Assembly (NCBI RefSeq): GCF_024502345.1
Contig: NZ_JALDNN010000001.1
Source of the DNA: Escherichia coli
GTDB lineage: Bacteria > Pseudomonadota > Gammaproteobacteria > Enterobacterales > Enterobacteriaceae
Direction: 5' to 3' (one strand)
DNA length: 64,000 nucleotides
Positions 1-64,000 of the stretch are shown here, one piece after another. The notes beneath the pieces were generated by a model. It was not told the origin of the DNA. It was given only the letters and a program-made list of their open reading frames with translations, and made no database searches. The position numbers were made by a program, and so were the translations under genes. Each line of letters begins with the position of its first letter. Positions within the stretch are counted from its first letter, which is position 1.

Positions 1-144
1 CAGTTGATTACCTCGCGCACGCTGGAGGTGTTCACCATGTACCTGGCGGCTTCGCTCATCTACTGGATCATGGCGACAGTATTATCGACGTTGCAGAACC
101 ATTTTGAGAATCAACTTAATCGCCAGGAGAGAGAACCAAAATGA
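1..144 (+). CDS. tcyL: C-terminal fragment of cystine ABC transporter permease (5' end outside window)
   Basis: Open frame from window edge to TGA at 142-144, overlapping the start of the downstream ATPase gene; synteny with tcyN-sdiA. Confidence 0.6.
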   Translation, partial: QLITSRTLEVFTMYLAASLIYWIMATVLSTLQNHFENQLNRQEREPK

Positions 145-893
145 GTGCCATTGAAGTTAAGAACCTGGTGAAAAAATTTCACGGTCAGACGGTGCTGCAC
201 GGTATCGACCTTGAGGTAAAGCCTGGCGAAGTGGTGGCAATTATCGGTCCGAGTGGTTCCGGCAAAACCACGTTGCTACGTAGCATAAATCTGCTGGAAC
301 AACCGGAAGCGGGAACGATCACCGTTGGCGATATCACTATTGATACTGCACGTTCATTAAGTCAGCAAAAATCGCTGATTCGCCAGTTGCGTCAGCACGT
401 CGGGTTTGTCTTCCAGAACTTTAATTTGTTTCCGCATCGTACGGTGCTGGAAAACATTATTGAAGGGCCGGTGATCGTCAAAGGCGAACCGAAAGAAGAG
501 GCCACGGCGCGCGCTCGCGAGCTGCTGGCGAAAGTTGGGCTGGCCGGTAAAGAAACCAGCTATCCACGTCGTTTGTCTGGCGGTCAACAGCAGCGTGTTG
601 CGATTGCGCGTGCGCTGGCAATGCGTCCTGAGGTGATTTTGTTTGACGAGCCAACGTCAGCGCTGGATCCAGAGCTGGTGGGCGAAGTCCTGAACACAAT
701 CCGCCAGCTGGCGCAGGAAAAGCGCACGATGGTGATTGTGACGCACGAAATGAGCTTTGCCCGGGATGTTGCGGACCGGGCGATTTTTATGGACCAGGGG
801 CGGATAGTCGAGCAGGGGGCAGCAAAAGCGTTATTTGCCGATCCCCAGCAGCCTCGCACCCGACAGTTCCTCGAGAAGTTTCTGCTGCAATAA
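141..893 (+). CDS. tcyN: Cystine/amino-acid ABC transporter ATP-binding protein
   Basis: 250 aa; Walker A GPSGSGKTT, ABC signature LSGGQQQRVAIARAL, Walker B ILFDEPTSALD; synteny. Confidence 0.9.
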   Translation: MSAIEVKNLVKKFHGQTVLHGIDLEVKPGEVVAIIGPSGSGKTTLLRSINLLEQPEAGTITVGDITIDTARSLSQQKSLIRQLRQHVGFVFQNFNLFPHRTVLENIIEGPVIVKGEPKEEATARARELLAKVGLAGKETSYPRRLSGGQQQRVAIARALAMRPEVILFDEPTSALDPELVGEVLNTIRQLAQEKRTMVIVTHEMSFARDVADRAIFMDQGRIVEQGAAKALFADPQQPRTRQFLEKFLLQ

Positions 894-904
894 TAAGAAA
901 AAAT

Positions 905-935
905 CAGCCCCGACGATTCACCTGTCGGGGCGGGA
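905..935 (+). terminator. Hairpin downstream of tcyN (weak T-tract)
   Basis: Inverted repeat ccccgac...gtcgggg directly after the stop codon. Confidence 0.35.
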
Positions 936-1088
936 CGCCATTTCAAGCGTGATAAAACTGCTTAACAAATCAGCATAACTCATTAATAACATAAGAGAAT
1001 GCGATGGCTTGCAAAAGTAATTCATTGCCTGAATAATATAAATTATATATAAATCTTATTTATGTGATAGTTTGAATTATCATTATAA

Positions 1089-1844
1089 ATGATACTCACT
1101 CTCAGGGGCGTTGCGGTTTACTATGCAGATACGGATTTTTTCAGCTGGCGTCGCACGATGCTGTTGCGTTTTCAGAGGATGGAGGCCGCAGAAGAGGTCT
1201 ACCATGAAATAGAGCTTCAGGCTCAGCAGCTGGAGTACGATTACTATTCGTTATGTGTTCGCCACCCGGTACCATTCACGCGACCTAAAGTGGCTTTCTA
1301 CACCAATTACCCTGAGTCGTGGGTTAGTTATTATCAGGCAAAAAATTTTCTCGCAATTGATCCTGTGCTGAACCCTGAAAACTTTAGTCAGGGCCATTTA
1401 ATGTGGAATGATGACTTATTCAGCGAAGCACAGCCATTATGGGAAGCCGCGCACGCACATGGTTTACGCCGCGGTGTCACTCAGTATTTAATGCTGCCAA
1501 ATCGGGCGCTGGGCTTTTTGTCCTTTTCCTGTTGCAGCACGCGCAAAATACCCATTCTTAGTGATGAACTGCAATTAAAAATGCAGTTACTGGTGCGCGA
1601 AAGTCTGATGGCTCTGATGCGCTTAAATGATGAAATAGTGATGACGCCAGAGATGAATTTCAGCAAGCGCGAAAAAGAAATTCTGAAATGGACGGCGGAA
1701 GGGAAGACATCAGCAGAGATAGCGATGATTTTGTCAATCTCTGAGAATACGGTCAATTTCCATCAGAAAAACATGCAGAAAAAAATCAATGCACCAAATA
1801 AGACCCAGGTGGCCTGTTACGCGGCCGCTACTGGCTTAATTTGA
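1089..1844 (+). CDS. sdiA: LuxR-family quorum-sensing regulator SdiA; start codon uncertain (see findings)
   Basis: Long frame with autoinducer-binding N-domain and C-terminal LuxR HTH (SISENTVNFHQKNMQKKI); the expected ATG at 1123 is out of frame with the body. Confidence 0.8.
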   Translation: MILTLRGVAVYYADTDFFSWRRTMLLRFQRMEAAEEVYHEIELQAQQLEYDYYSLCVRHPVPFTRPKVAFYTNYPESWVSYYQAKNFLAIDPVLNPENFSQGHLMWNDDLFSEAQPLWEAAHAHGLRRGVTQYLMLPNRALGFLSFSCCSTRKIPILSDELQLKMQLLVRESLMALMRLNDEIVMTPEMNFSKREKEILKWTAEGKTSAEIAMILSISENTVNFHQKNMQKKINAPNKTQVACYAAATGLI

Positions 1845-1870
1845 TCGCTTTTCTTTCTGCGTGCCAGATG

Positions 1871-1910
1871 CAAAAACCGGCTGAAAGGCACGCTCTCAGC
1901 CGGTTTTATA
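1871..1910. terminator. Bidirectional rho-independent terminator between convergent sdiA and yecF
   Basis: Hairpin aaccggctga...tcagccggtt followed by T-run. Confidence 0.6.
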
Positions 1911-2135
1911 TTACTGACGGTAGGCTTGTTTAATTTGCTTAACCGTTTTGGAAAATACTGCAGCCTGGGTTTCGTCTTCGATCAGCGCAAGCTGTTTTTC
2001 CATCTTTAACATCACGCGGCCCGCGTCAGCTTGTCCCATCGCCTGCAGCATCAGCGTCAGCATCGCTTTCAGGCAGGAGACTTCATTTGCCAGTTCTTGA
2101 TTATTCTCGGCAGTAGAAAAATCAGGCGTACTCAT
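1911..2135 (-). CDS. yecF: Small conserved protein YecF (DUF2594)
   Basis: 74-aa ORF at the conserved position between sdiA and uvrY. Confidence 0.75.
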
Positions 2136-2462
2136 TTATTTTCCTCGTCATGTTGCAATGAAAATTTGCGGTGAAAAATGTTAAGGCGGCGGAGTATACC
2201 ATAAGCTTTGCTAAAAATAGCAGTGGTTGTTTTTTGAGCGTGATATCGGCAGTGCTATAAAATACGTTAATATAATGACCAATAAATATTTTTATCATGA
2301 ATGTTTTTTGCCCGTATTGTTCGGGTTAATTAATGTTACATATTCAGCGGGCTGATTTTCATTTTTGCTGAATAAAGTCAATTTTTGTCACATTTCATCG
2401 CCGGGCTTACTGTGAAACGATCCCGGAAGCCGTTGGTGACGGGCGTGACCATAACTGTGGAC

Positions 2463-2471
2463 AATCGAATT
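2463..2471. repeat. 9-bp target-site duplication (left) of IS903-family insertion
   Basis: aatcgaatt immediately outside the left IR; identical copy at 3529-3537. Confidence 0.85.
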
Positions 2472-3528
2472 GGCTTTGTTGAATAAATCAGATTTCGGGT
2501 AAGTCTCCCCCGTAGCGGGTTGTGTTTTCAGGCAATACGCACGCTTTCAGGCATACCTGCTTTCGTCATTTTGTTCAGCGCTCGTACCAGGGCCATAGCC
2601 TCTGCAACCTGACCATCGTAGTCACGCAGTGTCAGTGAACCCCCGAACAGCTGTTTTACCCGGTACATCGCCGTTTCCGCTATCGAGCGACGGTTGTAAT
2701 CTGTTGTCCATTTCCACCGCGCATTACTCCCGGTCATTCGCTGATTAGCCACTGCACGGTTACGGTCTGCATATTCACCGGGCCAGTAACCCGCACCTTT
2801 TCGGGGAGGGATAAGCGCGCTGATTTTCTTACGCCGCAGTTCATCGTGACATAGCCGGGTATCGTAAGCGCCATCGGCGGCGGCTGACCTGATTTTCCGG
2901 TGGGTTTGCCGGATTAACCCGGGGAAGGCCTCTGAGTCCGTAACGTTGTTCAGCGACAGGTCAGCGCAGATGATTTCATGTGTTTTACTGTCAACGGCGA
3001 GATGCAGCTTACGCCAGATACGGCGGCGTTCCTGGCCATGCTTTTTGACTTTCCACTCGCCTTCACCGAAGACCTTCAGCCCGGTGGAATCAATTACCAG
3101 GTGTGCGATTTCACCCCGGGTGGGCGTTTTGAAACTGACATTAACCGACTTTGCCCGCCTGCTGACACAGCTGTAATCCGGGCAGCGTAGCGGAACGTTC
3201 ATCAGAGAAAAAATGGAATCAATAAAGCCCTGCGCAGCGCGCAGGGTCAGCCTGAATACGCGTTTAATGACCAGCACAGTCGTGATGGCAAGGTCAGAAT
3301 AGCGCTGAGGTCTGCCTCGTGAAGAAGGTGTTGCTGACTCATACCAGGCCTGAATAGCTTCATCATCCAGCCAGAAAGTTATGGAGCCACGGTTGATGAG
3401 GGCTTTATTGTAGGTGGGCCAGTTGGTGATTTTGAACTTTTGCTTTGCCACGGAACGGTCTGCGTTGTCGGGAAGATACGTGATCTGATCCTTCAACTCA
3501 GCAAAAGTTCGATTTATTCAACAAAGCC
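2472..3528 (-). mobile_element. IS903-family (IS5 family) insertion sequence, 1057 bp
   Basis: Terminal inverted repeats ggctttgttgaataaatc (2472-2489) and its reverse complement (3511-3528); single DDE transposase ORF; flanked by perfect 9-bp direct repeats. Confidence 0.9.
2528..3496 (-). CDS. IS903-family DDE transposase
   Basis: 322-aa ORF filling the IS; N-terminal ...KITNWPTYNKALINRGS... typical of the IS903 group. Confidence 0.85.
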   Translation of the reverse strand: MKDQITYLPDNADRSVAKQKFKITNWPTYNKALINRGSITFWLDDEAIQAWYESATPSSRGRPQRYSDLAITTVLVIKRVFRLTLRAAQGFIDSIFSLMNVPLRCPDYSCVSRRAKSVNVSFKTPTRGEIAHLVIDSTGLKVFGEGEWKVKKHGQERRRIWRKLHLAVDSKTHEIICADLSLNNVTDSEAFPGLIRQTHRKIRSAAADGAYDTRLCHDELRRKKISALIPPRKGAGYWPGEYADRNRAVANQRMTGSNARWKWTTDYNRRSIAETAMYRVKQLFGGSLTLRDYDGQVAEAMALVRALNKMTKAGMPESVRIA

Positions 3529-3537
3529 AATCGAATT
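3529..3537. repeat. 9-bp target-site duplication (right) of IS903-family insertion
   Basis: aatcgaatt, identical to 2463-2471. Confidence 0.85.
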
Positions 3538-3659
3538 TACAAAAACGAGAGAAAAATCGAATACCCACCATTTTTAACGTTTCAAAGTTGCAATAAAAAC
3601 CGCTAATATACGAATGACTAACTATCAGTAGCGTTATCCCTATTTCTGGAGATATTCCT

Positions 3660-4316
3660 TTGATCAACGTTCTACTTGTTGATGACCACGAACTGGTGCG
3701 CGCAGGGATACGACGCATTCTGGAAGATATAAAGGGTATAAAAGTCGTCGGTGAGGCATCGTGCGGTGAAGACGCCGTTAAGTGGTGCCGGACAAATGCC
3801 GTTGACGTGGTGCTAATGGACATGAGTATGCCGGGCATTGGCGGTCTTGAGGCGACGCGTAAAATCGCGCGTTCCACAGCTGATGTCAAAATCATCATGC
3901 TTACCGTCCATACAGAAAACCCTTTACCAGCGAAAGTCATGCAGGCCGGTGCTGCGGGCTACCTCAGCAAAGGCGCGGCTCCGCAGGAAGTCGTGAGTGC
4001 GATTCGTTCTGTCTATTCAGGGCAGCGTTACATTGCTTCTGACATCGCTCAACAAATGGCGTTAAGCCAGATCGAACCAGAAAAAACAGAAAGCCCATTT
4101 GCCAGTTTGTCTGAACGTGAATTGCAGATTATGCTGATGATCACCAAGGGCCAGAAGGTCAATGAGATCTCAGAACAGCTCAATCTCAGTCCGAAAACGG
4201 TGAACAGCTACCGCTATCGTATGTTCAGTAAACTAAACATTCATGGCGATGTTGAGCTGACTCACCTGGCAATTCGCCATGGTCTGTGTAATGCGGAGAC
4301 ATTATCAAGTCAGTGA
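3660..4316 (+). CDS. uvrY: Response regulator UvrY (BarA/UvrY two-component system), TTG start
   Basis: 218 aa; receiver domain (LLVDDH...D54 region) plus C-terminal LuxR-type HTH; stop overlaps uvrC start. Confidence 0.9.
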
Positions 4317-6145
4317 GTGATCAGTTTGACGCAAAAGCGTTTTTAAAAACCGTAACCAGCCAGCCAGGCGTTTATCGCATGTACGATGCTGGTGGTACGG
4401 TTATCTATGTCGGCAAAGCGAAAGACCTGAAAAAACGGCTTTCCAGCTATTTCCGTAGCAACCTCGCTTCGCGCAAAACCGAAGCGCTGGTCGCCCAGAT
4501 CCAGCAAATTGATGTAACGGTTACTCACACAGAAACCGAAGCGCTGTTGCTGGAACACAACTACATCAAACTCTATCAGCCGCGTTACAACGTTTTGCTA
4601 CGCGATGATAAATCATATCCTTTTATCTTCCTGAGTGGTGATACCCACCCGCGTCTGGCGATGCATCGTGGTGCGAAGCATGCCAAAGGTGAATATTTCG
4701 GCCCGTTCCCGAATGGCTATGCCGTACGTGAAACACTGGCGCTACTGCAAAAGATATTCCCCATTCGCCAGTGCGAAAATAGTGTTTATCGCAATCGCTC
4801 GCGTCCGTGTCTGCAATATCAGATAGGGCGCTGTCTGGGACCGTGCGTTGAAGGACTGGTGAGTGAAGAAGAATACGCTCAGCAGGTCGAGTATGTGCGC
4901 CTGTTTTTGTCTGGCAAAGATGATCAGGTGCTTACGCAACTCATTAGCCGTATGGAAACTGCCAGCCAGAATCTGGAGTTTGAAGAAGCTGCACGTATTC
5001 GCGACCAAATTCAGGCGGTGCGACGCGTCACCGAAAAACAATTCGTTTCCAATACCGGCGACGACCTCGACGTTATTGGTGTGGCGTTCGATGCGGGCAT
5101 GGCTTGTGTCCACGTATTGTTCATTCGTCAGGGCAAAGTGCTCGGCAGCCGCAGCTATTTCCCGAAAGTGCCTGGCGGTACGGAACTGAGCGAGGTGGTA
5201 GAAACCTTCGTAGGCCAGTTCTATTTACAAGGCAGCCAGATGCGCACCTTACCGGGTGAGATCCTGCTCGATTTTAATCTTAGCGATAAAACGCTGCTCG
5301 CCGATTCCCTTTCAGAACTGGCGGGACGCAAGATTAATGTTCAAACCAAACCTCGCGGCGATAGGGCGCGTTATCTGAAACTCGCGCGCACCAATGCGGC
5401 GACGGCCTTAACCAGCAAACTTTCGCAGCAATCTACCGTTCACCAGCGACTGACCGCGCTTGCCAGCGTGTTGAAATTGCCGGAAGTGAAGCGGATGGAG
5501 TGCTTTGACATCAGCCATACCATGGGCGAACAAACCGTCGCTTCCTGTGTGGTGTTTGATGCTAACGGCCCGCTGCGTGCGGAGTATCGGCGCTATAACA
5601 TTACAGGCATCACGCCGGGCGATGATTATGCGGCGATGAATCAGGTGCTGCGTCGGCGTTATGGTAAAGCCATTGACGACAGTAAGATCCCGGATGTGAT
5701 CCTTATCGACGGCGGCAAAGGCCAGCTTGCGCAGGCGAAAAATGTCTTCGCCGAACTGGATGTCTCATGGGATAAAAATCATCCACTGCTACTTGGCGTT
5801 GCCAAAGGAGCAGATCGTAAGGCTGGGCTGGAAACACTGTTCTTTGAGCCGGAAGGTGAGGGATTCAGTTTGCCGCCAGATTCTCCCGCGCTGCATGTTA
5901 TCCAGCATATTCGCGATGAATCACACGATCACGCGATTGGCGGGCACCGTAAAAAACGGGCGAAGGTCAAAAATACCAGCTCCCTGGAAACCATTGAAGG
6001 CGTCGGGCCAAAACGTCGGCAAATGTTGTTGAAATATATGGGCGGTTTGCAAGGTTTACGTAACGCCAGCGTCGAGGAAATTGCAAAAGTGCCGGGTATT
6101 TCGCAAGGTCTGGCAGAAAAGATCTTCTGGTCGTTGAAACATTGA
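4313..6145 (+). CDS. uvrC: Excinuclease ABC subunit C, GTG start
   Basis: 610 aa; GIY-YIG N-terminal motif (GVYRMYD...YVGKA), C-terminal HhH; overlaps uvrY stop. Confidence 0.92.
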
Positions 6146-6201
6146 TGTCTCTGTAGCAACATAGGGGTAATCTTACTGACAACAGATAGTTACCCGTCAT
6201 T

Positions 6202-6750
6202 ATGCAATTTAATATCCCTACGTTGCTTACACTGTTCCGTGTCATCCTTATCCCATTCTTTGTATTGGTCTTTTATCTGCCTGTCACCTGGTCGCCGTTT
6301 GCCGCCGCGCTCATTTTCTGCGTCGCGGCGGTGACTGACTGGTTCGATGGTTTTCTGGCACGCCGCTGGAACCAGAGTACCCGGTTTGGTGCTTTCCTTG
6401 ACCCTGTCGCAGATAAAGTTCTCGTGGCTATCGCCATGGTGCTGGTAACCGAGCATTATCACAGCTGGTGGGTGACCTTACCGGCAGCAACGATGATCGC
6501 CCGTGAAATTATTATTTCTGCGCTACGCGAATGGATGGCGGAGTTGGGTAAACGCAGTAGCGTGGCTGTCTCCTGGATTGGGAAAGTGAAAACCACTGCC
6601 CAGATGGTGGCGTTGGCATGGCTGCTGTGGCGTCCGAACATTTGGGTTGAGTACGCCGGTATTGCACTTTTCTTTGTGGCTGCGGTACTGACTCTGTGGT
6701 CAATGTTGCAATATTTGAGCGCTGCGCGTGCAGATTTGCTTGATCAGTGA
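6202..6750 (+). CDS. pgsA: CDP-diacylglycerol--glycerol-3-phosphate 3-phosphatidyltransferase
   Basis: 182-aa membrane protein with CDP-alcohol phosphatidyltransferase motif D...G...A...G...D...D ([10 protein letters not shown]). Confidence 0.9.
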
Positions 6751-6800
6751 TCGTTTCGGCGCAATTTTCAGCAAACGATCAAAAGTGGTGAAAAATATCG

Positions 6801-6828
6801 TTGACTCATCGCGCCAGGTAAGTAGAAT
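6801..6828 (+). promoter_or_regulatory. Putative sigma70 promoter of the glyW-cysT-leuZ tRNA operon
   Basis: ttgact (6801-6806), 16-nt spacer, tagaat (6823-6828), about 75 nt upstream of tRNA-Gly. Confidence 0.5.
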
Positions 6829-6901
6829 GCAACGCATCGAACGGCGGCACTGATTGCCAGACGATAATAAAATCAAGTGATTAACTGATTGCTTGATGAA
6901 T

Positions 6902-6977
<76 letters not shown>

Positions 6978-7031
6978 GTTTAAAAGACATCGGCCTCAAG
7001 CGGATGTCTGGCTGAAAGGCCTGAAGAATTT

Positions 7032-7105
7032 GGCGCGTTAACAAAGCGGTTATGTAGCGGATTGCAAATCCGTCTAGTCCGGTTCGACTCCGGAACGCGC
7101 CTCCA
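7032..7105 (+). tRNA. cysT: tRNA-Cys (anticodon GCA)
   Basis: 74 nt ending CCA; anticodon loop gattGCAaatc. Confidence 0.93.
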
Positions 7106-7117
7106 CTTTCTTCCCGA

Positions 7118-7204
7118 GCCCGGATGGTGGAATCGGTAGACACAAGGGATTTAAAATCCCTCGGCGTTCGCGCTGTGTGGGTTCAAGTCCCACTCCGGGT
7201 ACCA
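7118..7204 (+). tRNA. leuZ: tRNA-Leu (anticodon UAA), long variable arm; 3' half is the integration site of the element
   Basis: 87 nt ending CCA; anticodon loop gatttTAAaatcc; T-stem carries a compensatory U-A pair relative to the displaced copy at 34590-34645. Confidence 0.9.
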
Positions 7205-7276
7205 TGGGAAACATCAGAATAATCAAAGCAATAAGCAGTGTCGTTAAACCACCTCCGGGTGGTTTTTTTGTGCCTG
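7149..7276 (+). repeat. attL: direct repeat covering the 3' 56 nt of tRNA-Leu plus terminator
   Basis: About 128 bp, roughly 95% identical to 34590-34719. Confidence 0.85.
7246..7269 (+). terminator. Rho-independent terminator after leuZ
   Basis: Hairpin accacctccgggtggt followed by T7. Confidence 0.7.
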
Positions 7277-7445
7277 AAATTCATGTCCTGTGCATATCCT
7301 GTGCTCACGGGGTGCGATGAGCTGCAATCTCCAGCCTGGCAATGACGAATCGAACGTGTCGCCTCCAGCATAGAGAACCAGGCCGCTTTGCCTGTTTTCC
7401 GGTACGCTTCCGGGAAGGGGGGCCTGCTGAGCAAGCTGTAATGCT

Positions 7446-8186
7446 CTAGCCACCCTGAGTACAAAGTTGCTTAATTCGTGCAATCACCTCATCTCTGTAC
7501 TTCTGGTGTCCGCGCATAGCCCGTGGATGGGCAATTCTGAAACAGATTGCATTACCTGTTTTGAACTCCCATAGCTTCCCCGGAATGACTGAAGAAGTCT
7601 CATAGCCGCCCAGCTCAGTAAGCACCTGTTTTATGATGTAGTCTGTTCTCCGGGCTCCAGATGCAAAGATGATGAAATCAGGCTCAAGGTGTTTAATTTG
7701 TACCGCCAGCAGCTTCAGCGAGGCTAATATGACTTCCTGCACTTCATTTTGAGGGCGATTGAGAGGGGTCAGTCCGTCGTAATCCCACGCCAGTAGATTG
7801 GCATACACGATTGCCTGGGGAAGAATATTAAGCTCCCGGGCCAGCCTGAAATGATATTGCGTGAAGCGGCTACGTGATTTGAGGTTGGTGGTGCCATCAT
7901 TTTGTACCGGAAGATGATTCCTGTAACGATCTACAGCTTCTTCAACCACCTGCCCGATGGTGACGTCAGGTATAAGTCCCAACACCCGTGATATCGTATT
8001 CTTACCATTCAGCGTATTCCAGCCTGCGGTTTCACGTCCAACCAGCATGATTTTTATCGGTGAATGCCAGTATTCTTCAAACGGCACGGGTAAAAAGACG
8101 CCTGAGTATTTATCTTCATTCAGGTTAAATGACTGGGCGTCAACTTCCTGTAATATCCGTTTGTACGCGTCTAATAGCTTTTCCAT
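7446..8186 (-). CDS. Uracil-DNA glycosylase superfamily protein (UDG-like)
   Basis: 246 aa; KIMLVGRETAG resembles the family-4 UDG motif-A region and FRIAHPRAM resembles motif B (HPS-like). Confidence 0.5.
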   Translation of the reverse strand: MEKLLDAYKRILQEVDAQSFNLNEDKYSGVFLPVPFEEYWHSPIKIMLVGRETAGWNTLNGKNTISRVLGLIPDVTIGQVVEEAVDRYRNHLPVQNDGTTNLKSRSRFTQYHFRLARELNILPQAIVYANLLAWDYDGLTPLNRPQNEVQEVILASLKLLAVQIKHLEPDFIIFASGARRTDYIIKQVLTELGGYETSSVIPGKLWEFKTGNAICFRIAHPRAMRGHQKYRDEVIARIKQLCTQGG

Positions 8187-8266
8187 TCTTCAATCCTGCC
8201 CCGTAATAAAAACACCTTCAGATATATATTATCTCCATGATATCAATCAGATACATGAGGATAAAT

Positions 8267-9484
8267 ATGCAAAAATCCTTCCGATTCACCAATTCATCCA
8301 TCAAAGCCCTTCCGGCAAACACAGATACCCGATCTACAGAGCTTGAGGTATCAGATACCGAGGTCATAGGCCTCAAATGTCTCTCAGGTCGAACGGGTAA
8401 CAAACGTTTCCTCCTGCGCTACACATTCCACGGTACCAAAAAAAGTATCAGTATTGGCAGATTCCCTGAAATCGATGTGGGGACAGCCCGTCAGATAGCT
8501 CGCCGTCATAAGGAGGCGATTGCACTTGGAAATGACCCCAAGGCAGAGCGCGATAATTATCGTGCGATGCCAACGCTTAGTGAGTTTTTTCACCTGACCT
8601 ATGTTCCGTTCATCAAGCGCCATAAAAAGTCCTGGGATAAGGATGTTCAGCGTTTCACGCAATACATTGAACCTCGTCTGGGGAAGATACGTTACTGCGA
8701 TCTCAGGGCCAGAGAGATACAACAGGTGCTGTTTGACATGCTGGAGGGGCGTATTCACGGGCAGCAATATGCGCCGTCTACCTGTAACAGAGCCCTTGCT
8801 ATTCTGAAAACGATGGGGCGTTATGCGTTGCGACAGGATGTGCTGGAAAAGAATGAAGCCGATAAGATCCCTTTACTGAAAGAGAATAATCAGCGGACGC
8901 GCTTTTTTGATGCTGATGAGATCAGGCGCATTCTTGACGCTGCTACCCAATATCCCAACAAAGCTGCCGGGGGATTGATAGCCATGTTGTTGTTAACCGG
9001 TACACGCAAATCAGAAATGCTTAATGTCAGGCATGAACATATCGACCGGGCCAATCGTACTCTGTTCATTCCTTATACAAAAAATGGTCGCAGTCGGACG
9101 GTATATCTAAGCGATGCAGCATTATCGATTATTGATGCTATCCCACGAGTTGGCAGTAATCCGTATCTGTTCGCCATTAAGGATAATGGAAAACCGATAT
9201 CGGAACCCCGATGGGCATATGAAAAAATACTGGCACAGTGCGGTATAGACAAGAATGAAGTCTGTTTTCACACCACACGTCATTCTGTTGCCTCTTTACT
9301 GGTTTCGAGTGGTCAATTCAGCCTGTATGACGTTAAAGCACAACTGGCGCATGCCAGTATTCAAAGTACGGAGCGCTACGCGAAATTGACACCAGAGCGT
9401 ATGCGTCAGACCGGGCAGGGCGTAACTGACCTTCTTTTGAACACCGTTACTGCCGGTAACAATGATGATTTTAGCACCCCTTGA
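8267..9484 (+). CDS. Tyrosine recombinase / integrase (P4-like); alternative upstream ATGs at 8237 and 8255
   Basis: Catalytic signature TGTRKSE (R), HTTRHSVAS (HxxR), ERYAKL (Y); RBS gagga before ATG 8267; adjacent to tRNA att site. Confidence 0.85.
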   Translation: MQKSFRFTNSSIKALPANTDTRSTELEVSDTEVIGLKCLSGRTGNKRFLLRYTFHGTKKSISIGRFPEIDVGTARQIARRHKEAIALGNDPKAERDNYRAMPTLSEFFHLTYVPFIKRHKKSWDKDVQRFTQYIEPRLGKIRYCDLRAREIQQVLFDMLEGRIHGQQYAPSTCNRALAILKTMGRYALRQDVLEKNEADKIPLLKENNQRTRFFDADEIRRILDAATQYPNKAAGGLIAMLLLTGTRKSEMLNVRHEHIDRANRTLFIPYTKNGRSRTVYLSDAALSIIDAIPRVGSNPYLFAIKDNGKPISEPRWAYEKILAQCGIDKNEVCFHTTRHSVASLLVSSGQFSLYDVKAQLAHASIQSTERYAKLTPERMRQTGQGVTDLLLNTVTAGNNDDFSTP

Positions 9485-9493
9485 ACGTGGAGT

Positions 9494-9751
9494 ATGAGTA
9501 TGCCGTTAAAATGTCCTAAGTGTGGTAGCCGAAATACAGTGACAGAAACTGCCGGAAAGATAGCAGAAGTGACTCGCGATGACCGGTTCCTGACATCGAC
9601 ATCCGGTTATATTAGCCCGGAGCAATTACCAGAATTGCTTAAAGAAATCATCAGGGCGATACAACGTCTCTTTAGATTCCTTGAACAGCGTGAAAGGAAT
9701 AATGCGCCAGTGCTGATCTGCAAGGATTGTGGATATTATGAAAGAATATAG
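9494..9751 (+). CDS. Small zinc-ribbon protein (CxxC...CxxC), function unknown
   Basis: 85 aa with CPKCGS ... CKDCGY; translationally coupled to the integrase gene. Confidence 0.5.
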   Translation: MSMPLKCPKCGSRNTVTETAGKIAEVTRDDRFLTSTSGYISPEQLPELLKEIIRAIQRLFRFLEQRERNNAPVLICKDCGYYERI

Positions 9752-9796
9752 ATGACCACTGAAGGCAATTCCAGATTCTTTAGCCTGTCTATGTAA

Positions 9797-9826
9797 CCCC
9801 GATACTTAAAACGTATCGGGTTTTTT
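9797..9826 (+). terminator. Rho-independent terminator
   Basis: Hairpin cccgatac...gtatcggg followed by T6. Confidence 0.6.
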
Positions 9827-9844
9827 GTTTATGAGGATTATTCA

Positions 9845-10216
9845 ATGAAATTTGTCTCGAACTGGCAAGACCTGCCGTCGCTCCTTCTTCCGGAGTCAGT
9901 AATGAGTCTGTTGAAAACAGAGCTGGTACTCCCATTTGAAGATGAATACTCTGCAATGAGTTTCTGGGATGAAGTCGGGGTGACATTAATATATGTCGAG
10001 CCCGATGATGTACCTGAAGATATTAAAGCGCAGGTATTAAATGTGATTCATCAGTTAATTGCAAATCCAGAATTTGTAGTCCGTCTGACAGATGACTATT
10101 ACCTGATGCTTTCTGTTACGGAAGATAACGGGAACGGTATTTATCTGTTATTTCACCCCGATTGCCCTCTGAAGGGTATTGATTTATTAATTTCTATGGC
10201 CGAATCACGCTATTAA
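9845..10216 (+). CDS. Hypothetical protein (element cargo)
   Basis: 123-aa ORF with RBS-like aggatta upstream; no recognisable motif. Confidence 0.45.
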   Translation: MKFVSNWQDLPSLLLPESVMSLLKTELVLPFEDEYSAMSFWDEVGVTLIYVEPDDVPEDIKAQVLNVIHQLIANPEFVVRLTDDYYLMLSVTEDNGNGIYLLFHPDCPLKGIDLLISMAESRY

Positions 10217-10241
10217 ACACAAGCAAAACCTGGAACGCAAA

Positions 10242-10775
10242 ATGAGTAAATCAAAATTAGTTAAAAATAATGTTGAGTCAGTTTCGAAGGAGATTAAAAA
10301 TGAGGCAGAGGTTATTCATGAAAATCTCAGTGCAGATGAACAAACATTATCTGATATAAAAGACTATCAGTTGCTCATTGAAACAGGCCAGGCAGAAAAA
10401 ATCAGTCCTAAGGCAAGTGGTATTCTGACATGGCAACTGGCGATATCAGAGGTGGACAATGAACTTTATCTTCGTCTGGTGGCAAATGGCTGTGGAGGGT
10501 TGTTCTCTAAGGACTGGATCTCACTTTCTAAGATTGCAACTGTTCTGGAAACACAACCTGCTACCGGCTTCTCATCCGGAGTATTCAGGCCGCTATTCAA
10601 AGGGGCAAGCGCCAACAATGCAGGTTTTCTGGCTGCTGTTTTACGCTCCCCGGATATATGTCTGCTGGAGGCACATCCAGAGAAGTTATTTACTCATGTA
10701 TTATACCCGGACTGGAGGGAGCGGTTGAATAAACTTAATACGATCAGTAGCCAGGGAAAGATTACAGAGGATTAA
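10242..10775 (+). CDS. Hypothetical protein (element cargo)
   Basis: 177-aa ORF, AT-rich codon usage. Confidence 0.45.
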   Translation: MSKSKLVKNNVESVSKEIKNEAEVIHENLSADEQTLSDIKDYQLLIETGQAEKISPKASGILTWQLAISEVDNELYLRLVANGCGGLFSKDWISLSKIATVLETQPATGFSSGVFRPLFKGASANNAGFLAAVLRSPDICLLEAHPEKLFTHVLYPDWRERLNKLNTISSQGKITED

Positions 10776-10847
10776 TTTATTTCCTGCACTGTTATACAAC
10801 CAGAAATCACCACACACCACTATTTACTTTCTAAAGGAAAATTTATT

Positions 10848-11282
10848 ATGCAAACCCAATATGCCTTAAAACAGGCAGGATTAACTCTGCCTGTTACTAA
10901 AGAATTTCAGCAGCATATTACTACTCTTCTGGCAAATCAGGTTTTACAAAAAATAACTGAGGCAGTGGTTATTAATTTCCGCGATCCGGACTACAGTGCA
11001 GAATCCGGGGGCTTTCATCCCGTTGAAATACGGTTTATCCGTAAGAATAATGAATGGTATTTTGATTATGTCACAGATTTTAGTTATATGGGGCGTGTCT
11101 ACCCTGAGCTGGAAAAAGAAATTGATTTTTGCTGGTCGGGGAATTATGTCTTCCATTATCTGATTGGGGATATTTCACTGGCAGCAGAGAGGAATGAACT
11201 CTGGTCTCTGTGGGAGCGTAATTTTATGGAGTATCTCTCTATGGGGATTTACCGGGTAACGGTAACTGTGGAAAGTTGTTGA
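10848..11282 (+). CDS. Hypothetical protein (element cargo)
   Basis: 144-aa ORF. Confidence 0.45.
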   Translation: MQTQYALKQAGLTLPVTKEFQQHITTLLANQVLQKITEAVVINFRDPDYSAESGGFHPVEIRFIRKNNEWYFDYVTDFSYMGRVYPELEKEIDFCWSGNYVFHYLIGDISLAAERNELWSLWERNFMEYLSMGIYRVTVTVESC

Positions 11283-11583
11283 CCCGTTATGAACAGGAAG
11301 AAAGCGGGCGGCTTTGTAATCTACAGCATGTGGTGTGCATCACAGCATGGAGATGATGTCTCTTTTTCCTGGCTGTTCGCATAAACAAGTGCAGACACGG
11401 GGGATCTCAGATCCCTCGTGATTTTTGCCCCCTATGGTGCATTCTTCTGTAGCAGGGTGATAACGGTTAATCCATTACCCCAACGACAGTATTACACCGG
11501 TAATAAATGTTCATGAATACAGTTAGTTATGTGGGTTTTGAGGTGGGCTATGTCATCGTTGACGATAACTGAAGGTTTTACAG

Positions 11584-11811
11584 ATGTATAAAACTCGCGG
11601 TGAAAGGATCGCAGAAAGGCTGTGCTGGATATTACTTCAACTGTATACCGGTAATACGGTATCGGTTAATGATATATGTCAGCGTTTCGCGGTCAGTCGC
11701 CGAACCGGACAGCGTGATTTGTTGAGAGTTGAAACTGTAACGGAAACTATTTCACCTGGAAGGGTAAGGCTGGCAAATTTGATAAGGGAACGAGTTAGAC
11801 GAAATTTTTAA
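11584..11811 (+). CDS. Small HTH protein resembling the N-terminus of YafY/WYL-type regulators
   Basis: 75 aa; ...NTVSVNDICQRFAVSRRTGQRDL... HTH, parallel to the N-terminus of the 12773-13675 product. Confidence 0.4.
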   Translation: MYKTRGERIAERLCWILLQLYTGNTVSVNDICQRFAVSRRTGQRDLLRVETVTETISPGRVRLANLIRERVRRNF

Positions 11812-11892
11812 TCGAATCCATATCAATTCTATAAAATATGAAACTTAACGGGAGTAAATATACACTCCCGTTATAATGCAACCTTTTTTTAA

Positions 11893-12711
11893 CTACTCAA
11901 ATGATATTAATTTAGGTGCGACAGTGTTTTTATGACATGTTAAATTCGCAAGATCAATAATATCATGAAACAATTTTATGTCGTCGTCAGTGAGCTCTAC
12001 GTCTGGATCAGCTAAATCGGCACAGGTAACATTTAACCAGTGTGTTAATGAATCAATCCTGTTTGAAGTAATATATTCAGTGTGACCAATATCCCACTTC
12101 CAGTTGATCACCCGAGCAGGTCTGAATCTCACCTCCCGAACCCCAATTGGCGTTACTGACTCTACGAGAGGGTATATCGTGTTAAGTACTTTATCATGTT
12201 CACTGTAGATATTTAAATGCCCCATTTTTGAACCGTAAGCCATTTTCATTATGTTCTCTGTATAACTTGTTATTGGGGTGGCTCCGGCCATAGAGATTGT
12301 TAAGAGAATATTATCATTTTTAATATAGGGTAATGTATTGTTTATTAATCGAGTCCCTAAAGAATGACCCATTATGATCACATTACGCTTTTCTTTAACG
12401 TATATCTCGTTTATTACGTGTGCTAATTTTTCTCTGTTATTAACTGCTGCTTTCGTTGCATTATACCAGGCCTGACGCGCTTTAAATGGAATGGAGATTG
12501 ATGACAATAAAGGAGATGTTCTCAGGGGGAAGAGAGTATATAACCCCCACTTGTTCGCTATGTCAGAACTTAATATGGATAGTAGATTTGCCGATTCCCA
12601 TTTATAGTATCTGACATCAAGGCCACACCCTGCTTTAATTCGGTTAAACCATGATATATCATTTTCGGTCAGAAACCCTGATACAACAAGAAGAACCGGG
12701 CATTTTTTCAT
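11893..12711 (-). CDS. Alpha/beta-hydrolase-fold protein (GxSxG nucleophile elbow)
   Basis: 272 aa; IIMGHSLGTR serine-hydrolase motif. Confidence 0.5.
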   Translation of the reverse strand: MKKCPVLLVVSGFLTENDISWFNRIKAGCGLDVRYYKWESANLLSILSSDIANKWGLYTLFPLRTSPLLSSISIPFKARQAWYNATKAAVNNREKLAHVINEIYVKEKRNVIIMGHSLGTRLINNTLPYIKNDNILLTISMAGATPITSYTENIMKMAYGSKMGHLNIYSEHDKVLNTIYPLVESVTPIGVREVRFRPARVINWKWDIGHTEYITSNRIDSLTHWLNVTCADLADPDVELTDDDIKLFHDIIDLANLTCHKNTVAPKLISFE

Positions 12712-12772
12712 GGTAACTCCATTTTTTAGCTTACAAAAATAGCACTCAATGAAAATTATATTATCCGTGTCA

Positions 12773-13675
12773 TTACGGGGCGTTACTTGGCTGGGTGTAA
12801 CGTTTCAGTGCGGATTGTATATCTTCAGCAAGTTGTTGACGGATTGAGGCCGGTTGTATTACTTCGACATCCGGTATCCAGTATTTCATTAAAGGCATTA
12901 TCTGATCTGTGTGTGTTACACGTGATATCACCAGTAAATCGCCAGACCGGGAAGTATGAATTATTTCCTGTCCTGGCAATAGATGACGGTGGGTAAACCA
13001 CGGAGCAACATGTGCGGAAACTGAAATAAGAACTTCGATAAGGTCTTCGCTATACCAGATACCATCTGTCTTTTCTATTTTTTCATTAATTTCGGGGATT
13101 ATCCTGAAAGAGATATTACTCATGCAAACGTCTTTGACAGATGAGATAACAAAGCTTTTTAATGTACTGTCATGGGCGGCAGCGAGATACCACAATCCGT
13201 TGTCATTAACCAGCCTGTATGGCTCAACAGCCCGAAACTCTTTATCTTTGTAATTAAAATTTACTTTCTTCTGTGACAGGATGGCATCGGATAATACATT
13301 CAGAATTGACATGAATGATCCGCAGTTTTCGTATGGACGTTGTTTTATCAGAAACGGGTTGTTTTTCGTGTTACCTAACAAAATACTCAGTAGTCTGTCA
13401 TCCCAGCGAGGGAACAGCCCTTCAATACCCAGGATGCGCGTGAAATGACGTAAATCAGCATTGCTGCGTTGACCGAGAACACCGTCAGACAGGCGATAGC
13501 GACCATTTTGTCGAATCAGATTAAGATAGGACAGGCGCTGAGTAAGATCACGACGGATAGTTTTTTCGCAAACGTTAAATTCCTCAGATAACTCCCGGAC
13601 GGCTAGTGACTCACCATTGTTCAGGCGAGTTAATATCAATCCGAGTCGATATCCAAGTTTATCGTGCTTACCCAT
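12773..13675 (-). CDS. HTH + WYL-domain-type transcriptional regulator (YafY-like)
   Basis: 300 aa; N-terminal DeoR-like HTH ([21 protein letters not shown]), central region consistent with a WYL domain. Confidence 0.5.
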
Positions 13676-13724
13676 TCGTTTATCCGGTTAATGCCAGCGA
13701 AGAGGATATTTTCAGCAAAGTAAC

Positions 13725-13835
13725 GGACAGGATGAGTCCACTTTTACTGTGACGGAGAAAAAAATTAACTCATTAATTATCAATATATTAAAACATTGCT
13801 GGAATCATCGAATAACATGTGGACTCATCCTGTCC
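13725..13835. promoter_or_regulatory. Perfect 17-bp inverted repeat pair (candidate operator) upstream of the WYL/HTH regulator gene
   Basis: ggacaggatgagtccac (13725-13741) and gtggactcatcctgtcc (13819-13835), 77-bp AT-rich spacer. Confidence 0.5.
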
Positions 13836-14054
13836 ATGTGTATTTTTACGTTCAGGGTGATAATTATTATCCTGACCTGTACATGACATGTTTTTGCTGC
13901 ATATTTGACCATGCACTTTTGCCATCAAGTCGGAGAGGCAGGGGGGAACGTAAGATCCGAAGGTTAGAGAGGTTATCAGCAATTACAATGATGATTAATA
14001 TTTTCATAATATCGGAGAACATCATATTAGTTGAAATAACATAAAGGTGGTTCT

Positions 14055-14381
14055 ATGTATTTACATATCAGAAAGTATCAACTCGTAAATGCGAGATGGC
14101 GTGATGTCATTGATCTGACAGATTATGAAGAAACAATCAGGCAGGTTGTCGGTACATTATTTGGAAATGATTTTATTGAGGTCAGCGTTGAAACAAATTG
14201 TTTTACTCTGACAGTAAACAGTACAAGCAGTAAAATACCACACGGCATACTGGTGAATATGGGGAAAAGGCTGGCGGCTAATCTCCAGAGTATCACCTGT
14301 CATGCCATGCGGATCTATCATGTAAATGGCCATCCTGACGCGCGGCAGTTATTTCACTGTTTTGATGCCGATTGCCTGTGA
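14055..14381 (+). CDS. Hypothetical protein (element cargo)
   Basis: 108-aa ORF with RBS aaaggtgg upstream. Confidence 0.4.
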   Translation: MYLHIRKYQLVNARWRDVIDLTDYEETIRQVVGTLFGNDFIEVSVETNCFTLTVNSTSSKIPHGILVNMGKRLAANLQSITCHAMRIYHVNGHPDARQLFHCFDADCL

Positions 14382-14385
14382 TTAA

Positions 14386-14415
14386 GCCCCCAACTTCTGT
14401 TAAAGGAGTTGGGGG
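14386..14415. terminator. Bidirectional hairpin between convergent genes
   Basis: cccccaact...agttggggg perfect stem. Confidence 0.5.
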
Positions 14416-14429
14416 AGATTTAACGGTTA

Positions 14430-17030
14430 TCAGACTGGAAGACAGAATGTCGGATATTTACGGGCTATGATATCCATCAGTGACTTCATTCGCGGTGTTA
14501 CAGAACTAAATTTCATTTGGGGTATTTTTGCTCTTACCGCATTTTTTACATCAGTCACCGTTACTGAATAGCCTTCTGACGTCAGCCATTCAGCAACCTC
14601 TTTACAGGAATAACTTTTTTTATCTTTCAGCATCAGCCCCCATTGGCACTGAGTCAGCGCCCGGAGAAATAGTCTGACTAAAATATCATCACTACGTTTG
14701 CTTCCGACTTTTAGTTTCATATCAGAAAACACCGTCCGGCAATAGAGAAAATCACACCAGTCATCCCAGTCAGCCAGGGTCTTCAGTGTATGCGTTTGCC
14801 GCCAGTCGTCGAAAAGGGAGCGCTGCTGCAGAGCCTCTTCCATATTATCCCATGGGCGGGAAAACATCAGTAAATGCCCTTCATTCATGGCGGGCTGTAC
14901 GGGCTGGCGTTTGAAATCGAATTCCAGATTAAGACGGATATCCTGTTCCCGGGATACCAGATCGCTTTCCGACAGCCACATCTCACGCGTTGATATCAAC
15001 GTACTTCGGGATAAAGTCTGACCGGGTAAACGATTAAGGTAAAGATCTACCATATAGTCGTTATAGTCACTGCGTGGAATATCGGCAGGAGGTTTGACGC
15101 CAGCCCTGGCATGAACAACAGGTTTTCCCTGAATAGCTCTATAGGTTAACTGCCCCCGGGTTTTCATGGCGATAAGCTGGCTGACTTCATGCTTACATGT
15201 CAACATTGATGAACCCGGATCAACAATATCGCACAGCGACTGGAAGCGGGAAGACAGTGGACCGCTCATGTTTATCTTGTTAAGTGGGCAATTTGTCAAA
15301 AAGCCATCGGTTGTGACGCTGACAACCGATGAATCAGAAGGCAAAGCATTCATGAGTTCCCCGGCAACGGCGCGGATAAATCCCGTTACATGCGCAGCAA
15401 AGAATGGCTGAGTAACCGATGATGGTGGGAGGGATCTGTTTAATCCACGGGCAGTATCAAAGGCGGTTTTGGCGCGAAGGCCCTGAGCAAGTTTGCCATA
15501 AAGCGAGTTGCCAATTTCTTTCCAGAATTTCTCCTCCAGAGAACCTTTAATATGGCGATTACGGTTCTCACGGACCTGTTGAACAAAGGGAAGAAACACC
15601 GATGTTGATTCGCTGTTATGTGGGGAGGTGTCACAGATCCAGGGGACGATGATCCCATTATGGATCGTCATCTCTGCCCCGAGCGACAGAGCAAGTTCGA
15701 TTTCAGGTGCCGTTGCCCATGATTCGCCACTTAATGGAAAGAATAACCCATATTGATCGGTCCGAACCGGCAGGCTGGGATAGGGAACTGATTCCGGGAA
15801 CCGAAATGTGACAAGCGCAAATCCCATTACATGCCCACAGTAATCGTCCGGATTTTTACTGAGGCGGATGTTCCCGTAATCGGGTGTGAGGATATCTAAT
15901 AGCCCGGTGGTATACGCTCCAGCCAGATCGTAGTCATACCAGTGATCAGACGGTGTAACCCCCATCATAAAACACTCATTGCGTCCGCCGTGGTAACAGT
16001 TGATCGGGAACGTTTCAAACAACTCTCTTGAAGGAACACTGGCGGGGTTTTTAATCGTCCGGAATGCCTGTTTCTCCGTGAGCCAGAGTTCACGGGTTTT
16101 AATGTGTGTCCCAAGGCAGACTTCAGGAGACATATTGTTTTCTTTAAGTGTTTTGGTGAACCGTGAAACTGCCATCGCCCCGATGGTGGCGGGGACACGA
16201 TCAATCATCAGCTCCCGGGCGCAAAAATTGCGAACCTGTAAAGCATAACGAACCGCAATCTCGGCATCCCGCAGAGCATAGGCTTCAAACCCTGCTCTGT
16301 CGCCCAGAAGATATTCACGCATATTGGTTATGGAATAAGGTGCAGGAATGGTGAGTTTGGGAAGACCCAGTAATTCACCACATTCAGCCAGACCCATACC
16401 CCCGGGAGTGATAAGCAGTGTATCGATGAAAGCTACGTTACTGCAACGCGGAGGGGAAGTTCGTTTGTCAAACATTATCTGTTCAGTCTTTACGCGACGT
16501 TCCTGCTGTTCATCAAAATCGATACCGTAACGATTTTTGAAGCTGCTGACAGTACCGCGTATTCCTTTCAGAAGAATTTTGTAGTCTGACCAGAAATTGG
16601 CAAAGGAGGCGATATCCGCACGAATGAAATGCGCATATATATTAATAATACCGGGCCATTTTGTAATCACACCCGTTTCAAGAAGCGGTGTAATCGTTTG
16701 ACAGAGAAATTCCTTAAAAGACAGCCGGGATTTTTTCTGTGAGTCAGGTGGATAGATAATGTTCGATATACCTGTATTATCGGGTAAGATAACATAACTC
16801 TGATATGACAGAATATCATTCTGTCGTGTTTCAGGGTTGAAAACATATTCGGTATCAAAACCGATATGGAGTGTCAGGTCACTTGAAATAACAGATACTT
16901 TTTTTGATGCAGGTGGTATCACAGGATAATCATCAAGCGTTTTAGGTCTTTTACGATTGAGCGCTGGCTCTGAAGTCACGGACTGATACCCCGAGGCGGC
17001 AGCGAGGATGTCCTGCAAATTATTGCTCAT
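14430..17030 (-). CDS. Family-B DNA polymerase with 3'-5' exonuclease domain (piPolB-like); alternative start at 17093
   Basis: Exo I FDTE, Exo III YALRD, motif A DYDLAGAYTT, motif B KEIGNSLYGK, motif C VTTDGF, downstream KTRG, all in canonical order; RBS ggag before ATG 17030. Confidence 0.85.
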   Translation of the reverse strand: MSNNLQDILAAASGYQSVTSEPALNRKRPKTLDDYPVIPPASKKVSVISSDLTLHIGFDTEYVFNPETRQNDILSYQSYVILPDNTGISNIIYPPDSQKKSRLSFKEFLCQTITPLLETGVITKWPGIINIYAHFIRADIASFANFWSDYKILLKGIRGTVSSFKNRYGIDFDEQQERRVKTEQIMFDKRTSPPRCSNVAFIDTLLITPGGMGLAECGELLGLPKLTIPAPYSITNMREYLLGDRAGFEAYALRDAEIAVRYALQVRNFCARELMIDRVPATIGAMAVSRFTKTLKENNMSPEVCLGTHIKTRELWLTEKQAFRTIKNPASVPSRELFETFPINCYHGGRNECFMMGVTPSDHWYDYDLAGAYTTGLLDILTPDYGNIRLSKNPDDYCGHVMGFALVTFRFPESVPYPSLPVRTDQYGLFFPLSGESWATAPEIELALSLGAEMTIHNGIIVPWICDTSPHNSESTSVFLPFVQQVRENRNRHIKGSLEEKFWKEIGNSLYGKLAQGLRAKTAFDTARGLNRSLPPSSVTQPFFAAHVTGFIRAVAGELMNALPSDSSVVSVTTDGFLTNCPLNKINMSGPLSSRFQSLCDIVDPGSSMLTCKHEVSQLIAMKTRGQLTYRAIQGKPVVHARAGVKPPADIPRSDYNDYMVDLYLNRLPGQTLSRSTLISTREMWLSESDLVSREQDIRLNLEFDFKRQPVQPAMNEGHLLMFSRPWDNMEEALQQRSLFDDWRQTHTLKTLADWDDWCDFLYCRTVFSDMKLKVGSKRSDDILVRLFLRALTQCQWGLMLKDKKSYSCKEVAEWLTSEGYSVTVTDVKNAVRAKIPQMKFSSVTPRMKSLMDIIARKYPTFCLPV

Positions 17031-17076
17031 AGTTAACTCCGAAAAAATGCCGGGAGCTGTGTCCCGGCATAAAGAA

Positions 17077-17715
17077 TCAGGATTTAATAACATTTACTAC
17101 AGATTTGAAAATATCGGTTTTGTGTGATTCATCATCTACATGGATAAAGGAAACGAGTTTCCTGCCTGCTTTAATCAGGATACCGCGTTGCGTCTTTTCC
17201 ACAGACGGGGTAACGTGTGCAGATAACAGACAATGTTCATGTAAATGAAGAAACTTTTTTGAGGCGTAGCCGCCATGTAATCGGGCTTGAATGTCAAGAT
17301 ACATATCATCAAGAGAACCGGGTTCTCCTGATTCACTCAATACCGGATAACCCTTCTTATCAAAGAGGTTAAGGATAGATTTACTATCATGTTCGAACAG
17401 GGTAACACCGTAAATGTATTTCATTCGAAAGGTGAGGGAATCGGTGGTGTAGACCTCCTCCTGACGATTGAAATTTTTGAGACGCCTGGCTAATTCATTA
17501 AAAACAGCACGAGCAGTAGCCGTGTCCTGCAGGGTGTAGGTATAAAGTACGAAGCCATCTGTGCCGATGAGCTTTACTAAGTTGTCCATAATCGTGATAG
17601 CGAGAACTAATGCAAAGGACAGATATTTTTCATCGTTGTCTACAGCTGTGTTTGCTGCTTCAGGAAGAATGTTCAGTGCATTATTAGCATTATTTGCTGT
17701 GTTCTTAGTAACCAT
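17077..17715 (-). CDS. Hypothetical protein between the excisionase and PolB genes
   Basis: 212-aa ORF overlapping the xis stop by 11 nt; no recognisable motif. Confidence 0.5.
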   Translation of the reverse strand: MVTKNTANNANNALNILPEAANTAVDNDEKYLSFALVLAITIMDNLVKLIGTDGFVLYTYTLQDTATARAVFNELARRLKNFNRQEEVYTTDSLTFRMKYIYGVTLFEHDSKSILNLFDKKGYPVLSESGEPGSLDDMYLDIQARLHGGYASKKFLHLHEHCLLSAHVTPSVEKTQRGILIKAGRKLVSFIHVDDESHKTDIFKSVVNVIKS

Positions 17716-17905
17716 TTATATCACCTTTAAGTTTGTTTTGACGATGTGCATTTTCCCACTCAACAATATCATCAAGAGAGAATCGTATAGCCCGCCCAAT
17801 TCTGATGAAGGGCGGGAGTTTTCCTGGGTTGCGCGATATATCTGACGCAACCGTGGATGCGGAAAGATTAAATCTTTCTGCAAACTGCTTAATGGTTAAA
17901 TACAT
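17705..17905 (-). CDS. AlpA/Xis-family excisionase-like DNA-binding protein
   Basis: 66 aa; LTIKQFAERFNLSASTV ... winged-helix pattern typical of AlpA/Xis. Confidence 0.65.
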   Translation of the reverse strand: MYLTIKQFAERFNLSASTVASDISRNPGKLPPFIRIGRAIRFSLDDIVEWENAHRQNKLKGDINGY

Positions 17906-18055
17906 AAACCTCCGGTTTTAGAGAAGAAGAAACCACGCGGATTTAATATCAATCCACATTCTTTGATGACTTAATGCAGGGCCCTGCAGAAGCATGCAAT
18001 GACAATACCGTCCTTAAACGAGTGTTGCATCAATCACGAATCACAGATCATAGGT

Positions 18056-19186
18056 TCATTTTTTCGTGTCATAACTTTCTATGACCTGAGAAACCACTGC
18101 GTGCGATGTCGCTGCATTGTGAAAAGCGTAGCGACGGGTCGCCGTGAGTGAATGGTGATTTAGCAGATGGGAAGCGATTGCAATATCCCCGGTCGCCTGT
18201 AGTACCCGGGTGGCAAAGGTACGGCGCAGGTCATGCATCCGCAGGTTATCAATGTTGGCATCCCGACAAATACGGGCAAAGGTTGCACGCGGATATGCCA
18301 GAGGGCGGGCATTGTCGGTTAGTTGTGGAAAAATGTAAGTTTTGCTGAGCATCAGGTCTTGCTGGCACTGGACAACTGCAATGGCTGGAGGTGCAAGTGG
18401 GCAGGTGAAAGGGTGTCCGGACTTTGTATCAGGCAGTATGAGTTGATGCATATCCGGGTGCCAGTACTCCCATTTCAGGGTACATACCTCACCAATACGC
18501 ATCCCCGTATAAAGAGCAAGCAATATAGAATCAGCTGCCGGTGTTTGCAGCGCTGTTGCCGCGTCAATAAAGCGCGGGATTTCTGTCGCTGATAGTGTGC
18601 GATAGCGAATGTTATTTTCTTTCAGATAGCGGACATGTGACATCGGGGAATGTGTGATCCATCCAGCACGTACTGCCAGAGAGCATATTTTGGACAATAT
18701 TGCGAGGATACGGTTTACTGTTGACGGACGTAATTTTTCCCGTAAGCCAGCAGCATATTGTTCTAGTTCCCCTGCCGTGATGTCGCGAAGTTGCCGCTTG
18801 CCCCAGAACGGGCGAACGTAGAGGTTGAGTTTTGACAACTCTGACTGAGGACTCTTTTTATACAACTGCAAATCCGGTAGCCACAGGTCATTGATGGCCT
18901 GTTCCACAGTGAATCGACGGGACTGAACCGCAAGACGATTTTTATCAGCAAGCAGTTTCATCACATGCTGACGGGCATCCTCAACGCAGAGCTGAGGGAA
19001 CTGACCCAGGGTTTCATATATACGCTGATTGTTTATAGTGGCACGAAAGGCCAGCGTGATCCGATTGGGATACACCAGAGCACGCAGGTTTTGGCAGTGA
19101 ATATCACGGTATTCCTGACAACCCGTGAGGGGATGTGGAAGTTGGTGAAGTGATTTGTTGCTGAAACGCAGATCCAGAATAGGCAT
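18056..19186 (-). CDS. Second tyrosine recombinase (XerC/D-like integrase)
   Basis: 376 aa; RIGEV (R), HDLRRTFAT (HxxR), TRRYAFH (Y). Confidence 0.8.
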   Translation of the reverse strand: MPILDLRFSNKSLHQLPHPLTGCQEYRDIHCQNLRALVYPNRITLAFRATINNQRIYETLGQFPQLCVEDARQHVMKLLADKNRLAVQSRRFTVEQAINDLWLPDLQLYKKSPQSELSKLNLYVRPFWGKRQLRDITAGELEQYAAGLREKLRPSTVNRILAILSKICSLAVRAGWITHSPMSHVRYLKENNIRYRTLSATEIPRFIDAATALQTPAADSILLALYTGMRIGEVCTLKWEYWHPDMHQLILPDTKSGHPFTCPLAPPAIAVVQCQQDLMLSKTYIFPQLTDNARPLAYPRATFARICRDANIDNLRMHDLRRTFATRVLQATGDIAIASHLLNHHSLTATRRYAFHNAATSHAVVSQVIESYDTKK

Positions 19187-19329
19187 CGTATTTCTCCTGT
19201 AAATGACACTGGAAAAATACGATGTGAGGTTATAGTCTGCCAGTTACAGCTTTCACAGTTCATCAGGTGAAAAAACGCAGATTCGGATATAATGGCAACA
19301 CAATTCCATGTCGCCATTATATTAAGAAA

Positions 19330-20460
19330 CTACAGTTTCATGATCTTGTTCGCTATTTTTTCGAAGTAAACCTCATTCTTAAGAAGAGTGATATTGTTTG
19401 TTTGAACACCCAGACCACTGGAGGTTGACTGGAAGTTGAGTGAACCACTTATCACTGTGGACTTTCCTGATAAAAATGAAATCAACTCCTTGGAAGATGG
19501 TGCCCACTCAGGGTTTAAGAGTAATGCAATATAGATATATGTCTTACGAAGCAATTGTTCTATATCTTTTTTATGCCCTGTAGTGTTTTGCTTACCTTTA
19601 ATGCAAATAGATTTGATTATGAACTCATCAGGGCTGGTTAAAGGCGTTTTAAACTCACTCAGTGATCCATCGTTATGAATGACTTCATAAGGCAGCATAG
19701 ATAAAATGATCAATGCAATCATTTTAGGATGATAAAGGTAGTTATCACGAATGATTTTTCCTGCCTTCATTGTATTGAGCGTTGTTTGAATAAATACAAA
19801 AAGATATTCAGAGCAAAAGTAACAAAACACAAGCCAGGATAGGTCAATGGATGGAATGTTAATATCCTTAGGTAGTTTGTTTAGCCAGTATTCAGACTTC
19901 AAAAAGGTCCTGATTTCAACAGTATATTCATGCATTTTTGCGCTGAAATCAAGCATTGCTACTTGACCTGATTGTTCCGTAACTGTGTGGTCTATAAATG
20001 TTAGTGTATTGCACATTTTATCCAGCGTGTTTTGAAAACAAGAAAGGAGTTCGGCATTATTATTACCATTAACCGCAGATGAAAGTTCAGTTTTAATAAA
20101 TGCATCCAGTAGCATACAGATTTCTTTCGGAATGACATTTTTACGGGATTGCTGTGAATAGAAATGTACTGCCAGTAAATTAAAGGCAGTGCACTCCTTT
20201 TTTAACCATTGTTCGAGCACTGGGACGTGCTGAAAAAAATTGATATGCTTAGCAGTAGATGCTGATGGAGATAGTACATGAAGAATATCTACAGCAGGCT
20301 TCATTTGCAATATTTGATCGGATTCGGTAGTCGTCATTAGTTCCAGTAATTGCTGTTCAGAAAATAGTTTAGACAGGTGATCAATGTCTTTTTGGTATTG
20401 ATTAAGTTTTGTTAAATTCCCCGGTATACGGGTTACATTGTTTTTCATTTTCTCGAACAT
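19330..20460 (-). CDS. Hypothetical protein, AT-rich, no recognisable domain
   Basis: 376-aa ORF in a low-GC block; Lys/Asn/Ile-rich. Confidence 0.5.
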   Translation of the reverse strand: MFEKMKNNVTRIPGNLTKLNQYQKDIDHLSKLFSEQQLLELMTTTESDQILQMKPAVDILHVLSPSASTAKHINFFQHVPVLEQWLKKECTAFNLLAVHFYSQQSRKNVIPKEICMLLDAFIKTELSSAVNGNNNAELLSCFQNTLDKMCNTLTFIDHTVTEQSGQVAMLDFSAKMHEYTVEIRTFLKSEYWLNKLPKDINIPSIDLSWLVFCYFCSEYLFVFIQTTLNTMKAGKIIRDNYLYHPKMIALIILSMLPYEVIHNDGSLSEFKTPLTSPDEFIIKSICIKGKQNTTGHKKDIEQLLRKTYIYIALLLNPEWAPSSKELISFLSGKSTVISGSLNFQSTSSGLGVQTNNITLLKNEVYFEKIANKIMKL

Positions 20461-20966
20461 AATTTTATCCTCGTTTGAATTATTACACTGATTTAAAAAG
20501 TAGCATGTCGTGTTAGCGAGGTAATCCTAAAACGTGAATGGCAGCAGGGGCAAGCTTGAATCTGCGTAAGGATATGGCTTGAATTTAATGGTGTAATCAG
20601 TGAGTTAGAGGCTTATAGCCATTTAAATACAATAAGTTATGATAATATATGGCGGGTGTAAATCGGTTAGTTTTTATGGTTAAAATATGAGCATTGTGAG
20701 ATTTGAGATATGATGGTTTTTAAATTACATACAAGTTACCCCTGATGATCAGTATTAATACCAGAATGATACATGCGAGCAGCACCCAATCCTGTACTAT
20801 TTATGATGGCTATACAAGGCTGAAACTTTGAGTCGTATGTTGCCAGGAGGATTAATGTCCACAAGGCCCAGATAGAATGATTTCTCAGATATTAAAGTTG
20901 AAACTTATTAACTATGTGAGAGGCTGATATTTATTCAGTCTCTCATTTGTTTTTATCGTTTTAAAG

Positions 20967-22202
20967 TTAAAAGGAAATAAATAATGCCTTCCGCCGATGA
21001 ATCAGTGTACTGATTTCTCGAAAATCAGCCTCAATACTACCAACATCACCAAAGACTTCACCACTAATCTCTCTTCGATTTTTCATGAAATTGGTGCTTA
21101 ATAAGCTTTCTTTTTTTAGTGTCACTAATTTTGGTTTTATATCGTTATAGAAATGCTTACGGCTTACCCTGATGCTATGAATCGAGTAGTAAACTGTTTT
21201 ATACATCAAAAATATAAGTAACTGGCCGAGAAGATATTCTTTTTCAATGTATTTATATTGAGAGGATTTTTCGCGTTTCGCCAGGTAGAAAACATGAGGT
21301 GCGATGATGGTGGGGATGAAATCCAGTGCTGGAGAGGTTTTGGTTTTTTCTGTTTCTCTTCCGGATTGAAGATGTTGAAGTACAGAGTATACAATGCTTA
21401 AAATTATGGCGTTACTTATATTATTAATTGCAGTTGGGTAAATATGCAGATTGCTTATCAATTCTGAAAGGCAAAGTAAAACACCAGTGATGTTGGGTTT
21501 TCTGCCGGAGATTGTGGTGCTGTTGAAAATGTGACGATTCTTACGACTTATATTGACAAGTTTATGAGTGCAGAACTCTATATGTTCGACGATTTTATCT
21601 TGACTATTTTTAATGTATTTTGAAATGTTAGTGATCCGGCCATTCAACGTTAGTTCATCAAGCAATATATCATTTTTAATATTGCGAATTTCATCGCAAT
21701 GTTCACATTGAGAAACTATCTCATGTAATACATAACTCGACGTATTGCGGGGTGACGCTGATATGTAATCTAAAATAGAAGGCTCGATTTTGATTTTTTG
21801 TTTGTATTTTTTAATGCACTGTTTGATTGTTTTTTGTAGAGTATTTGAGATGTGTTTTTTATATTCTTTTAGAAAATCTTGCTCTAAAAAGAGTGAGGAG
21901 AAGATCAACTGCTGGCGAGATAATTTAATCTCAGGCTTGATCAATTTAATCCGAAAAACTCTTCCCTCCAACTCATAGCTGAACATGGAAGATAAGTCAT
22001 AGTGGGGTGATAAATGTTCGAGTAACGACATTCGTGTATTCATTAGCCGCTTGAATTTATGGTCAGCATACATAAGTGTTTTTTTTATTTGCTCATCATA
22101 AAGTGGGCCGATAGCGCAGTTGGCAATACTCATTCTATCCGGAGACCTCCAGTCAGCAGGGGAATCACATTGACGGTCATCATTACTATCAAAGGGCATC
22201 AA
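20967..22202 (-). CDS. Hypothetical protein, AT-rich, no recognisable domain
   Basis: 411-aa ORF in a low-GC block; no Walker or nuclease motifs seen. Confidence 0.5.
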   Translation of the reverse strand: MMPFDSNDDRQCDSPADWRSPDRMSIANCAIGPLYDEQIKKTLMYADHKFKRLMNTRMSLLEHLSPHYDLSSMFSYELEGRVFRIKLIKPEIKLSRQQLIFSSLFLEQDFLKEYKKHISNTLQKTIKQCIKKYKQKIKIEPSILDYISASPRNTSSYVLHEIVSQCEHCDEIRNIKNDILLDELTLNGRITNISKYIKNSQDKIVEHIEFCTHKLVNISRKNRHIFNSTTISGRKPNITGVLLCLSELISNLHIYPTAINNISNAIILSIVYSVLQHLQSGRETEKTKTSPALDFIPTIIAPHVFYLAKREKSSQYKYIEKEYLLGQLLIFLMYKTVYYSIHSIRVSRKHFYNDIKPKLVTLKKESLLSTNFMKNRREISGEVFGDVGSIEADFREISTLIHRRKALFISF

Positions 22203-22505
22203 CGTTGCCGATTATGGATCATGTCAGCTCCACACACCAGAACGGGTGATATATGGATCATCATTACCCCAACGGCAGTTTTACACCATGGCTAATATGG
22301 ATGCTATCTTACTAAGATAATTGGTTTTTAGCGAGTGACGAGCCCGGTTGTGTCAGTCTGTCTCATGTCGATATTACGGGGATGATGCAAACCTGAATGC
22401 TGCGATATTGGCGTGTCAGGGGAGGCATCTTACGGTATCATTTACCGCAATTTTTAAGATGCAAAGCCCTGCATCGCTAGCTTTTTCTTCAGACCAGGAT
22501 GATTC

Positions 22506-24029
22506 ATGAACGACAAAATCAGTCAGGACACGATCAACAAAGCCCTGTGGGCCGCGTGTGATACGTTCCGTGGCACCATCAGTGCTGATACCTATAAAGA
22601 CTTTATCCTTACCATGCTATTCCTTAAGTACATTTCGGATGTCTGGCAGGATCACTACGACGAATATAAAGTGCAATATGGTGATGAGCCGGAACTGATT
22701 GAAGCGATGATGGCGAACGAGCGCTTCGTGTTGCCGAAAAGCGCCAGTTTCTATGCGTTGTACGAGCGACGTCATGAGCCGGGCAACGGTGAGCGTATCG
22801 ATCAGGCGCTGCATGCGATTGAAGAAGCCAACGGCACCAAACTGAAAGATGCCGGGAAAAGTGTCTTCCAGGATATTTCGTTTAACACTGACCGTCTGGG
22901 CGAAGAAAAACAGAAGAACACCATCCTGCGTCAGTTGCTGGAAGACTTTGCCGGTGAAGATCTTAACCTGAAGCCAAGCCGTGTCGGTACGCTGGACGTT
23001 ATCGGTAATGCTTACGAATATCTGATCAAAAACTTTGCTGCCAGCGGTGGGCAGAAAGCCGGGGAATTCTATACCCCACCGGAAGTTTCGGATCTCATCG
23101 CTGAACTGCTTGATCCTCAACCCGGTGATACAATCTGCGACCCGGCCTGTGGTTCCGGTTCGTTGCTAATGAAGTGCGGGCGTAAAATTGTCTCAGGACA
23201 TGATAGCCGCAACTATGCGTTGTTCGGTCAGGAAGCGATTGGCTCCACGTGGTCGCTGGCGAAAATGAACATGTTCCTGCACGGCGAAGATAACCACAAA
23301 ATCGAGTGGGGCGATACCATTCGTAACCCGAAGTTGTTGGATAAAAACGGCGACCTGATGCTGTTTGATATCGTGACCGCAAACCCACCGTTCAGCCTGG
23401 ATAAGTGGGGCCATGACGAGGCCGAGAATGATAAGTTTGGGCGTTTCCGTCGCGGTGTACCGCCGAAGACTAAAGGGGATTACGCCTTTATCTCGCATAT
23501 GATCGAAACCCTGAAACCGGGAACGGGTCGTATGGGCGTAGTGGTGCCGCACGGTGTGCTGTTCCGTGGCTCCAGCGAAGGCAAAATTCGTCAGAAGCTG
23601 ATTGATGAAAACCTACTCGATGCGGTGATTGGCCTGCCTGAAAAACTGTTCTACGGTACGGGTATTCCTGCTGCAATTCTGATTTTTAAAAAGCAGAAAG
23701 TGGATGACAAGGTGCTGTTTATCGACGCCAGCCGTGAATTTAAGGCAGGTAAAAACCAGAACCAGCTCAGCGCAGAAAACATCGAGAAAATCGTCAAGAC
23801 CTACCGTGATGGCGATAGCGTCGAGAAATATGCCTACCTTGCCAGCCTGAAGGAGATTCAGGACAACGATTACAACCTCAATATTCCGCGCTATGTCGAT
23901 ACCTTTGAAGAAGAAGAAGATATCGATTTACTTGCCGTTCGTGCTGAGCGGGAGGAATTGAAAGCGGAACTGGCGAAATTGGAAACGCAGATGGCGGGTT
24001 ATCTGGAGGAGCTGGGTTATGGTGCCTAA
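22506..24029 (+). CDS. hsdM: Type I restriction-modification N6-adenine DNA methyltransferase subunit
   Basis: 507 aa; SAM-binding DPACGSGSLL and catalytic NPPF (VTANPPFSL). Confidence 0.9.
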   Translation: MNDKISQDTINKALWAACDTFRGTISADTYKDFILTMLFLKYISDVWQDHYDEYKVQYGDEPELIEAMMANERFVLPKSASFYALYERRHEPGNGERIDQALHAIEEANGTKLKDAGKSVFQDISFNTDRLGEEKQKNTILRQLLEDFAGEDLNLKPSRVGTLDVIGNAYEYLIKNFAASGGQKAGEFYTPPEVSDLIAELLDPQPGDTICDPACGSGSLLMKCGRKIVSGHDSRNYALFGQEAIGSTWSLAKMNMFLHGEDNHKIEWGDTIRNPKLLDKNGDLMLFDIVTANPPFSLDKWGHDEAENDKFGRFRRGVPPKTKGDYAFISHMIETLKPGTGRMGVVVPHGVLFRGSSEGKIRQKLIDENLLDAVIGLPEKLFYGTGIPAAILIFKKQKVDDKVLFIDASREFKAGKNQNQLSAENIEKIVKTYRDGDSVEKYAYLASLKEIQDNDYNLNIPRYVDTFEEEEDIDLLAVRAEREELKAELAKLETQMAGYLEELGYGA

Positions 24030-25266
24030 GGGGTGGAAACGAGTACCGATTAAGGATGTGTGCGAGTCTATAATCGATTGCGTAAATAAAACAGCTCCAG
24101 TTGTTGATTATGAAACTCCCTTTAAGATGATTCGTACCACGAATGTACGTAATGGAAGGGTTAATACTGAAGACGTCAGATATGTGACTGAAGACACTTA
24201 CCTGCAATGGGTTCGACGCGGAAAACCGCAAGTAGGTGATATCATCTTTACACGTGAAGCACCTGTAGGAGAAGCAGGTGTCCTGCAAGATGCTGAAGGT
24301 ATTTTCCTCGGGCAAAGAACGATGATGTATCGAGCTGATACCTGCCTTTCAGATAACTATTTCTTGTTCTACTCGTTATCAAGTCCCTTCTGCCAGAAAC
24401 AAATTGAAGATTTTAGCAATGGCGGTACTGTAGCTCATATGAGAGTTCCAGATTGCGGTGAGATATTGATCAATCTACCGCCTTTCCTCGAACAAAAGAA
24501 AATCGCCCAAATCCTGTCAACCTGGGATAAGGCGATTTCGGTGACGGAAAAGCTTCTCACCAACAGCCAGCAGCAGAAAAAAGCCCTGATGCAGCAATTG
24601 CTTACTGGGAAGAAACGCTTGCTGGATGAGAATGGGACAAGGTTTTCTGAAACTTGGAAATTATATGCCTTATCGAAATTATTTCAGAGAGTTACGACTA
24701 AAAACAATGGAAAAAGCAACAATGTTGTAACCATTTCTGGACAACATGGTTTGATTAAACAGGAAGACTTTTTCAAGAAAACAGTCGCATCAGATACCCT
24801 TGATGGTTATTTCTTATTAAAAAAAGGGCAGTTTGCTTACAATAAAAGTTACTCTAATGGTTATCCGATGGGTGCAATAAAAAGATTAAATCGATATCCA
24901 GAGGGAGTAGTAACAACTCTGTATATATGTTTTGAACTTACTACACCCAAAAAATCATGTGGTGACTATTGGGAGCATTATTTTGAGTCAGGGCTTTTGA
25001 ATAACAGTTTGTCTCAAATTGCTCATGAAGGTGGACGGGCTCATGGCTTGCTAAATGTAAAACCTTCGGACTTCTTTTCATTAAAAGTTGCGGTTCCTGG
25101 CTTTGAAGAGCAACAAAAAATCGCATTAGTTCTGTCCGCTGCCGACACCGAAATCTCCACACTGGAGAAAAAACTCGCCTGCCTGAAAGACGAGAAGAAA
25201 GCCTTGATGCAGCAACTGCTGACCGGGAAACGTCGGGTGAAAGTGGATGAGGCGGTTGCCGTATGA
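24019..25266 (+). CDS. hsdS: Type I restriction-modification specificity subunit
   Basis: 415 aa; two target-recognition halves each followed by the conserved repeat KKALMQQLLTGK(K/R)R; overlaps hsdM stop. Confidence 0.88.
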   Translation: MVPKGWKRVPIKDVCESIIDCVNKTAPVVDYETPFKMIRTTNVRNGRVNTEDVRYVTEDTYLQWVRRGKPQVGDIIFTREAPVGEAGVLQDAEGIFLGQRTMMYRADTCLSDNYFLFYSLSSPFCQKQIEDFSNGGTVAHMRVPDCGEILINLPPFLEQKKIAQILSTWDKAISVTEKLLTNSQQQKKALMQQLLTGKKRLLDENGTRFSETWKLYALSKLFQRVTTKNNGKSNNVVTISGQHGLIKQEDFFKKTVASDTLDGYFLLKKGQFAYNKSYSNGYPMGAIKRLNRYPEGVVTTLYICFELTTPKKSCGDYWEHYFESGLLNNSLSQIAHEGGRAHGLLNVKPSDFFSLKVAVPGFEEQQKIALVLSAADTEISTLEKKLACLKDEKKALMQQLLTGKRRVKVDEAVAV

Positions 25267-25946
25267 AACTGACGAAAAGCGGTCCACTGACTGACCGGGA
25301 AATCGACTGGCTGGAAGAAATATTAATGAAGTATGGAATGGATGATTCTGTACTCTGTTTCTCTGAGCTGGATGGATTGCTGACGGCGATTTTATCAGGT
25401 CCAAATATGGTTTCACCCAATATCTGGCTGAGTGCTATTTGGGGAGGAGGCGATTATCATCCGAAATGGTCATCTGAGAGAGAGATGGAGCGTTTTGTCA
25501 GTCTGTGTTTTCAGCATATGAACGATATCGCTGGTTGCCTTTATGACGCCCCTGAACTGTTTGAGCCGATTTTCAATGAGCGTGAGGTAAAGGGGGAAAA
25601 ATATACCATTGTGGAAGAGTGGTGTTTTGGTTATATGAAAGGAAAGTCACTGGATGACTGGTCTGGTCTTCCCGGTGAGTTACGGCCTTCTCTGGAAGTG
25701 ATCGCTCTTCATGGCGTGGAGAAGAATTTTCCTGTACTTGAGAAAATGACCGGAGAGCAGTTTGAGAAAAGTATTTCCCTTATTCAGCCTGCTGCACTGG
25801 CACTTTATCAGTACTGGTTGTCAGTGAGAATGTCAGAGGCATCATCCCGGCCTGTTCCAGTGAAGGGGGCAGAAAACATGCCCGGGCGAAATGACCCGTG
25901 TCCGTGTGGCAGCGGTAAAAAATTTAAGAAGTGCTGTCTGCATTGA
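25263..25946 (+). CDS. YecA-like (UPF0149) protein with C-terminal SEC-C metal-binding motif, embedded between hsdS and hsdR
   Basis: 227 aa; C-terminus [20 protein letters not shown]; alignable along its length with chromosomal YecA at 34841-35506. Confidence 0.75.
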   Translation: MKLTKSGPLTDREIDWLEEILMKYGMDDSVLCFSELDGLLTAILSGPNMVSPNIWLSAIWGGGDYHPKWSSEREMERFVSLCFQHMNDIAGCLYDAPELFEPIFNEREVKGEKYTIVEEWCFGYMKGKSLDDWSGLPGELRPSLEVIALHGVEKNFPVLEKMTGEQFEKSISLIQPAALALYQYWLSVRMSEASSRPVPVKGAENMPGRNDPCPCGSGKKFKKCCLH

Positions 25947-25995
25947 TGAATCTTCATGTGACCAGTAGCGAGTAGCGCCAGAAAGAAAAGGATTA

Positions 25996-28900
25996 ATGAT
26001 GAACCAGACGTACACGCCAAAATTCCAGGAAGAATACAGCGCCAAAATTCCGGCACTGACGTTACTGACCAGCCTCGGCTGGACGTTTTTATCTCCGAAA
26101 CAGATTATGGATTACCGGGGCTATAAACAGGATGAGGTGGTGCTGCGTCCGGTTCTGCGTGAAGAGCTGTCGAAGCGTTCCTTTATGGCGGGTGGCAAAA
26201 CCTGCCAGTTATCGGAAAAAGCACTGGATAACCTGATATCACAGGTCTGTTCTCCGGCGCTGAATGAAGGGCTGCTCAAAGCCAATGAACGGATGTATAA
26301 CCATCTGCTCTACGGTATCGCCGTCACGGAGTTTGTCGATGGCAAGAAGGTCAACCCCACCATTGCGCTGATCGACTGGGAACATCCGGAAAATAACCAG
26401 TTCCACTTTACTGAAGAATTTACGGTATTGCGGTCAGGTGGTGTTGAAACCCGGAGGCCAGATATTGTCTGCTTTGTTAATGGTATCCCGCTGGCTGTTA
26501 TTGAAGCGAAAAGCCCGGCTGGTCATGGCAAGAAAGGGCCAACCATTGACGAGGGGATATCCCAGAGTATCCGCAACCAGTTCAACGATGAAATCCCGCA
26601 GCTGTTTGTCTACAGCCAGTTATTACTTTCGATTAACGGTCATGACGGGCGCTACGGTACATGCCATACGCCAATGAAATTCTGGGCGGCATGGCGCGAA
26701 GAAGATATTACCGATGCGCAGATGTATGCTCTGCGCAACCATCCTTTATCGACTGAACAAATTCATGCGTTGTTTGATCATCGTCCATCAGCCGATCTCA
26801 ACTGGTACCAACAGTTAATCGCCGCCGGTGAACTGGCTGTCAGTGGACAGGACAAACTGCTCATCAGCCTGCTTTCGCCGGAACGTCTGCTGGAGATGAC
26901 CCGCTTCTTCACTCTGTTTGATAAAAAGACCGGGAAAATTGTCGCCCGCTATCAGCAGGTGTTCGGTATTAAAAGACTGCTGGAGCGCATCAGTACCCGC
27001 AGACCCGATGGGGGCAGGGAAGGTGGTGTTATCTGGCATACCACCGGCTCTGGCAAATCGTACACCATGGTGTTCCTCAGCAAGGCGCTGATTCTTCATG
27101 ACAGCCTGAAGCGGTGTCGTATCGTGGTGGTGACGGACCGTATCGATCTTGAAGAACAGCTCAGCAGTACCTTTGCATCCGGCGGCGAGTTGGCCGGGAA
27201 AAAAGACAAAGCCAATGCAATGGCGACATCCGGGCAGATGCTGGCGAAACAGATTGGCTCCGGTAAAGAACGCATCATTTTCACCCTAATCCAGAAATTT
27301 AATTCAGCGACAAAACTTCCTGAATGCGTCAATACCAGCCCCGATATCATCGTTCTGGTTGATGAAGGACACCGTAGCCAGGGTGGTGAGAACCATGTGC
27401 GAATGAAACTGGCACTGCCGAACGCCGCCTTTGTGGCATTTACTGGTACGCCATTGCTAAAAGAAGATAAGACCACCAATAAATTCGGACCGATTGTCCA
27501 CGCTTATACCATGCAGCGAGCGGTAGAAGATAAAGCCGTTACACCTTTGCTGTATGAAGAACGTATTCCCGACCTTGAGGTTAACGATCGGGCAATAGAT
27601 GCCTGGTTTGATCGTATTACCGATGGGTTAAGCGAAGCGCAAAAAGCCGACCTGAAGCGTAAATATGCCCGTAAAGGTGAGGTTTATAGTGCAGATGATC
27701 GCATCCGTCTGATCGCACTCGATATCGCCACGCACTTCTCGAAGAATATTGATGAGGGACTGAAAGGCCAGCTTGCCTGCGACAGCAAGATTTCCGCCAT
27801 CAAATATAAAAAGTATCTTGATGAAGCCGGGTTGTTTGAGTCAGCTGTAGTTATCAGCCCGCCGGATACCCGGGAAGGGAATACCGAAGTGGATGAAAGC
27901 AAACTGCCGGAAGTGACGAAATGGTGGAAGGATAATGTCGGCACGCAGGATGAGTCTGTGTATACCCGTAATGTCATCAGTCGTTTCGATACCGATGAGA
28001 AGCTCAAATTGCTGATAGTCGTTGATAAACTGCTCACCGGGTTTGATGAGCCGAAGAATACCGTGCTGTATATCGACAAGCCGCTTAAGTCCCACAACCT
28101 TATCCAGGCGATTGCGCGGGTGAACCGACTGCATCCACTAAAAAAGTTCGGTCTGCTGATTGATTATCGCGGTATTCTGGCTGAGCTGGACACGACTATC
28201 GGCAAATATCAGGACCTCGCCTCCCGAACTCAGGGCGGATACGATATCAAAGATATTGACGGGCTGTACAGCGCCATGAGCTCTGAATACAAGCGCCTGC
28301 CGCATCTGTATAACCAGCTGTGGGCCATATTTGCCGGTGTTAAAAACAAAAATGATACTGAGCAGTTACGTGCGGTACTGGTGCCTAAAATGGAAGAACG
28401 TGACGGAGAGATGGTCGATATCCATCAGAAAACCCGTGATGATTTCTTCGAGGCGTTAACGGCCTTTGCCGGATGCCTGAAAGTGGCACTGCAGTCCGCT
28501 ACCTTCTTCACCGACAAGAGCTTTACGGAACAAGACCGAAATCTCTATAAAGAAACCGTAAAACAGATGTCCAGCCTGCGCCAGTGGGCGATGCAGGTAA
28601 GTGGAGAGCAGGTCAATTATGACGACTACGCTGAGCAGGTGAAAAAACTGCTGGATAAGCATGTCACCGGCGTTGAAGTTCGTGAACCGGATGGCGTGTA
28701 TGAAGTCGGTAAAATGGGCAAGAGCGAAAAGCCCGAAGAGTGGGACAACAATAAAACCCGCAATGAAACCGACATCATTAAAACCCGTGTGACAAAGATG
28801 ATTGAGCAGGAATTGCGTGATGACCCGTATGCTCAGGAGGCATTTTCAAAACTCCTGCGTATGGCTATCGAAGAGGCTGAAAAACTGTTTGACCATCCGC

Positions 28901-29283
28901 TGAAACAGTACCTTTTGTTCCGTGAATTTGAAGAACAGGTTGAAGCCCGTAAGCTCAGCGATATCCCGGATGCACTGGCGGTAAACAAGCATGCTCAGGC
29001 GTATTACGGTGTATTTAAAAAAGAGCTACCTGAGGTTTTTGCGGTAAACGACGTTCAGGTGCAGGATAAGTGGACGAAGCTGGCTTTTGAAGTGGACAAC
29101 ATTATCGTCAAAGCGGTGGCAGAAAACTCCCTGAACCCCCAGGACATTGAGAAAGTCGTTAAGACAAGTCTGCTACCACTGCTGTTTACGGCCTGCCGGG
29201 AAATTGGTGCCGGAATGAATCAGGTTAACCGTATTGTTGAAACCATCATCCAGATACTGCGCGTTGGTTTGATGAAATCATGA
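25996..29283 (+). CDS. hsdR: Type I restriction enzyme R subunit (nuclease/helicase)
   Basis: 1095 aa; helicase motif I TTGSGKS, motif II DEGHRSQ, N-terminal nuclease region. Confidence 0.9.
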   Translation: MMNQTYTPKFQEEYSAKIPALTLLTSLGWTFLSPKQIMDYRGYKQDEVVLRPVLREELSKRSFMAGGKTCQLSEKALDNLISQVCSPALNEGLLKANERMYNHLLYGIAVTEFVDGKKVNPTIALIDWEHPENNQFHFTEEFTVLRSGGVETRRPDIVCFVNGIPLAVIEAKSPAGHGKKGPTIDEGISQSIRNQFNDEIPQLFVYSQLLLSINGHDGRYGTCHTPMKFWAAWREEDITDAQMYALRNHPLSTEQIHALFDHRPSADLNWYQQLIAAGELAVSGQDKLLISLLSPERLLEMTRFFTLFDKKTGKIVARYQQVFGIKRLLERISTRRPDGGREGGVIWHTTGSGKSYTMVFLSKALILHDSLKRCRIVVVTDRIDLEEQLSSTFASGGELAGKKDKANAMATSGQMLAKQIGSGKERIIFTLIQKFNSATKLPECVNTSPDIIVLVDEGHRSQGGENHVRMKLALPNAAFVAFTGTPLLKEDKTTNKFGPIVHAYTMQRAVEDKAVTPLLYEERIPDLEVNDRAIDAWFDRITDGLSEAQKADLKRKYARKGEVYSADDRIRLIALDIATHFSKNIDEGLKGQLACDSKISAIKYKKYLDEAGLFESAVVISPPDTREGNTEVDESKLPEVTKWWKDNVGTQDESVYTRNVISRFDTDEKLKLLIVVDKLLTGFDEPKNTVLYIDKPLKSHNLIQAIARVNRLHPLKKFGLLIDYRGILAELDTTIGKYQDLASRTQGGYDIKDIDGLYSAMSSEYKRLPHLYNQLWAIFAGVKNKNDTEQLRAVLVPKMEERDGEMVDIHQKTRDDFFEALTAFAGCLKVALQSATFFTDKSFTEQDRNLYKETVKQMSSLRQWAMQVSGEQVNYDDYAEQVKKLLDKHVTGVEVREPDGVYEVGKMGKSEKPEEWDNNKTRNETDIIKTRVTKMIEQELRDDPYAQEAFSKLLRMAIEEAEKLFDHPLKQYLLFREFEEQVEARKLSDIPDALAVNKHAQAYYGVFKKELPEVFAVNDVQVQDKWTKLAFEVDNIIVKAVAENSLNPQDIEKVVKTSLLPLLFTACREIGAGMNQVNRIVETIIQILRVGLMKS

Positions 29284-30035
29284 GTGAAAAAGAATCGCCA
29301 TCAATGAAAGCGTTACGCATTGTCTATGGTGATGAGGTCATCGTCGTACAGTGTGTTCCGCGTCAGGTCGTAAAGGGCAGGGTGCTCATTAAGGTTTATC
29401 CGGACTGCCGGGTTGTGGCCTCTGTACCGCCTGAAACACCGGAGCACGAGGTATTGTCTGCGCTGAAAAAACGTGGGCGCTGGATATACCAGCAACTGCG
29501 TGATTTCAGGGAGCAACAGATACACATTGTTCCGCGTCAGTATGTCAGCGGAGAAAGCCATTATTATCTCGGTAAGCAATATCAGTTGAAAGTGACAGAA
29601 GACGCTACTGTGCCGCAACGAGTGAAAATGTTGCGTGGACGTCTGGAAGTGACTGTCAGACACAAATCGGCAGAAAAGATTAAAGCCTTGCTGGCTGAAT
29701 GGTATCGGGAACGTGCCAGAGATGTTTTTCAGCGCAGGCTTGATTTACTGATTCCGCAGACCCTTTGGGTCAGTGAGCGTCCTCCGATACGTCTGCGGGC
29801 GATGCAAACGCAATGGGGCAACTGTTCAGCAAAAGGCTGTCTGACCCTGAATCCATGGCTGGTTAAGGCATCTTCAGAATGTATCGATTATGTTTTGCTA
29901 CATGAGTTATGCCATGTGGCTGAGCACAACCACAGCGAGGAGTTTTACCGTCTGATGGGACAGGTTATGCCGGGCTGGGAAAAGGTTAAGAAGCGACTGG
30001 ATGGTATGGCTGGGATGTTGTTGGCAGATATGTAA
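29280..30035 (+). CDS. DUF45/YgjP-like predicted zinc metallohydrolase (M48/WLM-like)
   Basis: 251 aa; HELCHVAEHNHSEEF metal-binding signature; start overlaps hsdR stop. Confidence 0.7.
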   Translation: MSEKESPSMKALRIVYGDEVIVVQCVPRQVVKGRVLIKVYPDCRVVASVPPETPEHEVLSALKKRGRWIYQQLRDFREQQIHIVPRQYVSGESHYYLGKQYQLKVTEDATVPQRVKMLRGRLEVTVRHKSAEKIKALLAEWYRERARDVFQRRLDLLIPQTLWVSERPPIRLRAMQTQWGNCSAKGCLTLNPWLVKASSECIDYVLLHELCHVAEHNHSEEFYRLMGQVMPGWEKVKKRLDGMAGMLLADM

Positions 30036-30093
30036 CTTATCAATATGAGTTCTTAAGAGTTTGGTCAGTCTCGTTAATGCAGGGAGTATAATA

Positions 30094-31932
30094 ATGAGTA
30101 AGTTAGATAATAAAATTGAAGCACGCCATCGTAATTTGTTTGATGTTCTAAATGCGCAAAAATATACCGTTGATTACTTTCAGCGCGAGTATAGCTGGGG
30201 TGAGAAACATATTGAAGAGTTGGTTACAGACTTAACATCTGCGTTTCTCAATGAATACACAGTCGGTGATTCTCGGGAGCAGGGTGAAAACTACAATAAT
30301 TATTACTTAGGACCATTTGTTGTGAGTAGTAAAGATGGAAAGCGGAGTATTATTGATGGTCAGCAACGACTGACTTCATTAACTTTATTTCTAATTTACC
30401 TCCATAATCTTCAGAAAGAACTTAAATATGAAGAGAAAATAGAATCAATGATTTTCTCCGAGCTACGTGGCAGCAAATCATTCAATATAGTAGTTGAAGA
30501 CAGAATTCCTTGCATGGAAGCATTGTTTAATTTTGGTAGCTATAGTTTAGTTGATGGGGATGATGAGTCAACCCATAACATGGTGGAGAGATATCAGAAT
30601 ATCACAGATGCTTTTCCTGATGAGTTAAAAGGTCAGGCTTTTCCTTTTTTTATCGACTGGCTTAAGTATAACGTTATTATGGTTGAGATAGTCGCCTATT
30701 CAGATGAAAACGCATATACCATCTTTGAGACTATGAATGACCGAGGATTGAATCTTACTCCGTCCGAAATGCTTAAAGGTTTTTTACTTTCACGTTTTCA
30801 TCAGGGAGATAAACGCCAAAAGGCAAATGAACTCTGGAAAAAAGCGATGATGGATTTAAAAAGCTATGACAAAGATGAAGACCAACGTTTTTTCCAGTCA
30901 TGGTTGCGTGCTCAATATGCTGATACAATACGCCCGGGTAAAGCTGGTTCAAAAAATGAAGACTTTGAAAAAATAGGTACGCGTTTTCATAGCTGGGTTA
31001 GAGATAATCTTCAGGCGGTGGGATTGGACCCAGATAATGGTGAGACATTCGAACGATTTATACAAAAAAACTTTTTGTTTTATTTGAATGCCTATACACA
31101 AATACTGAATGCTGAGAGAGTATTAACGCACCAACTGGAATATGTATTTTATATCCACCATTGGGGTATTGCACCTACTTTAAGTTTTCCTTTGATGTTG
31201 GCTCCATTAAATGTAGGTGACAGTCCTGAGGCTGTGATAGCCAAAATAAACCTAGTGGCTCGCTATATTGAAACGTTTGTTGTTCGTCGTTCTGTTAATT
31301 TCCGAAAATTCTCTGCCAGTTCTATTCGTTACACAATGTACAGTCTTGTTAAAGAGATTCGTGGTAAAAGTTTTGAAGAATTAAAAGATTTATTATCTAA
31401 GAAGTTATCCGAAATGCCAGATACTTTTGCAGGAATGGAAGAGTTTCGTCTCCATGGTCAAAACTATCGTTTTGTGAAGTTTTTGCTTTCTCGTATAACT
31501 GCGTGGGTTGAGCAACAAGCCGGAATGAGTACAACCTTCATTACATATTATCAGCCAGAACACGGTAAGCCATTTGAAGTCGAGCATATTTGGGCCGATA
31601 AATATGAACGTTACTCTGATGAGTTTGAACAAGAGCACGAATTTAACAATTACAGAAATCGCTTAGGTGATTTGGTTTTATTACCTAGAGGCTCAAACCA
31701 GTCATATGGTGATTTGTGTTACGATCAAAAGCAACCTCATTACATCAAAGAGAATCTCCTGGCTAAATCGTTATGCCCATTGGCATATATGAATAACCCT
31801 AATTTCAATCAGTTGAGAAATGTATTCGGATTGCCTTTCAAACCACATGATTCATTTAAAAAACAAGATGTCGATGAACGACAGTCTTTGTATAAAATAA
31901 TTTGTGAGAATATTTGGGGCCATAATTTATAG
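30094..31932 (+). CDS. DUF262 + DUF1524 protein (GmrSD-family-like, predicted type IV restriction endonuclease)
   Basis: N-terminal IIDGQQRLTSL (DUF262 DGQQR motif), C-terminal FEVEHIWA His-Me finger-like (DUF1524); RBS ggag before ATG 30094. Confidence 0.7.
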   Translation: MSKLDNKIEARHRNLFDVLNAQKYTVDYFQREYSWGEKHIEELVTDLTSAFLNEYTVGDSREQGENYNNYYLGPFVVSSKDGKRSIIDGQQRLTSLTLFLIYLHNLQKELKYEEKIESMIFSELRGSKSFNIVVEDRIPCMEALFNFGSYSLVDGDDESTHNMVERYQNITDAFPDELKGQAFPFFIDWLKYNVIMVEIVAYSDENAYTIFETMNDRGLNLTPSEMLKGFLLSRFHQGDKRQKANELWKKAMMDLKSYDKDEDQRFFQSWLRAQYADTIRPGKAGSKNEDFEKIGTRFHSWVRDNLQAVGLDPDNGETFERFIQKNFLFYLNAYTQILNAERVLTHQLEYVFYIHHWGIAPTLSFPLMLAPLNVGDSPEAVIAKINLVARYIETFVVRRSVNFRKFSASSIRYTMYSLVKEIRGKSFEELKDLLSKKLSEMPDTFAGMEEFRLHGQNYRFVKFLLSRITAWVEQQAGMSTTFITYYQPEHGKPFEVEHIWADKYERYSDEFEQEHEFNNYRNRLGDLVLLPRGSNQSYGDLCYDQKQPHYIKENLLAKSLCPLAYMNNPNFNQLRNVFGLPFKPHDSFKKQDVDERQSLYKIICENIWGHNL

Positions 31933-31990
31933 CAAAGTTGGGGTGTTAATTAATGTGTAATGGCATCATGATTTTTAAAAGGAGGTTGAA

Positions 31991-33118
31991 TTGCGTTCTG
32001 AAACGTTTTTTGTCAAATTTATTGAACAACTGAAAGGTATTTCGGTTGAGGATGATGTTGAATTCAATTTTTTTGAATTGGGTGGTTCCGGATATCTCGA
32101 AAATCCAACTACGGATTTGATGGCTTTGTTTATGGGAGCCCAGAAAATGGTGCCGCCATGGTTGCTCAAAGCATTGCTATGTTGCCTAGATGATTCCCTC
32201 GATGTTGATGAAATTGATTTCACTTCTCTGGAGCTAATGAGAGAGGCCCGAACAGAAGATGGGAAATATATTGATATTCTTATCAGACATGATGAATTCA
32301 TTATAGGTATTGAGCATAAAGTTCTGGCTGATACATATAATCCTTTTCCCAGCTATGTAAGTCTCATTGATAGTTACGGCGGCAACAATCAAAAACTATT
32401 TCGCTGTATATTAAAGCCTGACGGTAACAGCGCTAAAGGCGTAGACGGTTGGCAACTGATCAATTATTCACTGCTGCTGGAAACCGCCATTCGACGTCTG
32501 GGGTTAGAGATGATGAATCAAGAGTTCAGCAAGTGGACTTTTTTTTATCAGGAGTTTTTAAGTCATCTTAAAAAATTGAGTGAGGTTAGTATGGATAAGG
32601 TATCTGATAAAAATGTGGAGTTTGTCACTGAAAATTTCACAGCTTTGATAAAATCGGTTCAATTGCTGGAAATGTACCAAAATGCTATCACCGAGGAAGC
32701 TAAATCGGTTGTCTCAGAGGTATTGCCTGATATTCATATTGCAACAGGTATTAATAACTGGAAGGGTTACTATAAAGCAATTCATCTGATGCCGGGATGC
32801 TGGGGGCAAGGTAAAACAGGAATTACGTTAGTTTATCGCCCTTCAGAGGATGGTCGAGATGAAGCTGAGTTCTATGTATATGGATGGATACATTCAGATG
32901 ATTACCCTGAAGTTAATGCACTAAAAGAAGAAATAAGAGTTGCTTTAAGTGCTGGAGATTTCATTCCAACAGCTAGCCCTGAGGACTATGAAGTATCAAT
33001 TACTGGGAAGGGGAAAGTGCTTGAACTGAGTTTTTGGGGGAATACGAGAAGCAAAAAAGATGCACTGGTTCTTCTTAAGGATATGACTAAGTGGATGGAC
33101 TCAAAAATAAGAACATAA
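31991..33118 (+). CDS. Hypothetical protein with candidate PD-(D/E)xK nuclease motif; TTG start uncertain
   Basis: 375 aa; DILIRHDEFIIGIEHK fits D...ExK; RBS aaaggagg upstream. Confidence 0.4.
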   Translation: MRSETFFVKFIEQLKGISVEDDVEFNFFELGGSGYLENPTTDLMALFMGAQKMVPPWLLKALLCCLDDSLDVDEIDFTSLELMREARTEDGKYIDILIRHDEFIIGIEHKVLADTYNPFPSYVSLIDSYGGNNQKLFRCILKPDGNSAKGVDGWQLINYSLLLETAIRRLGLEMMNQEFSKWTFFYQEFLSHLKKLSEVSMDKVSDKNVEFVTENFTALIKSVQLLEMYQNAITEEAKSVVSEVLPDIHIATGINNWKGYYKAIHLMPGCWGQGKTGITLVYRPSEDGRDEAEFYVYGWIHSDDYPEVNALKEEIRVALSAGDFIPTASPEDYEVSITGKGKVLELSFWGNTRSKKDALVLLKDMTKWMDSKIRT

Positions 33119-33222
33119 AGTAATATGACTGAGTGATGACGATCTTTTTTAAATTGTGGATTATTAGGCTGGTAATTGAAGCGCCGAATAGACAGATATT
33201 AGAATAAAAGGAGAATATTCAA

Positions 33223-34404
33223 ATGATTTATCAGTGTGATACTTGCAGTAGAACGACTTTTGAGGTTAATTGTCCCTGGTGTAGTGGAGTTTCGCCTGTA
33301 AAAACGTCTGCATGGGGTTCAGCATCATCGACCTCACAAGCAATAGATATACAACGTATGACACCATTGAATCCATCGTTTTATCCAGAGTTTCAGTATC
33401 GTTCAAAGGGTGTTCTAAAAGATCTATTTGGGAAAAAGAAAGAGCAAACTCAGCTTAATCAATTGCTTGAAAATGTTCTCGAAAAATACTCCAGTTTAAA
33501 AGATCCATATTTTACTAACTTCATTTACACTTCCAGATTCTCACATAATAATAAATCGGAAGCAGATTACTCAACAGATAATGGTACATACTCCGAATTA
33601 CAACTTTTCCGTGAGGTGTTGGTCAGAAAAGGGTTCAATGAGCTTGAAGAGTTACCTGAGCTATTAGATAAATTACTCCTTACCACGTCATTTAACGCTC
33701 TTTATTATGGTTTCGCTAAGGAAGTTAAACGGCATATTAAATCTACACTTACTGAATCCTTGAAGTCATGGATTGAGGAAGCGGGTACCACTTTTAGGGC
33801 AGATCTTTCATTGTTTCTATTCTATATATGGAGCAATAAAATAGAGTTCTCATCAGTAGAGTTCAATGAAAAAGCGGAGGCTACGCCTGGTGTTCCTTTA
33901 GTTTCATTTGATGAAGTTAAAAAATACTTAGCTGTGTGCGAACATATTTATTTTGATATTCTGGTTGATAGATTAGCTACACGGCTCGAACATTTTAACC
34001 CTAACAAATTCGTCACCATGTATTTAGTTGATGCAATGGACGGTTTCCAGTTTGAAGATTTCCTTGTGGAAGTATTCCAGACTATGGGCTATGACGTCAA
34101 AGAAACCAAGAGAACGCAAGATCAGGGGGCAGATCTCTTCGTCACTCGATTTGGTAAGGATATGGTTATTCAGGCGAAAAATTATTCTGGTTCTGTAGGT
34201 AACTCGGCGGTGCAGCAGGTGATCTCTGCTAAAACATTCTATGGTTGTGATGAGGCGATGGTTGTGACTAATTCCTACTTCACTCGCTCTGCGAAAGAGT
34301 TAGCTGAATCAGCCTTGGTACGTCTGATCGACAGGGATGAACTGCAAAAGTATCTGGATGATTACAATCAGAAGATAATTGAAGATTTCCAGTCAAACTC
34401 GTAA
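33223..34404 (+). CDS. Protein with N-terminal zinc ribbon and C-terminal Mrr-type restriction endonuclease catalytic domain
   Basis: 393 aa; CDTCS...CPWCS; C-terminal FEDFLVEVFQTMGY...GADLFV...IQAKNY...VQQVISA matches the Mrr_cat pattern. Confidence 0.6.
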   Translation: MIYQCDTCSRTTFEVNCPWCSGVSPVKTSAWGSASSTSQAIDIQRMTPLNPSFYPEFQYRSKGVLKDLFGKKKEQTQLNQLLENVLEKYSSLKDPYFTNFIYTSRFSHNNKSEADYSTDNGTYSELQLFREVLVRKGFNELEELPELLDKLLLTTSFNALYYGFAKEVKRHIKSTLTESLKSWIEEAGTTFRADLSLFLFYIWSNKIEFSSVEFNEKAEATPGVPLVSFDEVKKYLAVCEHIYFDILVDRLATRLEHFNPNKFVTMYLVDAMDGFQFEDFLVEVFQTMGYDVKETKRTQDQGADLFVTRFGKDMVIQAKNYSGSVGNSAVQQVISAKTFYGCDEAMVVTNSYFTRSAKELAESALVRLIDRDELQKYLDDYNQKIIEDFQSNS

Positions 34405-34589
34405 CTTTGCAGTCATATAGATATAGCAAAGGACAGGTAGGCCTCCGTGAGAGGGGGACTTACCTGTGCAGATTCTGTGCTCAAAGTTATCCAAGTCTAT
34501 CTATTTACTGCCAATTACAGTAAAATGAGTAAACAATTACAGCAAAGTTTCGCAATGCACTGCTATGTAACTCATTGATCCTGCGTAGA

Positions 34590-34719
34590 ATTTAAAATCC
34601 CTCGGCGTTCGCGCTGTGCGGGTTCAAGTCCCGCTCCGGGTACCATGGGAAAGATAAGAATAAAATCAAAGCAATAAGCAGTGTCGTGAAACCACCTTCG
34701 GGTGGTTTTTTTGTGCCTG
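34590..34719 (+). repeat. attR: displaced 3' half of tRNA-Leu plus terminator (direct repeat of 7149-7276)
   Basis: Contains tRNA 3' 56 nt ending CCA at 34645, with no 5' half upstream; terminator hairpin at 34691-34712. Confidence 0.85.
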
Positions 34720-34840
34720 CAACTTGTCGTTACACCCTCCTTAATTTTTAATCACCGGCAAAGCCACTCAAAAAGTATCTCTGATACGGACCGGCATGTA
34801 AGATAGGTGCTGGCGAGTTGAGATCCACAAGGAAAAACGT

Positions 34841-35506
34841 ATGAAAACGGGACCGTTAAACGAAAGTGAGTTGGAATGGCTGGACGATATTCTGACCAAA
34901 TACAACACTGACCACGCCATCCTTGATGTGGCGGAGCTGGACGGTTTATTGACGGCGGTGTTGAGTTCTCCGCAAGAGATTGAACCGGAACAGTGGCTGG
35001 TTGCCGTGTGGGGTGGGGCTGACTATGTGCCGCGCTGGGCGTCAGAGAAAGAGATGACGCGCTTTATGAACCTGGCTTTTCAACATATGGCCGATACCGC
35101 AGAGCGTCTGAACGAATTCCCGGAGCAGTTTGAGCCGTTATTCGGCTTGCGAGAAGTTGATGGCAGCGAGCTGACGATTGTTGAGGAGTGGTGCTTTGGC
35201 TATATGCGGGGCGTGGCACTTTCTGACTGGTCAACATTGCCCGATTCGTTAAAACCAGCGCTGGAGGCGATTGCGCTGCACGGTACTGAGGAAAACTTCG
35301 AGCGGGTAGAAAAGATGTCGCCAGAAGCGTTTGAAGAGAGCGTAGATGCCATTCGACTGGCGGCGCTTGATCTACATGCGTACTGGATGGCGCATCCGCA
35401 GGAAAAAGCTGTTCAGCAACCGATCAAAGCAGAAGAGAAACCGGGGCGTAACGATCCTTGCCCGTGCGGTAGTGGTAAGAAATTTAAGCAGTGCTGCCTG
35501 CATTAA
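34841..35506 (+). CDS. yecA: UPF0149 family SEC-C motif protein YecA
   Basis: 221 aa; C-terminal [20 protein letters not shown]; conserved position next to leuZ/tyrP. Confidence 0.88.
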
Positions 35507-35567
35507 GAGGCCAAATTGGGTGTCAGCGTTAATTCTGGCACCCAATAAGGAATTTGAGGCTATCTGA

Positions 35568-36779
35568 TCACCCCACTTCTGGTAACAACCCTGCCGCAAT
35601 CAAAAATTGCACGCCAATCACAGCAATACCACAGAGAAACACCACCACCAGCGCCGGACGACCACCTTTGACCCGGTAACCCGCCTGAGGATTGTGCTTT
35701 CTGCTTTGCCAGGTCAACAGCGAAGGGATAATCAATGCCAGTACCGCCAGCGCCACACCGGCGTAACCCAGCGCCATCACAAATCCTCGTGGATAAAACA
35801 GTGCAAACGCCAACGGCGGCAGAAAGGTAATTGCACCAGTTTGCAACCGTCCACCAACGGTATTTGAACGCTGAAATAAATCAGCCAGATAATCAAATAA
35901 GCCTAACGCAACGCCGAGAAATGACGTGGCGAGGGCTAAATCAGCAAATAAATGCACTGCCAGCTCAACATGCGGAGAGGCCACCATTTCGCGTAACGCC
36001 TGTAACAGCCCGTTTAATCCAGCATGATTAGCCAGCAATCCCATAAAGGTTGTTGAATCAATGCTGCCAAGCGTTGCCACCTGCCAGAAAATATATGCCA
36101 CCAGGGGGATCGCACTACCGGTTATAAACACCCAGCGTAGCTTACGAACGTTGCCATCCATATAGCTGACAATACTCGGCACGCTACCGTGAAAACCAAA
36201 TGAGGTAAAAATCACCGGGATTGCTGACAGAGCCAGCCCCTGTTGCAACGGCAGGGTTAAAAGATTCACTTTGTGAATATGCGGTAGCAGCAATACCAGC
36301 ATCACCACCAGAAAAATAATTTTGGCGCTGAACAGAAAACGGTTAAATAAATCGACCAGCGATGTTCCAACACAAACCACGCCACCGGCAACAAAAGTGA
36401 ACAACAGCACGCCAGCGGTTGCCGACATTGAAATACCTGTCCAGTCGCTGATGCTGGAGGCCAACAATTCACCGGCACCGCTGATGTATGCCGCAGTCAG
36501 AGCATACATTAAGAACATCATACTGAAGCCCGTCAGCCACTGACCGTAGCGTCCCAGATAGCGTTTTGCCAGCGTGCCAAGACCGGTATCTGCCGGAACA
36601 TGCTGGTACACCTCCAGCAGTAATAGCGCCGTGTAGCACATCAACGCCCAAAGCCCAATCAACAAGATTAACGTGACGCTAAAACCAACACCTGCCGCAG
36701 CCAGCGGCATTGCCAGCATGCCTGCGCCAATTGTGGTTCCCGCCACGATAAAAACACTTCCCAGAGTTCTGTTTTTCAC
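35568..36779 (-). CDS. tyrP: Tyrosine-specific transport protein
   Basis: 403-aa multi-pass membrane protein of the HAAAP aromatic amino acid permease family; synteny. Confidence 0.88.
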
Positions 36780-36969
36780 GCTTTCTTCTGTCCTGACGAT
36801 CTTTATGAGTGATATCTGCGGCGCAGGTTAAGGCATAACGGCTGCTTCGTCAAACCGACGTTACATATGGTGTAAATATAAATGTACAATAAAAAGCATT
36901 CAGTTCTGCTCTGGCGCAAAGTCTTCATAAGCGGCAATCGCTACGCTAGGCTTTTTTTGAGGAGGAACG

Positions 36970-37209
36970 ATGGACTCTATTCACGGTCATGAAGTGTTAA
37001 ATATGATGATTGAATCAGGTGAGCAATATACGCATGCCAGTCTGGAAGCTGCGATTAAAGCGCGTTTTGGTGAACAGGCACGTTTTCACACCTGCTCGGC
37101 AGAAGGGATGACAGCGGGAGAGCTGGTGGCGTTTCTGGCAGCAAAAGGCAAATTTATTCCTTCTGAAGACGGTTTTTCGACCGATCAGAGTAAGATTTGC
37201 CGTCACTGA
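36970..37209 (+). CDS. yecH: Small conserved protein YecH
   Basis: 79-aa ORF at the conserved position between tyrP and ftnA. Confidence 0.75.
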   Translation: MDSIHGHEVLNMMIESGEQYTHASLEAAIKARFGEQARFHTCSAEGMTAGELVAFLAAKGKFIPSEDGFSTDQSKICRH

Positions 37210-37246
37210 TTTGAAACGGCGGCAGAAAACCTGCCGCCGGAGAGCA

Positions 37247-37744
37247 TTAGTTTTGTGTGTCGAGGGTAGAGAGTTCTTTGTCGATAAAATACAGACCTTC
37301 GCCGCTTTTGCCTGCCAGGCTTAATTTATCAATAATCGATTTGAACAGTTTCTCTTCTTCATGCTGCTCAGAAACATACCATTGCAGGAAATTAAATGTT
37401 GGGTAGTCCTGATTGGTCATTGCAGCATGAGCCAGTTCGTTAATTTTCTGGGTGATTAATTGTTCGTGTTTATAGGTTTCCTGGAATAATTCATCAAGTG
37501 AGGAATATTCAGCAAACGGAGATTCAACGGTATTAATACGCGGTAAATTGCCGGTATCAGTCAGGTAATCAAACAGACGCTGCATATGCGTCATCTCTTC
37601 CTGGGCGTGACGGCGCAGGAACGCGGCAGCACCTTCGAAGGTATGATAGCTGCACCAGGCGCTCATTTGCTGATAAAGCAGTGAAGAGTACAGTTCCAGG
37701 TTCATCTGCTCATTAAGTTTTTCAATCATTTCTGGTTTCAGCAT
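37247..37744 (-). CDS. ftnA: Ferritin (iron storage)
   Basis: 165 aa from [13 protein letters not shown]...; ferritin-like di-iron ligands (E...ExxH). Confidence 0.9.
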
Positions 37745-37914
37745 GATAGTGCTCCACAAAGGTTATATTTGTTGCTGTGGCGTCACTATAATTTGTTATT
37801 TTATTATTTGCAAAAGGTAAAATATAAACTTCAATTATTAAAAATACGAATGGGAATAAAACGCATTACCGCTATTTCTTTAATCAGCGAAGATCCCCTC
37901 GCTGATTAAAATAT

Positions 37915-38238
37915 TTAGAGAAAGACAGGGAAGGCGGAATGATGGCACTGATATGACAAAGTGAATTCCGTATTCAAACATAAGGAACCCGCAAAAAGGC
38001 TACAGTTGCCTACTGGCTGACCAAAGGGGATCGCGTGGGTATAGCCTTCCTGCTGGCATGCGCGATCGGCGATCCCGCGACTGACATAACGATCGGTATG
38101 GGCATGCTGCAAAAAAGCCTGGTTATAAACCAACCGTACAATACCTGTTGCCGCGTCAACTTCGCTCACATGGGCCTGGCGAGTAACCGTACACCCCGCC
38201 AGCGTTATTAATGAAAGAGTCAGAATCAGAAGTCTCAT
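37915..38238 (-). CDS. yecR: Lipoprotein YecR
   Basis: 107 aa with signal peptide and lipobox LAGC; adjacent to ftnA. Confidence 0.75.
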   Translation of the reverse strand: MRLLILTLSLITLAGCTVTRQAHVSEVDAATGIVRLVYNQAFLQHAHTDRYVSRGIADRACQQEGYTHAIPFGQPVGNCSLFAGSLCLNTEFTLSYQCHHSAFPVFL

Positions 38239-38500
38239 GGTCCAGCCAGAAGAGTAAGAGAAAGCACTATTTTACGCGTTACAGCGCTGCGACAATGACC
38301 GGAAAAGACGCCTGGCAGGCGCTATTTCTTGCCATCTGTAGGTGTCAGAAATAGGGGGGCTGTTTTTTGATTATCATTTTTATAACATTAAAGGGGTGTT
38401 TATGTGATTTGTATCACATAAAGATTGATTTTTGTGATGGTTGTCATATTATAAGCGCAAAGACAATAACACCTGTATAACAAATGGTCGGAGTGCCGCG

Positions 38501-38587
38501 ATGAAACTGCGCAAAATCCTGAAAAGTATGTTCAATAACTATTGCAAGACGTTCAAAGACGTACCGCCAGGCAATATGTTCCGATAA
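38501..38587 (+). CDS. azuC: Small protein AzuC (28 aa)
   Basis: Encodes MKLRKILKSMFNNYCKTFKDVPPGNMFR; followed by a terminator. Confidence 0.85.
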   Translation: MKLRKILKSMFNNYCKTFKDVPPGNMFR

Positions 38588-38588
38588 C

Positions 38589-38614
38589 AAAAAACCTGCT
38601 CCGGCAGGTTTTTT
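38589..38614 (+). terminator. Rho-independent terminator after azuC
   Basis: Hairpin cctgctccggcagg followed by T7. Confidence 0.75.
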
Positions 38615-38701
38615 TGTGTCCTGATGACGGTGGATGTGACTATCGCTGAAGATGTGAAGCCGCTACTATAACGGCTTTCAAAATGCTATCAGGAGTTTAC
38701 G

Positions 38702-38953
38702 ATGTCCCAGCCGCTGAATGCCGATCAGGAACTGGTTTCTGATGTGGTTGCTTGCCAGTTGGTTATCAAACAAATTCTGGATGTTCTCGATGTAATCGCG
38801 CCCGTTGAAGTTCGCGAAAAAATGTCCAGCCAGCTGAAGAATATCGACTTTACTAACCATCCCGCCGCCGCAGACCCGGTCACCATGCGGGCAATCCAAA
38901 AAGCCATCGCGCTGATTGAACTCAAGTTTACCCCACAAGGCGGATCCCATTAA
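38702..38953 (+). CDS. yecJ: Small conserved protein YecJ
   Basis: 83-aa ORF at the conserved position next to ftnB. Confidence 0.75.
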
Positions 38954-39031
38954 AAAACCGCTGCTTCAAAAAGATGAGGCAGCGGTTTCTCAAAAACTTC
39001 ATCGGCGCAATGCATTAGCGCCGATGTATGA

Positions 39032-39535
39032 TCAATGCAGCTGATGCGACACGACATTCAGAACATGTTGGTCGGTCTGCACTGGGCACATACCAGCAAG
39101 TTTCGCACTGCGCACTTCATCAAGAATGATTTGCAGCAACAGACCATCATGCTGCTGTTCTTTTTCCAGATCGCGCAGGAAATTGACGGTTGAATCATCA
39201 TTCAGTTCTTTCGCTTCATCGGCTAACTGTGCCAACGTACTAGAACGTTGCTCGTATTCTTCCATCGTTTTTTGGAACAGTTCTTCCAGAGAGTTCAGTT
39301 TTTCACCGGGAACATCAATGGCTTTAACGATGGGGGTAGCGCCGACACTCTTCATAAAGTTAAACATGCGCATCATTTGGGTCACATTACTCTGTGCCTG
39401 GGCGCGAAGGAAAGTGGCGGTGCCGTTCAGACTCTGTTCAGAACACCAGTTACTCAGGTGAAGGTAGAGATTGGATGCGTAAAACTCGCGGTTAATTTGA
39501 GAGTTGAGTTTGAGAAGCATTCCAGCGGTTGCCAT
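39032..39535 (-). CDS. ftnB: Ferritin-like protein FtnB
   Basis: 167 aa ferritin-fold protein; synteny. Confidence 0.85.
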
Positions 39536-40331
39536 ACCTAATATCCTTATATCCAGAAGTGGAGAGGTGCAAGATAAATCAAAACACCATAATTACTGTT
39601 TGCAGAATAATTCCTTTCTGCCGGTCCGAAATGTGATCGTGGAGTCAATTCTGACGATGATCTGAAATAAGAATAACGTCTGAACGGGTATAAGAAAATG
39701 CTTAAATCATCAAGTTTATATATTTTTACATTTCATTGATGAAATCAATGTAACTGCAATGAATTTTAATGATAGTGCTTTTTGTATCTTGTTGATATTA
39801 ATCAATTAATTTGAATTCATGATGAAGTGATGATTTTATAAAACGTTTTTTCATTTTTGCGAGATGGCTCTCATTATACGTGTTCTGTTAATTAATGAGC
39901 ACAGTGATAATTAATGACGAAATGAATGACGTGCATTTTCCACATCTTTGAGTTGCGGTTATTACACCATTTCAAAAACTCAACGCCAGGTAATGCGGCC
40001 TATTGACTGGTTAAAAAGAAGACATCCCGCATGGGTACCAAAGACAACAAGGATTTCCAGGCTAATCTTATGGATTAATCTGCTGTGCATTCGACAATTT
40101 GTCTGACAAATTGGCTTTCCCTTATGTCTTTTCCCGCTAAATTTATGCACGTTCTCACTGTAATTCTGCGATGTGATATTGCTCTCCTATGGAGAATTAA
40201 TTTCTCGCTAAAACTATGTCAACACGGTCACTTATCTTTTAGTTAAAAGGTAATGCTTTGTTTTCCGATTAATTTAACGAATGTCATTCGTTTTTGCCCT
40301 ACACAAAACGACACTAAAGCTGGAGAGAACC

Positions 40332-41321
40332 ATGCACAAATTTACTAAAGCCCTGGCAGCCATTGGTCTGGCAGCTGTTATGTCACAATCCGCTATGGCG
40401 GAGAACCTGAAGCTCGGTTTTCTGGTGAAGCAACCGGAAGAGCCGTGGTTCCAGACCGAATGGAAGTTTGCCGATAAAGCCGGGAAGGATTTAGGGTTTG
40501 AGGTTATTAAGATTGCCGTGCCGGATGGCGAAAAAACATTGAACGCGATCGACAGCCTGGCTGCCAGTGGCGCAAAAGGTTTCGTTATTTGTACTCCGGA
40601 CCCCAAACTCGGCTCTGCCATCGTCGCGAAAGCGCGTGGCTACGATATGAAAGTCATTGCCGTGGATGACCAGTTTGTTAACGCCAAAGGTAAGCCAATG
40701 GATACCGTTCCTCTGGTGATGATGGCGGCGACTAAAATTGGCGAACGTCAGGGCCAGGAACTGTATAAAGAGATGCAGAAACGTGGCTGGGATGTCAAAG
40801 AAAGCGCGGTGATGGCGATTACCGCCAACGAACTGGATACCGCCCGCCGCCGTACAACGGGTTCTATGGACGCACTGAAAGCTGCAGGATTCCCGGAAAA
40901 ACAAATTTATCAGGTACCTACCAAATCTAACGACATCCCGGGGGCATTTGACGCTGCCAACTCAATGCTGGTTCAACATCCGGAAGTTAAACATTGGCTG
41001 ATCGTCGGTATGAACGACAGCACCGTGCTGGGTGGCGTACGCGCGACGGAAGGTCAGGGCTTTAAAGCTGCCGATATCATCGGCATTGGCATTAACGGTG
41101 TGGATGCGGTGAGCGAACTGTCTAAAGCACAGGCAACCGGCTTCTACGGTTCCCTGCTGCCAAGCCCGGACGTACATGGCTATAAATCCAGCGAAATGCT
41201 TTACAACTGGGTAGCAAAAGACGTTGAACCGCCAAAATTTACCGAAGTTACCGACGTGGTGCTGATCACTCGTGACAACTTTAAAGAAGAACTGGAGAAA
41301 AAAGGTTTAGGCGGTAAGTAA
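40332..41321 (+). CDS. araF: L-arabinose ABC transporter periplasmic binding protein
   Basis: 329 aa from MHKFTKALAAIGLAAVMSQSAMA (signal peptide); araFGH operon. Confidence 0.9.
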   Translation: MHKFTKALAAIGLAAVMSQSAMAENLKLGFLVKQPEEPWFQTEWKFADKAGKDLGFEVIKIAVPDGEKTLNAIDSLAASGAKGFVICTPDPKLGSAIVAKARGYDMKVIAVDDQFVNAKGKPMDTVPLVMMAATKIGERQGQELYKEMQKRGWDVKESAVMAITANELDTARRRTTGSMDALKAAGFPEKQIYQVPTKSNDIPGAFDAANSMLVQHPEVKHWLIVGMNDSTVLGGVRATEGQGFKAADIIGIGINGVDAVSELSKAQATGFYGSLLPSPDVHGYKSSEMLYNWVAKDVEPPKFTEVTDVVLITRDNFKEELEKKGLGGK

Positions 41322-41390
41322 TTTGCCGGAAAAATTCCCCTCTGCATGATGCAGAGGGGGTGTGAACGACCAGTGATTCACGGAGACGTT

Positions 41391-42905
41391 ATGCAACAGT
41401 CTACCCCGTATCTCTCATTTCGCGGCATCGGTAAAACGTTTCCCGGCGTTAAGGCGCTGACGGATATTAGTTTTGACTGCTATGCCGGTCAGGTTCATGC
41501 GTTGATGGGTGAAAATGGCGCAGGAAAATCAACTCTCTTAAAAATCCTCAGCGGCAACTATGCGCCAACCACGGGTTCTGTAGTGATTAATGGGCAGGAA
41601 ATGTCCTTTTCCGACACGACCGCAGCACTTAACGCGGGTGTGGCGATTATTTACCAGGAACTGCATCTCGTGCCGGAAATGACCGTCGCGGAAAACATCT
41701 ATCTCGGCCAGCTGCCGCATAAAGGCGGCATTGTGAATCGCTCATTGCTGAATTATGAGGCGGGTTTACAACTTAAACATCTTGGTATGGATATTGACCC
41801 GGACACGCCGCTGAAATATCTCTCCATTGGTCAGTGGCAGATGGTTGAAATTGCCAAAGCCCTGGCGCGTAATGCCAAAATTATCGCCTTTGATGAGCCA
41901 ACCAGCTCCCTTTCTGCCCGTGAAATCGACAATCTTTTTCGCGTTATTCGTGAACTGCGAAAAGAGGGGCGGGTGATCTTATACGTTTCTCACCGTATGG
42001 AAGAAATATTTGCCCTCAGCGATGCCATCACCGTCTTTAAAGATGGGCGTTATGTCAAAACCTTTACCGATATGCAGCAGGTTGACCACGACGCGCTGGT
42101 GCAGGCGATGGTCGGGCGCGACATTGGCGATATCTACGGCTGGCAACCGCGTAGTTATGGCGAGGAGCGCCTGCGTCTTGATGCTGTGAAAGCACCAGGC
42201 GTGCGTACGCCAATAAATCTGGCGGTTCGCAGTGGTGAAATTGTTGGGCTGTTTGGTCTGGTAGGGGCGGGGCGTAGCGAATTAATGAAAGGCTTGTTTG
42301 GCGGGACGCAAATCACCGCCGGTCAGGTTTATATCGACCAACAGCCGATCGATATTCGTAAACCGAGCCACGCCATTGCCGCAGGCATGATGCTCTGCCC
42401 GGAAGATCGCAAAGCGGAAGGCATTATTCCCGTGCACTCCGTTCGCGACAATATCAACATCAGTGCCAGACGTAAACATGTGCTCGGCGGTTGTGTAATC
42501 AACAACGGTTGGGAAGAAAACAATGCCGATCACCACATTCGTTCGCTCAACATCAAAACGCCGGGCGCGGAGCAACTGATCATGAATCTCTCAGGCGTAA
42601 ATCAGCAAAAAGCCATTCTGGGCCGCTGGTTATCGGAAGAGATGAAGGTCATTTTGCTGGATGAACCTACGCGCGGCATTGATGTTGGCGCTAAGCACGA
42701 AATATATAACGTAATTTATGCGCTGGCGGCGCAGGGTGTGGCGGTGCTGTTTGCCTCCAGCGACTTACCTGAAGTCCTCGGCGTTGCCGACCGGATTGTG
42801 GTGATGCGGGAAGGTGAAATCGCCGGTGAATTGTTACACGAGCAGGCAGATGAGCGTCAGGCATTGAGCCTTGCGATGCCTAAAGTCAGCCAGGCTGTTG
42901 CCTGA
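41391..42905 (+). CDS. araG: L-arabinose ABC transporter ATP-binding protein (duplicated ABC domains)
   Basis: 504 aa from [13 protein letters not shown]; two Walker A motifs ([18 protein letters not shown]). Confidence 0.9.
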
Positions 42906-42919
42906 GTAAGGAGAGTATG

Positions 42920-46272
<3,353 letters not shown>

Positions 46273-46278
46273 GAGCGG

Positions 46279-46707
46279 TTAATCTCCCGTAAGTGGAACT
46301 AACAGCACATCGACCTCACTTGAGGCAATAACTCTTTTCGCCGAGCAGGATGCTCGCGAAAAGAAACTGTGATTGTGATTACCGCAAATCACCAAATCGA
46401 AATGATGCTTGTGACATACTTCCAGAATATGTTCGCTTAACTCACCGTAGGCAATAAACGTCTTGTCAACGGGATACCCCGCATCCTGAATTAACTTATC
46501 AAGAAAGCTTTGCGTTTCTTCCTGCATCACGCTGCGTAAATCTTCAAGCATCGGCGCAGCTAATTGATTGTACATTTCCGGGTCGGAAGCGAGAGTAATT
46601 AAACTGATGTGTCCCTTTACTGGCCTGGCGATAGATACCGCTTTTGCCAGCAGTTGCTGACTTTCCGGTGTAACCGCAACAGCGACAAGAATATTGCTAT
46701 AGCTCAT
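46279..46707 (-). CDS. uspC: Universal stress protein C
   Basis: 142-aa UspA-fold ORF at the conserved position upstream of flhDC. Confidence 0.85.
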   Translation of the reverse strand: MSYSNILVAVAVTPESQQLLAKAVSIARPVKGHISLITLASDPEMYNQLAAPMLEDLRSVMQEETQSFLDKLIQDAGYPVDKTFIAYGELSEHILEVCHKHHFDLVICGNHNHSFFSRASCSAKRVIASSEVDVLLVPLTGD

Positions 46708-47486
46708 AACCTGTTCCTTATTCTGTGAACTTCAGGTGACATTAAAGCTTTACTCCTAATGGAGAAACGACGCAATCCCAACTCGGTCAAACAGGTAAAT
46801 ATTAGTCTGATTATTAGTAAAGACAATTAATCAATCACTCCCGGTGATCATATAATTTCAAATGTAATTATAAGAAAATAGTGTACTGATTCTCCGCATT
46901 AAACAAGTGGTTAATATATGTAAAACATTTCATCAACATTAAGTTGATTGTTGCCTTTCTTTGTATTTAATTAGTTTGTTGTGCGGTAAGTGTCTGTTTA
47001 AAAATAGCTTATCTGGTATTGCATGAAAGTGATTATTTATAGCAGATGATTATTTACGGTGAGTTATTTTGACTGTGCGCAACATCCCATTTCGATTATT
47101 CCTGTTTCATTTTTGCTTGCTAGCGTAGCGAAAAACTTTTTAACAGATTGAAATACACCCAAAACAAAAGTATGACTTATACATTTATGTTAAGTAACTG
47201 AGTGTTTTGTGTGATCTGCATCACACATTATTGAAAATCGCAGCCCCCCTCCGTTGTATGTGCGTGTAGTGACGAGTACAGTTGCGTCGATTTAGGAAAA
47301 ATCTTAGATAAGTGTAAAGGCCCATTTCTATTTGTAAGGACATATTAAACCAAAAAGGTGGTTCTGCTTATTGCAGCTTATCGCAACTATTCTAATGCTA
47401 ATTATTTTTTACCGGGGCTTCCCGGCGACATTACGGGGTGCGGTGAAACCGCATAAAAATAAAGTTGGTTATTCTGGGTGGGAATA
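46708..47486 (+). promoter_or_regulatory. flhDC promoter and long 5' UTR regulatory region
   Basis: About 780-bp AT-rich intergenic region upstream of flhD; known hub of transcriptional and sRNA control in E. coli; no IS insertion here. Confidence 0.6.
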
Positions 47487-47837
47487 ATGCATACCTCCGA
47501 GTTGCTGAAACACATTTATGACATCAACTTGTCATATTTACTACTTGCACAGCGTTTGATTGTTCAGGACAAAGCGTCCGCTATGTTTCGTCTCGGCATA
47601 AATGAAGAAATGGCGACAACGTTAGCGGCACTGACTCTTCCGCAAATGGTTAAGCTGGCAGAAACCAATCAACTGGTTTGTCACTTCCGTTTTGACAGCC
47701 ACCAGACGATTACTCAGTTGACGCAAGATTCCCGCGTTGACGATCTCCAGCAAATTCATACCGGCATCATGCTCTCAACACGCTTGCTGAATGATGTTAA
47801 TCAGCCTGAAGAAGCGCTGCGCAAGAAAAGGGCCTGA
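47487..47837 (+). CDS. flhD: Flagellar master regulator subunit FlhD
   Basis: 116 aa from [20 protein letters not shown]; in-frame ATG also at 47478. Confidence 0.9.
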
Positions 47838-47839
47838 TC

Positions 47840-48418
47840 ATGAGTGAAAAAAGCATTGTTCAGGAAGCGCGGGATATTCAGCTGGCAATGGAATTGATCA
47901 CCCTGGGCGCTCGTTTGCAGATGCTGGAAAGCGAAACACAGTTAAGTCGCGGACGCCTGATAAAACTTTATAAAGAACTGCGCGGAAGCCCACCGCCGAA
48001 AGGCATGCTGCCATTCTCAACCGACTGGTTTATGACCTGGGAACAAAACGTTCATGCTTCGATGTTCTGTAATGCATGGCAGTTTTTACTGAAAACCGGT
48101 TTGTGTAATGGCGTCGATGCGGTGATCAAAGCCTACCGTTTATACCTTGAACAGTGCCCACAAGCAGAAGAAGGACCACTGCTGGCATTAACCCGTGCCT
48201 GGACATTGGTGCGGTTTGTTGAAAGTGGATTACTGCAACTTTCCAGCTGCAACTGCTGCGGCGGCAATTTTATTACCCACGCTCACCAGCCTGTTGGCAG
48301 CTTTGCCTGCAGCTTATGTCAACCGCCATCCCGGGCAGTAAAAAGACGTAAACTTTCCCAGAATCCTGCCGATATTATCCCACAACTGCTGGATGAACAG
48401 AGAGTACAGGCTGTTTAA
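47840..48418 (+). CDS. flhC: Flagellar master regulator subunit FlhC
   Basis: 192 aa; zinc-binding Cys cluster CNCCGG...CSLCQ. Confidence 0.92.
48349..48375 (+). promoter_or_regulatory. Sigma28 (FliA) class III promoter for motAB-cheAW, inside the 3' end of flhC
   Basis: taaacttt-N11-gccgatat matches the consensus TAAAGTTT-N11-GCCGATAA. Confidence 0.6.
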
Positions 48419-48440
48419 CTGATACGGTGAGGCGCAACAT

Positions 48441-48477
48441 TCCAGCAGCGGTAACGACGTACCGCTGCTTTTTTTTG
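48441..48477 (+). terminator. Hairpin plus T-run after flhC
   Basis: cagcagcggta...taccgctgc followed by T8. Confidence 0.55.
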
Positions 48478-48544
48478 CCCCAATCGCGCGTTAACGCCTG
48501 ACGACTGAACATCCTGTCATGGTCAACAGTGGAAGGATGATGTC

Positions 48545-49428
48545 GTGCTTATCTTATTAGGTTACCTGGTTGTTCTCGGTACAGTTTTCGGCGGTTATTT
48601 GATGACCGGTGGAAGCCTTGGAGCACTCTATCAACCCGCTGAACTGGTGATTATTGCCGGTGCAGGGATTGGGTCGTTTATCGTCGGCAATAATGGCAAA
48701 GCGATTAAAGGCACGCTGAAGGCGCTGCCGTTGCTGTTTCGTCGCTCCAAATACACCAAAGCAATGTATATGGATCTGCTGGCTCTGCTTTATCGGTTGA
48801 TGGCGAAATCGCGGCAGATGGGGATGTTTTCGCTGGAACGTGATATTGAAAATCCCCGTGAGAGCGAGATCTTCGCCAGCTACCCACGCATCCTCGCGGA
48901 TAGCGTCATGCTTGATTTTATCGTCGATTATCTGCGTCTGATTATCAGCGGTCATATGAACACCTTCGAAATCGAAGCCCTGATGGATGAAGAGATTGAG
49001 ACGCACGAAAGCGAGGCAGAAGTCCCGGCGAACAGTCTGGCGCTGGTCGGGGACTCACTTCCGGCGTTTGGTATTGTCGCGGCTGTAATGGGGGTCGTTC
49101 ACGCGTTAGGTTCAGCCGATCGTCCTGCCGCCGAGCTGGGTGCGCTTATCGCACATGCGATGGTGGGGACTTTCCTCGGCATTTTATTGGCTTACGGATT
49201 TATTTCCCCATTAGCGAGTGTTTTACGTCAGAAAAGCGCCGAAACCAGCAAAATGATGCAGTGCGTCAAAGTCACTCTGCTTTCTAATCTGAACGGTTAC
49301 GCACCGCCTATCGCCGTTGAGTTTGGTCGCAAAACGCTCTATTCCAGCGAACGTCCGTCGTTTATTGAACTGGAAGAGCATGTGCGTGCGGTGAAAAATC
49401 CGCAACAACAGACGACAACCGAGGAAGC

Positions 49429-49432
<4 letters not shown>
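48545..49432 (+). CDS. motA: Flagellar motor stator protein MotA, GTG start
   Basis: 295 aa, four TM segments; overlaps motB start. Confidence 0.92.
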
Positions 49433-52324
<2,892 letters not shown>

Positions 52325-52344
52325 ATGAGTAAAAAGGTAACAAT

Positions 52345-52848
52345 ATGACCGGTATGACGAATGTAACAAAGCTGGCCAGCGAGCCGTCAGGCCAGGAATT
52401 TCTGGTATTTACCCTTGGTGATGAAGAGTACGGTATTGATATTCTGAAAGTGCAGGAGATCCGTGGCTACGATCAGGTAACACGGATTGCAAACACGCCA
52501 GCGTTTATCAAAGGCGTCACGAATCTGCGCGGCGTTATTGTGCCGATTGTTGACTTACGAATTAAGTTCAGCCAGGTGGATGTGGACTATAACGACAACA
52601 CGGTAGTTATCGTCCTGAATCTCGGACAACGGGTGGTTGGCATCGTGGTTGACGGCGTCTCAGACGTGCTTTCATTGACGGCGGAGCAAATTCGTCCGGC
52701 ACCAGAATTTGCCGTGACGCTTTCAACAGAATATCTCACTGGACTGGGCGCACTGGGCGACCGGATGTTGATTCTGGTGAACATCGAAAAACTGCTGAAC
52801 AGCGAAGAGATGGCGCTGTTAGATAGCGCGGCGTCAGAAGTGGCGTAA
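52345..52848 (+). CDS. cheW: Chemotaxis coupling protein CheW
   Basis: 167 aa, CheW-like domain. Confidence 0.92.
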
Positions 52849-52874
52849 TTCTCCCGATTTCCTCAATTGAAATG

Positions 52875-52904
52875 AACCCGATGATCTGCGCATCGGGTTT
52901 TTTA
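52875..52904 (+). terminator. Rho-independent terminator after cheW
   Basis: Hairpin cccgatg...catcggg followed by T6. Confidence 0.7.
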
Positions 52905-52934
52905 TTTCAATTTCGCGGCGGGTGGCATCAGCAA

Positions 52935-52961
52935 TAAAGTTTCCCCCCTCCTTGCCGATAA
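52935..52961 (+). promoter_or_regulatory. Sigma28 (FliA) class III promoter of the tar-tap-cheRBYZ operon
   Basis: Exact consensus taaagttt-N11-gccgataa about 30 nt upstream of tar. Confidence 0.75.
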
Positions 52962-52992
52962 CGAGATCAACTTGTTTTCAGGAAGGTGCCTT

Positions 52993-54654
52993 ATGATTAA
53001 CCGTATCCGCGTAGTCACGCTGTTGGTAATGGTGCTGGGGGTATTCGCACTGTTACAGCTTATTTCCGGCAGTCTGTTTTTTTCTTCCCTTCACCATAGC
53101 CAGAAGAGCTTTGTGGTTTCCAATCAATTACGGGAACAGCAGGGCGAGCTGACGTCAACCTGGGATTTAATGCTGCAAACGCGCATTAACCTGAGTCGTT
53201 CAGCGGTACGGATGATGATGGATTCCTCCAATCAACAAAGTAACGCCAAAGTTGAATTGCTCGATAGCGCCAGGAAAACATTGGCGCAGGCAGCGACGCA
53301 TTATAAAAAATTCAAAAGCATGGCACCGTTACCTGAAATGGTCGCTACCAGTCGTAATATTGATGAAAAATATAAAAACTATTACACAGCGTTAACTGAA
53401 CTGATTGATTATCTAGATTATGGCAATACTGGAGCTTATTTCGCTCAGCCAACCCAGGGAATGCAAAATGCAATGGGCGAAGCGTTTGCTCAGTACGCCC
53501 TCAGCAGTGAAAAACTGTATCGCGATATCGTCACTGGCAACGCAGATGATTACCGATTTGCCCAGTGGCAACTGGCGGTTATCGCGCTGGTGGTGGTATT
53601 GATTCTGCTGGTGGCGTGGTACGGCATTCGCCGTATGTTGCTTACTCCGCTGGCAAAAATTATTGCTCACATTCGCGAAATCGCCGGTGGTAACCTGGCG
53701 AATACCCTGACCATTGACGGGCGCAGTGAAATGGGCGACCTGGCGCAGAGCGTTTCACATATGCAACGCTCTTTGACTGACACCGTCACTCATGTCCGCG
53801 AAGGTTCAGATGCCATCTATGCCGGTACCCGTGAAATTGCGGCGGGCAACACCGATCTTTCCTCCCGTACTGAACAGCAGGCATCCGCGCTGGAAGAAAC
53901 TGCCTCCAGCATGGAGCAGCTCACCGCGACAGTGAAGCAAAACGCCGATAACGCCCGCCAGGCCTCGCAACTGGCGCAAAGTGCCTCCGACACCGCCCAG
54001 CACGGCGGCAAAGTGGTGGATGGCGTAGTGAAAACGATGCATGAGATCGCCGATAGTTCGAAGAAAATTGCCGACATTATCAGCGTTATCGACGGTATTG
54101 CCTTCCAGACTAATATCCTCGCGCTGAATGCCGCGGTTGAAGCCGCGCGTGCGGGTGAACAGGGCCGTGGTTTTGCCGTGGTGGCGGGTGAAGTGCGTAA
54201 TCTTGCCAGTCGCAGCGCCCAGGCGGCAAAAGAGATCAAAGCCCTCATTGAAGACTCCGTCGCACGCGTTGATACCGGTTCGGTGCTGGTCGAAAGCGCC
54301 GGGGAAACAATGAACAATATCGTCAATGCTGTCACTCGCGTGACTGACATTATGGGCGAGATTGCATCGGCATCGGATGAACAGAGCCGTGGCATCGATC
54401 AAGTCGCATTGGCGGTTTCGGAAATGGATCGCGTCACGCAACAGAACGCATCGCTGGTGCAGGAATCAGCTGCCGCCGCCGCTGCGCTGGAAGAACAGGC
54501 GAGTCGTTTAACGCAAGCGGTTTCCGCGTTCCGTCTGGCAGCCAGCCCACTCACCAATAAACCGCAAACACCATCCCGTCCTGCCAGTGAGCAACCACCG
54601 GCACAGCCACGACTGCGAATTGCTGAACAAGATCCAAACTGGGAAACATTTTGA
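52993..54654 (+). CDS. tar: Methyl-accepting chemotaxis protein II (aspartate/maltose)
   Basis: 553 aa; HAMP plus MCP signalling domain, C-terminal NWETF pentapeptide. Confidence 0.9.
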
Positions 54655-54699
54655 CGAGTATTTACTAACGCGGTCATTGCCGCCTGATGGGGAGCGTTG

Positions 54700-56301
54700 A
54701 TGTTTAATCGTATTCGAATTTCGACCACGCTGTTTTTAATTTTGATTCTCTGCGGGATCTTGCAGATTGGCAGTAACGGCATGTCTTTTTGGGCATTTCG
54801 CGACGATTTGCAACGACTGAATCAGGTCGAGCAGAGCAATCAGCAACGTGCGGCATTAGCGCAAACTCGGGCGGTAATGTTACAGGCCAGTACCGCGCTG
54901 AACAAAGCGGGCACTCTGACGGCACTTAGCTATCCGGCGGATGACATTAAAACGTTGATGACGACGGCGCGCGCCAGTCTGACGCAATCCACCACGCTGT
55001 TTAAAAGTTTTATGGCGATGACTGCGGGCAACGAGCACGTCAGGGCATTGCAAAAAGAGACGGAGAAAAGTTTTGCCCGCTGGCACAACGATCTCGAACA
55101 TCAGGCGACCTGGCTTGAAAGTAATCAACTTTCGGATTTCCTCACAGCGCCGGTGCAGGGATCACAGAATGCGTTTGACGTTAACTTTGAGGCCTGGCAG
55201 GTGGAGATCAACCATGTGCTGGAAGCCGCCAGTGCGCAAAGCCAGCGTAACTATCAGATTTCGGCGCTGGTGTTTATCAGCATGATTATTGTTGCGGCGA
55301 TCTACATCAGCAGTGCGCTGTGGTGGACGCGCAAGATGATTGTTCAACCACTGGCCATTATCGGTAGCCATTTTGACAGCATTGCTGCGGGTAATCTGGC
55401 GCGTCCGATTGCGGTATATGGTCGCAACGAGATCACCGCCATTTTTGCCAGCCTGAAGACCATGCAGCAGGCTTTGCGTGGGACGGTGAGTGATGTGCGT
55501 AAGGGAAGCCAGGAGATGCACATTGGTATCGCGGAGATTGTCGCAGGCAATAACGATCTCTCAAGTCGTACCGAACAGCAGGCGGCATCGCTGGCACAAA
55601 CGGCCGCCAGTATGGAGCAATTAACCGCCACGGTAGGGCAAAACGCCGATAACGCACGACAGGCGTCGGAACTGGCAAAAAATGCCGCGACAACGGCGCA
55701 GGCGGGCGGTGTTCAGGTCAGTACCATGACTCACACCATGCAGGAGATCGCCACCAGCTCGCAAAAAATTGGCGACATTATCAGCGTTATCGACGGAATT
55801 GCTTTCCAGACCAATATTCTGGCCCTGAATGCGGCAGTGGAAGCGGCTCGCGCCGGAGAGCAGGGGCGTGGTTTTGCGGTAGTGGCAGGTGAAGTGCGCA
55901 ATCTTGCCAGCCGTAGCGCGCAGGCAGCAAAAGAGATCAAAGGGCTGATCGAAGAGTCAGTCAATCGTGTCCAGCAGGGTTCGAAACTGGTGAATAACGC
56001 CGCCGCGACCATGACCGATATTGTCAGTTCGGTGACCCGCGTGAACGACATTATGGGAGAAATTGCTTCGGCGTCGGAAGAACAACGGCGGGGGATTGAG
56101 CAGGTTGCACAGGCTGTCAGCCAGATGGATCAGGTGACTCAGCAGAACGCCTCGCTGGTAGAAGAAGCGGCGGTGGCAACGGAACAACTGGCGAATCAGG
56201 CCGACCATCTTTCGTCGCGTGTGGCGGTATTTACCCTTGAAGAACATGAAGTAGCACGACATGAGTCGGCGCAGTTACAAATTGCGCCAGTGGTATCCTG
56301 A
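54700..56301 (+). CDS. tap: Methyl-accepting chemotaxis protein IV (dipeptide/pyrimidine)
   Basis: 533 aa; tar paralog with a near-identical signalling domain but no NWETF. Confidence 0.9.
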   Translation: MFNRIRISTTLFLILILCGILQIGSNGMSFWAFRDDLQRLNQVEQSNQQRAALAQTRAVMLQASTALNKAGTLTALSYPADDIKTLMTTARASLTQSTTLFKSFMAMTAGNEHVRALQKETEKSFARWHNDLEHQATWLESNQLSDFLTAPVQGSQNAFDVNFEAWQVEINHVLEAASAQSQRNYQISALVFISMIIVAAIYISSALWWTRKMIVQPLAIIGSHFDSIAAGNLARPIAVYGRNEITAIFASLKTMQQALRGTVSDVRKGSQEMHIGIAEIVAGNNDLSSRTEQQAASLAQTAASMEQLTATVGQNADNARQASELAKNAATTAQAGGVQVSTMTHTMQEIATSSQKIGDIISVIDGIAFQTNILALNAAVEAARAGEQGRGFAVVAGEVRNLASRSAQAAKEIKGLIEESVNRVQQGSKLVNNAAATMTDIVSSVTRVNDIMGEIASASEEQRRGIEQVAQAVSQMDQVTQQNASLVEEAAVATEQLANQADHLSSRVAVFTLEEHEVARHESAQLQIAPVVS

Positions 56302-56319
56302 AGTGATTGAGAAGGCGCT

Positions 56320-57180
56320 ATGACTTCATCTCTGCCCTGTGGGCAAACGTCTTTATTGTTACAGATGACCGAGCGCCTGGCGCTTTCCGACGCGCATTTT
56401 CGGCGGATAAGTCAATTGATCTATCAACGAGCCGGGATCGTTCTGGCTGACCATAAACGCGACATGGTTTACAACCGACTGGTTCGTCGTTTGCGTTCGC
56501 TGGGAATGACGGATTTCGGTCATTATCTGAACTTGCTGGAATCTAATCAGCACAGCGGTGAGTGGCAGGCGTTTATCAATTCGCTGACCACGAATCTGAC
56601 GGCATTTTTCCGTGAGGCACATCATTTCCCTCTTCTCGCGGATCACGCACGTCGCCGTTCTGGCGAGTATCGCGTATGGAGCGCGGCGGCTTCGACCGGC
56701 GAAGAGCCGTACAGCATTGCGATGACGCTGGCTGACACATTGGGCACCGCGCCCGGACGCTGGAAAGTGTTTGCCAGTGATATCGACACCGAAGTGCTGG
56801 AAAAAGCCAGAAGCGGTATCTATCGCCATGAAGAGTTGAAAAACCTGACGCCGCAGCAACTGCAACGGTATTTCATGCGAGGGACGGGACCGCATGAAGG
56901 GCTGGTACGCGTGCGTCAGGAGCTGGCGAACTATGTTGATTTTGCCCCGCTGAATTTACTGGCGAAACAGTACACCGTGCCGGGGCCGTTTGATGCGATC
57001 TTCTGTCGTAACGTCATGATCTACTTCGATCAAAATACCCAGCAGGAGATTTTGCGCCGCTTTGTTCCGCTCCTTAAACCCGACGGATTGCTGTTTGCGG
57101 GTCACTCTGAAAACTTTAGCCACCTTGAGCGCCGCTTCACGCTGCGTGGTCAGACGGTGTATGCGCTAAGTAAGGATTAA
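56320..57180 (+). CDS. cheR: Chemotaxis methyltransferase CheR
   Basis: 286 aa SAM-dependent methyltransferase. Confidence 0.92.
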
Positions 57181-57182
57181 CG

Positions 57183-58636
<1,454 letters not shown>

Positions 58637-58646
58637 GGATGCGACT

Positions 58647-59291
58647 ATGATGCAACCATCAATCAAACCTGCTGACGAGCATTCAGCTGGCGATATCATT
58701 GCGCGCATCGGCAGCCTGACGCGTATGCTGCGCGACAGTTTGCGGGAACTGGGGCTGGATCAGGCCATTGCCGAAGCGGCGGAAGCCATCCCCGATGCGC
58801 GCGATCGTTTGTACTATGTTGTGCAGATGACCGCCCAGGCTGCGGAGCGGGCGCTGAACAGTGTTGAGGCGTCACAACCGCATCAGGATCAAATGGAGAA
58901 ATCAGCAAAAGCGTTAACCCAACGTTGGGATGACTGGTTTGCCGATCCGATTGACCTTGCCGACGCCCGTGAACTGGTAACAGATACACGACAATTTCTG
59001 GCAGATGTACCCGCACATACCAGCTTTACTAACGCGCAACTGCTGGAAATCATGATGGCGCAGGATTTTCAGGATCTCACCGGGCAGGTCATTAAGCGGA
59101 TGATGGATGTCATTCAGGAGATCGAACGTCAGTTGCTGATGGTGCTGTTGGAAAACATCCCGGAACAGGAGTCGCGTCCAAAGCGTGAAAATCAGAGTTT
59201 GCTTAATGGACCTCAGGTCGATACCAGCAAAGCCGGTGTGGTAGCCAGTCAGGATCAGGTGGACGATTTGTTGGATAGTCTTGGATTTTGA
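58647..59291 (+). CDS. cheZ: CheY-P phosphatase CheZ
   Basis: 214 aa from [10 protein letters not shown]; catalytic Q in [10 protein letters not shown]. Confidence 0.9.
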
Positions 59292-59299
59292 TTTGTATT

Positions 59300-59365
59300 G
59301 CCTGATGTGGCGTGACCACGTCATATCAGGCGGTCTGATAAGGTGATGACGCCGCATCCGACAAA
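59300..59365. repeat. REP-like palindromic element between cheZ and flhB
   Basis: Imperfect palindromes; 59331-59362 reverse-complements to gatgcggcgtcatcaccttatc, resembling the REP consensus. Confidence 0.5.

Positions 59366-64000: not shown

Follow-up and report, generated by a model that had tools for sequence, protein, structure and literature searches.

A WYL-domain regulator encoded by an Escherichia coli pipolin and a putative pair of operator boxes upstream of its gene

The window analyzed in this study is a stretch of 64,000 nucleotides from Escherichia coli (GCF_024502345.1, NZ_JALDNN010000001.1), and the locus of interest within it is part of a ~27-kb pipolin, that is a piPolB element, located at tRNA-Leu (Table 1). 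The piPolB gene, which encodes the hallmark polymerase of pipolins, is annotated in RefSeq as a 'DNA polymerase type-B family protein' and its synteny is kept in relatives, and an E. coli locus with 99.6% identity was found at the same uvrC-pgsA-tRNA-Gly/Cys/Leu insertion site. A scan of the genomes of relatives (referred to below by L numbers), for which an alignment of 8 regulator sequences was used, and tblastn comparison showed that the gene of a WYL regulator is syntenic with DUF2787, orphan genes and IntSXT across L001-L009, L019 and L020. A 'WYL domain-containing protein' has been published as one of the pipolin core genes (Mateo-Caceres and Redrejo-Rodriguez, NAR 2024, PMC11551731), and its position, with piPolB on one side and DUF2787, orphan and IntSXT genes on the other, together with the tRNA-Leu and the direct repeats, identifies it as the same gene as the one studied here. 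The text of that paper treats the WYL gene as a core gene and phylogenetic marker only, and no operator, promoter, DUF726 hydrolase, cargo slot or orf75-like gene was found in its main text.

Table 1. Positions of the genes and of the observed and predicted sites, counted from the first nucleotide of the 64-kb window
Feature	Position	Strand	Remarks
tRNA-Leu	7118-7204
attL, left direct repeat of the pipolin	7149-7279	+	3' part of tRNA-Leu plus flank; 95% identical to 34590-34722
orf75, small HTH-only protein, conserved pipolin core gene	11584-11811	+	75 aa; convergent with the hydrolase gene
Hairpin between orf75 and the hydrolase gene, which are convergent	11846-11873	.	Minus-strand terminator-like site; 11-pair stem
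Lipase-like alpha/beta serine hydrolase, DUF726-related	11893-12711	-	272 aa; GHSLG; cargo in E. coli and Citrobacter
wHTH-WYL-WCX transcription regulator, pipolin core 'WYL' gene	12773-13675	-	300 aa
Predicted -10 (hexamer GAAAAT) in the promoter of the WYL operon	13708-13713	-	Predicted start site near 13701
Proximal arm, predicted operator box	13725-13741	.	Core GAC-N7-GTC at 13726-13738
IHF-consensus-like site TATCAATATATTA (hypothesis)	13778-13790	+	Near the middle of the spacer; perfect match to WATCAANNNNTTR
Distal arm, predicted operator box	13819-13835	.	Core at 13822-13834
Candidate -10 TACGTT facing orf108	13847-13852	+	12 nt after the distal box; weak support
orf108, divergent protein, function uncharacterised	14055-14381	+	Annotated in RefSeq; E. 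coli/Citrobacter-type elements only
piPolB, primer-independent family-B DNA polymerase	14430-17093	-	Pipolin hallmark
attR, right direct repeat of the pipolin	34590-34722	+	95% identity to attL; element of ~27.4 kb

In the window the neighbors of the regulator gene are a lipase-like hydrolase and orf108. On the far side of the hydrolase gene lies orf75, which had been described in the first-pass annotation as an HTH-only paralog of the regulator. The results showed that it is a real conserved gene, being present in all of the Enterobacterales relatives with 43-99% identity, and that it is under purifying selection, since its codon differences between the window and L004 comprise 36 synonymous and 17 non-synonymous ones (15, 11 and 46 by codon position). 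The paralogy stands on weaker ground: Pfam searches returned HTH_11 (6.7e-4) and HTH_DeoR (4e-3), and the similarity to the N-terminus of the regulator amounts to 27% identity with E=6e-5. The gene is unannotated in the RefSeq feature table, and a 76-aa gene call was found in L068 and L069. The other small gene, orf108, is 83% identical in L068 with 28 synonymous and 18 non-synonymous differences (15, 7 and 34 by codon position); it was absent from L004-L009 and a Pfam match was not found. PADLOC and NCBIfam contained no family for orf108, for the neighboring orphan genes, or for orf75 apart from a weak HTH match, and no Rfam family matched within positions 11200-14500.

The gene downstream of the regulator, separated from it by 61 nt, had been called a GHSLG serine hydrolase, and this was substantiated by the comparison of 18 hydrolase sequences sharing 25-90% identity, in which S117 of the GHSLG motif, D173 and H210 were all invariant. 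The nearest solved sequence was lipase A of Bacillus subtilis (1e-5), and the AF2 model (pLDDT 82, pTM 0.83) is predicted to adopt an alpha/beta hydrolase fold, with Foldseek matches to a lipase of A. fulgidus (8.7e-5), LipA and dienelactone hydrolase. The GxSxG elbow, the Ser-Asp-His triad and the small alpha/beta fold are thus shared with minimal lipases such as LipA and with DUF726/DUF900 hydrolases, although the identity to solved lipases is only 14-18%. RefSeq labels the protein 'DUF726 domain-containing', while the Pfam matches, which are to DUF726 (1.5e-6, positions 191-309 of the 343 of the model) and LCAT (2.6e-5), are partial. The protein carries no signal peptide. Its C-terminal tail is acidic, and residues 49-71 form a hydrophobic insertion that was modeled with low confidence. 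A DUF726-annotated archaeal hydrolase, 'cinquedea', was reported to be bactericidal as a phospholipase, and its archaeal homologues are mostly annotated as DUF900 or DUF726. The hydrolase family is very rare, with 78 matches among 1.84 billion representatives in an exhaustive search, and a word-index search returned close E. coli relatives only. In PADLOC and NCBIfam the hydrolase matched no family and no known defence family, and the PHROGs matches of both the hydrolase and the regulator were to families of unknown function.

A terminator-like site was not found in the interval between the regulator and the hydrolase genes, and the hairpin beyond the hydrolase gene is likely the terminator of a WYL-hydrolase operon. 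In relatives, the regulator gene overlaps a gene of 146-154 aa that stands in place of the hydrolase, followed in L004 and L007 by an MMR_HSR1 GTPase. A WYL neighbor was not found for the two distant hydrolase homologues that were examined, indicating that the pairing of the hydrolase with the regulator is not fixed. As judged from these gene arrangements, the position behind the regulator holds exchangeable cargo, which is the hydrolase here and an uncharacterised protein plus a GTPase elsewhere. On the divergent side of the regulators of relatives, a type II CBASS was found in L007 and PDC-S06 in L005.

The regulator itself had been assigned a YafY-type HTH, in agreement with the Pfam match to HTH_DeoR (5.6e-8, residues 10-61) and with the RefSeq name 'YafY family protein' in one genome. 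Whether a WYL domain might be missing from the protein was also checked, and both WYL (2.5e-10, residues 124-183) and WCX (1.7e-9, residues 212-290) were found in Pfam. A single-sequence search of the PDB gave no match, and a profile search of the PDB returned PafBC (7.6e-11) and DriD (3e-9), with BrxR and CapW absent even at E<=10. By Foldseek, the matches were DriD (2e-12), PafBC (4e-10), BrxR (1.5e-7) and CapW (6.5e-7). The regulator is therefore closer in both sequence and fold to DriD and PafBC than to BrxR and CapW. The AF2 model is of moderate quality (pLDDT 75.6, pTM 0.45), with helices at residues 72-82, 94-99 and 118-133 and pLDDT below 50 at residues 83-115, where the linker is unreliable. 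In the activator subgroup (DriD, PafBC, DdaA) the corresponding linker is a three-helix bundle in contact with RNA polymerase. The WYL motif G-L-W-Y-L-A, including W162, Y163 and L164, was invariant in 16 homologues. The motif RWHVR, which is the mark of a WYL repressor subgroup (PMC11662680), is absent from the regulator and the canonical GLWYL is present instead. Alignment through HMMs showed that about half of the ten ssDNA-contact residues of DriD have counterparts in the regulator (DriD/regulator: Y168/Y142, R176/K145, Y192/Y163, R204/K173 and Y240/Y208), while K202, R207, R288 and S172 do not; R178 of DriD aligns to F147, which adjoins R148, and the alignment is ambiguous at this point. 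In ~96 E. coli genomes IS1 has removed the regulator, and a further variant carries a frameshift in it, showing that the module is dispensable.

Upstream of the regulator gene, the first-pass annotation had reported a perfect 17-bp inverted-repeat pair, and the repeat search confirmed two 17-nt arms, proximal GGACAGGATGAGTCCAC and distal GTGGACTCATCCTGTCC, which are 100% complementary and spaced by 77 nt. No second perfect inverted repeat with arms of 15 nt or more at a separation of at most 300 nt was found within the 64-kb window, and when up to 3 mismatches were allowed the 17-mer was found at both arms and nowhere else in the window, with 0.11 occurrences expected. We estimate the chance that a stretch of 64 kb contains two perfectly complementary 17-nt arms no more than 300 nt apart at ~1e-3; together with its uniqueness in the window, this leaves chance as no explanation for the repeat. 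Each arm is also palindromic by itself and contains a 15-bp box GGACA-N5-AGTCC, and the centers of the two boxes are 96 bp apart.

In the upstream regions of nine diverged Enterobacterales, both boxes stood out as islands of conservation, the spacers having diverged. Among the E. coli strains, the boxes are invariant and the spacer between them carries an indel and substitutions. Across genera in which the regulators are 65-72% identical and the spacers unalignable, the same inverted orientation of the boxes is kept, and in L007 a change of TGAGTCC to TAAGTCC is present in both boxes. In an Aeromonas pipolin and a Gallibacterium homologue, CGACA-N5-TGTCG lies upstream at approximately -61 and -75 from the start codon. 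The upstream regions of Campylobacterota homologues (25-36% identity), near which pipolin genes were not found, contained neither a GAC-N7-GTC box nor a common palindrome, and the operator inference is thus limited to the gammaproteobacterial branch. Based on these footprints in diverged relatives and on the presence in each arm of a GAC-N7-GTC box of the DriD/DdaA type, the earlier suggestion of a candidate operator is supported, and the two 17-mers are likely an operator-box pair for the neighboring wHTH-WYL-WCX regulator.

The center-to-center distances of the boxes across lineages were 96, 96, 96, 95, 85 and 83 bp, every one of which deviates by no more than ~0.15 turn from a whole number of helical turns, 8 or 9. 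The IHF-like site in the spacer is a perfect match to its consensus, and such a match appears in 1.9% of spacer shuffles. Another perfect match, AATCAATGGATTA, was found in L068 at an identical offset and in the identical orientation, matches with one mismatch were found at the equivalent offset in L007 and L019, and no such site was found in the short-spacer lineages.

A simple sigma-70 scan between the regulator and the boxes did not find a promoter, which is ascribed to the lack of a -35 element and is consistent with, rather than evidence for, a -35-less promoter. The predicted -10 hexamer belongs to a TGAWAAT that is invariant in the nine Enterobacterales upstream regions and lies a constant 12 nt downstream of the GTC of the proximal box, and the layout TGTCCn-N10-GAWAAT was found in 10 of the 10 variants examined, the N10 being variable in sequence and constant in length. 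At the -35 position the sequence is CTCATC; a -35 element is lacking, and the proximal box takes its place. The consensus of PafBC promoters, tGTCgg(N10)tA(N3)T, has the same geometry, and in the DriD papers the box is described as lying across the -35 position of promoters without a -35, its distance to the -10 being constant; the DriD distance used here was read off the sequences printed in the Methods of the paper, which states no number. The spacing of the proximal box and the predicted -10 is the layout of PafBC- and DriD-dependent promoters. Taken together, the promoter geometry and the protein appear to point to the activator class (DriD/PafBC) and not to the repressor class of defence islands.

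On the other side of the intergenic region, the TACGTT flank facing orf108 is invariant in E. coli and Citrobacter, and the corresponding geometry of distal box and -10 is missing in L068, which carries orf108, and in L004, L005 and L007. That the distal box drives a divergent orf108 promoter is accordingly a weak possibility with a basis in a single lineage.

Among the known systems, DriD of Caulobacter crescentus (PDB 8tp8, 9pfq) is the best structural match to the pipolin regulator, and the two share the order of wHTH, helical linker (predicted in the pipolin protein), WYL and WCX at an identity of only ~15%. The DriD site is ATACGAC(N7)GTCGTAT, so that the GAC-N7-GTC core is common to both operators, while the outer bases differ, being GGACA/AGTCC in the pipolin and CGACA/TGTCG for DriD. 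Further similarities are the location of a box at the -35 of -35-less promoters, the presence of a box within the regulator's own intergenic region, and, as far as the HMM alignment shows, counterparts of key ssDNA-contact residues (two tyrosines, two basic residues and one aromatic residue), half of the contacts not being conserved. The differences are that DriD is a chromosomal master regulator of the DNA-damage response while the pipolin regulator is encoded by a mobile element, and that the pipolin has two inverted boxes 96 bp apart and no others in the 64-kb window. PafBC, an actinobacterial WYL activator that works by 'sigma adaptation', is the best sequence-profile match and has the canonical WYL motif in common with the regulator. 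They differ in that PafBC, a heterodimer or fusion, recognizes one half-site only, in comparison to a single 300-aa pipolin protein, presumably a homodimer, which faces a full palindromic box. DdaA, a WYL activator of Moraxellaceae that controls DNA-damage and anti-phage genes and connects DNA damage with defence genes, recognizes the palindromic motif CGWCA-N5-TGWCG with the same 5-5-5 layout as the pipolin box; its regulon is genome-wide, while the pipolin boxes are found at the local operon only.

It is because of the likeness of the promoter layout to the PafBC and DriD promoters that an activator mechanism is proposed. The regulator would be responsive to ssDNA, probably as an activator, and would bind the boxes and drive its own operon with its exchangeable cargo; we give this reading a probability of roughly 0.55, on the basis of the domain architecture, the fold relatives, the box conservation, the fixed spacing of box and -10, the operon layout and the cargo variability that can be read from the sequences. 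The ssDNA may come from DNA damage, from phage infection or from replication of the pipolin itself, and would be bound in the WYL domain of the regulator, after which the ssDNA-bound regulator would act through the boxes to activate its operon, including what is here a putatively cytoplasmic, lipase-like hydrolase with a Ser-Asp-His triad. The distal box is separated from the proximal one by approximately nine helical turns, so that both face the same side of the DNA, and the IHF-like site lies between them; it is the distal box that is probably an auxiliary site and would act via cooperative binding or looping, and in E. coli it may additionally serve the divergent orf108.

Several observations count against an activator and leave room for the opposite sign of control, in which the ligand-free regulator on the boxes would repress its own operon and the divergent gene until released by ssDNA, in the manner of CapW and BrxR. 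Protein bound to the proximal box would lie over the -35 and spacer region and could equally block RNA polymerase, and a gene that activates itself needs a source of basal expression. The wHTH-WYL-WCX architecture and the fold are shared with BrxR and CapW, CapW senses ssDNA, about half of the DriD contacts are lost, and CBASS and other defence genes adjoin the relatives as described for the BrxR/CapW family of mobile defence islands, the pipolin being itself a defence island (PMC11551731). The repressor subgroup motif, however, is missing from the regulator, and neither CapW nor BrxR was recovered by the profile search at E<=10. The position of the box also differs, in that CapW sites overlap the -10 and BrxR sites lie between the -10 and the gene, while 12 nt separate the end of the pipolin box from the predicted -10 downstream of it, in a promoter that has no -35 to occlude, and both the box sequence and its spacing to the hexamer match those of the activators. 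We thus regard repression as a possible but rather unlikely reading.

The complementarity of the arms could alternatively serve pairing between them. In RNA this would give a stem-loop with the role of an attenuator, a terminator or a processing site, and in DNA a hairpin or cruciform marking an origin of replication beside piPolB. The 17-nt complementarity is perfect, the predicted RNA fold reaches -42.2 kcal/mol with z=-6.1 for the minus strand and z=-3.7 for the plus strand, the spacer is 74% A+T and 600 bp from piPolB, and on the plus strand a terminator-like hairpin was predicted from the distal arm by itself. Conservation, however, does not follow the pairing. In L005 and L010 (GTAC), as in L019, the distal box has degenerated and the proximal arm and the -10 are intact; the distal arm has decayed in Cedecea, Yersinia and Mangrovibacter with no compensating change, and compensation is likewise missing where the two arms differ in L004 and L007, which makes a role as a stem-loop unlikely. 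Transcription is predicted to start downstream of both arms, which would thus be outside the operon mRNA, a loop of 77 nt disfavors extrusion of a cruciform, no Rfam family matches, and each arm alone is a palindromic box of the kind bound by the WYL family. The stem-loop option that had been offered beside the operator is therefore not supported, and pairing of the arms in any form is considered improbable. A functionless relic of a local duplication or inversion, which would account for the perfect arm identity in E. coli as a recent event and fits the loss of the module in many strains, has a next to negligible probability given that the same two inverted boxes persist across the genera with unalignable spacers and remain constant among E. 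coli strains while the spacer varies.

The regulator is a member of the known class of WYL regulators and not a new kind of system. In a more far-reaching and quite doubtful version of the activator reading, the pipolin would carry a self-contained ssDNA-triggered switch made up of a WYL activator, a hybrid promoter of the PafBC/DriD style used with E. coli sigma-70, and an exchangeable effector slot. If that were true, regulator plus hydrolase would make up a previously undescribed inducible module of two genes for defence or abortive infection, or the switch could alternatively sense the pipolin's own piPolB-driven replication, and the two in-phase boxes with the IHF-like site could give a looped complex and switch-like induction. 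Should the activator reading fail altogether, what is left is a further example of a WYL regulator that controls its own gene on a defence island. In general, the analysis makes the regulation of pipolins directly testable, as it provides a concrete putative operator and predictions of both the promoter and the signal (ssDNA). If the activator reading is true, the promoters in which a box replaces the -35, a PafBC/DriD type that in the literature searched was described only from Actinobacteria, Caulobacter and Moraxellaceae, would also be used by a mobile element of E. coli, and the regulator would mark a small cargo slot of candidate inducible effectors, including a rare lipase-like hydrolase.

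A repeat search reproduced exactly the arm coordinates of the perfect 17-nt inverted-repeat pair, 77 nt apart, reported in the first-pass annotation; no other perfect inverted repeat (15 nt or longer, within 300 nt) occurs in the 64-kb window, and the 17-mer has no further near-copies there. Both arms lie in the 379-bp gap between the regulator gene and the divergent orf108. The HTH_DeoR, WYL and WCX domains of the regulator agree with its earlier description as a WYL/HTH protein, and the GHSLG hydrolase previously placed just downstream was located 61 nt away, with no terminator found between the two genes; beyond the hydrolase gene come a hairpin and the convergent orf75, an HTH protein.

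Positions of the features discussed (window coordinates unless a fetched locus is named)
Feature	Position	Strand	Remarks
Direct repeats	7149-7279 and 34590-34722		131 bp, 95% identical, take in tRNA-Leu 3' end
CAGGGTGATAA, two copies	11453-11463 and 13853-13863		11-mer; upstream of orf75 and in orf108 leader
orf75	11584-11811	+	75 aa
Hydrolase	11893-12711	-	272 aa
Regulator	12773-13675	-	300 aa
Predicted start site	near 13701
Predicted -10	13713-13708
Proximal box	13725-13741		17 nt
IHF-like site	13778-13790
Terminator-like hairpin	13815-13841	+	distal box and flanks
Distal box	13819-13835		17 nt
Imperfect palindrome	13852-13875
orf108	14055-14381	+	108 aa
Family-B polymerase	14430-17093
Cargo half of pipolin	22506-33118
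Alternative cargo	L004 7887-9207; L007 7486-8846; L005 7890-8339
Type II CBASS	L007 1828-6199
PDC-S06 region	L005 1980-6691		upstream of WYL gene
IS1 replacement	L067 7846-8992
Split regulator	L068/L069 5032-5936

Searched against solved structures, a profile of 16 regulator homologues matched PafBC (7.6e-11) and DriD (3e-9) and left BrxR and CapW unmatched even at E<=10. The AlphaFold model of the regulator (pLDDT 75.6) matched, in order, DriD (2e-12), PafBC (4e-10), BrxR (1.5e-7) and CapW (6.5e-7). The regulator has an invariant GLWYL where the WYL repressor subgroup is marked by the RWHVR motif (PMC11662680). In the HMM alignment, five of the DriD residues contacting ssDNA have counterparts in the regulator (Y142, K145, Y163, K173 and Y208), four have none, and R178 of DriD is ambiguous.

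Either arm carries GGACA-N5-AGTCC, with the core GAC-N7-GTC. The comparison set comprised 65 loci encoding regulator relatives, from which the upstream regions of nine Enterobacterales, with regulators 65-98% identical, were compared. Their intergenic DNA is hard to align apart from two conservation islands, the first being the distal box and the second the proximal box with an invariant TGAWAAT after it, and the inverted orientation of the boxes is constant. Where the arms differ, they do so at central bases and without compensation (for example in loci L004 and L007, the latter from Limnobaculum), and Cedecea, Yersinia and Mangrovibacter combine a degenerate distal box with a retained proximal box and hexamer, a pattern in keeping with protein recognition rather than arm-to-arm pairing. 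In Limnobaculum, TGAGTCC has become TAAGTCC in both boxes alike. Upstream of the genes for an Aeromonas pipolin regulator and a Gallibacterium homologue (~32% identity), CGACA-N5-TGTCG occurs ~60-75 nt ahead of the start codon; it equals the DriD consensus ATACGACAGTTACTGTCGTAT in its core and shares its form with the DdaA motif CGWCA-N5-TGWCG. The earlier operator reading of the repeat is thus supported at the level of sequence comparison, the arms being candidate protein-binding boxes whose GAC-N7-GTC core is kept in diverged relatives. On the plus strand, the distal box and its flanks (ACATGTGGAC...GTCCATGTGT, then ATTTTT) also score as a terminator-like hairpin, although no gene on that strand precedes it.

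In 10 of 10 variants the proximal box is followed after exactly 12 nt by GAAAAT or GATAAT, giving the layout TGTCCn-N10-GAWAAT, in which the N10 stretch varies in sequence by lineage and is constant in length; CTCATC occupies the -35 position, and the predicted start site leaves a leader of 25 nt. This geometry is shared with PafBC-dependent promoters, tGTCgg(N10)tA(N3)T without a -35 (PMC8635444). According to the DriD cryo-EM paper (PMC13004042), DriD boxes, too, overlap the -35 position, at a constant spacing from the -10 and in promoters that have no -35; our reading of the promoter sequences printed in its Methods places an A2/T6-type hexamer 11-12 nt beyond the box, a value that we infer and that the paper does not give. 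In contrast, the -10 is overlapped by CapW sites and lies upstream of BrxR sites, whereas the proximal box here lies 12 nt upstream of the predicted -10. CapW loci do resemble Limnobaculum locus L007 in having a divergent CBASS beside the WYL gene, and de-repression of the CapW kind is a possible but less likely alternative; we favor activation by the regulator, with a probability of about 0.55.

The centre-to-centre distance of the boxes is 96 bp in the window, Citrobacter, Limnobaculum and Mangrovibacter, 95 bp in two E. coli strains and the E. coli variant L068, 85 bp in the Buttiauxella group, and 83 bp in Cedecea and Yersinia. Every distance is within ~0.15 turn of 8 or 9 helical turns, suggesting, from few independent spacing values, that both boxes are bound from the same DNA face. 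An IHF-consensus-like site has constant offset and orientation in the long-spacer lineages, being perfect in the window and, by different sequence, in L068 and having one mismatch in L007 and L019; it is absent from short-spacer lineages. Looping or cooperativity between the boxes can be hypothesized. Among E. coli and Citrobacter, the sequence flanking the distal box on its outer side is invariant and bears TACGTT at the same +12 spacing, facing orf108, which hints at a divergent promoter, but only weakly, because this geometry is missing from other lineages, one orf108-bearing lineage included. The second copy of CAGGGTGATAA sits within an imperfect palindrome, and GGGTGATAAC is also kept upstream of orf75 in L004, L006 and L068; for this element, a shared -10 region and a site for a different regulator, e.g., orf75 itself, are both possible.

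Within the window, which is E. coli chromosomal DNA, the locus belongs to a 27.4-kb element that is integrated at tRNA-Leu, after uvrC-pgsA, and whose exact limits are given by the bounding direct repeats. Since it also carries a family-B polymerase, two tyrosine recombinases and a type I restriction system, the element is a pipolin. By the annotation of a 99.6%-identical locus, its cargo half holds type I restriction-modification M, S and R subunits, a YecA/YgfB-like gene and an M48 peptidase. The accessible text of the 2024 pipolin survey (PMC11551731) gives the conserved gammaproteobacterial core as a WYL protein, DUF2787, IntSXT and orphan genes; no mention of the operator, promoter or hydrolase was found there or in that of the 2020 E. 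coli pipolin paper.

Behind the regulator comes the hydrolase in E. coli and Citrobacter, and in Intestinirhabdus, Buttiauxella, Enterobacter and Limnobaculum a 146-154-aa gene, its start overlapping the regulator stop, followed by an MMR_HSR1 GTPase (299 aa in L004 and L007, with weak similarity to LeoA/LeoBC); in Cedecea (L005) the small gene stands alone without the GTPase. The small protein had no Pfam match. As the convergent orf75 and the remaining core are kept beyond, gene order indicates a small cargo slot behind the regulator. Two small secreted-looking proteins are encoded on the opposite strand at the alternative cargo loci. orf75, which lacks RefSeq annotation, is kept in every Enterobacterales pipolin examined; it is under purifying selection (36 synonymous vs 17 non-synonymous codon differences, window vs L004), and no WYL box was found in its upstream region. 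The opposite flank of the regulator is occupied by piPolB and its terminator (Buttiauxella group), orf108 and then piPolB (E. coli), a divergent type II CBASS (Limnobaculum) or PDC-S06 (Cedecea). The CBASS of L007 (Limnobaculum eriocheiris) is complete, with cyclase (3e-145), E1-E2 protein (6e-224) and 2TM effector, and piPolB is not present within 7 kb; the L005 region encodes a candidate defence ATPase, PDC-S06 (800 aa, E=0), and a 503-aa protein of ~20-residue tandem repeats.

Residues S117, D173 and H210 of the hydrolase are invariant in 18 sequences of 25-90% identity, the closest solved sequences being B. subtilis lipase A and related lipases. Its good AlphaFold model (pLDDT 82, pTM 0.83) has matches among lipases and to dienelactone hydrolase; at residues 49-71 there is a hydrophobic insertion of low model confidence, and no signal peptide was found in the protein. 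The family is rare (78 matches in 1.84 billion representatives), and two distant relatives occur on other islands where the WYL gene is absent. A preprint describes an archaeal alpha/beta hydrolase, annotated DUF726 and with mostly DUF900 homologues, as a bactericidal phospholipase, and purely by analogy a membrane-damaging effector role is plausible.

The 3-kb region is present in 318 of 5426 complete genomes, and in ~96 E. coli genomes an IS1-associated deletion removes the regulator, boxes and hydrolase 5' half, a loss which looks recurrent or clonally spread. In L067 (E. coli ET846) IS1 replaces these parts, leaving a 135-aa hydrolase remnant. In the E. coli pipolin variant L068/L069 a frameshift near codon 145 divides the regulator, whose N-terminal part is 90% and C-terminal part only 66% identical to the window protein, suggesting a recombinant origin; the hydrolase of this variant is 67% identical. 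Given the deletion and the frameshift, the WYL-hydrolase module is dispensable.

No description of such an operator and promoter architecture was found in the literature searched, and the regulator is a mobile-element-borne addition to a known WYL regulator class. Under activation, ssDNA would bind the WYL domain, the regulator dimer would then bind the boxes, and the WYL-cargo operon would be transcribed from a promoter without a -35. Activation and de-repression would have the same physiological output, namely cargo induced by ssDNA.

Follow-up and report, generated by a model that had tools for sequence, protein, structure and literature searches.

The family-B DNA polymerase gene at 14430..17030 of the window (the whole 64,000-nt stretch of Escherichia coli DNA that was analyzed, from contig NZ_JALDNN010000001.1) is, with high confidence, the primer-independent polymerase (piPolB) gene of an E. 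coli pipolin, a 27.6-kb integrative element at tRNA-Leu, between pgsA and yecA. The gene is already known; the E. coli piPolB was purified and characterized in 2017. The initial annotation had proposed a candidate piPolB, and the SxTTDG and KH-X8-KTRG signatures, the published residue numbering, the phi29-like fold and the pipolin context all agreed with that proposal.

The open reading frame was located on the minus strand (no strand had been given previously), running from 17093 to 14430, with 887 aa if counted from the first ATG. In strain C1, whose copy is identical, the RefSeq start is equivalent to window position 17030 and gives 866 aa, and a GGAG Shine-Dalgarno sequence was found 6 nt upstream of this start. 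The ATG at 17093 was without a Shine-Dalgarno sequence and is ACG in H10407. As only the 866-aa numbering also fits the published mutants, the previous range of 866-887 aa was narrowed to an intact 866-aa frame as the supported one, and the in-frame extension is probably not translated.

14430..17030, minus strand: piPolB gene, 866 aa plus stop, assigned from the uninterrupted reading frame and the motifs
17031..17093, minus strand: in-frame upstream extension (887-aa product), holding a hairpin and overlapping the end of orf212

A motif scan of the 866-aa protein recovered each of the following motifs once and in the expected order (866-aa numbering).

Exo I: FDTE, 58-61, containing D59 and E61
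Exo II: HFIRAD, 134-139, containing D139
Exo III: YALRD, 251-255, containing Y251 and D255
Motif A: DYDLAGAYTT, 366-375, with catalytic D368 and steric-gate Y373
Motif B: KEIGNSLYGK, 504-513, of the KxxxNSxYG type
Motif C: VSVTTDGF, 570-577, where SxTTDG is S571-V-T-T574-D575-G576 and threonine replaces the first D of DTD
KTRG: 623-626, where K613-H614, eight residues and then K623-T-R625-G626 form KH-X8-KTRG, which replaces KxY

FDTE, YALRD, DYDLAGAYTT, KEIGNSLYGK, VSVTTDGF and KTRG had been listed in canonical order before, and all were confirmed; Exo II was not in that list. Conservation was assessed across 50 homologues with 28-48% identity, in which D59, E61, D139, Y251, D255, D368, Y373, K504, N508, Y511, G512, T574, D575, K613 and R625 were invariant or near-invariant. 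The exonuclease motif residues were kept in 43-49 of the 50 homologues, the D139 position being D in 43 and E in 6. D368, Y373, K504, G512 and K613 were invariant, as were T574 and D575 (50/50), N508 and Y511 were at least 96% conserved, and R625 was present in 49/50.

The product was accordingly regarded as a complete PolB and no fragment, as the initial annotation had stated, with 866 uninterrupted codons and full exonuclease and polymerase active sites; the motif A and C aspartates (D368 and D575), whose loss had been named as the sign of a pseudogene, were both intact. A decaying gene or inactive relic that is complete in looks only is very improbable. Truncated E. coli versions occur in AFDB (465, 497 and 662 aa), deleted pipolins have been described (PMC11551731), and many RefSeq copies are labelled 'hypothetical protein'; against this, all catalytic residues were present in an unbroken frame, pN/pS was ~0.13 against the H10407 copy, indicating purifying selection, and the protein was 99% identical to full-length copies, its exact sequence being present on 74 contigs.

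Profile searches gave weaker matches for the window protein than for its homologues. The Pfam DNA_pol_B_2 model (PF03175) scored below significance on the window protein (i-E 0.014, 14.7 bits), and an NCBIfam search with the protein matched no model. The same Pfam model matched 40 of the 50 homologues at E <= 0.001 (best 2.3e-13), so the weak match does not refute the assignment. The lack of a significant PolB HMM match had been named in the initial annotation as a refuting outcome, and the window protein came close to it; homology was supported instead by the family members that pass Pfam, by PHROGs (DNA polymerase matches, E 4e-6 and 8e-5) and by the fold. The sub-threshold Pfam score helps to show why annotation pipelines miss piPolB, for which the RefSeq label in most genomes is 'hypothetical protein'. 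PDB sequence and family-profile searches returned no relevant match, with chance matches at E ~1 (5way transcriptional activator and PACRG, respectively).

The AF2 model (pLDDT 88.6, pTM 0.87) predicted a phi29-like PolB fold. The nine best PDB matches in Foldseek were all phi29 DNA polymerase (E 2e-16), with a TM of 0.65 (target-normalised, ~570 target residues), and other PolBs scored ~0.3 (about 0.33). piPolBs are characterised by a phi29-like fold with TPR1 and TPR2 insertions; the comparison here addressed the overall fold. The 141-aa C-terminal domain (residues 726-866) was all-helical in this model and matched no known fold.

With phi29 DNA polymerase as the best structural match, and tectivirus and archaeal-virus protein-primed PolBs (pPolBs) as the only phage relatives, the gene might be read as a pPolB of the phi29/Bam35 type, requiring a terminal protein and carried by a cryptic tectivirus-like or linear-plasmid element. 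Such an origin is given hardly any probability. The window protein is an SxTTDG/KTRG protein without the canonical pPolB DTD motif C and KxY, having TTD and KH-X8-KTRG in their place, and the tectivirus relative has ETD and is without KTRG. pPolBs are associated with terminal-protein-linked linear genomes, but the window element is integrated, with direct repeats at its ends and recombinases present, and neither a capsid gene nor a gene for a terminal protein was recognised in it (H10407 annotation, NCBIfam and PHROGs). A phage polymerase was also rejected as a candidate, the only matches being weak ones to tectivirus and archaeal-virus pPolBs, all without the piPolB signatures.

The piPolB assignment was supported at the residue level. 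SxTTDG motif C and KH-X8-KTRG define piPolB (PMC5695915), and D59, E61, D368, K613, H614, K623 and R625 coincide with the positions at which the E. coli enzyme was mutated for biochemical analysis in 2017 (PMC5695915). The window protein is an intact piPolB family member, ~1% from other E. coli copies. It was 99% identical to the protein of ETEC H10407 (8/866 residues differ), a strain that PMC7385651 lists as carrying a pipolin, and it matched an E. coli AFDB entry of 866 aa, also at 99% identity. Published piPolB screening primers mapped within the gene (14718-14738 and 15281-15304), the forward primer with 2 mismatches.

The surrounding element was delimited by 131-133-nt direct repeats. 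Host genes flanked it, with pgsA upstream (C1 annotation) and yecA and tyrP past the distal repeat (equivalog matches), and the tRNA-Leu between pgsA and yecA is the reported E. coli pipolin site (PMC7385651, PMC11551731). The following features were assigned.

7118-7204: tRNA-Leu(taa), from tRNA prediction
7149..7279, plus strand: att repeat at the proximal pipolin end, from the repeat search, overlapping the 3' half of tRNA-Leu(taa)
8237..9484, plus strand: tyrosine recombinase adjoining the tRNA (Xer-type NCBIfam E 7e-24; site-specific integrase in C1 and H10407)
10848..11282, plus strand: DUF2787 protein, a pipolin core marker, from RefSeq annotation of the syntenic C1 and H10407 genes
12773..13675, minus strand: HTH-WYL-WCX transcriptional regulator, a core marker (Pfam WYL 2.5e-10, WCX 1.7e-9, HTH_DeoR 5.6e-8)
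17077..17715, minus strand: orf212, an orphan gene conserved in pipolins (labelled 'hypothetical' in both C1 and H10407)
17705..17905, minus strand: excisionase-type HTH protein, 66 aa (TIGR01764 E 3.5e-5, under the curated cutoff; PHROG 66 E 4e-7)
18056..19186, minus strand: tyrosine recombinase adjoining piPolB (PHROG 1 integrase E 5e-52; Xer-type NCBIfam matches)
22506..34404, plus strand: defence cargo module, from PADLOC matches and RefSeq annotation of the syntenic H10407 region
34590..34722, plus strand: att repeat at the distal pipolin end, from the repeat search, 95% identical to the proximal repeat

The published pipolin core comprises an IntSXT-type integrase close to the att site, an IntP2-type integrase and excisionase beside piPolB, and, in addition, DUF2787, WYL and orphan genes (PMC11551731). 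By position, the recombinase adjoining the tRNA (start annotated in C1 at ~8278 of the window) would be IntSXT, and that adjoining piPolB would be IntP2 (PMC11551731). No family match was found for orf212 in NCBIfam, PHROGs or Pfam. The cargo comprised a type I R-M system (HsdM, HsdS, a YecA-like gene and HsdR), an M48 peptidase, a DUF262/HEC-06-like gene, a PD-(D/E)XK gene (PDC-S26) and an Mrr-like nuclease; PADLOC matches were to type I R-M, PDC-S12, HEC-06/DUF262, PDC-S26 and Mrr-like. The window element matches the published pipolin in its att repeats, two recombinases and excisionase, core, and defence cargo.

The initial annotation had called a PolB on such an island unusual, which was overstated, since the gene defines a catalogued family of elements; among 5426 complete E. 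coli genomes, 295 (~5%) carried it, always on the chromosome, many RefSeq copies having only the 'hypothetical protein' label. It has been reported in 11,431 assemblies (PMC11551731). The relatives on plasmids were precisely those already published as plasmid pipolins (pSE-12228-03, Limosilactobacillus and Pseudosulfitobacter).

Transcription in line with int2-xis-orf212 had also been stated previously. The gene order was as described, but simple co-transcription of orf212 and piPolB is unproven, because a conserved, G+C-rich terminator-like hairpin intervenes, between orf212 and the GGAG ribosome-binding site of piPolB and directly upstream of the latter.

17047..17070, minus strand: terminator-like hairpin, 9-bp stem with 6 G-C pairs, then T6, from a consensus scan

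The fold had an MFE of -19.9 kcal/mol (z -3.0), and the stem was conserved in H10407, though the loop there is 4 nt longer. The hairpin may lower piPolB expression. No description of a hairpin and T6 upstream of piPolB was found in the piPolB and pipolin literature consulted. A promoter scan of 13600-20700 returned 12 sites against 16.9 in shuffled sequence and was therefore uninformative on an operon promoter. It is conceivable, if rather doubtful, that the C-terminal domain is a new module for primer-independent initiation or for recruitment to the excised element, with the hairpin acting as an attenuator until excision or stress.

The E. coli piPolB starts DNA synthesis de novo on ssDNA with dNTPs, without primase or terminal protein and with no strong template sequence requirement, and it also performs faithful primer extension, proofreading, strand displacement and bypass of non-bulky lesions (PMC5695915). 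Catalysis depends on D368, retention of the primer terminus on K623 and R625, and priming and lesion bypass on K613 (PMC5695915). Given its near-identity to this orthologue, the window protein would be expected to be primer-independent. In the proposed mechanism, the tyrosine recombinases and excisionase would excise the pipolin to a circular form, which piPolB would copy from multiple origins; as a secondary effect, the enzyme may re-prime downstream of lesions on host DNA. Excision, circularisation and self-replication of pipolins are a proposal of the literature, and no experimental demonstration of excision or of replication of the excised E. coli pipolin was found in the piPolB and pipolin literature consulted.

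The role in the cell may be other than element replication, the polymerase acting instead on host or invading DNA, either in damage-tolerant re-priming downstream of replication blocks or in some part of the island's defence function, which the neighbouring WYL protein might control. In favour of this reading, the literature consulted yielded no report that the excised E. coli pipolin replicates, and over-expression of wild-type piPolB, and not of D368A, raised survival of mitomycin C and UV (PMC5695915). Pipolins are also defence islands, in whose conserved core piPolB is linked with a regulator of the WYL-domain type (PMC11551731). The survival effect was, however, limited to over-expression in BL21, and no PADLOC defence-system model includes piPolB (judged by model content). 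On small plasmids (pSE-12228-03, 8 kb) piPolB has no rival as candidate replicase, and it also occurs in mitochondrial plasmids (PMC5695915). A main role on host or invading DNA was therefore considered possible but on the whole unlikely, the occurrence of piPolB on small and mitochondrial plasmids arguing for element replication as the ancestral role.

The enzyme is of note in that, as a family-B polymerase of the replicative type, it begins DNA chains with no need of a primase, and it is already used to amplify whole genomes without primers (PMC10440786). This significance derives from work published in 2017-2024 and not from the window. The window locus is a clean, intact 27.6-kb pipolin with both att sites, a complete core, defence cargo and no co-integrated prophage, and would be a convenient copy for studying excision, replication by piPolB and how the polymerase gene is regulated.

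Among known systems, the closest is P0DPS1, the piPolB of the E. coli 3-373-03_S1_C2 pipolin (Redrejo-Rodriguez et al. 2017, PMC5695915), with the same species, motifs and tRNA-Leu site. The same length is implied by identical numbering at the seven mutated positions. Identity with P0DPS1 is suggested by this residue numbering, by the 295 E. coli copies at least 95% identical at the DNA level, and by the primers; no difference of substance was detected, and an allelic difference of ~1% or less is expected. Synteny with the H10407 pipolin (NC_017633.1) extended across 98% of window 7100-32000 (DNA identity 97.7%), with the same core order and near-same cargo (type I R-M, DUF262, PD-(D/E)XK gene and Mrr-like gene). 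In H10407, unlike in the window, a co-integrated P2-like prophage separates the tRNA from the pipolin, and an MZA defence system follows the pipolin; the H10407 DUF2787 gene also has an internal stop.

The phi29 and Bam35 pPolBs have the overall fold and the chemistry of Exo I-III, motif A and motif B in common with the window protein, at ~12-13% identity. The window protein differs in TTD for DTD, KTRG for KxY and no recognised terminal protein, and it has in addition the 141-aa C-terminal helical domain and a ~50-aa disordered N-terminus. Casposon and polinton PolBs are likewise element-encoded family-B polymerases on integrative mobile elements (concept: PMC5695915, PMC7385651). Those elements have Cas1 or a retroviral-type integrase and a protein- or RNA-primed PolB, whereas the window element has tyrosine recombinases, att repeats and a putatively primer-independent enzyme.

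The polymerase gene and the element that carries it have already been described, and the enzyme has already been characterised; they are not new. The window is E. coli chromosome, with the order fliA...uvrC-pgsA followed by tRNA-Gly, tRNA-Cys and tRNA-Leu (6902-7204). Two direct repeats (131 and 133 nt; 95% identical) are located at 7149-7279, overlapping the 3' half of tRNA-Leu(taa), and at 34590-34722, directly beyond which are host yecA and tyrP. The published E. coli site for pipolins (mobile elements carrying a primer-independent family-B DNA polymerase, piPolB) is tRNA-Leu with pgsA on one side and yecA on the other (PMC7385651, PMC11551731), and this site is occupied by the element, whose G+C content is 43% vs. 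~50% in the flanks. The repeats, the site and the core genes inside the repeats bear out the pipolin context proposed by the initial annotation.

Features of the element
8237-9484: tyrosine recombinase adjoining the tRNA, pipolin core gene
10848-11282: DUF2787 gene, pipolin core gene
12773-13675: HTH-WYL-WCX regulator, pipolin core gene
17093 to 14430, minus strand: piPolB ORF, uninterrupted frame
17077-17715, minus strand: orphan orf212, upstream of piPolB, pipolin core gene
17705-17905, minus strand: excisionase-like HTH protein, upstream of piPolB, pipolin core gene
18056-19186, minus strand: second tyrosine recombinase, upstream of piPolB, pipolin core gene
22506-34404: defence cargo, in the other half of the element

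The cargo comprises a type I R-M system, a DUF262/HEC-06-like gene, a PD-(D/E)XK gene (PDC-S26 type) and an Mrr-like nuclease. A YecA-family gene (PADLOC PDC-S12; 25263-25946, plus strand) within the R-M operon is 57% identical to host yecA (34841-35506, plus strand), just outside the distal att repeat; YecA paralogues thus flank the element boundary on both sides, as the cargo copy is inside and host yecA outside. Between core and cargo, two large ORFs of 376 and 411 aa (19330-20460 and 20967-22202, both minus strand) lie in the lowest G+C stretch of the element (~35%); searches of NCBIfam, PHROGs and PADLOC gave no match for either, and both are ‘hypothetical’ in E. coli strains C1 and H10407. 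Elsewhere in the window (53824-54333, 55525-56034), two direct repeats, one 185 nt and the other 300 nt long, have copies that are 1701 nt apart and 73-77% identical; they sit within a 560-aa ORF and its 534-aa neighbour. From their position and size, these ORFs resemble a paralogous pair of chemoreceptor genes, tar/tap, and are ordinary host genes.

The initial annotation placed the polymerase gene correctly at 14430-17030, leaving its minus-strand orientation unstated. Every PolB motif that it listed was found in the translation, in single copy and in the order given; Exo II (HFIRAD, D139) is present as well.

Motifs in the translation of the piPolB ORF, numbered from ATG 17030
Residues 58-61: Exo I, FDTE
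Residues 251-255: Exo III, YALRD
Residues 366-375: motif A, DYDLAGAYTT
Residues 504-513: motif B, KEIGNSLYGK
Residues 570-577: motif C, VSVTTDGF
Residues 623-626: KTRG element

The start at 17030 is favoured because GGAG precedes it with a 6 nt spacer, ATG 17093 is without a GGAG-type ribosome-binding site and reads ACG in H10407, the RefSeq start of the identical strain C1 gene is the equivalent of 17030, and only this start reproduces the published residue numbers. The 887-aa version from ATG 17093 (17031-17093, minus strand) shares 17 nt with the end of orf212. An 866-aa product is therefore supported, with the ORF-finder start at 17093 an artefact.

Redrejo-Rodriguez et al. (2017; PMC5695915) characterised the piPolB encoded by the pipolin of E. 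coli 3-373-03_S1_C2; there the family was defined by SxTTDG replacing YxDTDS, and mutants were made at D59/E61 (exonuclease), D368 (polymerase), and K613, H614, K623 and R625 (KH-X8-KTRG element). At these seven positions the 866-aa product has D, E, D, K, H, K and R, with agreeing local sequence. It is identical at 858/866 residues to the protein of ETEC H10407, a listed pipolin carrier (PMC7385651), and shares 99% identity with an E. coli AFDB entry of the same length (866 aa). Residue numbering, SxTTDG, KH-X8-KTRG and the H10407 match all agree with the proposed candidate piPolB, and its identity, though indirect, with the characterised enzyme (UniProt P0DPS1) is strongly supported. The exact protein occurs on 74 NCBI contigs, labelled ‘hypothetical protein’. 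The published piPolB screening PCR primers both fall within the gene in convergent orientation, the reverse primer matching perfectly. piPolB_FW (15281-15304) differs from this allele at two bases, including the 3'-terminal one, and surveys based on it could overlook the variant; prevalence was 1.1% by published PCR vs. 5.4% of complete genomes here, in different strain sets.

The refuting condition set by the initial annotation, lack of a significant PolB HMM match, came close to applying when read literally. A significant match was obtained for homologues rather than for the protein itself: Pfam returned DNA_pol_B_2 alone (i-E 0.014) and NCBIfam no match, while 40/50 full-length homologues (28-48% identity) matched DNA_pol_B_2 at E ≤ 0.001 (top value 2.3e-13). 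The poor scores reflect a very divergent family, for which exhaustive search gave 2041 cluster representatives at E ≤ 0.001. PHROGs DNA-polymerase families matched at 4e-6 and 8e-5. Solved structures searched by phmmer and family profile included none relevant; a confident alignment-based AlphaFold2 model (pLDDT 88.6, pTM 0.87) had phi29 DNA polymerase as all of its top nine PDB matches (E 2e-16, phi29-normalised TM 0.65), with archaeal and eukaryotic family-B enzymes next (TM ~0.3). Catalytic residues are invariant or near-invariant family-wide, and codons differ from H10407 by 19 synonymous and 8 non-synonymous changes (crude pN/pS ~0.13, small counts). On conserved catalytic residues and this ratio a pseudogene was rejected, and the gene is, judged by these comparisons, an intact PolB under selection.

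In primer extension the E. coli orthologue is faithful and proofreads; it is also capable of strand displacement and of bypassing non-bulky lesions, and it synthesizes DNA de novo on ssDNA, whether circular or linear, from dNTPs alone and with no strong template sequence requirement. KH-X8-KTRG was suggested to keep the primer terminus stable and to promote binding of the incoming nucleotide (PMC5695915). The excised circular pipolin would be replicated by piPolB. A role in damage tolerance, as a rival or in addition, is suggested by better survival after MMC and UV with piPolB over-expression (PMC5695915). The proposal that piPolB is transcribed in line with int2-xis-orf212 held in part: int, xis, orf212 and piPolB point the same way with little space between them, but a terminator-like hairpin (17070-17047, minus strand; 9-bp G+C-rich stem, 6 G-C pairs, then T6; -19.9 kcal/mol MFE, z -3.0) occupies the interval that separates the stop codon of orf212 from the GGAG of piPolB. 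In H10407 the loop carries a 4-nt insertion, yet the stem is preserved. As the gap from hairpin to ribosome-binding site is too short for a promoter, piPolB transcription would have to pass through the hairpin, which may attenuate expression. A promoter scan of 13600-20700 gave fewer sites than shuffled sequence did (12 vs. 16.9) and was uninformative on a promoter for these genes.

The gene was found in 295/5426 complete E. coli genomes, chromosomal and at ≥ 95% identity in all. Plasmid-borne relatives (22-31% identity) were known plasmid pipolins and Fusobacterium and Helicobacter plasmids. Relatives in phage genomes were weak only, being tectivirus and archaeal-virus protein-primed PolBs (pPolBs) without piPolB signatures. 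The tectivirus relative, a 683-aa polymerase whose annotation reads ‘DNA primase/polymerase’, is encoded by four Microbacterium tectiviruses of 15 kb (in phage MuffinTheCat, L004 1655-3706) and was rejected as a piPolB (motif C ETD, KTRG absent); the only other relative in the phage collection was one archaeal-virus pPolB.

The core half and defence-cargo half of the element fit the ‘bimodular’ pipolin model (PMC11551731). The H10407 pipolin is syntenic, with 97.7% identity over 98% of the stretch compared (7100-32000), and differs in a co-integrated prophage that is absent from the element in the window.

Follow-up and report, generated by a model that had tools for sequence, protein, structure and literature searches.

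The int2–xis arm of an Escherichia coli pipolin and the orphan gene orf212 next to piPolB

The pipolin and its leftward gene string

The window, as we call the whole 64-kb stretch analysed, is a part of an E. coli chromosome in which a pipolin of 27.5 kb sits in the tRNA-Leu gene leuZ. The left end of the pipolin is marked by tRNA Gly-Cys-Leu genes. Two att-like direct repeats of about 131 nt are spaced 27.4 kb apart: the left one (7149..7279, plus strand) spans the 3′ half of the tRNA-Leu(taa) gene together with the terminator of that gene, the right one (34590..34722, plus strand) is 95% identical to it.

int2, xis, orf212 and the polymerase gene piPolB were described in the first-pass annotation as co-directional on the minus strand, and all these ORFs were indeed found there. 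In the E. coli-type element the leftward string starts with orphan411 (20967..22202, minus strand), followed by orphan376 (19330..20460, minus strand), a conserved co-directional gene located just upstream of int2. Neither orphan has a family match in profile searches that included NCBIfam and PHROG. Homologues of orphan376 with 29–41% identity occupy the same position in lineages L002, L004 and L009–L012, while elements of the L004/L009 type lack orphan411.

piPolB codes for a primer-independent family-B DNA polymerase of 866 aa which matches PHROG DNA polymerase families. Its reading frame is open over 14430–17093 on the minus strand, but the RefSeq start at 17030 (gene 14430..17030) has a GGAG 7 nt upstream and aligns with the start codons of divergent homologues. 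With this start the gap between orf212 and piPolB is 46 nt, with no overlap. The residues D59/E61, D366/D368, TTDG 573–576, K613-H614 and KTRG 623–626 are the hallmark residues named for piPolB, which in vitro replicates DNA processively without any accessory factor (PMC5695915).

The published pipolin core consists of piPolB, IntSXT, IntP2-excisionase, DUF2787, WYL and two orphan proteins (PMC11551731). Compared with the gammaproteobacterial core (Mateo-Caceres and Redrejo-Rodriguez, NAR 2024, PMC11551731; Flament-Simon et al., Sci Rep 2020, PMC7385651; Redrejo-Rodriguez et al., Cell Rep 2017, PMC5695915), the window is a gene-for-gene match with no architectural difference: integration into tRNA-Leu, att-like direct repeats, the piPolB hallmark, an att-proximal IntSXT, IntP2 and then the excisionase near piPolB, and orphan genes are common to both, and the DUF2787 and WYL genes are also present in the window as pipolin neighbours. 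The interval studied here corresponds to the int2 (IntP2)–Xis arm within this conserved core of an E. coli pipolin. Since the pairing of IntP2 with a following excisionase close to piPolB has been published (PMC11551731, PMC7385651), the int2–xis module itself is already known. The 5-kb module matches E. coli chromosomes at 100% identity and was found in 303 of the 5426 complete E. coli genomes, chromosomal in all. No pipolin excision was detectable by sequencing under standard growth (PMC7385651).

The recombinases, xis and orf212

int2 (18056..19186, minus strand; 376 aa), known as IntP2 in the pipolin literature, matches Pfam Phage_integrase (3.8e-21) and Phage_int_M (8.5e-6) as well as PHROG 1 integrase (5e-52). 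Its catalytic set is complete (R230, K255, H318, R321, H344 and Y353), and its identity in divergent pipolins is 64–79%. About 110 N-terminal residues precede the core-binding domain; the Pfam arm-domain match is very weak (E 0.27), and this N-terminus is possibly arm-binding. The int2 sequence is that of a phage-type tyrosine integrase with all catalytic residues in place. The left-end tyrosine integrase (8267..9484, plus strand, with a start at 8237 or 8267) is the IntSXT of the pipolin literature and the integrase called P4-like in the first-pass annotation; it is labelled "site-specific integrase" in RefSeq and matches PHROG 1 integrase (1e-53). It shares only 27% identity with int2, so the element does carry two different tyrosine recombinases, as had been noticed earlier.

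xis (17705..17905, minus strand) codes for a 66 aa protein of the HTH_17, excisionase/AlpA class (Pfam HTH_17, 1e-8). It also matches PHROG 66, "excisionase and transcriptional regulator" (4e-7), and scores 24.1 bits against TIGR01764 "excise", which is below the 28.8 cut-off. The second recombinase is thus followed on its 3′ side by a small HTH gene of the excisionase class, in agreement with the initial description. In Citrobacter the Xis protein is 100% conserved and all nucleotide changes are synonymous.

orf212 (17077..17715, minus strand; 212 aa) has an AGGTGA Shine-Dalgarno-like sequence 6–7 nt 5′ of its ATG and overlaps xis by 11 nt (17705–17715). This overlap, reported in the first-pass annotation, is present in the window but is not conserved: other lineages show a 17-nt overlap, adjacency or a 31-nt gap. 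The lack of a recognisable motif was borne out, as searches in Pfam, NCBIfam, PHROG, PADLOC and PDB sequences gave no match. The family has only 19 matches among 1.84 billion representative proteins, and all of the named sources are Enterobacterales. Full-length homologues (n = 28) have identity as low as 28%. At every locus read with enough flank, orf212 is located between xis and piPolB, and the order orphan-int-xis-orf212-piPolB is common to L002, L004, L005, L006–L012, L014 and L020. The gene is therefore not missing from relatives, as all enterobacterial pipolin lineages read carry it at this place; more distant pipolins and plasmid pipolins have no orf212 sequence homologue.

orf212 evolves at roughly twice the rate of the genes beside it (about 30% vs 70–79% identity): in L004/L009–L012 it is 30% identical to the window copy, compared with 78% for int2, 71% for piPolB and 70% for WYL. 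Its dN/dS against the Citrobacter copies is 0.28–0.37, indicating purifying selection. Frameshifted alleles of 179 aa circulate, showing that orf212 is dispensable for maintenance. One Citrobacter copy, otherwise 99–100% identical, diverges by about 5% in a mosaic patch that covers the end of int2, xis, orf212 and the start of piPolB. Taken by its sequence record, orf212 is a real protein, found here only in Enterobacterales pipolins.

The AlphaFold (AF2) model of orf212 (pLDDT 91, pTM 0.84) consists of three tandem modules of about 65 aa, each made of five strands and a long C-terminal helix. Foldseek listed more than 30 LytTR proteins (E 4e-3 to 0.1) and a phage "DNA binding regulator" (1.8e-3), and the PH-like likeness was also weak; no full-length structural analogue was found in the structure search. 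The structure search proposed for orf212 has thus produced a confident three-module model, but only weak PH-like and LytTR-like matches. Unlike LytTR domains of the AgrA/ComE type, orf212 has three modules with long C-terminal helices, is acidic overall and lacks a receiver or other partner domain; it has no sequence-profile match to either LytTR or PH-like domains, and none of the 28 members matches Pfam LytTR. The family is mostly acidic (pI 4.9–6.7), module 3 alone being basic (pI 9.6). Such acidity is unusual for a DNA binder of the LytTR type. We infer that orf212 is a non-enzymatic binding or regulatory adaptor, a reading that is weakened by this acidity, by the self-sufficiency of piPolB in vitro and by the circulating frameshifted alleles.

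The hairpin before piPolB and conserved non-coding motifs

The gap between orf212 and piPolB contains an intrinsic-terminator-like hairpin (17041..17070, minus strand) with the structure AUGCCGGGA-CACAGC-UCCCGGCAU followed by UUUUUU. It was the top site of the scan, the strongest terminator-like one within the 8.6 kb covered, with a folding energy of −19.7 kcal/mol (z −5.2; none of 200 shuffles folds as well). The hairpin ends directly 5′ of the piPolB GGAG/ATG, its T run stopping one base before the GGAG. All ten lineages tested have a GC-rich hairpin in this place, after orf212 and ahead of the piPolB start codon, and compensatory changes occur inside one group (GGUGCC/GGCACC vs GGUGUC/GACACC). 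The U run follows it in about half of the lineages (the window type, L021/24, L022, L023/25 and partly L036) and is absent in L002, L004, L005, L009–L012 and L020, so termination may not be the common role of this hairpin. In the window its predicted structure is that of a canonical intrinsic terminator. No minus-strand promoter-like site was found by the promoter scan between 19176 and 16603. The terminator-type hairpin, together with the lack of a promoter-like site nearby, makes simple co-transcription of orf212 and piPolB doubtful. The first-pass reading of these genes as one module is partly contradicted: the hairpin splits orf212 from the polymerase start, and conserved non-coding motifs flank int2.

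Several other non-coding elements accompany the string. A perfect 14-bp palindrome, TGCAGGGCCCTGCA (17975..17988), is located between int2 and xis and is unique in the window. L004 and L014 keep it as CTGCAGGGCCCGGCAG and L009/L010 with one or two changes, but it is not conserved in L002 or L005. The motif ATGAnCTGTGA flanks int2 on both sides: ATGATCTGTGA (18041..18051, minus strand) lies 5 nt 3′ of the int2 stop codon and ATGAACTGTGA (19253..19263, minus strand) 67 nt 5′ of its ATG. These are the only two matches in 64 kb, where 0.16 would be expected by chance. The position of the downstream copy is kept in all enterobacterial lineages checked, the position and orientation of the upstream one in L002, L004, L005, L007–L010 and L012. 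Both copies are also present in L020, their distances there being counted from an ORF-finder start and not from a confirmed int start.

A 26-nt motif, CATTACCCCAACGGCAGTTTTACACC, is found in two copies in direct orientation, one on either side of the polymerase/int2 block and 10,789 nt from each other. Copy A (11473..11498, plus strand) is located 86 nt upstream of a gene for a 75-aa HTH protein (11584–11811) and copy B (22262..22287, plus strand) 60 nt before the start of orphan411; in the elements lacking orphan411 the motif directly precedes the orphan376 homologue. It has no more than three mismatches in lineages whose piPolB identity is only 70%, and holds direct half-sites TTACCCC and TTACACC.

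Possible roles of the interval

We consider it somewhat better than an even bet that the arm works as follows. int2 and xis would form an integration/excision pair, acting alongside the att-proximal integrase or as an alternative to it. xis and orf212 would be expressed from a single transcript, and RNA polymerase would have to pass the hairpin to reach piPolB. As piPolB is located behind this hairpin, we propose that polymerase synthesis is kept back for as long as termination prevails. orf212 would be no enzyme of recombination or replication, but would bind DNA, RNA or protein as an adaptor or regulator and couple the excision step to piPolB expression or use.

It is unlikely that int2-xis-orf212 is instead a remnant of another integrative element fused to an ancestral pipolin, having no working link to the polymerase, with orf212 as its cargo or regulatory gene and the hairpin as its operon end. 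Such an origin would agree with the view of IntP2 as secondary and maybe later acquired from another element (PMC11551731), with the terminator-type hairpin parting orf212 from piPolB, with the self-sufficiency of piPolB in vitro, with distant and plasmid pipolins that do without orf212, and with the mosaic patch in the Citrobacter copy. However, orf212 has been seen only beside piPolB and its family is extremely small; pipolins whose polymerases are as distant as 31–48% identity, and an alphaproteobacterial plasmid, again have an integrase upstream of piPolB and co-directional with it, and the hairpin leaves no space for a separate piPolB promoter. The dimer-resolution role suggested for one recombinase in the first-pass annotation, with int2 as a Xer-like resolvase of the replicated circle and the other recombinase responsible for integration and excision, looks very improbable. 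It draws on the presence of two dissimilar recombinases on one element and on the best sub-threshold NCBIfam matches of int2, which are XerC/XerD models; the pipolin authors suggest that replication intermediates are handled by small serine resolvases in other pipolins. Yet these XerC/XerD scores are 55–61 bits against cut-offs of 330–335, int2 is extended at its N-terminus and contains a phage-integrase middle domain, nothing resembling a res/dif site was identified, and an excisionase-class gene follows int2 in all lineages. We know of no use that a resolvase would have for such a gene. Given its complete catalytic set, the possibly arm-binding N-terminus and the adjacent directionality factor, dimer resolution is unsupported: by sequence, int2 and the adjoining directionality-factor-type gene are what one expects of an integration/excision pair rather than of a resolvase.

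Two more specific roles can be imagined for orf212. As a LytTR-like sequence-specific regulator, it would act on the genes for int2, xis and the polymerase by binding ATGAnCTGTGA, the 14-bp palindrome or the pair of 26-nt motifs. The half-sites of the 26-nt motif could offer the direct repeats to which LytTR proteins bind, and the conserved motifs occupy exactly the intergenic regions expected to carry promoters. Nevertheless, we regard this as decidedly unlikely in view of the marginal E-values, the absence of Pfam LytTR matches and the acidity of the protein. Moreover, the motifs are almost invariant while orf212 falls to 30% identity, whereas one would expect a specific binder to co-vary with its site, and the WYL and 75-aa HTH proteins are other candidate regulators on the element. 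That orf212 is a sliding-clamp-like or other processivity or loading factor for piPolB is scarcely credible. Its location directly upstream of the polymerase, the repeated beta-plus-helix modules, a pI as acidic as in clamps and a faint Pfam Hus1 match in 9 of 28 members (best 8e-3) would fit, but in the member inspected this match is limited to residues 142–198 against model positions 1–57 (E 0.18), and piPolB is processive on its own in vitro.

Modules combining int, alpA/xis and replication genes are known from P4-like satellites, Gram-negative phage-inducible chromosomal islands and the SGI1 int-xis-rep region. They have the same order as the window, with an integrase, a small HTH excisionase/AlpA-class protein and replication genes in one direction, but employ a primase-helicase or Rep in place of a primer-independent PolB. 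In the window the replicase is also preceded by an unrelated orphan of three modules and by a terminator hairpin, and, unlike for these modules, no helper-phage link is known to us for the pipolin. AlpA-dependent antitermination was described in Pseudomonas aeruginosa (PMC7969949, PMC9371919), where a small AlpA-class HTH gene likewise lies upstream of genes behind an intrinsic terminator. xis matches Pfam HTH_17, Phage_AlpA not being among its matches, and for xis this analogy may serve as a lead only.

The main text of the pipolin papers describes neither the predicted fold and accelerated divergence of the gene that separates xis from piPolB nor the conserved hairpin before piPolB and the conserved non-coding motifs. 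What this analysis adds to the known pipolin core is the predicted fold of orf212, its orphan status, constant position, purifying selection and fast divergence, the hairpin before piPolB and the conserved motifs flanking int2.

The pipolin and its second integrase

The co-directional genes int2, xis, orf212 and piPolB belong to an island of about 27.5 kb, which is located between two att-like direct repeats with 95% identity. The left repeat (7149-7279) covers the 3' half of tRNA-Leu(taa) and its terminator, and the right one is found at 34590-34722. tRNA-Leu(taa) itself (7118-7204) is one of the tRNA Gly-Cys-Leu genes at 6902-7204. The 866-aa piPolB product carries the ExoI, PolA and PolC motifs, and D59/E61, D366/D368, TTDG (573-576), K613-H614 and KTRG (623-626, standing where KxY would be) are all present. 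The same residue numbers were reported for the characterised E. coli piPolB (PMC5695915), and these hallmark residues are invariant in an alignment extending to the piPolBs of Staphylococcus, Fusobacterium and alphaproteobacteria. Since the repeats lie at tRNA-Leu and the polymerase has these hallmarks, the island is a pipolin. To our knowledge, pipolins are the only bacterial elements whose polymerase starts DNA synthesis without a primer.

The other genes of the gammaproteobacterial pipolin core were found as well: an att-proximal, putative IntSXT-type integrase (8237/8267-9484, plus strand), a DUF2787 family protein, annotated in the region of E. coli PSJ-23 that is identical to the window, and a 300-aa regulator (12773-13675) with 69-70% identity to a product with a Pfam WYL domain in the divergent pipolin L004. 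E. coli chromosomes carry the 5-kb module with 100% identity; it occurs in 303 out of 5426 complete genomes and in no plasmids. Only near-identical E. coli proteins were among the listed matches of a protein search with piPolB, and a scan of viral contigs gave a single, E. coli-like locus.

Every reading frame proposed in the first-pass annotation is in place, namely int2 (18056-19186, minus strand), xis (17705-17905, minus strand), orf212 (17077-17715, minus strand) and the left integrase, and so is the 11-nt overlap between xis and orf212. int2 codes for a tyrosine integrase (Pfam Phage_integrase PF00589, E = 3.8e-21, residues 197-357; PHROG 1, E = 5e-52) with a match to the integrase middle domain and a complete catalytic set (R230, K255, H318, R321, H344, Y353) in its C-terminal domain. 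About 110 residues precede the core-binding domain and match the arm domain very weakly (E = 0.27). The best matches in a phage collection reach 25-29% identity at most, and in about half of the phage integrase records matching int2 the organism name starts with Mannheimia, Ralstonia or Burkholderia. The xis product matches Pfam HTH_17 (E = 1e-8) and PHROG 66, "excisionase and transcriptional regulator" (E = 4e-7), and scores 24.1 bits against TIGR01764 ("excise"), just under the curated cut-off of 28.8. Its description as AlpA-like is only loosely right: one RefSeq record (H33) names the orthologue "AlpA family transcriptional regulator", but HTH_17 alone is significant and Phage_AlpA is not among the seven Pfam matches listed.

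The two recombinases are of different types, as had been suggested, int2 having 27% identity to the left integrase. Separate roles had been proposed on this basis, e.g., integration/excision for one of them and dimer resolution for the other. We see no support for int2 as a Xer-type dimer resolvase: it scores 60.9 bits against XerC (cut-off 335) and 55.4 bits against XerD (cut-off 330), has the additional N-terminal stretch of about 110 residues and adjoins an excisionase-class gene which is conserved across the lineages compared. A phage-type integrase beside such a gene points to an integration/excision pair, in which xis would be the predicted directionality factor. A putative IntP2-type integrase gene followed by an HTH_17 excisionase-class gene, both adjoining piPolB, is the arrangement already present in the literature on the pipolin core (PMC11551731, PMC7385651), so that int2, xis and piPolB here exemplify a known module. 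Overall, the first-pass observation was confirmed, its interpretation was partly right, and our results leave the classification of the element unaffected.

Insertions of IS3, IS1 and IS903B were seen repeatedly within and near the WYL-piPolB-int2 region of various strains (PSJ-23, locus L001, 18535-19763; H10-H12, H66, H68, H71), matching a published remark on insertion sequences near IntP2.

Conserved motifs around int2 and the polymerase block

Three conserved non-coding motifs can be added to the description of the module. The 64-kb window contains exactly two copies of ATGAnCTGTGA (0.16 expected), both on the minus strand: at 19263-19253, 67 nt before the int2 ATG, and at 18051-18041, 5 nt after the int2 stop. 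This int2-flanking pair is present in all enterobacterial pipolin lineages checked and absent from the more distant ones. The TGTGA core resembles a CRP site, but just one half-site fits, so this assignment was rejected. The int2-xis intergenic region contains a perfect 14-bp GC-rich palindrome, TGCAGGGCCCTGCA (17975-17988), kept in most lineages (L004, L009, L010, L014), the exceptions being L002 and L005. Its function may be that of an operator, or it may mark where the int2 transcript ends.

The third motif, the 26-nt CATTACCCCAACGGCAGTTTTACACC, forms two direct repeats located 10,789 nt apart (copy A, 11473-11498; copy B, 22262-22287), which bracket the entire piPolB/int2/WYL block. It includes the direct half-sites TTACCCC and TTACACC. 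Copy A precedes a 75-aa HTH gene by 86 nt, and copy B precedes orphan411 by 60 nt. In the divergent pipolins L004, L007, L008 and L014 both copies are found in the corresponding places with at most three mismatches, even where piPolB is only 70% identical. Such a pair could represent the att sites of a nested 10.8-kb element. However, the E. coli I4 genome (L015, NZ_CP195978.1), which has a pipolin-like island at leuZ without the 10.5-kb polymerase/int2 block, has a deletion with other end points (about 11617 and about 22135, meeting at the 4-of-5-nt near-match GCAGA/GGAGA) and retains both copies. The I4 junction connects the first 33 nt of the 75-aa HTH gene to the 5' part of orphan411, and DUF2787 is then followed almost directly by hsdM. 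Since both copies are kept and the breakpoints lie elsewhere, there is no evidence for recombination at the 26-nt motif, which more likely has a regulatory role.

A synthetic query for the I4-type junction matched 529 complete E. coli genomes, most of those listed via the hsdM half, as compared to 303 genomes with piPolB. The leuZ locus of an ST648 strain (L016, NZ_CP008697.1) retains a truncated UDG-like gene and IS3, followed by type I restriction-modification cargo. Given the approximately 226 extra genomes, cargo-only relics may be nearly as common as intact pipolins, ST648 being the one locus inspected.

The co-directional string continues upstream of int2 with orphan376 (19330-20460, minus strand) and orphan411 (20967-22202, minus strand), encoding 376 and 411 aa, respectively. 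The position of orphan376 is conserved in all lineages, its product matches no family and is only 29-41% identical, a pace of evolution equal to that of orf212. A putative terminator separates orphan376 from int2: just past the orphan376 stop codon, the minus strand has an imperfect AT-rich inverted repeat at about 19270-19323, TATAATGGCGACA / TGTTGCCATTATA, with a T-run some 11 nt beyond it.

The orphan gene orf212 and its predicted fold

As noted in the first-pass annotation, orf212 has no recognisable motif: neither the single sequence nor the profile matched anything in Pfam, NCBIfam, PHROGs, PADLOC or the PDB sequences. Searching 1.84 billion representative proteins with the profile gave only 19 hits, the full-length ones forming four 50%-identity clusters, and a word-indexed search with the orf212 alignment found 28 full-length members, all labelled hypothetical. 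Members bearing a species name are all from Enterobacterales (Escherichia, Citrobacter, Enterobacter, Buttiauxella, Intestinirhabdus, Lelliottia, Leclercia, Hafnia, Klebsiella aerogenes). At every locus with enough flank the gene order is the same: an unknown gene (375-390 aa), integrase, HTH, orf212 homologue, piPolB. orf212 thus accompanies the related elements at all such enterobacterial loci; more distant pipolins have no sequence homologue.

This strict synteny is combined with accelerated divergence. In L004 and L009-L012, identity to the window copy is 30% for orf212 and 36-41% for the upstream orphan, as compared to 78% for int2, 71% for piPolB, 70% for WYL and 57% for xis. The corresponding values for Citrobacter are 89-91% (orf212), 87-92% (upstream orphan), 97-99.6% (int2), 97-99% (piPolB), 97-98% (WYL) and 100% (xis). 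Relative to Citrobacter, orf212 has a dN/dS of 0.28-0.37, its neighbours have 0.13-0.24 and xis has 0. Within E. coli, orf212 has 90-95% nucleotide identity in 37 genomes, while piPolB never falls below 95%, except for eight genomes with a divergent element type. orf212 DNA was found in 280 genomes against 303 for piPolB, and frameshifted 179-aa alleles (P0009, P0011, P0012) account for about 64 member sequences in public assemblies, whereas about 1180 sequences in the clusters seen are intact. The dN/dS values, the frameshifted alleles and the genome counts indicate that orf212 is under purifying but relaxed constraint and is dispensable for carriage.

One Citrobacter sp. pipolin (L006) has a mosaic patch with about 5% nucleotide divergence from the window at about 16860-18060, flanked by regions of 99-100% identity. 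The patch takes in the 3' end of int2, the int2-xis spacer, xis (where every change is synonymous), orf212 and roughly the first 170 nt of piPolB. This pattern suggests that pipolins have exchanged the segment by recombination.

Among the 80 loci found in a metagenome scan, with piPolB identity of 31-70%, only the one with 70% has a sequence homologue of orf212. In the class with 42-48% piPolB identity the slot between xis and piPolB is occupied by a 113-193-aa ORF (L021/24, L022, L023/25, L031; L027, L029 and L036 by position). Examples are L021:4075-4572, L022:2749-3204, L023:3062-3403, L027:4266-4847 and L036:4354-4725. These slot ORFs belong to several families, none of them significantly similar to orf212 (best hhalign probability 17.5%). 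In more distant pipolins, either a small ORF or piPolB itself comes next after the integrase, and small plasmid pipolins have no slot gene. Since homologues are lacking in distant and plasmid pipolins, orf212 is not a universal partner of piPolB, which is consistent with the autonomy of this polymerase in vitro (PMC5695915). In an alphaproteobacterial plasmid pipolin from Pseudosulfitobacter (L019, 715-7383) the end of the integrase gene shares 4 nt with the start of piPolB, which is itself interrupted by an IS66 insertion; the integrase-polymerase adjacency is thus older than the insertion of xis and orf212.

A structure search had been proposed for orf212. The model built from five near-identical sequences was useless (pLDDT 36), and the 28-sequence alignment was needed to obtain a confident one (pLDDT 91, pTM 0.84; four out of five models at 90 or above), which provides this orphan with a predicted fold. 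Five strands and a long helix are predicted three times over (residues 23-82, 88-149 and 155-211). This repetition shows up in the modelled secondary structure alone, hhalign probabilities for homology between the three modules being below 1%. Outside the orf212 family, the Foldseek matches listed for AFDB50 begin with uncharacterised 153-178-aa proteins (E = 3e-5 to 3e-3), including three Vibrio/Photobacterium ones (A0A2T5ERY3, A0A151KS02, A0A066RMF1), and continue with more than 30 LytTR proteins (E = 4e-3 to 0.1). A "DNA binding regulator" from a viral structure library matches the model at 1.8e-3. The family is acidic (pI mostly 4.9-6.7), with the third module as the only basic one. A faint Hus1 match (57 model positions, E = 0.18) raised the idea of a sliding clamp (PCNA/Hus1/beta clamp); since no clamp is present among the structure matches listed, this reading was rejected. 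We conclude from the model that orf212 probably codes for a non-enzymatic binding protein of unclassified architecture, for which DNA binding is possible.

A hairpin ahead of piPolB and its possible role

The piPolB reading frame is open to 17093, and its RefSeq start is at 17030, with GGAG 7 nt upstream and in alignment with the start codons of divergent homologues. With this start, the spacing between orf212 and piPolB is 46 nt. It contains the strongest terminator-like site in the 14000-22600 region: a 9-bp stem (six G-C pairs) with a 6-nt loop and TTTTTT at 17070-17047, whose T-run stops right at the GGAG preceding the piPolB ATG. Its folding energy is -19.7 kcal/mol (z = -5.2). One dominant GC-rich hairpin of 7-12 bp is located in the spacer between orf212 or the slot gene and piPolB in all ten lineages examined, and the sequences are unrelated. 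z-scores range from -1.2 to -5.2, and in seven of the ten lineages at most 3 out of 200 shuffles fold equally well. Compensatory changes are seen in one lineage group (GGUGCC/GGCACC vs. GGUGUC/GACACC). The hairpin is followed by a U-run in the window type and in L021/24, L022 and L023/25, and in part also in L036, but not in L002, L004, L005, L009-L012 or L020.

A sigma-70 scan found no promoter-like sites on the minus strand from 19176 to 16603; its 14 sites (21.9 in shuffles) include none convincingly placed, and there is no space for a promoter between the hairpin and the piPolB start codon. Rfam gave no family at the gathering threshold in 11000-23000, the sole hit, ceN54 (E = 0.4, 22.4 vs. 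60 bits), being due to chance. As no promoter fits after the hairpin, piPolB would have to be reached by transcription passing it. The view of the four genes as a simple transcriptional string, against which separating terminators would speak, thus has to be modified in part: the terminator-type hairpin between orf212 and piPolB argues for conditional rather than simple co-transcription. We add this conserved hairpin to the known module, with a predicted role in gating piPolB.

In Pseudomonas aeruginosa, AlpA enables RNA polymerase to read past an intrinsic terminator (PMC7969949, PMC9371919), which may be regarded as a possible precedent for the piPolB hairpin and as a lead only. A YecA/YgfB-family gene (25263-25946) separates hsdS from hsdR in the type I restriction-modification cargo, and it has this position in other pipolins too. 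YgfB antagonises AlpA in P. aeruginosa (PMC9998450); a link between this gene and the AlpA-class xis would be pure speculation here.

From the anatomy described we infer the following functional steps. int2 and xis would act as an excision pair, xis and orf212 would be produced together, reaching piPolB would need read-through of the hairpin, and orf212 would serve as a binding adaptor or regulator. Under standard growth, neither excision nor replication of an E. coli pipolin was detected in the strains that were sequenced (PMC7385651). We also entertain a broader scheme, which we consider rather unlikely: orf212 and the sequence-unrelated 113-193-aa slot genes might constitute one structural class, with one to three copies of a beta-sheet-plus-helix module, and form, together with the AlpA-class Xis and the leader hairpin, a switch licensing piPolB expression or action only after excision. 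If true, this would be a pipolin-specific device coupling site-specific recombination to primer-independent replication.

The int2-xis-orf212 module is a natural place to seek the control of pipolin excision and replication. The hairpin before piPolB, the fast-evolving pipolin-restricted orf212 and the motifs bracketing int2 turn a descriptive annotation of this module into concrete tests.

Follow-up and report, generated by a model that had tools for sequence, protein, structure and literature searches.

The locus lies in a stretch of 64,000 nucleotides from an Escherichia coli contig (NZ_JALDNN010000001.1), which was analysed as a whole and is called the window here. It contains two long open reading frames on the minus strand, ORF-A (19330-20460; 376 aa from ATG; RefSeq WP_001734868, a 'hypothetical protein') and, preceding it, ORF-B (20967-22202 as an open frame; 411 aa from TTG; RefSeq WP_001734869, which starts at 22199), with a spacer of 506 bp (20461-20966, minus strand) between them. 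The GC content was 0.358 for ORF-A, 0.348 for the spacer and 0.355 for ORF-B, compared with 0.50 for the neighbouring int2 and hsdM genes and 0.472 for the whole window. A previous reading of the sequence alone had described two long co-oriented ORFs in a block of low GC at 19330-22202. Both ORFs and the drop in GC (about 0.35 against about 0.50 in the flanks) were confirmed; the block is real, but the AT-rich unit proved slightly wider, from about 19275 to 22245. Stop codons make up about 7% of random codons at the composition of the block, and by our own arithmetic a 376-codon open frame would arise with p ~1e-12. Because of this value, and because of conservation across genera with dN/dS of 0.11-0.27, the ORFs are not products of chance.

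The 411-aa ORF reported for B exists as an open frame, but translation probably starts at the ATG at 22133-22131 to give 388 aa (20967-22133), since every homologue begins with MSI(A/T)N at this point and a GGAGG sequence is located at 22149-22145. Within allele classes, purifying selection acts on both genes, with dN/dS of 0.15-0.27 for ORF-A and 0.11-0.23 for ORF-B, levels near those of int2 and piPolB. Full-length ORFs are retained in at least seven genera and six allele classes. Frequent disruption had been named beforehand as evidence against a functional system. Truncated variants are indeed fairly common, chiefly of B, whose 354-aa form has 1082 database members against 2417 for the full-length form; A and B are therefore dispensable to the host.

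The block is part of an element of about 27.5 kb that is delimited by direct repeats of 131-133 nt. The left att repeat (7149-7279, plus strand) overlaps the 3' end of tRNA-Leu(taa) (7118-7204), and the right att repeat (34590-34722, plus strand) is 95% identical to it. The minus-strand gene order is B, A, the tyrosine recombinase gene int2 (18056-19186, co-oriented with ORF-A and 143 bp downstream of it), a Xis-like HTH_17 gene (17705-17905), the orphan gene p212 (17077-17715) and piPolB (14430-17093; 887 aa; 'DNA polymerase' in RefSeq). The piPolB homologues match PF03175 DNA_pol_B_2 weakly in Pfam, and the catalytic motifs were read by eye only. The integrases of homologous loci match Pfam Phage_integrase, and int2 is of the type classed as IntP2 in PMC11551731. 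The same source and the pipolin literature place all E. coli pipolins at Leu-tRNA, with IntP2 followed by an excisionase near piPolB. By its sequence features, the element is a pipolin of E. coli, a self-replicating defence island, because it has tRNA-Leu att repeats and a piPolB gene and matches the published Leu-tRNA site and IntP2-excisionase layout. Its cargo includes a Type I R-M system and more genes downstream, and the defence-rich island recognised earlier is this pipolin. A promoter-like site overlaps the start of int2.

We compared the window by blastn with the L019 pipolin of E. coli. Positions 24037-22246 aligned at 92% identity and 19274-10333 at 99.1%, with nothing between. The two elements share a core of 8.9 kb at 99%, and in L019 a single A allele of 380 aa, 43% identical, replaces B and A between 22246 and 19274. 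The replaceable cassette, over which DNA homology to L019 is lost (19275-22245, minus strand), comprises B, the spacer, A, and a short leader and trailer. On the hsdM side, its left border falls shortly inside a 27-nt conserved motif, and its right border falls about 56-65 nt past the stop codon of A, within the leader of the integrase gene. The borders found against lineage III loci, at 22264 and 19265, are near those against L019. In lineage III, identity was 92-97% for int2, 90-97% for piPolB and 99% for WYL, but fell to 40-46% for A. As judged from these alignments, A alleles have been swapped as cassettes with fixed borders.

The A gene comprises at least six deeply diverged allele classes, 33-48% identical, which encode AT-rich, all-alpha proteins of about 375-391 aa. 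Conserved N- and C-terminal parts flank a hypervariable centre (about residues 121-180): among six allele representatives, residues 121-180 are 22-29% identical, compared with 60-75% for residues 241-260 and 301-340. All A alleles, including those of Serratia, have a GC content of 0.34-0.39, against 0.49-0.51 for the adjoining int2. No visible co-variation was found between A alleles and WYL, int2 or piPolB, and therefore no partner within the element is picked out.

A terminator-like hairpin (20916-20946, minus strand) directly follows the stop codon of B, and the final ~110 nt of the spacer constitute the A leader, which is conserved in lineages I and II. The spacer had been considered unusually long and AT-rich. 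That holds for the window, but the length of 506 bp is a feature of one lineage; in Edwardsiella and Salmonella the spacer is about 303 bp, and the 5' ~190 nt are missing. The suggestion that it might harbour an sRNA or a promoter found no support: there was no Rfam match, the folding z-score was 0.55, and promoter-like sites were fewer than in shuffled sequences. We rejected an sRNA or structured element on these grounds. In the A leader (20469-20521, minus strand), the sequence CCUCG (20521-20517) may pair with CGAGG (20473-20469), the Shine-Dalgarno sequence of A, as a possible anti-SD/SD pairing; with RNAalifold, five pairs were retained in every one of five sequences, and one pair varied between G-C, A-U and G-U.

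The conserved 27-nt motif, TGGTGTAAAACTGCCGTTGGGGTAATG (22262-22288, minus strand), lies beyond the left cassette border by 16 nt, with the ATG of B 128 nt downstream. Two copies are present in the window, against none expected by chance. The second copy (11473-11499, minus strand), with three mismatches and in the same orientation, is 10.8 kb from the first. It precedes by 85 nt an ORF of opposite orientation that encodes a DeoR-like HTH protein of 75 aa (11584-11811, plus strand), and the ~110 nt downstream of this copy are highly conserved and contain two hairpins. A 24-nt form of the motif, degenerate at two positions, is kept in all pipolin loci and in 35 metagenome or viral contigs, and the 27-nt motif is constant regardless of the A allele. 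The 3' half, TGgGGTAAT, is similar to an extended −10 element, which makes the motif a candidate promoter or operator, with a transcription start predicted near 22255. We also considered that the two copies might be att sites belonging to a nested IntP2 element and set this aside as no more than an idea, as the sister island L018 lacks comparable inner repeats and no empty-site form was seen.

Whether A and B occur together was then read from slots across pipolins. The order B then A and their orientation are kept in E. coli, two Citrobacter species, Edwardsiella and Salmonella, with 57-69% identity in the two most distant. B is present in all 233 complete E. coli genomes with a full gene of the A1 clade, to which the allele in the window belongs; it was found only with this clade and never with other A classes. 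In most pipolin lineages, however, an A-family gene stands solo in front of the integrase. A without B was found in Serratia, Enterobacter, Buttiauxella, Intestinirhabdus and other E. coli pipolins (loci L002, L006, L007, L013-16 and L019-25, and nine metagenome loci). A B homologue without A occurs at L008 and L018, in a piPolB-less tRNA-Phe island, ahead of another integrase and DUF927. About 30 slots were readable over all sampled sets, a modest sample, and all but four, which are affected by IS1, hold an A-family gene. The exceptions are MB30, with 131 nt of A left, L017 on a Klebsiella plasmid, with A cut to 97 aa, and L041 and L046, with IS1 about 70 nt after the motif. Among these slots we saw no unrelated system and no empty slot other than through IS1. 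The co-occurrence expected of a two-gene system is thus strict in the A1 clade and fails beyond it, and the sequence data argue against an obligate pair. The unit of selection is the slot with its A gene, not the B and A pair.

Neither protein had been assigned to a family or motif from the sequence, and database searches agreed. A and B gave nothing significant as single sequences in Pfam, NCBIfam, PADLOC (0 families matched) or PHROGs, nor did any alignment member in Pfam, and sequence-profile searches of PDB found no relative of either. A profile of B against 1.84 billion representatives retrieved eight matches, two near full length and six fragments, all from its own family; a profile of A against 5.8 billion retrieved only Enterobacterales A alleles. 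In these searches A and B each form a small Enterobacterales family of its own, with no sequence relative outside it. The AF2 model of ORF-A (pLDDT 73.5) consists entirely of helices, and a fold search with it in PDB, AFDB50 and BFVD found no relative. The model of ORF-B (pLDDT 38.8) was unusable, and the fold search was confined to A. B is a second orphan protein, predicted to be helical and probably unrelated to A. Neither BLASTP (E = 0.6) nor hhalign (probability 0.9%) gave a significant match between the two, and all that A and B share is a short motif, G-[KR]-x(1,2)-N-x-T-G. WP_001734868 and WP_001734869 are not mentioned in the literature searched.

No signature of an enzyme, HTH, transmembrane segment, toxin, antitoxin, nuclease or effector was found in A or B. 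The alignments show no conserved Rx4-6H, Walker or PD-(D/E)xK pattern, and a HEPN or nuclease reading was rejected for want of conserved motifs. By a crude hydropathy test no transmembrane helices were predicted, with peak Kyte-Doolittle 19-residue means of 1.51 (A) and 1.43 (B) against a threshold of about 1.6, and a membrane-protein reading was rejected. The only Pfam family matching B weakly was AbiJ N-terminal domain 4 (PF18863; E = 0.03, residues 112-226 in a 410-aa numbering or 113-227 in the 411-aa numbering). We rejected it as chance, since only one of seven members matches, below any threshold, and B differs from AbiJ in having no HEPN motif. A match to TagK was at chance level. No matches to A or B were found in phages, and plasmid matches were solely IS1-truncated N-termini of A carried along with Type I R-M. 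A phage or plasmid origin was rejected on this evidence; A and B are absent from phages, and intact copies from plasmids, and therefore they behave like backbone genes rather than exchanged cargo.

On the basis of these results, we tentatively favour, with confidence that stays somewhat limited, the reading that the block is a variable slot heading the inner string of mobility and replication genes in an enterobacterial pipolin, and that its cassette encodes a conflict-type specificity protein. This is supported by the fixed position of A before int2 with or without B, the cassette swap within a 99.1%-identical backbone, the hypervariability of A, and the B homologue in the equivalent position of the piPolB-less island. 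It is also supported by purifying selection, by the AT-rich A alleles, by the all-alpha fold without relatives or any enzyme, HTH, transmembrane or defence signature, by the backbone-like behaviour of A and B, and by the precedent of conflict genes housed in variable cassettes beside integrases (10.1101/2021.01.21.427644). We infer the specificity or sensor role of A and B from their position and evolutionary pattern. A, and by analogy B, would be a non-enzymatic specificity or sensor protein at the interface of host, phage and element conflict. The variable centre of A would recognise a partner and the conserved C-terminal module would act, with A working as a single polypeptide and not as half of a toxin/antitoxin or two-gene effector system. 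It might act on the adjacent excision and replication module, much as SaPI Stl and phage immunity regions do, or it might serve in exclusion. The strict link of B to A1-clade alleles counts against this, as it also fits a genuine two-protein unit in that clade; so do the lack of co-variation of A with other genes of the element and the fairly common truncated variants. The promoter-like site at the int2 start and the hairpin after B count against co-transcription of A with int2. A bolder form of the proposal, in which A and independently B would be new all-alpha, allele-specific sensors coupling invader recognition to the IntP2/Xis/piPolB module or to abortive infection, is rather speculative.

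The alternative that survives best, possible although on the unlikely side, is that A and B are independent single-gene anti-phage cargo of an abortive-infection-like kind, fixed beside the integrase and with their own promoters. The defence-island setting with Type I R-M and further cargo downstream fits this, as do the 'moron'-like AT-richness of both genes, the terminator-like hairpin of B and separate leader of A, the deep allele classes suggestive of an arms race, and a sharply bounded variable cassette at an integrase, as in the P4 psu-int and Vibrio P2-like cI-int hotspots. However, there is no PADLOC match or effector domain, and in this sample the slot holds no unrelated systems and is empty only through IS1, unlike known hotspots. 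The absence from phages, and of intact copies from plasmids, contrasts with pipolin defence cargo, which is described as actively exchanged in PMC11551731.

The two-gene defence or toxin system proposed in the sequence-only reading, taken here as an obligate unit of B and A, draws on the conserved order and orientation down to 57-69% identity in the two most distant genera, on the 233 of 233 E. coli genomes in which B accompanies full A1, and on a link of B to A1 specifically, as B is never beside other classes. We consider it improbable nonetheless, since most A allele classes occur without any B, and B-family genes are likewise found with no A. Between the genes lie 303-506 bp and the hairpin that follows B, full-length matches to B outnumber those to A by 15 E. 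coli genomes (248 versus 233), and toxin or antitoxin features were not found.

Somewhat more doubtful still is that A is a DNA-binding immunity repressor of the pipolin, like P2 C or 186 cI, with the allele classes as heteroimmune groups. A is directly upstream of an IntP2-type integrase and co-oriented with it, and in P2 the C and int genes share an operon. The deep classes and sharp borders resemble phage imm regions, and the AF2 model of A has an N-terminal helix-helix-hairpin segment. Against this, Pfam and NCBIfam detected no HTH or wHTH in 15 members, the alignment shows acidic residues in the putative recognition helix, 376 aa is large for such a repressor, and the 27-nt motif stays the same whichever A allele is present. 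Since no DNA-binding domain was detected in A, a classical immunity repressor is unlikely. Finally, decaying, H-NS-silenced foreign DNA with functionless ORFs would account for the low GC, truncated variants, IS1 insertions and deletions, but is very improbable given dN/dS of 0.11-0.27, full-length ORFs kept in at least seven genera and six allele classes, and a chance of ~1e-12 for such frames at 35% GC.

Pipolins are widespread defence islands, with roughly 10,000 published, and, to our knowledge, no regulator or inducing signal has been described for their excision, replication or movement. A is always present at the head of the integrase-excisionase-polymerase string, yet it is the most variable backbone gene, and this makes it a candidate interface with phages or rival elements. 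If the bolder sensor reading is true, no trigger or switch of pipolin mobilisation would have been known before it, and balancing selection would maintain the six or more allele classes as specificity groups. Should A be just a defence factor acting as a single gene, the catalogue of defence systems would gain a family with an orphan fold, and the slot would be a new hotspot that could be mined from short contigs through the 27-nt motif and the int2 leader.

The window resembles known pipolins (Redrejo-Rodriguez 2017; Flament-Simon 2020; Mateo-Caceres and Redrejo-Rodriguez 2024) in having piPolB and tRNA-Leu att repeats, IntSXT- and IntP2-type recombinases, an excisionase, DUF2787, a WYL regulator (12773-13675) and distal defence cargo. 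The portions of the pipolin papers available to us mention 'orphan proteins', but do not describe the A and B families, the allelic slot before IntP2 or the 27-nt motif. At the P4 psu-int and Vibrio P2-like cI-int hotspots, 11 of 16 tested cassettes were anti-phage (Rousset et al., 10.1101/2021.01.21.427644). Like these, the slot is a variable AT-rich cassette of about 1.2-3 kb with conserved flanks, adjoining the tyrosine integrase of a mobile element, and its borders at 22246 and 19274 are as sharp as expected of an integrase-adjacent hotspot, lying inside backbone of 92-99% identity. Those hotspots hold many unrelated systems, including recognisable defence families, whereas the contents of this slot are all homologous A alleles, accompanied or not by B, and match no known defence family.

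A further comparison is with SaPI Stl and phage imm regions. The Stl, C and cI repressors contain an HTH and are oriented divergently from the lytic operon, whereas A, in which no HTH was detected, stands first in a co-oriented string. A may nevertheless be likened to them by analogy, in its location next to int, its deep divergence between otherwise similar elements, and its specificity-type diversity.

The window DNA recurs in hundreds of E. coli chromosomes beside pgsA and the tRNA-Gly, -Cys and -Leu genes, and RefSeq annotates ORF-A and ORF-B (hereafter A and B) there as the hypothetical proteins WP_001734868 and WP_001734869, which none of the papers searched mentions. The island starts within tRNA-Leu(taa), and a pair of 131-133-nt direct repeats (7149-7279 and 34590-34722), 95% identical to each other, marks its two ends. 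It carries genes for an IntSXT-type integrase, DUF2787, DUF726, a WYL regulator, an 887-aa 'DNA polymerase', a 212-aa orphan (p212), an HTH_17 excisionase-like protein (xis) and a second, IntP2-type integrase (int2), together with a Type I R-M system and more nuclease-like cargo. The minus-strand order is B, A, int2, xis, p212 and piPolB, and hsdM and B are divergently oriented. According to the text of two pipolin papers (PMC7385651, PMC11551731), E. coli pipolins are located at Leu-tRNA with att repeats on both sides, have IntP2 and then an excisionase close to piPolB, and combine a conserved core by the integration site with distal defence cargo. The island is a pipolin of this published architecture, an element of a kind already known.

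A and B were located where the sequence-only reading had put them, at 19330-20460 (376 aa) and 20967-22202 (411 aa counted from a TTG codon), both on the minus strand. The low GC that it reported for the block was also borne out, with values of 0.358 (A), 0.348 (spacer) and 0.355 (B), against 0.50 in the integrase and hsdM genes on either side. Since about 7% of random codons are stops at 35% GC, open frames of this length are not due to chance. Both genes are under purifying selection: pairwise dN/dS is 0.15-0.27 (A) and 0.11-0.23 (B), comparable with the values of int2 (0.15-0.17) and piPolB (0.18-0.23). B is probably 388 aa long, because all its homologues begin with MSI(A/T)N, which matches an ATG at 22133-22131 with GGAGG ahead of it at 22149-22145; the RefSeq start probably lies 22 codons too far upstream. 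Among the B clusters (P0025, P0028 and P0029), B is also found in frameshifted forms and as a 354-aa form truncated at the C-terminus, which lacks the invariant EISxLI..R..LF.SF tail and counts 1082 database members versus 2417 for full-length B. In several independent E. coli assemblies, one allele class of A is broken by a frameshift into two ORFs, of 301 and 94 aa (L023-L025, where L numbers denote compared loci; L023 8334-9535).

Neither protein gave a meaningful match in Pfam, NCBIfam, PADLOC or PHROGs, in keeping with the earlier view that they belong to no recognisable family, and remote-homology searches led to the same result. Profile searches against PDB sequences found nothing, and the AlphaFold model of A (all-alpha, pLDDT 73.5, pTM 0.70) retrieved only its own family from AFDB50 and no relatives from BFVD; the model of B was unusable (pLDDT 38.8). 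The B profile had only 8 matches among 1.84 billion representative proteins, 6 of them fragments of its own family. A weak AbiJ_NTD4 match of B was attributed to chance, because only one of the seven alignment members, all scanned, gives it. Homologues of A and B are restricted to Enterobacterales. Hydropathy revealed no transmembrane segment, and no nuclease, HEPN or P-loop pattern is conserved in either alignment. No relationship between A and B was detectable, and their sole shared feature is a short motif, G-[KR]-x(1,2)-N-x-T-G.

Comparison with the E. coli pipolin CP081192 (L019) delimited the block. The two share 99.1% DNA identity along an 8.9-kb stretch of core (window 19274 to 10333) and 92-96% on the hsdM/hsdR side (24037 to 22246, plus the hsdR region). 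DNA homology is wholly absent from 22246 to 19274, where the window contains B, the spacer and its own A allele, A1 (2,972 bp), and L019 a single 380-aa A allele, only 43% identical. Borders against the lineage III pipolins are similar (22264 and 19265). At the junction of pipolin core and cargo, directly ahead of the IntP2/Xis/p212/piPolB string, the block forms a bounded cassette. The B-A1 cassette occurs in about 233-250 complete E. coli genomes and the L019 type in 22.

A is the most variable backbone gene in the identity matrices. Within lineage III, int2 is 92-97% identical, piPolB 90-97% and WYL 99%, versus 40-46% or 73-75% for A. There are at least six allele classes, each of 375-391 aa and 33-48% identical pairwise, and all have a GC of 0.34-0.39 beside an int2 of 0.49-0.51. 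Variation is concentrated mid-protein: across representatives of six alleles, identity is 22-29% at residues 121-180, versus 60-75% at residues 21-40, 241-260 and 301-340. A is under purifying selection inside allele classes, and the classes are ancient and have been swapped between near-identical backbones. The pipolin core is mosaic in history (window 14430-19186 compared with L002, L005-L007 and L009): xis, p212 and A are nearest to the Edwardsiella/Salmonella lineage (81%, 47% and 69%), and int2 and piPolB to lineage III (78% and 72%). Against Citrobacter, too, dS is 0.23-0.27 for A and B, above the 0.06-0.10 of int2 and piPolB.

A 27-nt motif, TGGTGTAAAACTGCCGTTGGGGTAATG, lies on the minus strand at 22262-22288, 16 nt outside the left cassette border; all pipolin loci, despite diverging flanks, keep a 24-nt form of it in which two positions are degenerate, GGTGTAAnACTGnCGTTGGGGTAA. 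A second copy at 11473-11499, on the same strand and in the same orientation, stands upstream of a small DeoR-like ORF. The copies form direct repeats 10.8 kb apart that enclose WYL, DUF726, piPolB, p212, xis, int2, A and B. About 110 nt following the DUF2787-side copy (11370-11480) are more conserved than the neighbouring genes and contain two hairpins, GGGGTAAT...TTATCACCC and GGGATCtgaGATCCC. The motif and this stretch could represent an operator or promoter, a small RNA, a replication origin or a recombination site.

When public metagenomes and IMG/VR were scanned with the motif core, 35 contigs were recovered, each with one of the two copies, DUF2787/DeoR-side or hsdM-side. In contigs that extend far enough beyond the hsdM-side motif, the slot held B then A1 in 7 and an A allele alone in 9, among which a sixth allele class was found. 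In the two exceptions, IS1 lies about 70 nt after the motif and is followed by plasmid genes. Outside the scan, E. coli MB30 (L010, 9001-9843) has IS1 in the slot, with 131 nt of the 3' end of A remaining beside int2, and in a Klebsiella IncFIB plasmid the R-M system adjoins an IS1-truncated A N-terminus. In MB30 the IS1 insertion or a deletion took out B, most of A, and cargo. IS1 damage aside, the slot is therefore neither vacant nor taken by an unrelated system in any of the sampled loci; an A-family gene is always in the block except under IS1 disruption.

HsdM and HsdR (window 22506-29283, with hsdS and a yecA-like gene; loci L005-L007, L013-L017 and L019) are 96-99% identical as proteins between pipolin lineages that share only about 70% identity in their core genes. 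The same R-M system, with the motif and the IS1-truncated A N-terminus, is present on Klebsiella quasipneumoniae IncFIB plasmids and IS1/plasmid-like metagenome contigs (L017, L041 and L046). This similarity across diverged cores and the plasmid copies point to recent cargo exchange, in part IS1-mediated. Some R-M copies have a gene of about 620 aa for a 'cold shock domain-containing protein' between the yecA-like gene and hsdR (L001 26668-28530; L007 4441-6303; L017 2436-4298), absent from the window (25946-25996). Three ORFs of 623, 375 and 393 aa ahead of the right att repeat (30061-34404) may, by length and position, correspond to the GmrSD-like, PDDEXK_4 and Mrr_cat/NA-iREase1 genes of L006 and L019.

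Co-occurrence of A and B held within the A1 clade and failed elsewhere, where each gene occurs alone. All 233 complete E. coli genomes with a full A1 gene have the whole block, and 248 have a full-length B match. B precedes A in E. coli, Citrobacter koseri, C. amalonaticus, Edwardsiella tarda and Salmonella. A stands without B, about 150 bp upstream of int2 and in the same orientation, in Serratia (L002), Enterobacter hormaechei (L006), Buttiauxella (L007, L015, L016), Intestinirhabdus (L013), an Enterobacter MAG (L014) and further E. coli pipolins (L019-L025). Conversely, in E. coli and Enterobacter a B homologue (46% identical) occurs within an island at tRNA-Phe, 552 bp upstream of another tyrosine recombinase that is followed by a DUF927 gene; other genes of this island are those for an IntSXT-like integrase, DUF2787 and a DeoR-like protein, and both piPolB and A are missing. 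Such piPolB-less sister islands (L018, E. coli AREA_C483, NZ_CP123310, 815733-849233; and L008) include a Type I R-M system, and their string of B homologue, tyrosine recombinase, DUF927 and 139-aa ORF has DUF927 in the place of piPolB. Since A is alone in many loci and the B homologue in this island, strict linkage of B is limited to the A1 clade. B is an add-on bound to one A clade, and is alone in the equivalent position of the sister island.

The B-A spacer had been proposed as a place to look for an sRNA or promoter. It gave no Rfam match and no unusual folding (z-score 0.55), and promoter-like sites were not more frequent than in shuffled sequence. A 12-pair hairpin directly follows the B stop codon (20916-20946). 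Edwardsiella and Salmonella lack the first ~190 nt and have a gap of about 303 bp; the last ~110 nt are conserved. In this conserved part, CCUCG (20521-20517) is able to pair with CGAGG (20473-20469), the Shine-Dalgarno sequence of A; of the five base pairs, one is G-C, A-U or G-U depending on the sequence, a weak hint of possible translational control of A.

From its position and evolutionary pattern, A may act at a conflict interface, as a protein of specificity or sensor type. Its fixed position, deep alleles and hypervariable centre on a conserved scaffold argue for such a role, as do the lack of a catalytic signature, the AT-richness and the absence from phages and plasmids, where only the IS1-truncated A N-terminus was found, on plasmids. 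Framed as control of the adjacent excision and replication module, this role is our tentative preference, held at somewhat below an even chance. The A slot is a concrete candidate for the control or conflict interface of pipolins, and A, going by its model, would add an orphan fold. The pipolin itself is known; the text of the pipolin papers does not describe the A and B families, the allelic slot or the motif, though it mentions orphan genes.

A stand-alone exclusion or abortive-infection role is a somewhat less likely alternative. That A and B form an obligate two-gene system, as in the defence or toxin pair suggested by the sequence-only reading, is quite improbable: the genes go together throughout the A1 clade, but A lacks B in loci from Serratia to E. 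coli and the B homologue lacks A at tRNA-Phe. For the specificity or sensor slot, parallels are offered by phage immunity regions and by SaPI Stl. P4-like satellites and Vibrio P2-like phages provide a further parallel in their integrase-adjacent hotspots, in which 11 of 16 tested cassettes were anti-phage (10.1101/2021.01.21.427644). Unlike these hotspots, the slot contains no unrelated or known defence cassettes; like them, it has sharp conserved borders and adjoins int.

Follow-up and report, generated by a model that had tools for sequence, protein, structure and literature searches.

One testable question raised by this locus is what role a copy of a Sec-pathway chaperone gene plays inside a defence operon. 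We analysed a window of 64,000 nucleotides from Escherichia coli (assembly GCF_024502345.1, contig NZ_JALDNN010000001.1), in which an earlier note had described a tight packing of genes for HsdM, HsdS, a SEC-C protein, HsdR and a DUF45 protein, with overlaps of 11, 4 and 4 nt and one gap of 49 nt. The list of open reading frames reproduced all of these coordinates and confirmed the gene order to the base, including the 11-nt overlap of hsdM and hsdS, the embedding of the SEC-C gene (hereafter yecA-like) between hsdS and hsdR with its start overlapping the hsdS stop codon by 4 nt (ATGA), and the 4-nt overlap of hsdR and the DUF45 gene. The family assignments were borne out by profile matches, which covered the three components of a type I restriction-modification (R-M) system: an HsdM N6-adenine methyltransferase, an HsdS with two halves, and HsdR (Table 1). 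A consensus scan for an internal hsdR promoter gave no more sites than shuffled sequence and no significant signal in the spacer. In all, 395 complete E. coli genomes matched the five-gene block over at least 80% of the query, and since it also recurs in other genera and on plasmids, the layout is not due to chance.

Table 1. Features of the R-M operon and its surroundings, in window coordinates.
Feature	Coordinates	Strand	Evidence
attL, left island boundary repeat, overlapping the 3' part of tRNA-Leu(taa) (7118-7204)	7149..7279	+	direct-repeat families D1 + D2, tRNA call
hsdM, type I methyltransferase subunit, 507 aa	22506..24029	+	TIGR00497, 283 bits vs cut-off 242.75 (~243); PADLOC MTase_I, 5e-133
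hsdS, specificity subunit, 415 aa, two target-recognition halves	24019..25266	+	PADLOC Specificity_I, residues 1-409 (full length), 1e-113
yecA-like gene, 227 aa, PADLOC PDC-S12, paralogue of chaperone YecA/AscA	25263..25946	+	NF007704 (YecA equivalog), 357 bits vs cut-off 149; PDC-S12, 4e-99
UPF0149 (YgfB/YecA) helical domain, residues 15-185	25305..25817	+	Pfam UPF0149, 6e-30
SEC-C/SecA-like metal-binding domain (14 residues, letters not shown), residues 209-225, behind a low-confidence linker	25887..25937	+	Pfam PF02810, 4e-10
49-nt spacer between yecA-like gene and hsdR, with hsdR ribosome-binding site AAGGA; contains right-hand cassette boundary	25947..25995	+	
hsdR, restriction/translocase (helicase-nuclease) subunit, 1095 aa	25996..29283	+	TIGR00348, 461 bits vs cut-off 284.55 (~285)
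DUF45/YgjP-like zinc metallopeptidase (predicted), 251 aa	29280..30035	+	Pfam YgjP-like/DUF45 (PF01863), 8e-58
Zincin active-site motif HELCH-x5-H (HELCHVAEHNH; H208, E209, H212, H218)	29901..29933	+	
DUF262/GmrSD-like HEC-06	30061..31932	+	PADLOC, 1e-39
PD-(D/E)XK PDC-S26	31991..33118	+	PADLOC, 2e-50
Mrr-like nuclease	33223..34404	+	PADLOC, 2e-21
attR, right island boundary repeat	34590..34722	+	
Housekeeping yecA, 221 aa, native position by tyrP, outside the operon, reference copy	34841..35506	+	NF007704, 438 bits

We compared the Hsd subunits to those of described type I families. The identity to type IA (EcoKI) was 27% for HsdR, over 201 aa, and 26% for HsdM, and the gene order differs as well. 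For type IC (EcoR124I, EcoprrI), the match to EcoR124I HsdR was confined to the motor domain (3e-33), and in precomputed Pfam annotations the EcoR124_C domain was listed on a different type I HsdR (locus L003), but not on a close homologue of the HsdR studied here (locus L006). Type ID was represented by the EC958 operon as a StySBLI-like proxy, to which HsdR and HsdM are 30% and 32% identical, the pairing of the published locus tags with this operon being an assumption; its HsdR has been reported to be 92% identical to StySBLI (PMC4659465). Membership in type IA, IC or ID was rejected on these low or partial identities, and HsdR belongs to a lineage distinct from the three families compared. 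The five genes form a type I R-M operon, and its lineage, referred to here as "HsdR-DUF45", is a distinct one.

The operon rides on a pipolin-type island of ~27 kb, inserted at tRNA-Leu beside the housekeeping yecA gene. The two boundary repeats are 95% identical and delimit ~27.4 kb, and the site, a tRNA-Leu between pgsA and yecA with direct repeats and tyrosine recombinases, corresponds to that described for pipolins (PMC11551731). For the primer-independent family B DNA polymerase (piPolB), an 887-aa open reading frame (14430-17093, minus strand) gave weak polymerase matches only (PHROG, 4e-6; Pfam DNA_pol_B_2, 0.015). The island inserts beside housekeeping yecA in several genera, which provides an obvious capture route for a yecA copy.

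Both domains of the YecA/AscA family, the N-terminal UPF0149 domain, identical in kind to the fold of YgfB, and the C-terminal metal-binding domain, were identified in the embedded protein, and domain searches recovered no catalytic, nuclease or other effector domain besides these two. The C-terminal CxCx8C(H/C) domain matched metal-binding-domain peptides of SecA and YchJ in PDB sequences, has the SecB-contact residues within a 20-residue stretch (letters not shown) that is near-identical to the housekeeping copy, and shares invariant Cys, Gly and Lys columns with housekeeping YecA. In total, 74 strongly conserved positions are common to the two proteins, including the whole SecA-like metal-binding domain, and only 10 fixed differences separate the embedded clade from housekeeping YecA. 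The embedded copy differs in a 3-residue N-terminal extension, in the clade-specific cysteines C32 and C92, and in a net charge of -9, as compared to -22 for the housekeeping protein. YecA/AscA has been reported to act as a holdase, with a metal-binding domain that binds SecB and ribosomes (bioRxiv 10.1101/2020.07.21.215244); these reports cover the housekeeping protein.

A relocated housekeeping allele, the finding that the earlier note said would refute its view, was rejected, as were a duplicated allele and an assembly artefact. The gene does exceed the NCBIfam YecA equivalog cut-off, but the native copy stands beside tyrP in the same window, at the edge of the island and 9 kb further downstream, the two copies share 57% identity, their synonymous sites are saturated, and hundreds of independent assemblies show the same arrangement. 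The list of homologues also splits sharply into an island clade (74-98% identity) and housekeeping sequences (at most 60%), and the members of the former reside on mobile elements within an R-M operon rather than in the native chromosomal position. The yecA-like gene is under purifying selection, with dN/dS values of 0.07-0.15.

Of 5426 complete E. coli genomes, 419 carry a copy with at least 80% identity, as do ~346 plasmids, and in every record sampled from these more than 760 records the gene adjoins hsdS or an hsdS remnant. Like PrrC and RloC, it occupies the hsdS-hsdR position and is found essentially only inside type I operons. In the window, in other E. coli, on Klebsiella plasmids, and in Citrobacter, Buttiauxella, Franconibacter and Enterobacter, the gene always starts on the stop codon of hsdS (ATGA or TGATG). 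The synonymous divergence of the gene follows that of hsdR and the DUF45 gene from ~0.2 to ~2, and a recently swapped independent cassette is not supported; the protein evolves faster, with an omega of ~0.12 as compared to 0.03-0.04 for the Hsd proteins. The core system is not dependent on the gene, however. Besides the 419 filled junctions, 51 empty ones were found in E. coli, and four sister operons (L009, L011, L014 and L029), whose HsdR proteins are 96-98% identical to that of the window, have hsdS abutting hsdR. In alignments of filled and empty alleles, homology resumes at the hsdR ribosome-binding site, with a spacer of 21 nt in the empty ones. In another operon (L013), the yecA-like gene is pseudogenised next to intact hsd genes. 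The core R-M system therefore functions without the yecA-like gene, which is dispensable for the core system, yet has co-diverged with it. In Providencia, an intact copy lies next to an hsdS that has decayed and lacks a cognate hsdR. More distant members of the YecA family were found without an R-M context on Xanthomonas and Pseudomonas plasmids (165 plasmid records match at less than 60% identity), and six apparent phage-borne copies were rejected, since they are housekeeping yecA genes at the termini of prophage records. The operon is common: ~8% of the complete E. coli genomes carry it, as do hundreds of conjugative IncFIB plasmids of Klebsiella, and the effects of its two extra genes therefore bear on gene flow in clinically important bacteria.

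We surveyed the hsdS-hsdR gap, as the earlier note had suggested, in 79 loci of the same HsdR lineage. The gap, and often the hsdM-hsdS gap too, is a slot for co-directional cargo genes. The expectation that such slots hold defence modules was upheld in the related loci, where CBASS, SIR2-HerA, DRT, Olokun and other systems were identified, and 15 of the 20 cargo representatives sampled match PADLOC models. The yecA-like gene is cargo restricted to Enterobacterales; it is absent from all 66 loci outside this order, and a search of the non-enteric slots with a family HMM recovered no distant UPF0149 or SEC-C proteins. In E. coli, about half of the alleles pair the yecA-like gene with a gene for a cold-shock-domain protein of 594-620 aa. 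An obligate two-gene system was rejected, since this family also occurs alone in unrelated contexts, namely in Erwinia, on a conjugative element of Vibrio and downstream of the BREX gene brxL. The gap in this lineage is a rich and ordered place for mining new defence genes.

The earlier note had not recognised a SEC-C protein in this slot as a described arrangement, which was not upheld. Residues 5-227 of the yecA-like protein match positions 2-218 of the 218 in the PADLOC profile PDC-S12 (4e-99), that is, the same protein family, likewise embedded in type I R-M operons. PDC models were derived by "guilt-by-embedding" from genes that lie inside BREX, DISARM and type I R-M operons (Payne et al., 2024; bioRxiv 10.1101/2024.01.29.577857), and "Type 1 RM, PDC-S12" has been listed as a frequent cargo of Enterobacterales pipolins (PMC11551731). 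The arrangement is therefore already catalogued as a "phage defence candidate" and is not new, although PDC-S12 is a computational label only, filed as a single-gene candidate. In the parts of the literature consulted, PDC-S12 appears in genome surveys, with no description as a YecA/AscA paralogue, functional test or mechanism, and the portion of supplementary text searched did not contain the name. A precedent for the position is PrrC of the EcoprrI type IC operon, which, like RloC, resides in the hsdS-hsdR slot almost exclusively within type I operons, and which the R-M core can do without (PMC3874165, PMC12707154). However, PrrC combines an ATPase with an anticodon nuclease and brings about cell death upon inhibition of the R-M enzyme, its host enzyme is of type IC, unlike that of the window, and the yecA-like protein has neither domain and no match to the PrrC model in PADLOC. 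TgvAB, a GmrSD-like pair in the type I operon of Vibrio cholerae VPI-2, is an experimentally validated case of additional genes nested among hsd genes, where they provide a second layer of defence (PMC11411939), but it is a two-protein modification-dependent nuclease that does not need HsdR activity, whereas the yecA-like gene encodes a single non-enzymatic protein.

The recurrent link of DUF45 to hsdR, which the earlier note had pointed out, proved to be near-universal in the lineage: the gene lies behind hsdR, overlapping or abutting it, in 74 of the 75 evaluable loci (74 of 79 overall) from many phyla, and neither of the two loci inspected for comparison, of type IA and of the type ID proxy, has it. 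COG1451/DUF45 was reportedly flagged in 2011 as associated with type I R-M. The PF01863 protein has HExxH and a third zinc ligand; HExxH was found in 72 of 74 homologues, H208, E209, H212 and H218 are conserved across 65-74 homologues, and the last three of these residues are invariant in an alignment of 65 sequences. Its catalytic fold is of the gluzincin type, nearest to minigluzincins, Spartan and Wss1. The near-universal pairing with HsdR points to a dedicated protease. Among the closest known systems are the DNA-protein-crosslink proteases Spartan and Wss1 and the restriction alleviation of types IA and IB, in which ClpXP degrades DNA-engaged HsdR, while type IC relies on assembly control instead (PMC12707154). 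A second testable question, to which the pairing is relevant, is how type I systems other than those of families IA, IB and IC enter new hosts without killing them.

We tentatively propose, as the best reading but with a less than even chance of being right, that the yecA-like protein is an accessory chaperone that depends on the R-M system and acts by protein binding, rather than an autonomous effector, and that the HsdR-coupled, Spartan/Wss1-like protease possibly gives built-in restriction alleviation. The yecA-like protein would be co-produced with the HsdM-HsdS module through translational coupling and would retain both reported activities of YecA, with UPF0149 binding clients as a holdase and the metal-binding domain docking to SecB and ribosomes; if these are retained, it would therefore act through binding a protein. 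One likely client would be a nascent Hsd subunit, so that the timing of assembly of the restriction-competent complex is tuned; another would be an anti-restriction protein of a phage or plasmid, so that the enzyme is shielded. The DUF45 protein, co-produced with HsdR and presumably an active zincin, would most likely cleave HsdR, so that the lineage would have a built-in form of the alleviation for which types IA and IB rely on ClpXP. Points on the side of an accessory chaperone are the fixed and coupled position, the exclusive association with hsdS, the long residence, the lack of a catalytic domain and the intact metal-binding domain; for the DUF45 part they are the near-universal position beside hsdR, the conserved motif, the Spartan/Wss1-like fold and the absence from the type IA and ID-proxy loci. 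Points on the other side are the empty and pseudogenised alleles, the Providencia copy without a cognate hsdR and the filing in PADLOC as a single gene.

The yecA-like protein could instead be an autonomous single-gene anti-phage protein (PDC-S12), parked in the slot, using the R-M operon only for expression and acting via ribosome or SecB binding, which we consider possible but rather unlikely. Most slot occupants are autonomous defence systems, which by analogy favours an independent function, and guilt-by-embedding has been validated for TgvAB (PMC11411939) and HEC candidates (bioRxiv 10.1101/2024.01.29.577857). The Providencia copy, which persists intact by a decayed R-M locus, and the higher omega point the same way. 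Against this, the gene was never found away from hsdS in the records sampled, whereas the cold-shock-domain cargo moves between contexts, and the protein has no effector domain and only 10 fixed differences from a housekeeping chaperone outside defence.

Somewhat less probable is a hitchhiking or element-fitness chaperone that takes no part in restriction or defence: a yecA copy, once captured, would either aid the folding or secretion of the element's proteins in new hosts or simply be carried along. The capture route at the island insertion site, the distant relatives on plasmids without R-M, the preserved core biochemical residues and the tolerance of empty and pseudogenised alleles are consistent with it. 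Yet a general chaperone would have no need of a place within an R-M operon, purifying selection has been strong over a dS of ~2 at one fixed, translationally coupled position, and filled junctions outnumber empty ones in E. coli. A role that the type I enzyme cannot do without, as a fourth subunit or an assembly factor, is highly improbable: the translational coupling to hsdS and the co-divergence with the operon would fit, but this role was rejected by the empty and pseudogenised alleles, and the gene is missing from the non-Enterobacterales loci.

The accessory-chaperone reading has a bolder form, which is speculative and quite unlikely, in which the two accessory genes jointly provide a mobile type I enzyme with a self-contained proteostasis layer. 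A ribosome- and SecB-docking holdase, produced with the methylase module, would gate the entry of HsdR or capture acidic anti-restriction proteins, and a Spartan-like protease, produced with HsdR, would remove HsdR on host DNA. If true, this would be a ClpXP-independent, operon-encoded alleviation or guard system and the first defence role of a chaperone with a SecA-type metal-binding domain.

Past the operon, the window contains three further co-directional defence genes (Table 1), and the same three downstream genes are carried in the annotation of ETEC H10407.

The earlier note had described hsdM, hsdS, a YecA-like gene, hsdR and a DUF45 gene as a tightly packed unit, and the ORF list reproduced this packing exactly, with the same coordinates, gene overlaps of 11, 4 and 4 nt, and a spacing of 49 nt between the YecA-like gene and hsdR. 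HsdM and HsdR passed the curated NCBIfam cut-offs, HsdS gave a full-length match to the PADLOC specificity model, and the protein encoded between hsdS and hsdR contains a UPF0149 domain and a SEC-C motif (Pfam). The last gene codes for a YgjP-like/DUF45 protein (Pfam) with the motif HELCHVAEHNH and weak matches to WLM and SprT-like domains. The five-gene arrangement is real and widespread. Three defence genes follow the DUF45 gene after short gaps, and these may be co-transcribed with the operon.

Features in the window and in surveyed loci of other genomes and plasmids (L-numbered)
Feature	Source	Position	Strand	Remarks
Direct repeat	window	7149-7279		island boundary
Expected pipolin polymerase, 887 aa	window	14430-17093	-	
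ORF, 376 aa	window	19330-20460	-	
ORF, 411 aa	window	20967-22202	-	
hsdM	window	22506-24029	+	ORF list
hsdS	window	24019-25266	+	ORF list
YecA-like gene, 227 aa	window	25263-25946	+	ORF list
hsdR	window	25996-29283	+	ORF list
DUF45 gene, 251 aa	window	29280-30035	+	ORF list
DUF262/HEC-06, PD-(D/E)XK PDC-S26, Mrr-like nuclease (Cys-rich N-terminus)	window	30061-34404	co-directional	3' of DUF45 gene
Direct repeat	window	34590-34722		island boundary
Housekeeping yecA, 221 aa	window	34841-35506		adjoins tyrP; 438 bits, YecA equivalog model
Cold-shock-domain protein	L008	3801-5585		weak N-terminal domain
Cold-shock-domain protein	L010	5069-6931		weak N-terminal domain; also in L013, L021, L024
Housekeeping yecA beside related islands (Citrobacter, Buttiauxella)	L011	14382-15185		
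	L012	15829-16446		
	L047	16986-17279		
ORF, 333 aa (Idiomarina)	L031	11957-12958		3' of DUF45 gene
Stand-alone YecA-family gene (Pseudomonas ficuserectae)	L093	5974-6687		
Stand-alone YecA-family gene (Xanthomonas phaseoli)	L094	5974-6675		

We compared the window HsdR to representatives of the known type I families. It was 27% identical to EcoKI (IA) over 201 aa and 30% identical to HsdR of the EC958 operon, which served as a proxy for ID since it is reported to be 92% identical to StySBLI (PMC4659465), while the match to EcoR124I (IC) was confined to the motor domain. Unlike the window operon, neither the IA locus nor the ID proxy locus contains a DUF45 gene or an embedded gene. The low similarity to IA, ID and IC thus places the operon in a lineage separate from these three, with the hsdR-DUF45 pair as its hallmark.

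We scanned one genome per species for related HsdR genes and annotated their surroundings by script. This gave 79 loci from many phyla, in which HsdR was 98% to 34% identical to that of the window. The recurrent association of DUF45 with hsdR, mentioned in the earlier note, was upheld: a DUF45 gene was located 3' of hsdR in 74 of the 79 loci, and among the rest four end too early to be judged and one truly lacks it. The two genes overlap or abut in every locus that has both. The HExxH motif was present in 72 of the 74 homologs, and the alignment shows no variation at E209, H212 or H218. The single locus with downstream room yet no DUF45 gene (L041) represents a natural "knock-out".

More than 500 bp separate hsdS from hsdR in 52 of the 70 loci that could be evaluated, and hsdM from hsdS in 27 of 56. 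These gaps contain more than 100 different protein clusters, and the ORFs of at least 120 aa are nearly all encoded on the operon strand (125, versus 3 on the opposite strand). The suggestion that defence modules occupy the hsdS-hsdR slot agreed with the survey, since 15 of 20 sampled cargo cluster representatives, taken from both gaps, matched PADLOC models, including CBASS cyclases and phospholipase, SIR2-HerA, an Olokun component, a DRT reverse transcriptase, DinD/PDC-S13, Fic/PDC-S04, PDC-S05, PDC-S31 and PDC-S34. The CBASS cyclase and phospholipase occurred together in four loci (L016, L040, L058, L065), mostly inside the hsdS-hsdR slot, the exceptions being the cyclase in the hsdM-hsdS slot of L065 and upstream of hsdS in L058. 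SIR2-HerA (L018) and the DRT reverse transcriptase (L078) were also found in the hsdS-hsdR slot. Seven of the 13 loci from Enterobacterales contain the YecA-like gene, which is absent from all 66 loci of other taxa, and the family HMM detected no distant relatives in other slots of the 79 loci. An Idiomarina ORF 3' of the DUF45 gene gave a weak match of 30 bits to this HMM.

The earlier note did not recognise the arrangement as described. It has, however, already been catalogued: the YecA-like protein matches the PADLOC model PDC-S12 (4e-99), one of the "guilt-by-embedding" models built from genes found inside operons for BREX, DISARM or type I R-M (bioRxiv 10.1101/2024.01.29.577857), and PDC-S12 is listed as pipolin cargo (PMC11551731). 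It is therefore not a new kind of system, and the remaining interest lies in the mechanism of the YecA-like protein and of its DUF45 partner. No functional test of PDC-S12 was found in the literature searched, where the mentions examined come from genome surveys, and the supplementary text searched contains no PDC-S12 entry.

Of 5426 complete E. coli genomes, 419 carry the YecA-like gene and 395 the whole five-gene block at a query coverage of at least 80%. Copies with at least 80% identity were found in about 346 plasmid records; Klebsiella contributed 342 of all 513 matching plasmid records, and an IncFIB conjugative plasmid showed the same five-gene layout. In the sampled rows the gene was annotated beside "restriction endonuclease subunit S". 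A few records depart from this, and in these the annotation is incomplete or uninformative, or the match is partial.

The operon lies on an island of 27.4 kb with two tyrosine recombinases, flanked by direct repeats with 95% identity; pgsA and a tRNA-Gly/Cys/Leu cluster are found at 6.2-7.2 kb. The insertion site matches that described for Enterobacterales pipolins, the listed cargo of which includes "Type 1 RM, PDC-S12", PDC-S26, HEC-06 and mza (PMC11551731), in agreement with the genes 3' of the operon in the window and in ETEC H10407. Because the putative polymerase gene matches the polymerase models weakly (PHROG, 4e-6; Pfam, 0.015), "pipolin-type" is the safe wording. Related islands in Citrobacter and Buttiauxella likewise end beside housekeeping yecA, and the insertion site is therefore a plausible past capture route for a yecA copy. 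The low-GC ORFs of 376 and 411 aa (34-38% GC) between the integrase and hsdM had no NCBIfam or PHROG match and are retained in ETEC H10407 as hypothetical proteins.

Operons with an HsdR 96-98% identical to that of the window have an hsdS-hsdR spacing of only 21 nt. When filled and empty alleles were aligned, homology ended some 25 nt upstream of the hsdS stop codon and resumed at the hsdR ribosome-binding site. The empty junction was found in 51 E. coli genomes, versus 419 for the filled one, and one Citrobacter locus has a fragmented YecA-like copy and intact hsd genes. The dS values of the YecA-like gene, hsdR and the DUF45 gene climb jointly from 0.22, 0.14 and 0.06 to about 2, which indicates that the gene has co-diverged with the operon; the empty alleles would most simply be explained as losses. 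At the protein level, the YecA-like gene evolves faster than the hsd genes (omega about 0.12 versus 0.03-0.04).

The gene is translationally coupled, confined to type I operons, under purifying selection and dispensable for the R-M core. Its product retains the YecA core and metal-binding domain, and no catalytic domain was found in it. Housekeeping YecA/AscA reportedly acts as a holdase that binds SecB and ribosomes through its metal-binding domain (bioRxiv 10.1101/2020.07.21.215244). We tentatively infer that the paralog would act by protein binding in a manner dependent on the R-M system, either tuning the assembly of restriction-competent complexes or capturing anti-restriction proteins. 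What occupies the slot in other loci, together with a Providencia copy that survives beside a decayed R-M locus, favours the first of two main alternatives, an autonomous single-gene defence protein, which we consider unlikely. The second, a chaperone that serves the fitness of the element or hitchhikes on it, seems slightly less likely still; it is favoured by stand-alone YecA-family genes on plasmids of Xanthomonas and Pseudomonas (81 and 24 matching plasmid records). These distant genes, at 25-30% identity, occur frequently on small plasmids, where they adjoin a Tn3 transposase or zeta toxin outside R-M operons.

In about half of the alleles from E. coli and on many plasmids of Klebsiella, the YecA-like gene is directly followed by a gene for a "cold-shock domain" protein of 594-620 aa with no PADLOC or NCBIfam match. 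This family was also found alone in an Erwinia chromosome, beside a Fic gene within a variable region of a conjugative element from Vibrio, and immediately after BREX brxL. An obligate pair with the YecA-like protein was therefore rejected; the gene is independent cargo added to the slot, and the protein looks like an uncatalogued defence candidate.

Two cysteines, C32 and C92, are fixed among the embedded YecA-like sequences, at positions occupied by Asp and Arg in housekeeping YecA, and might provide an additional site for metal binding or redox chemistry. A homolog from an ENA metagenome contig (P0019) is chimeric, its N-terminal half resembling the embedded sequences and its C-terminal half being of the housekeeping type; it is either an assembly artefact or the product of recombination between paralogs 9 kb apart, an event in which hsdR and the defence genes behind it would be lost.
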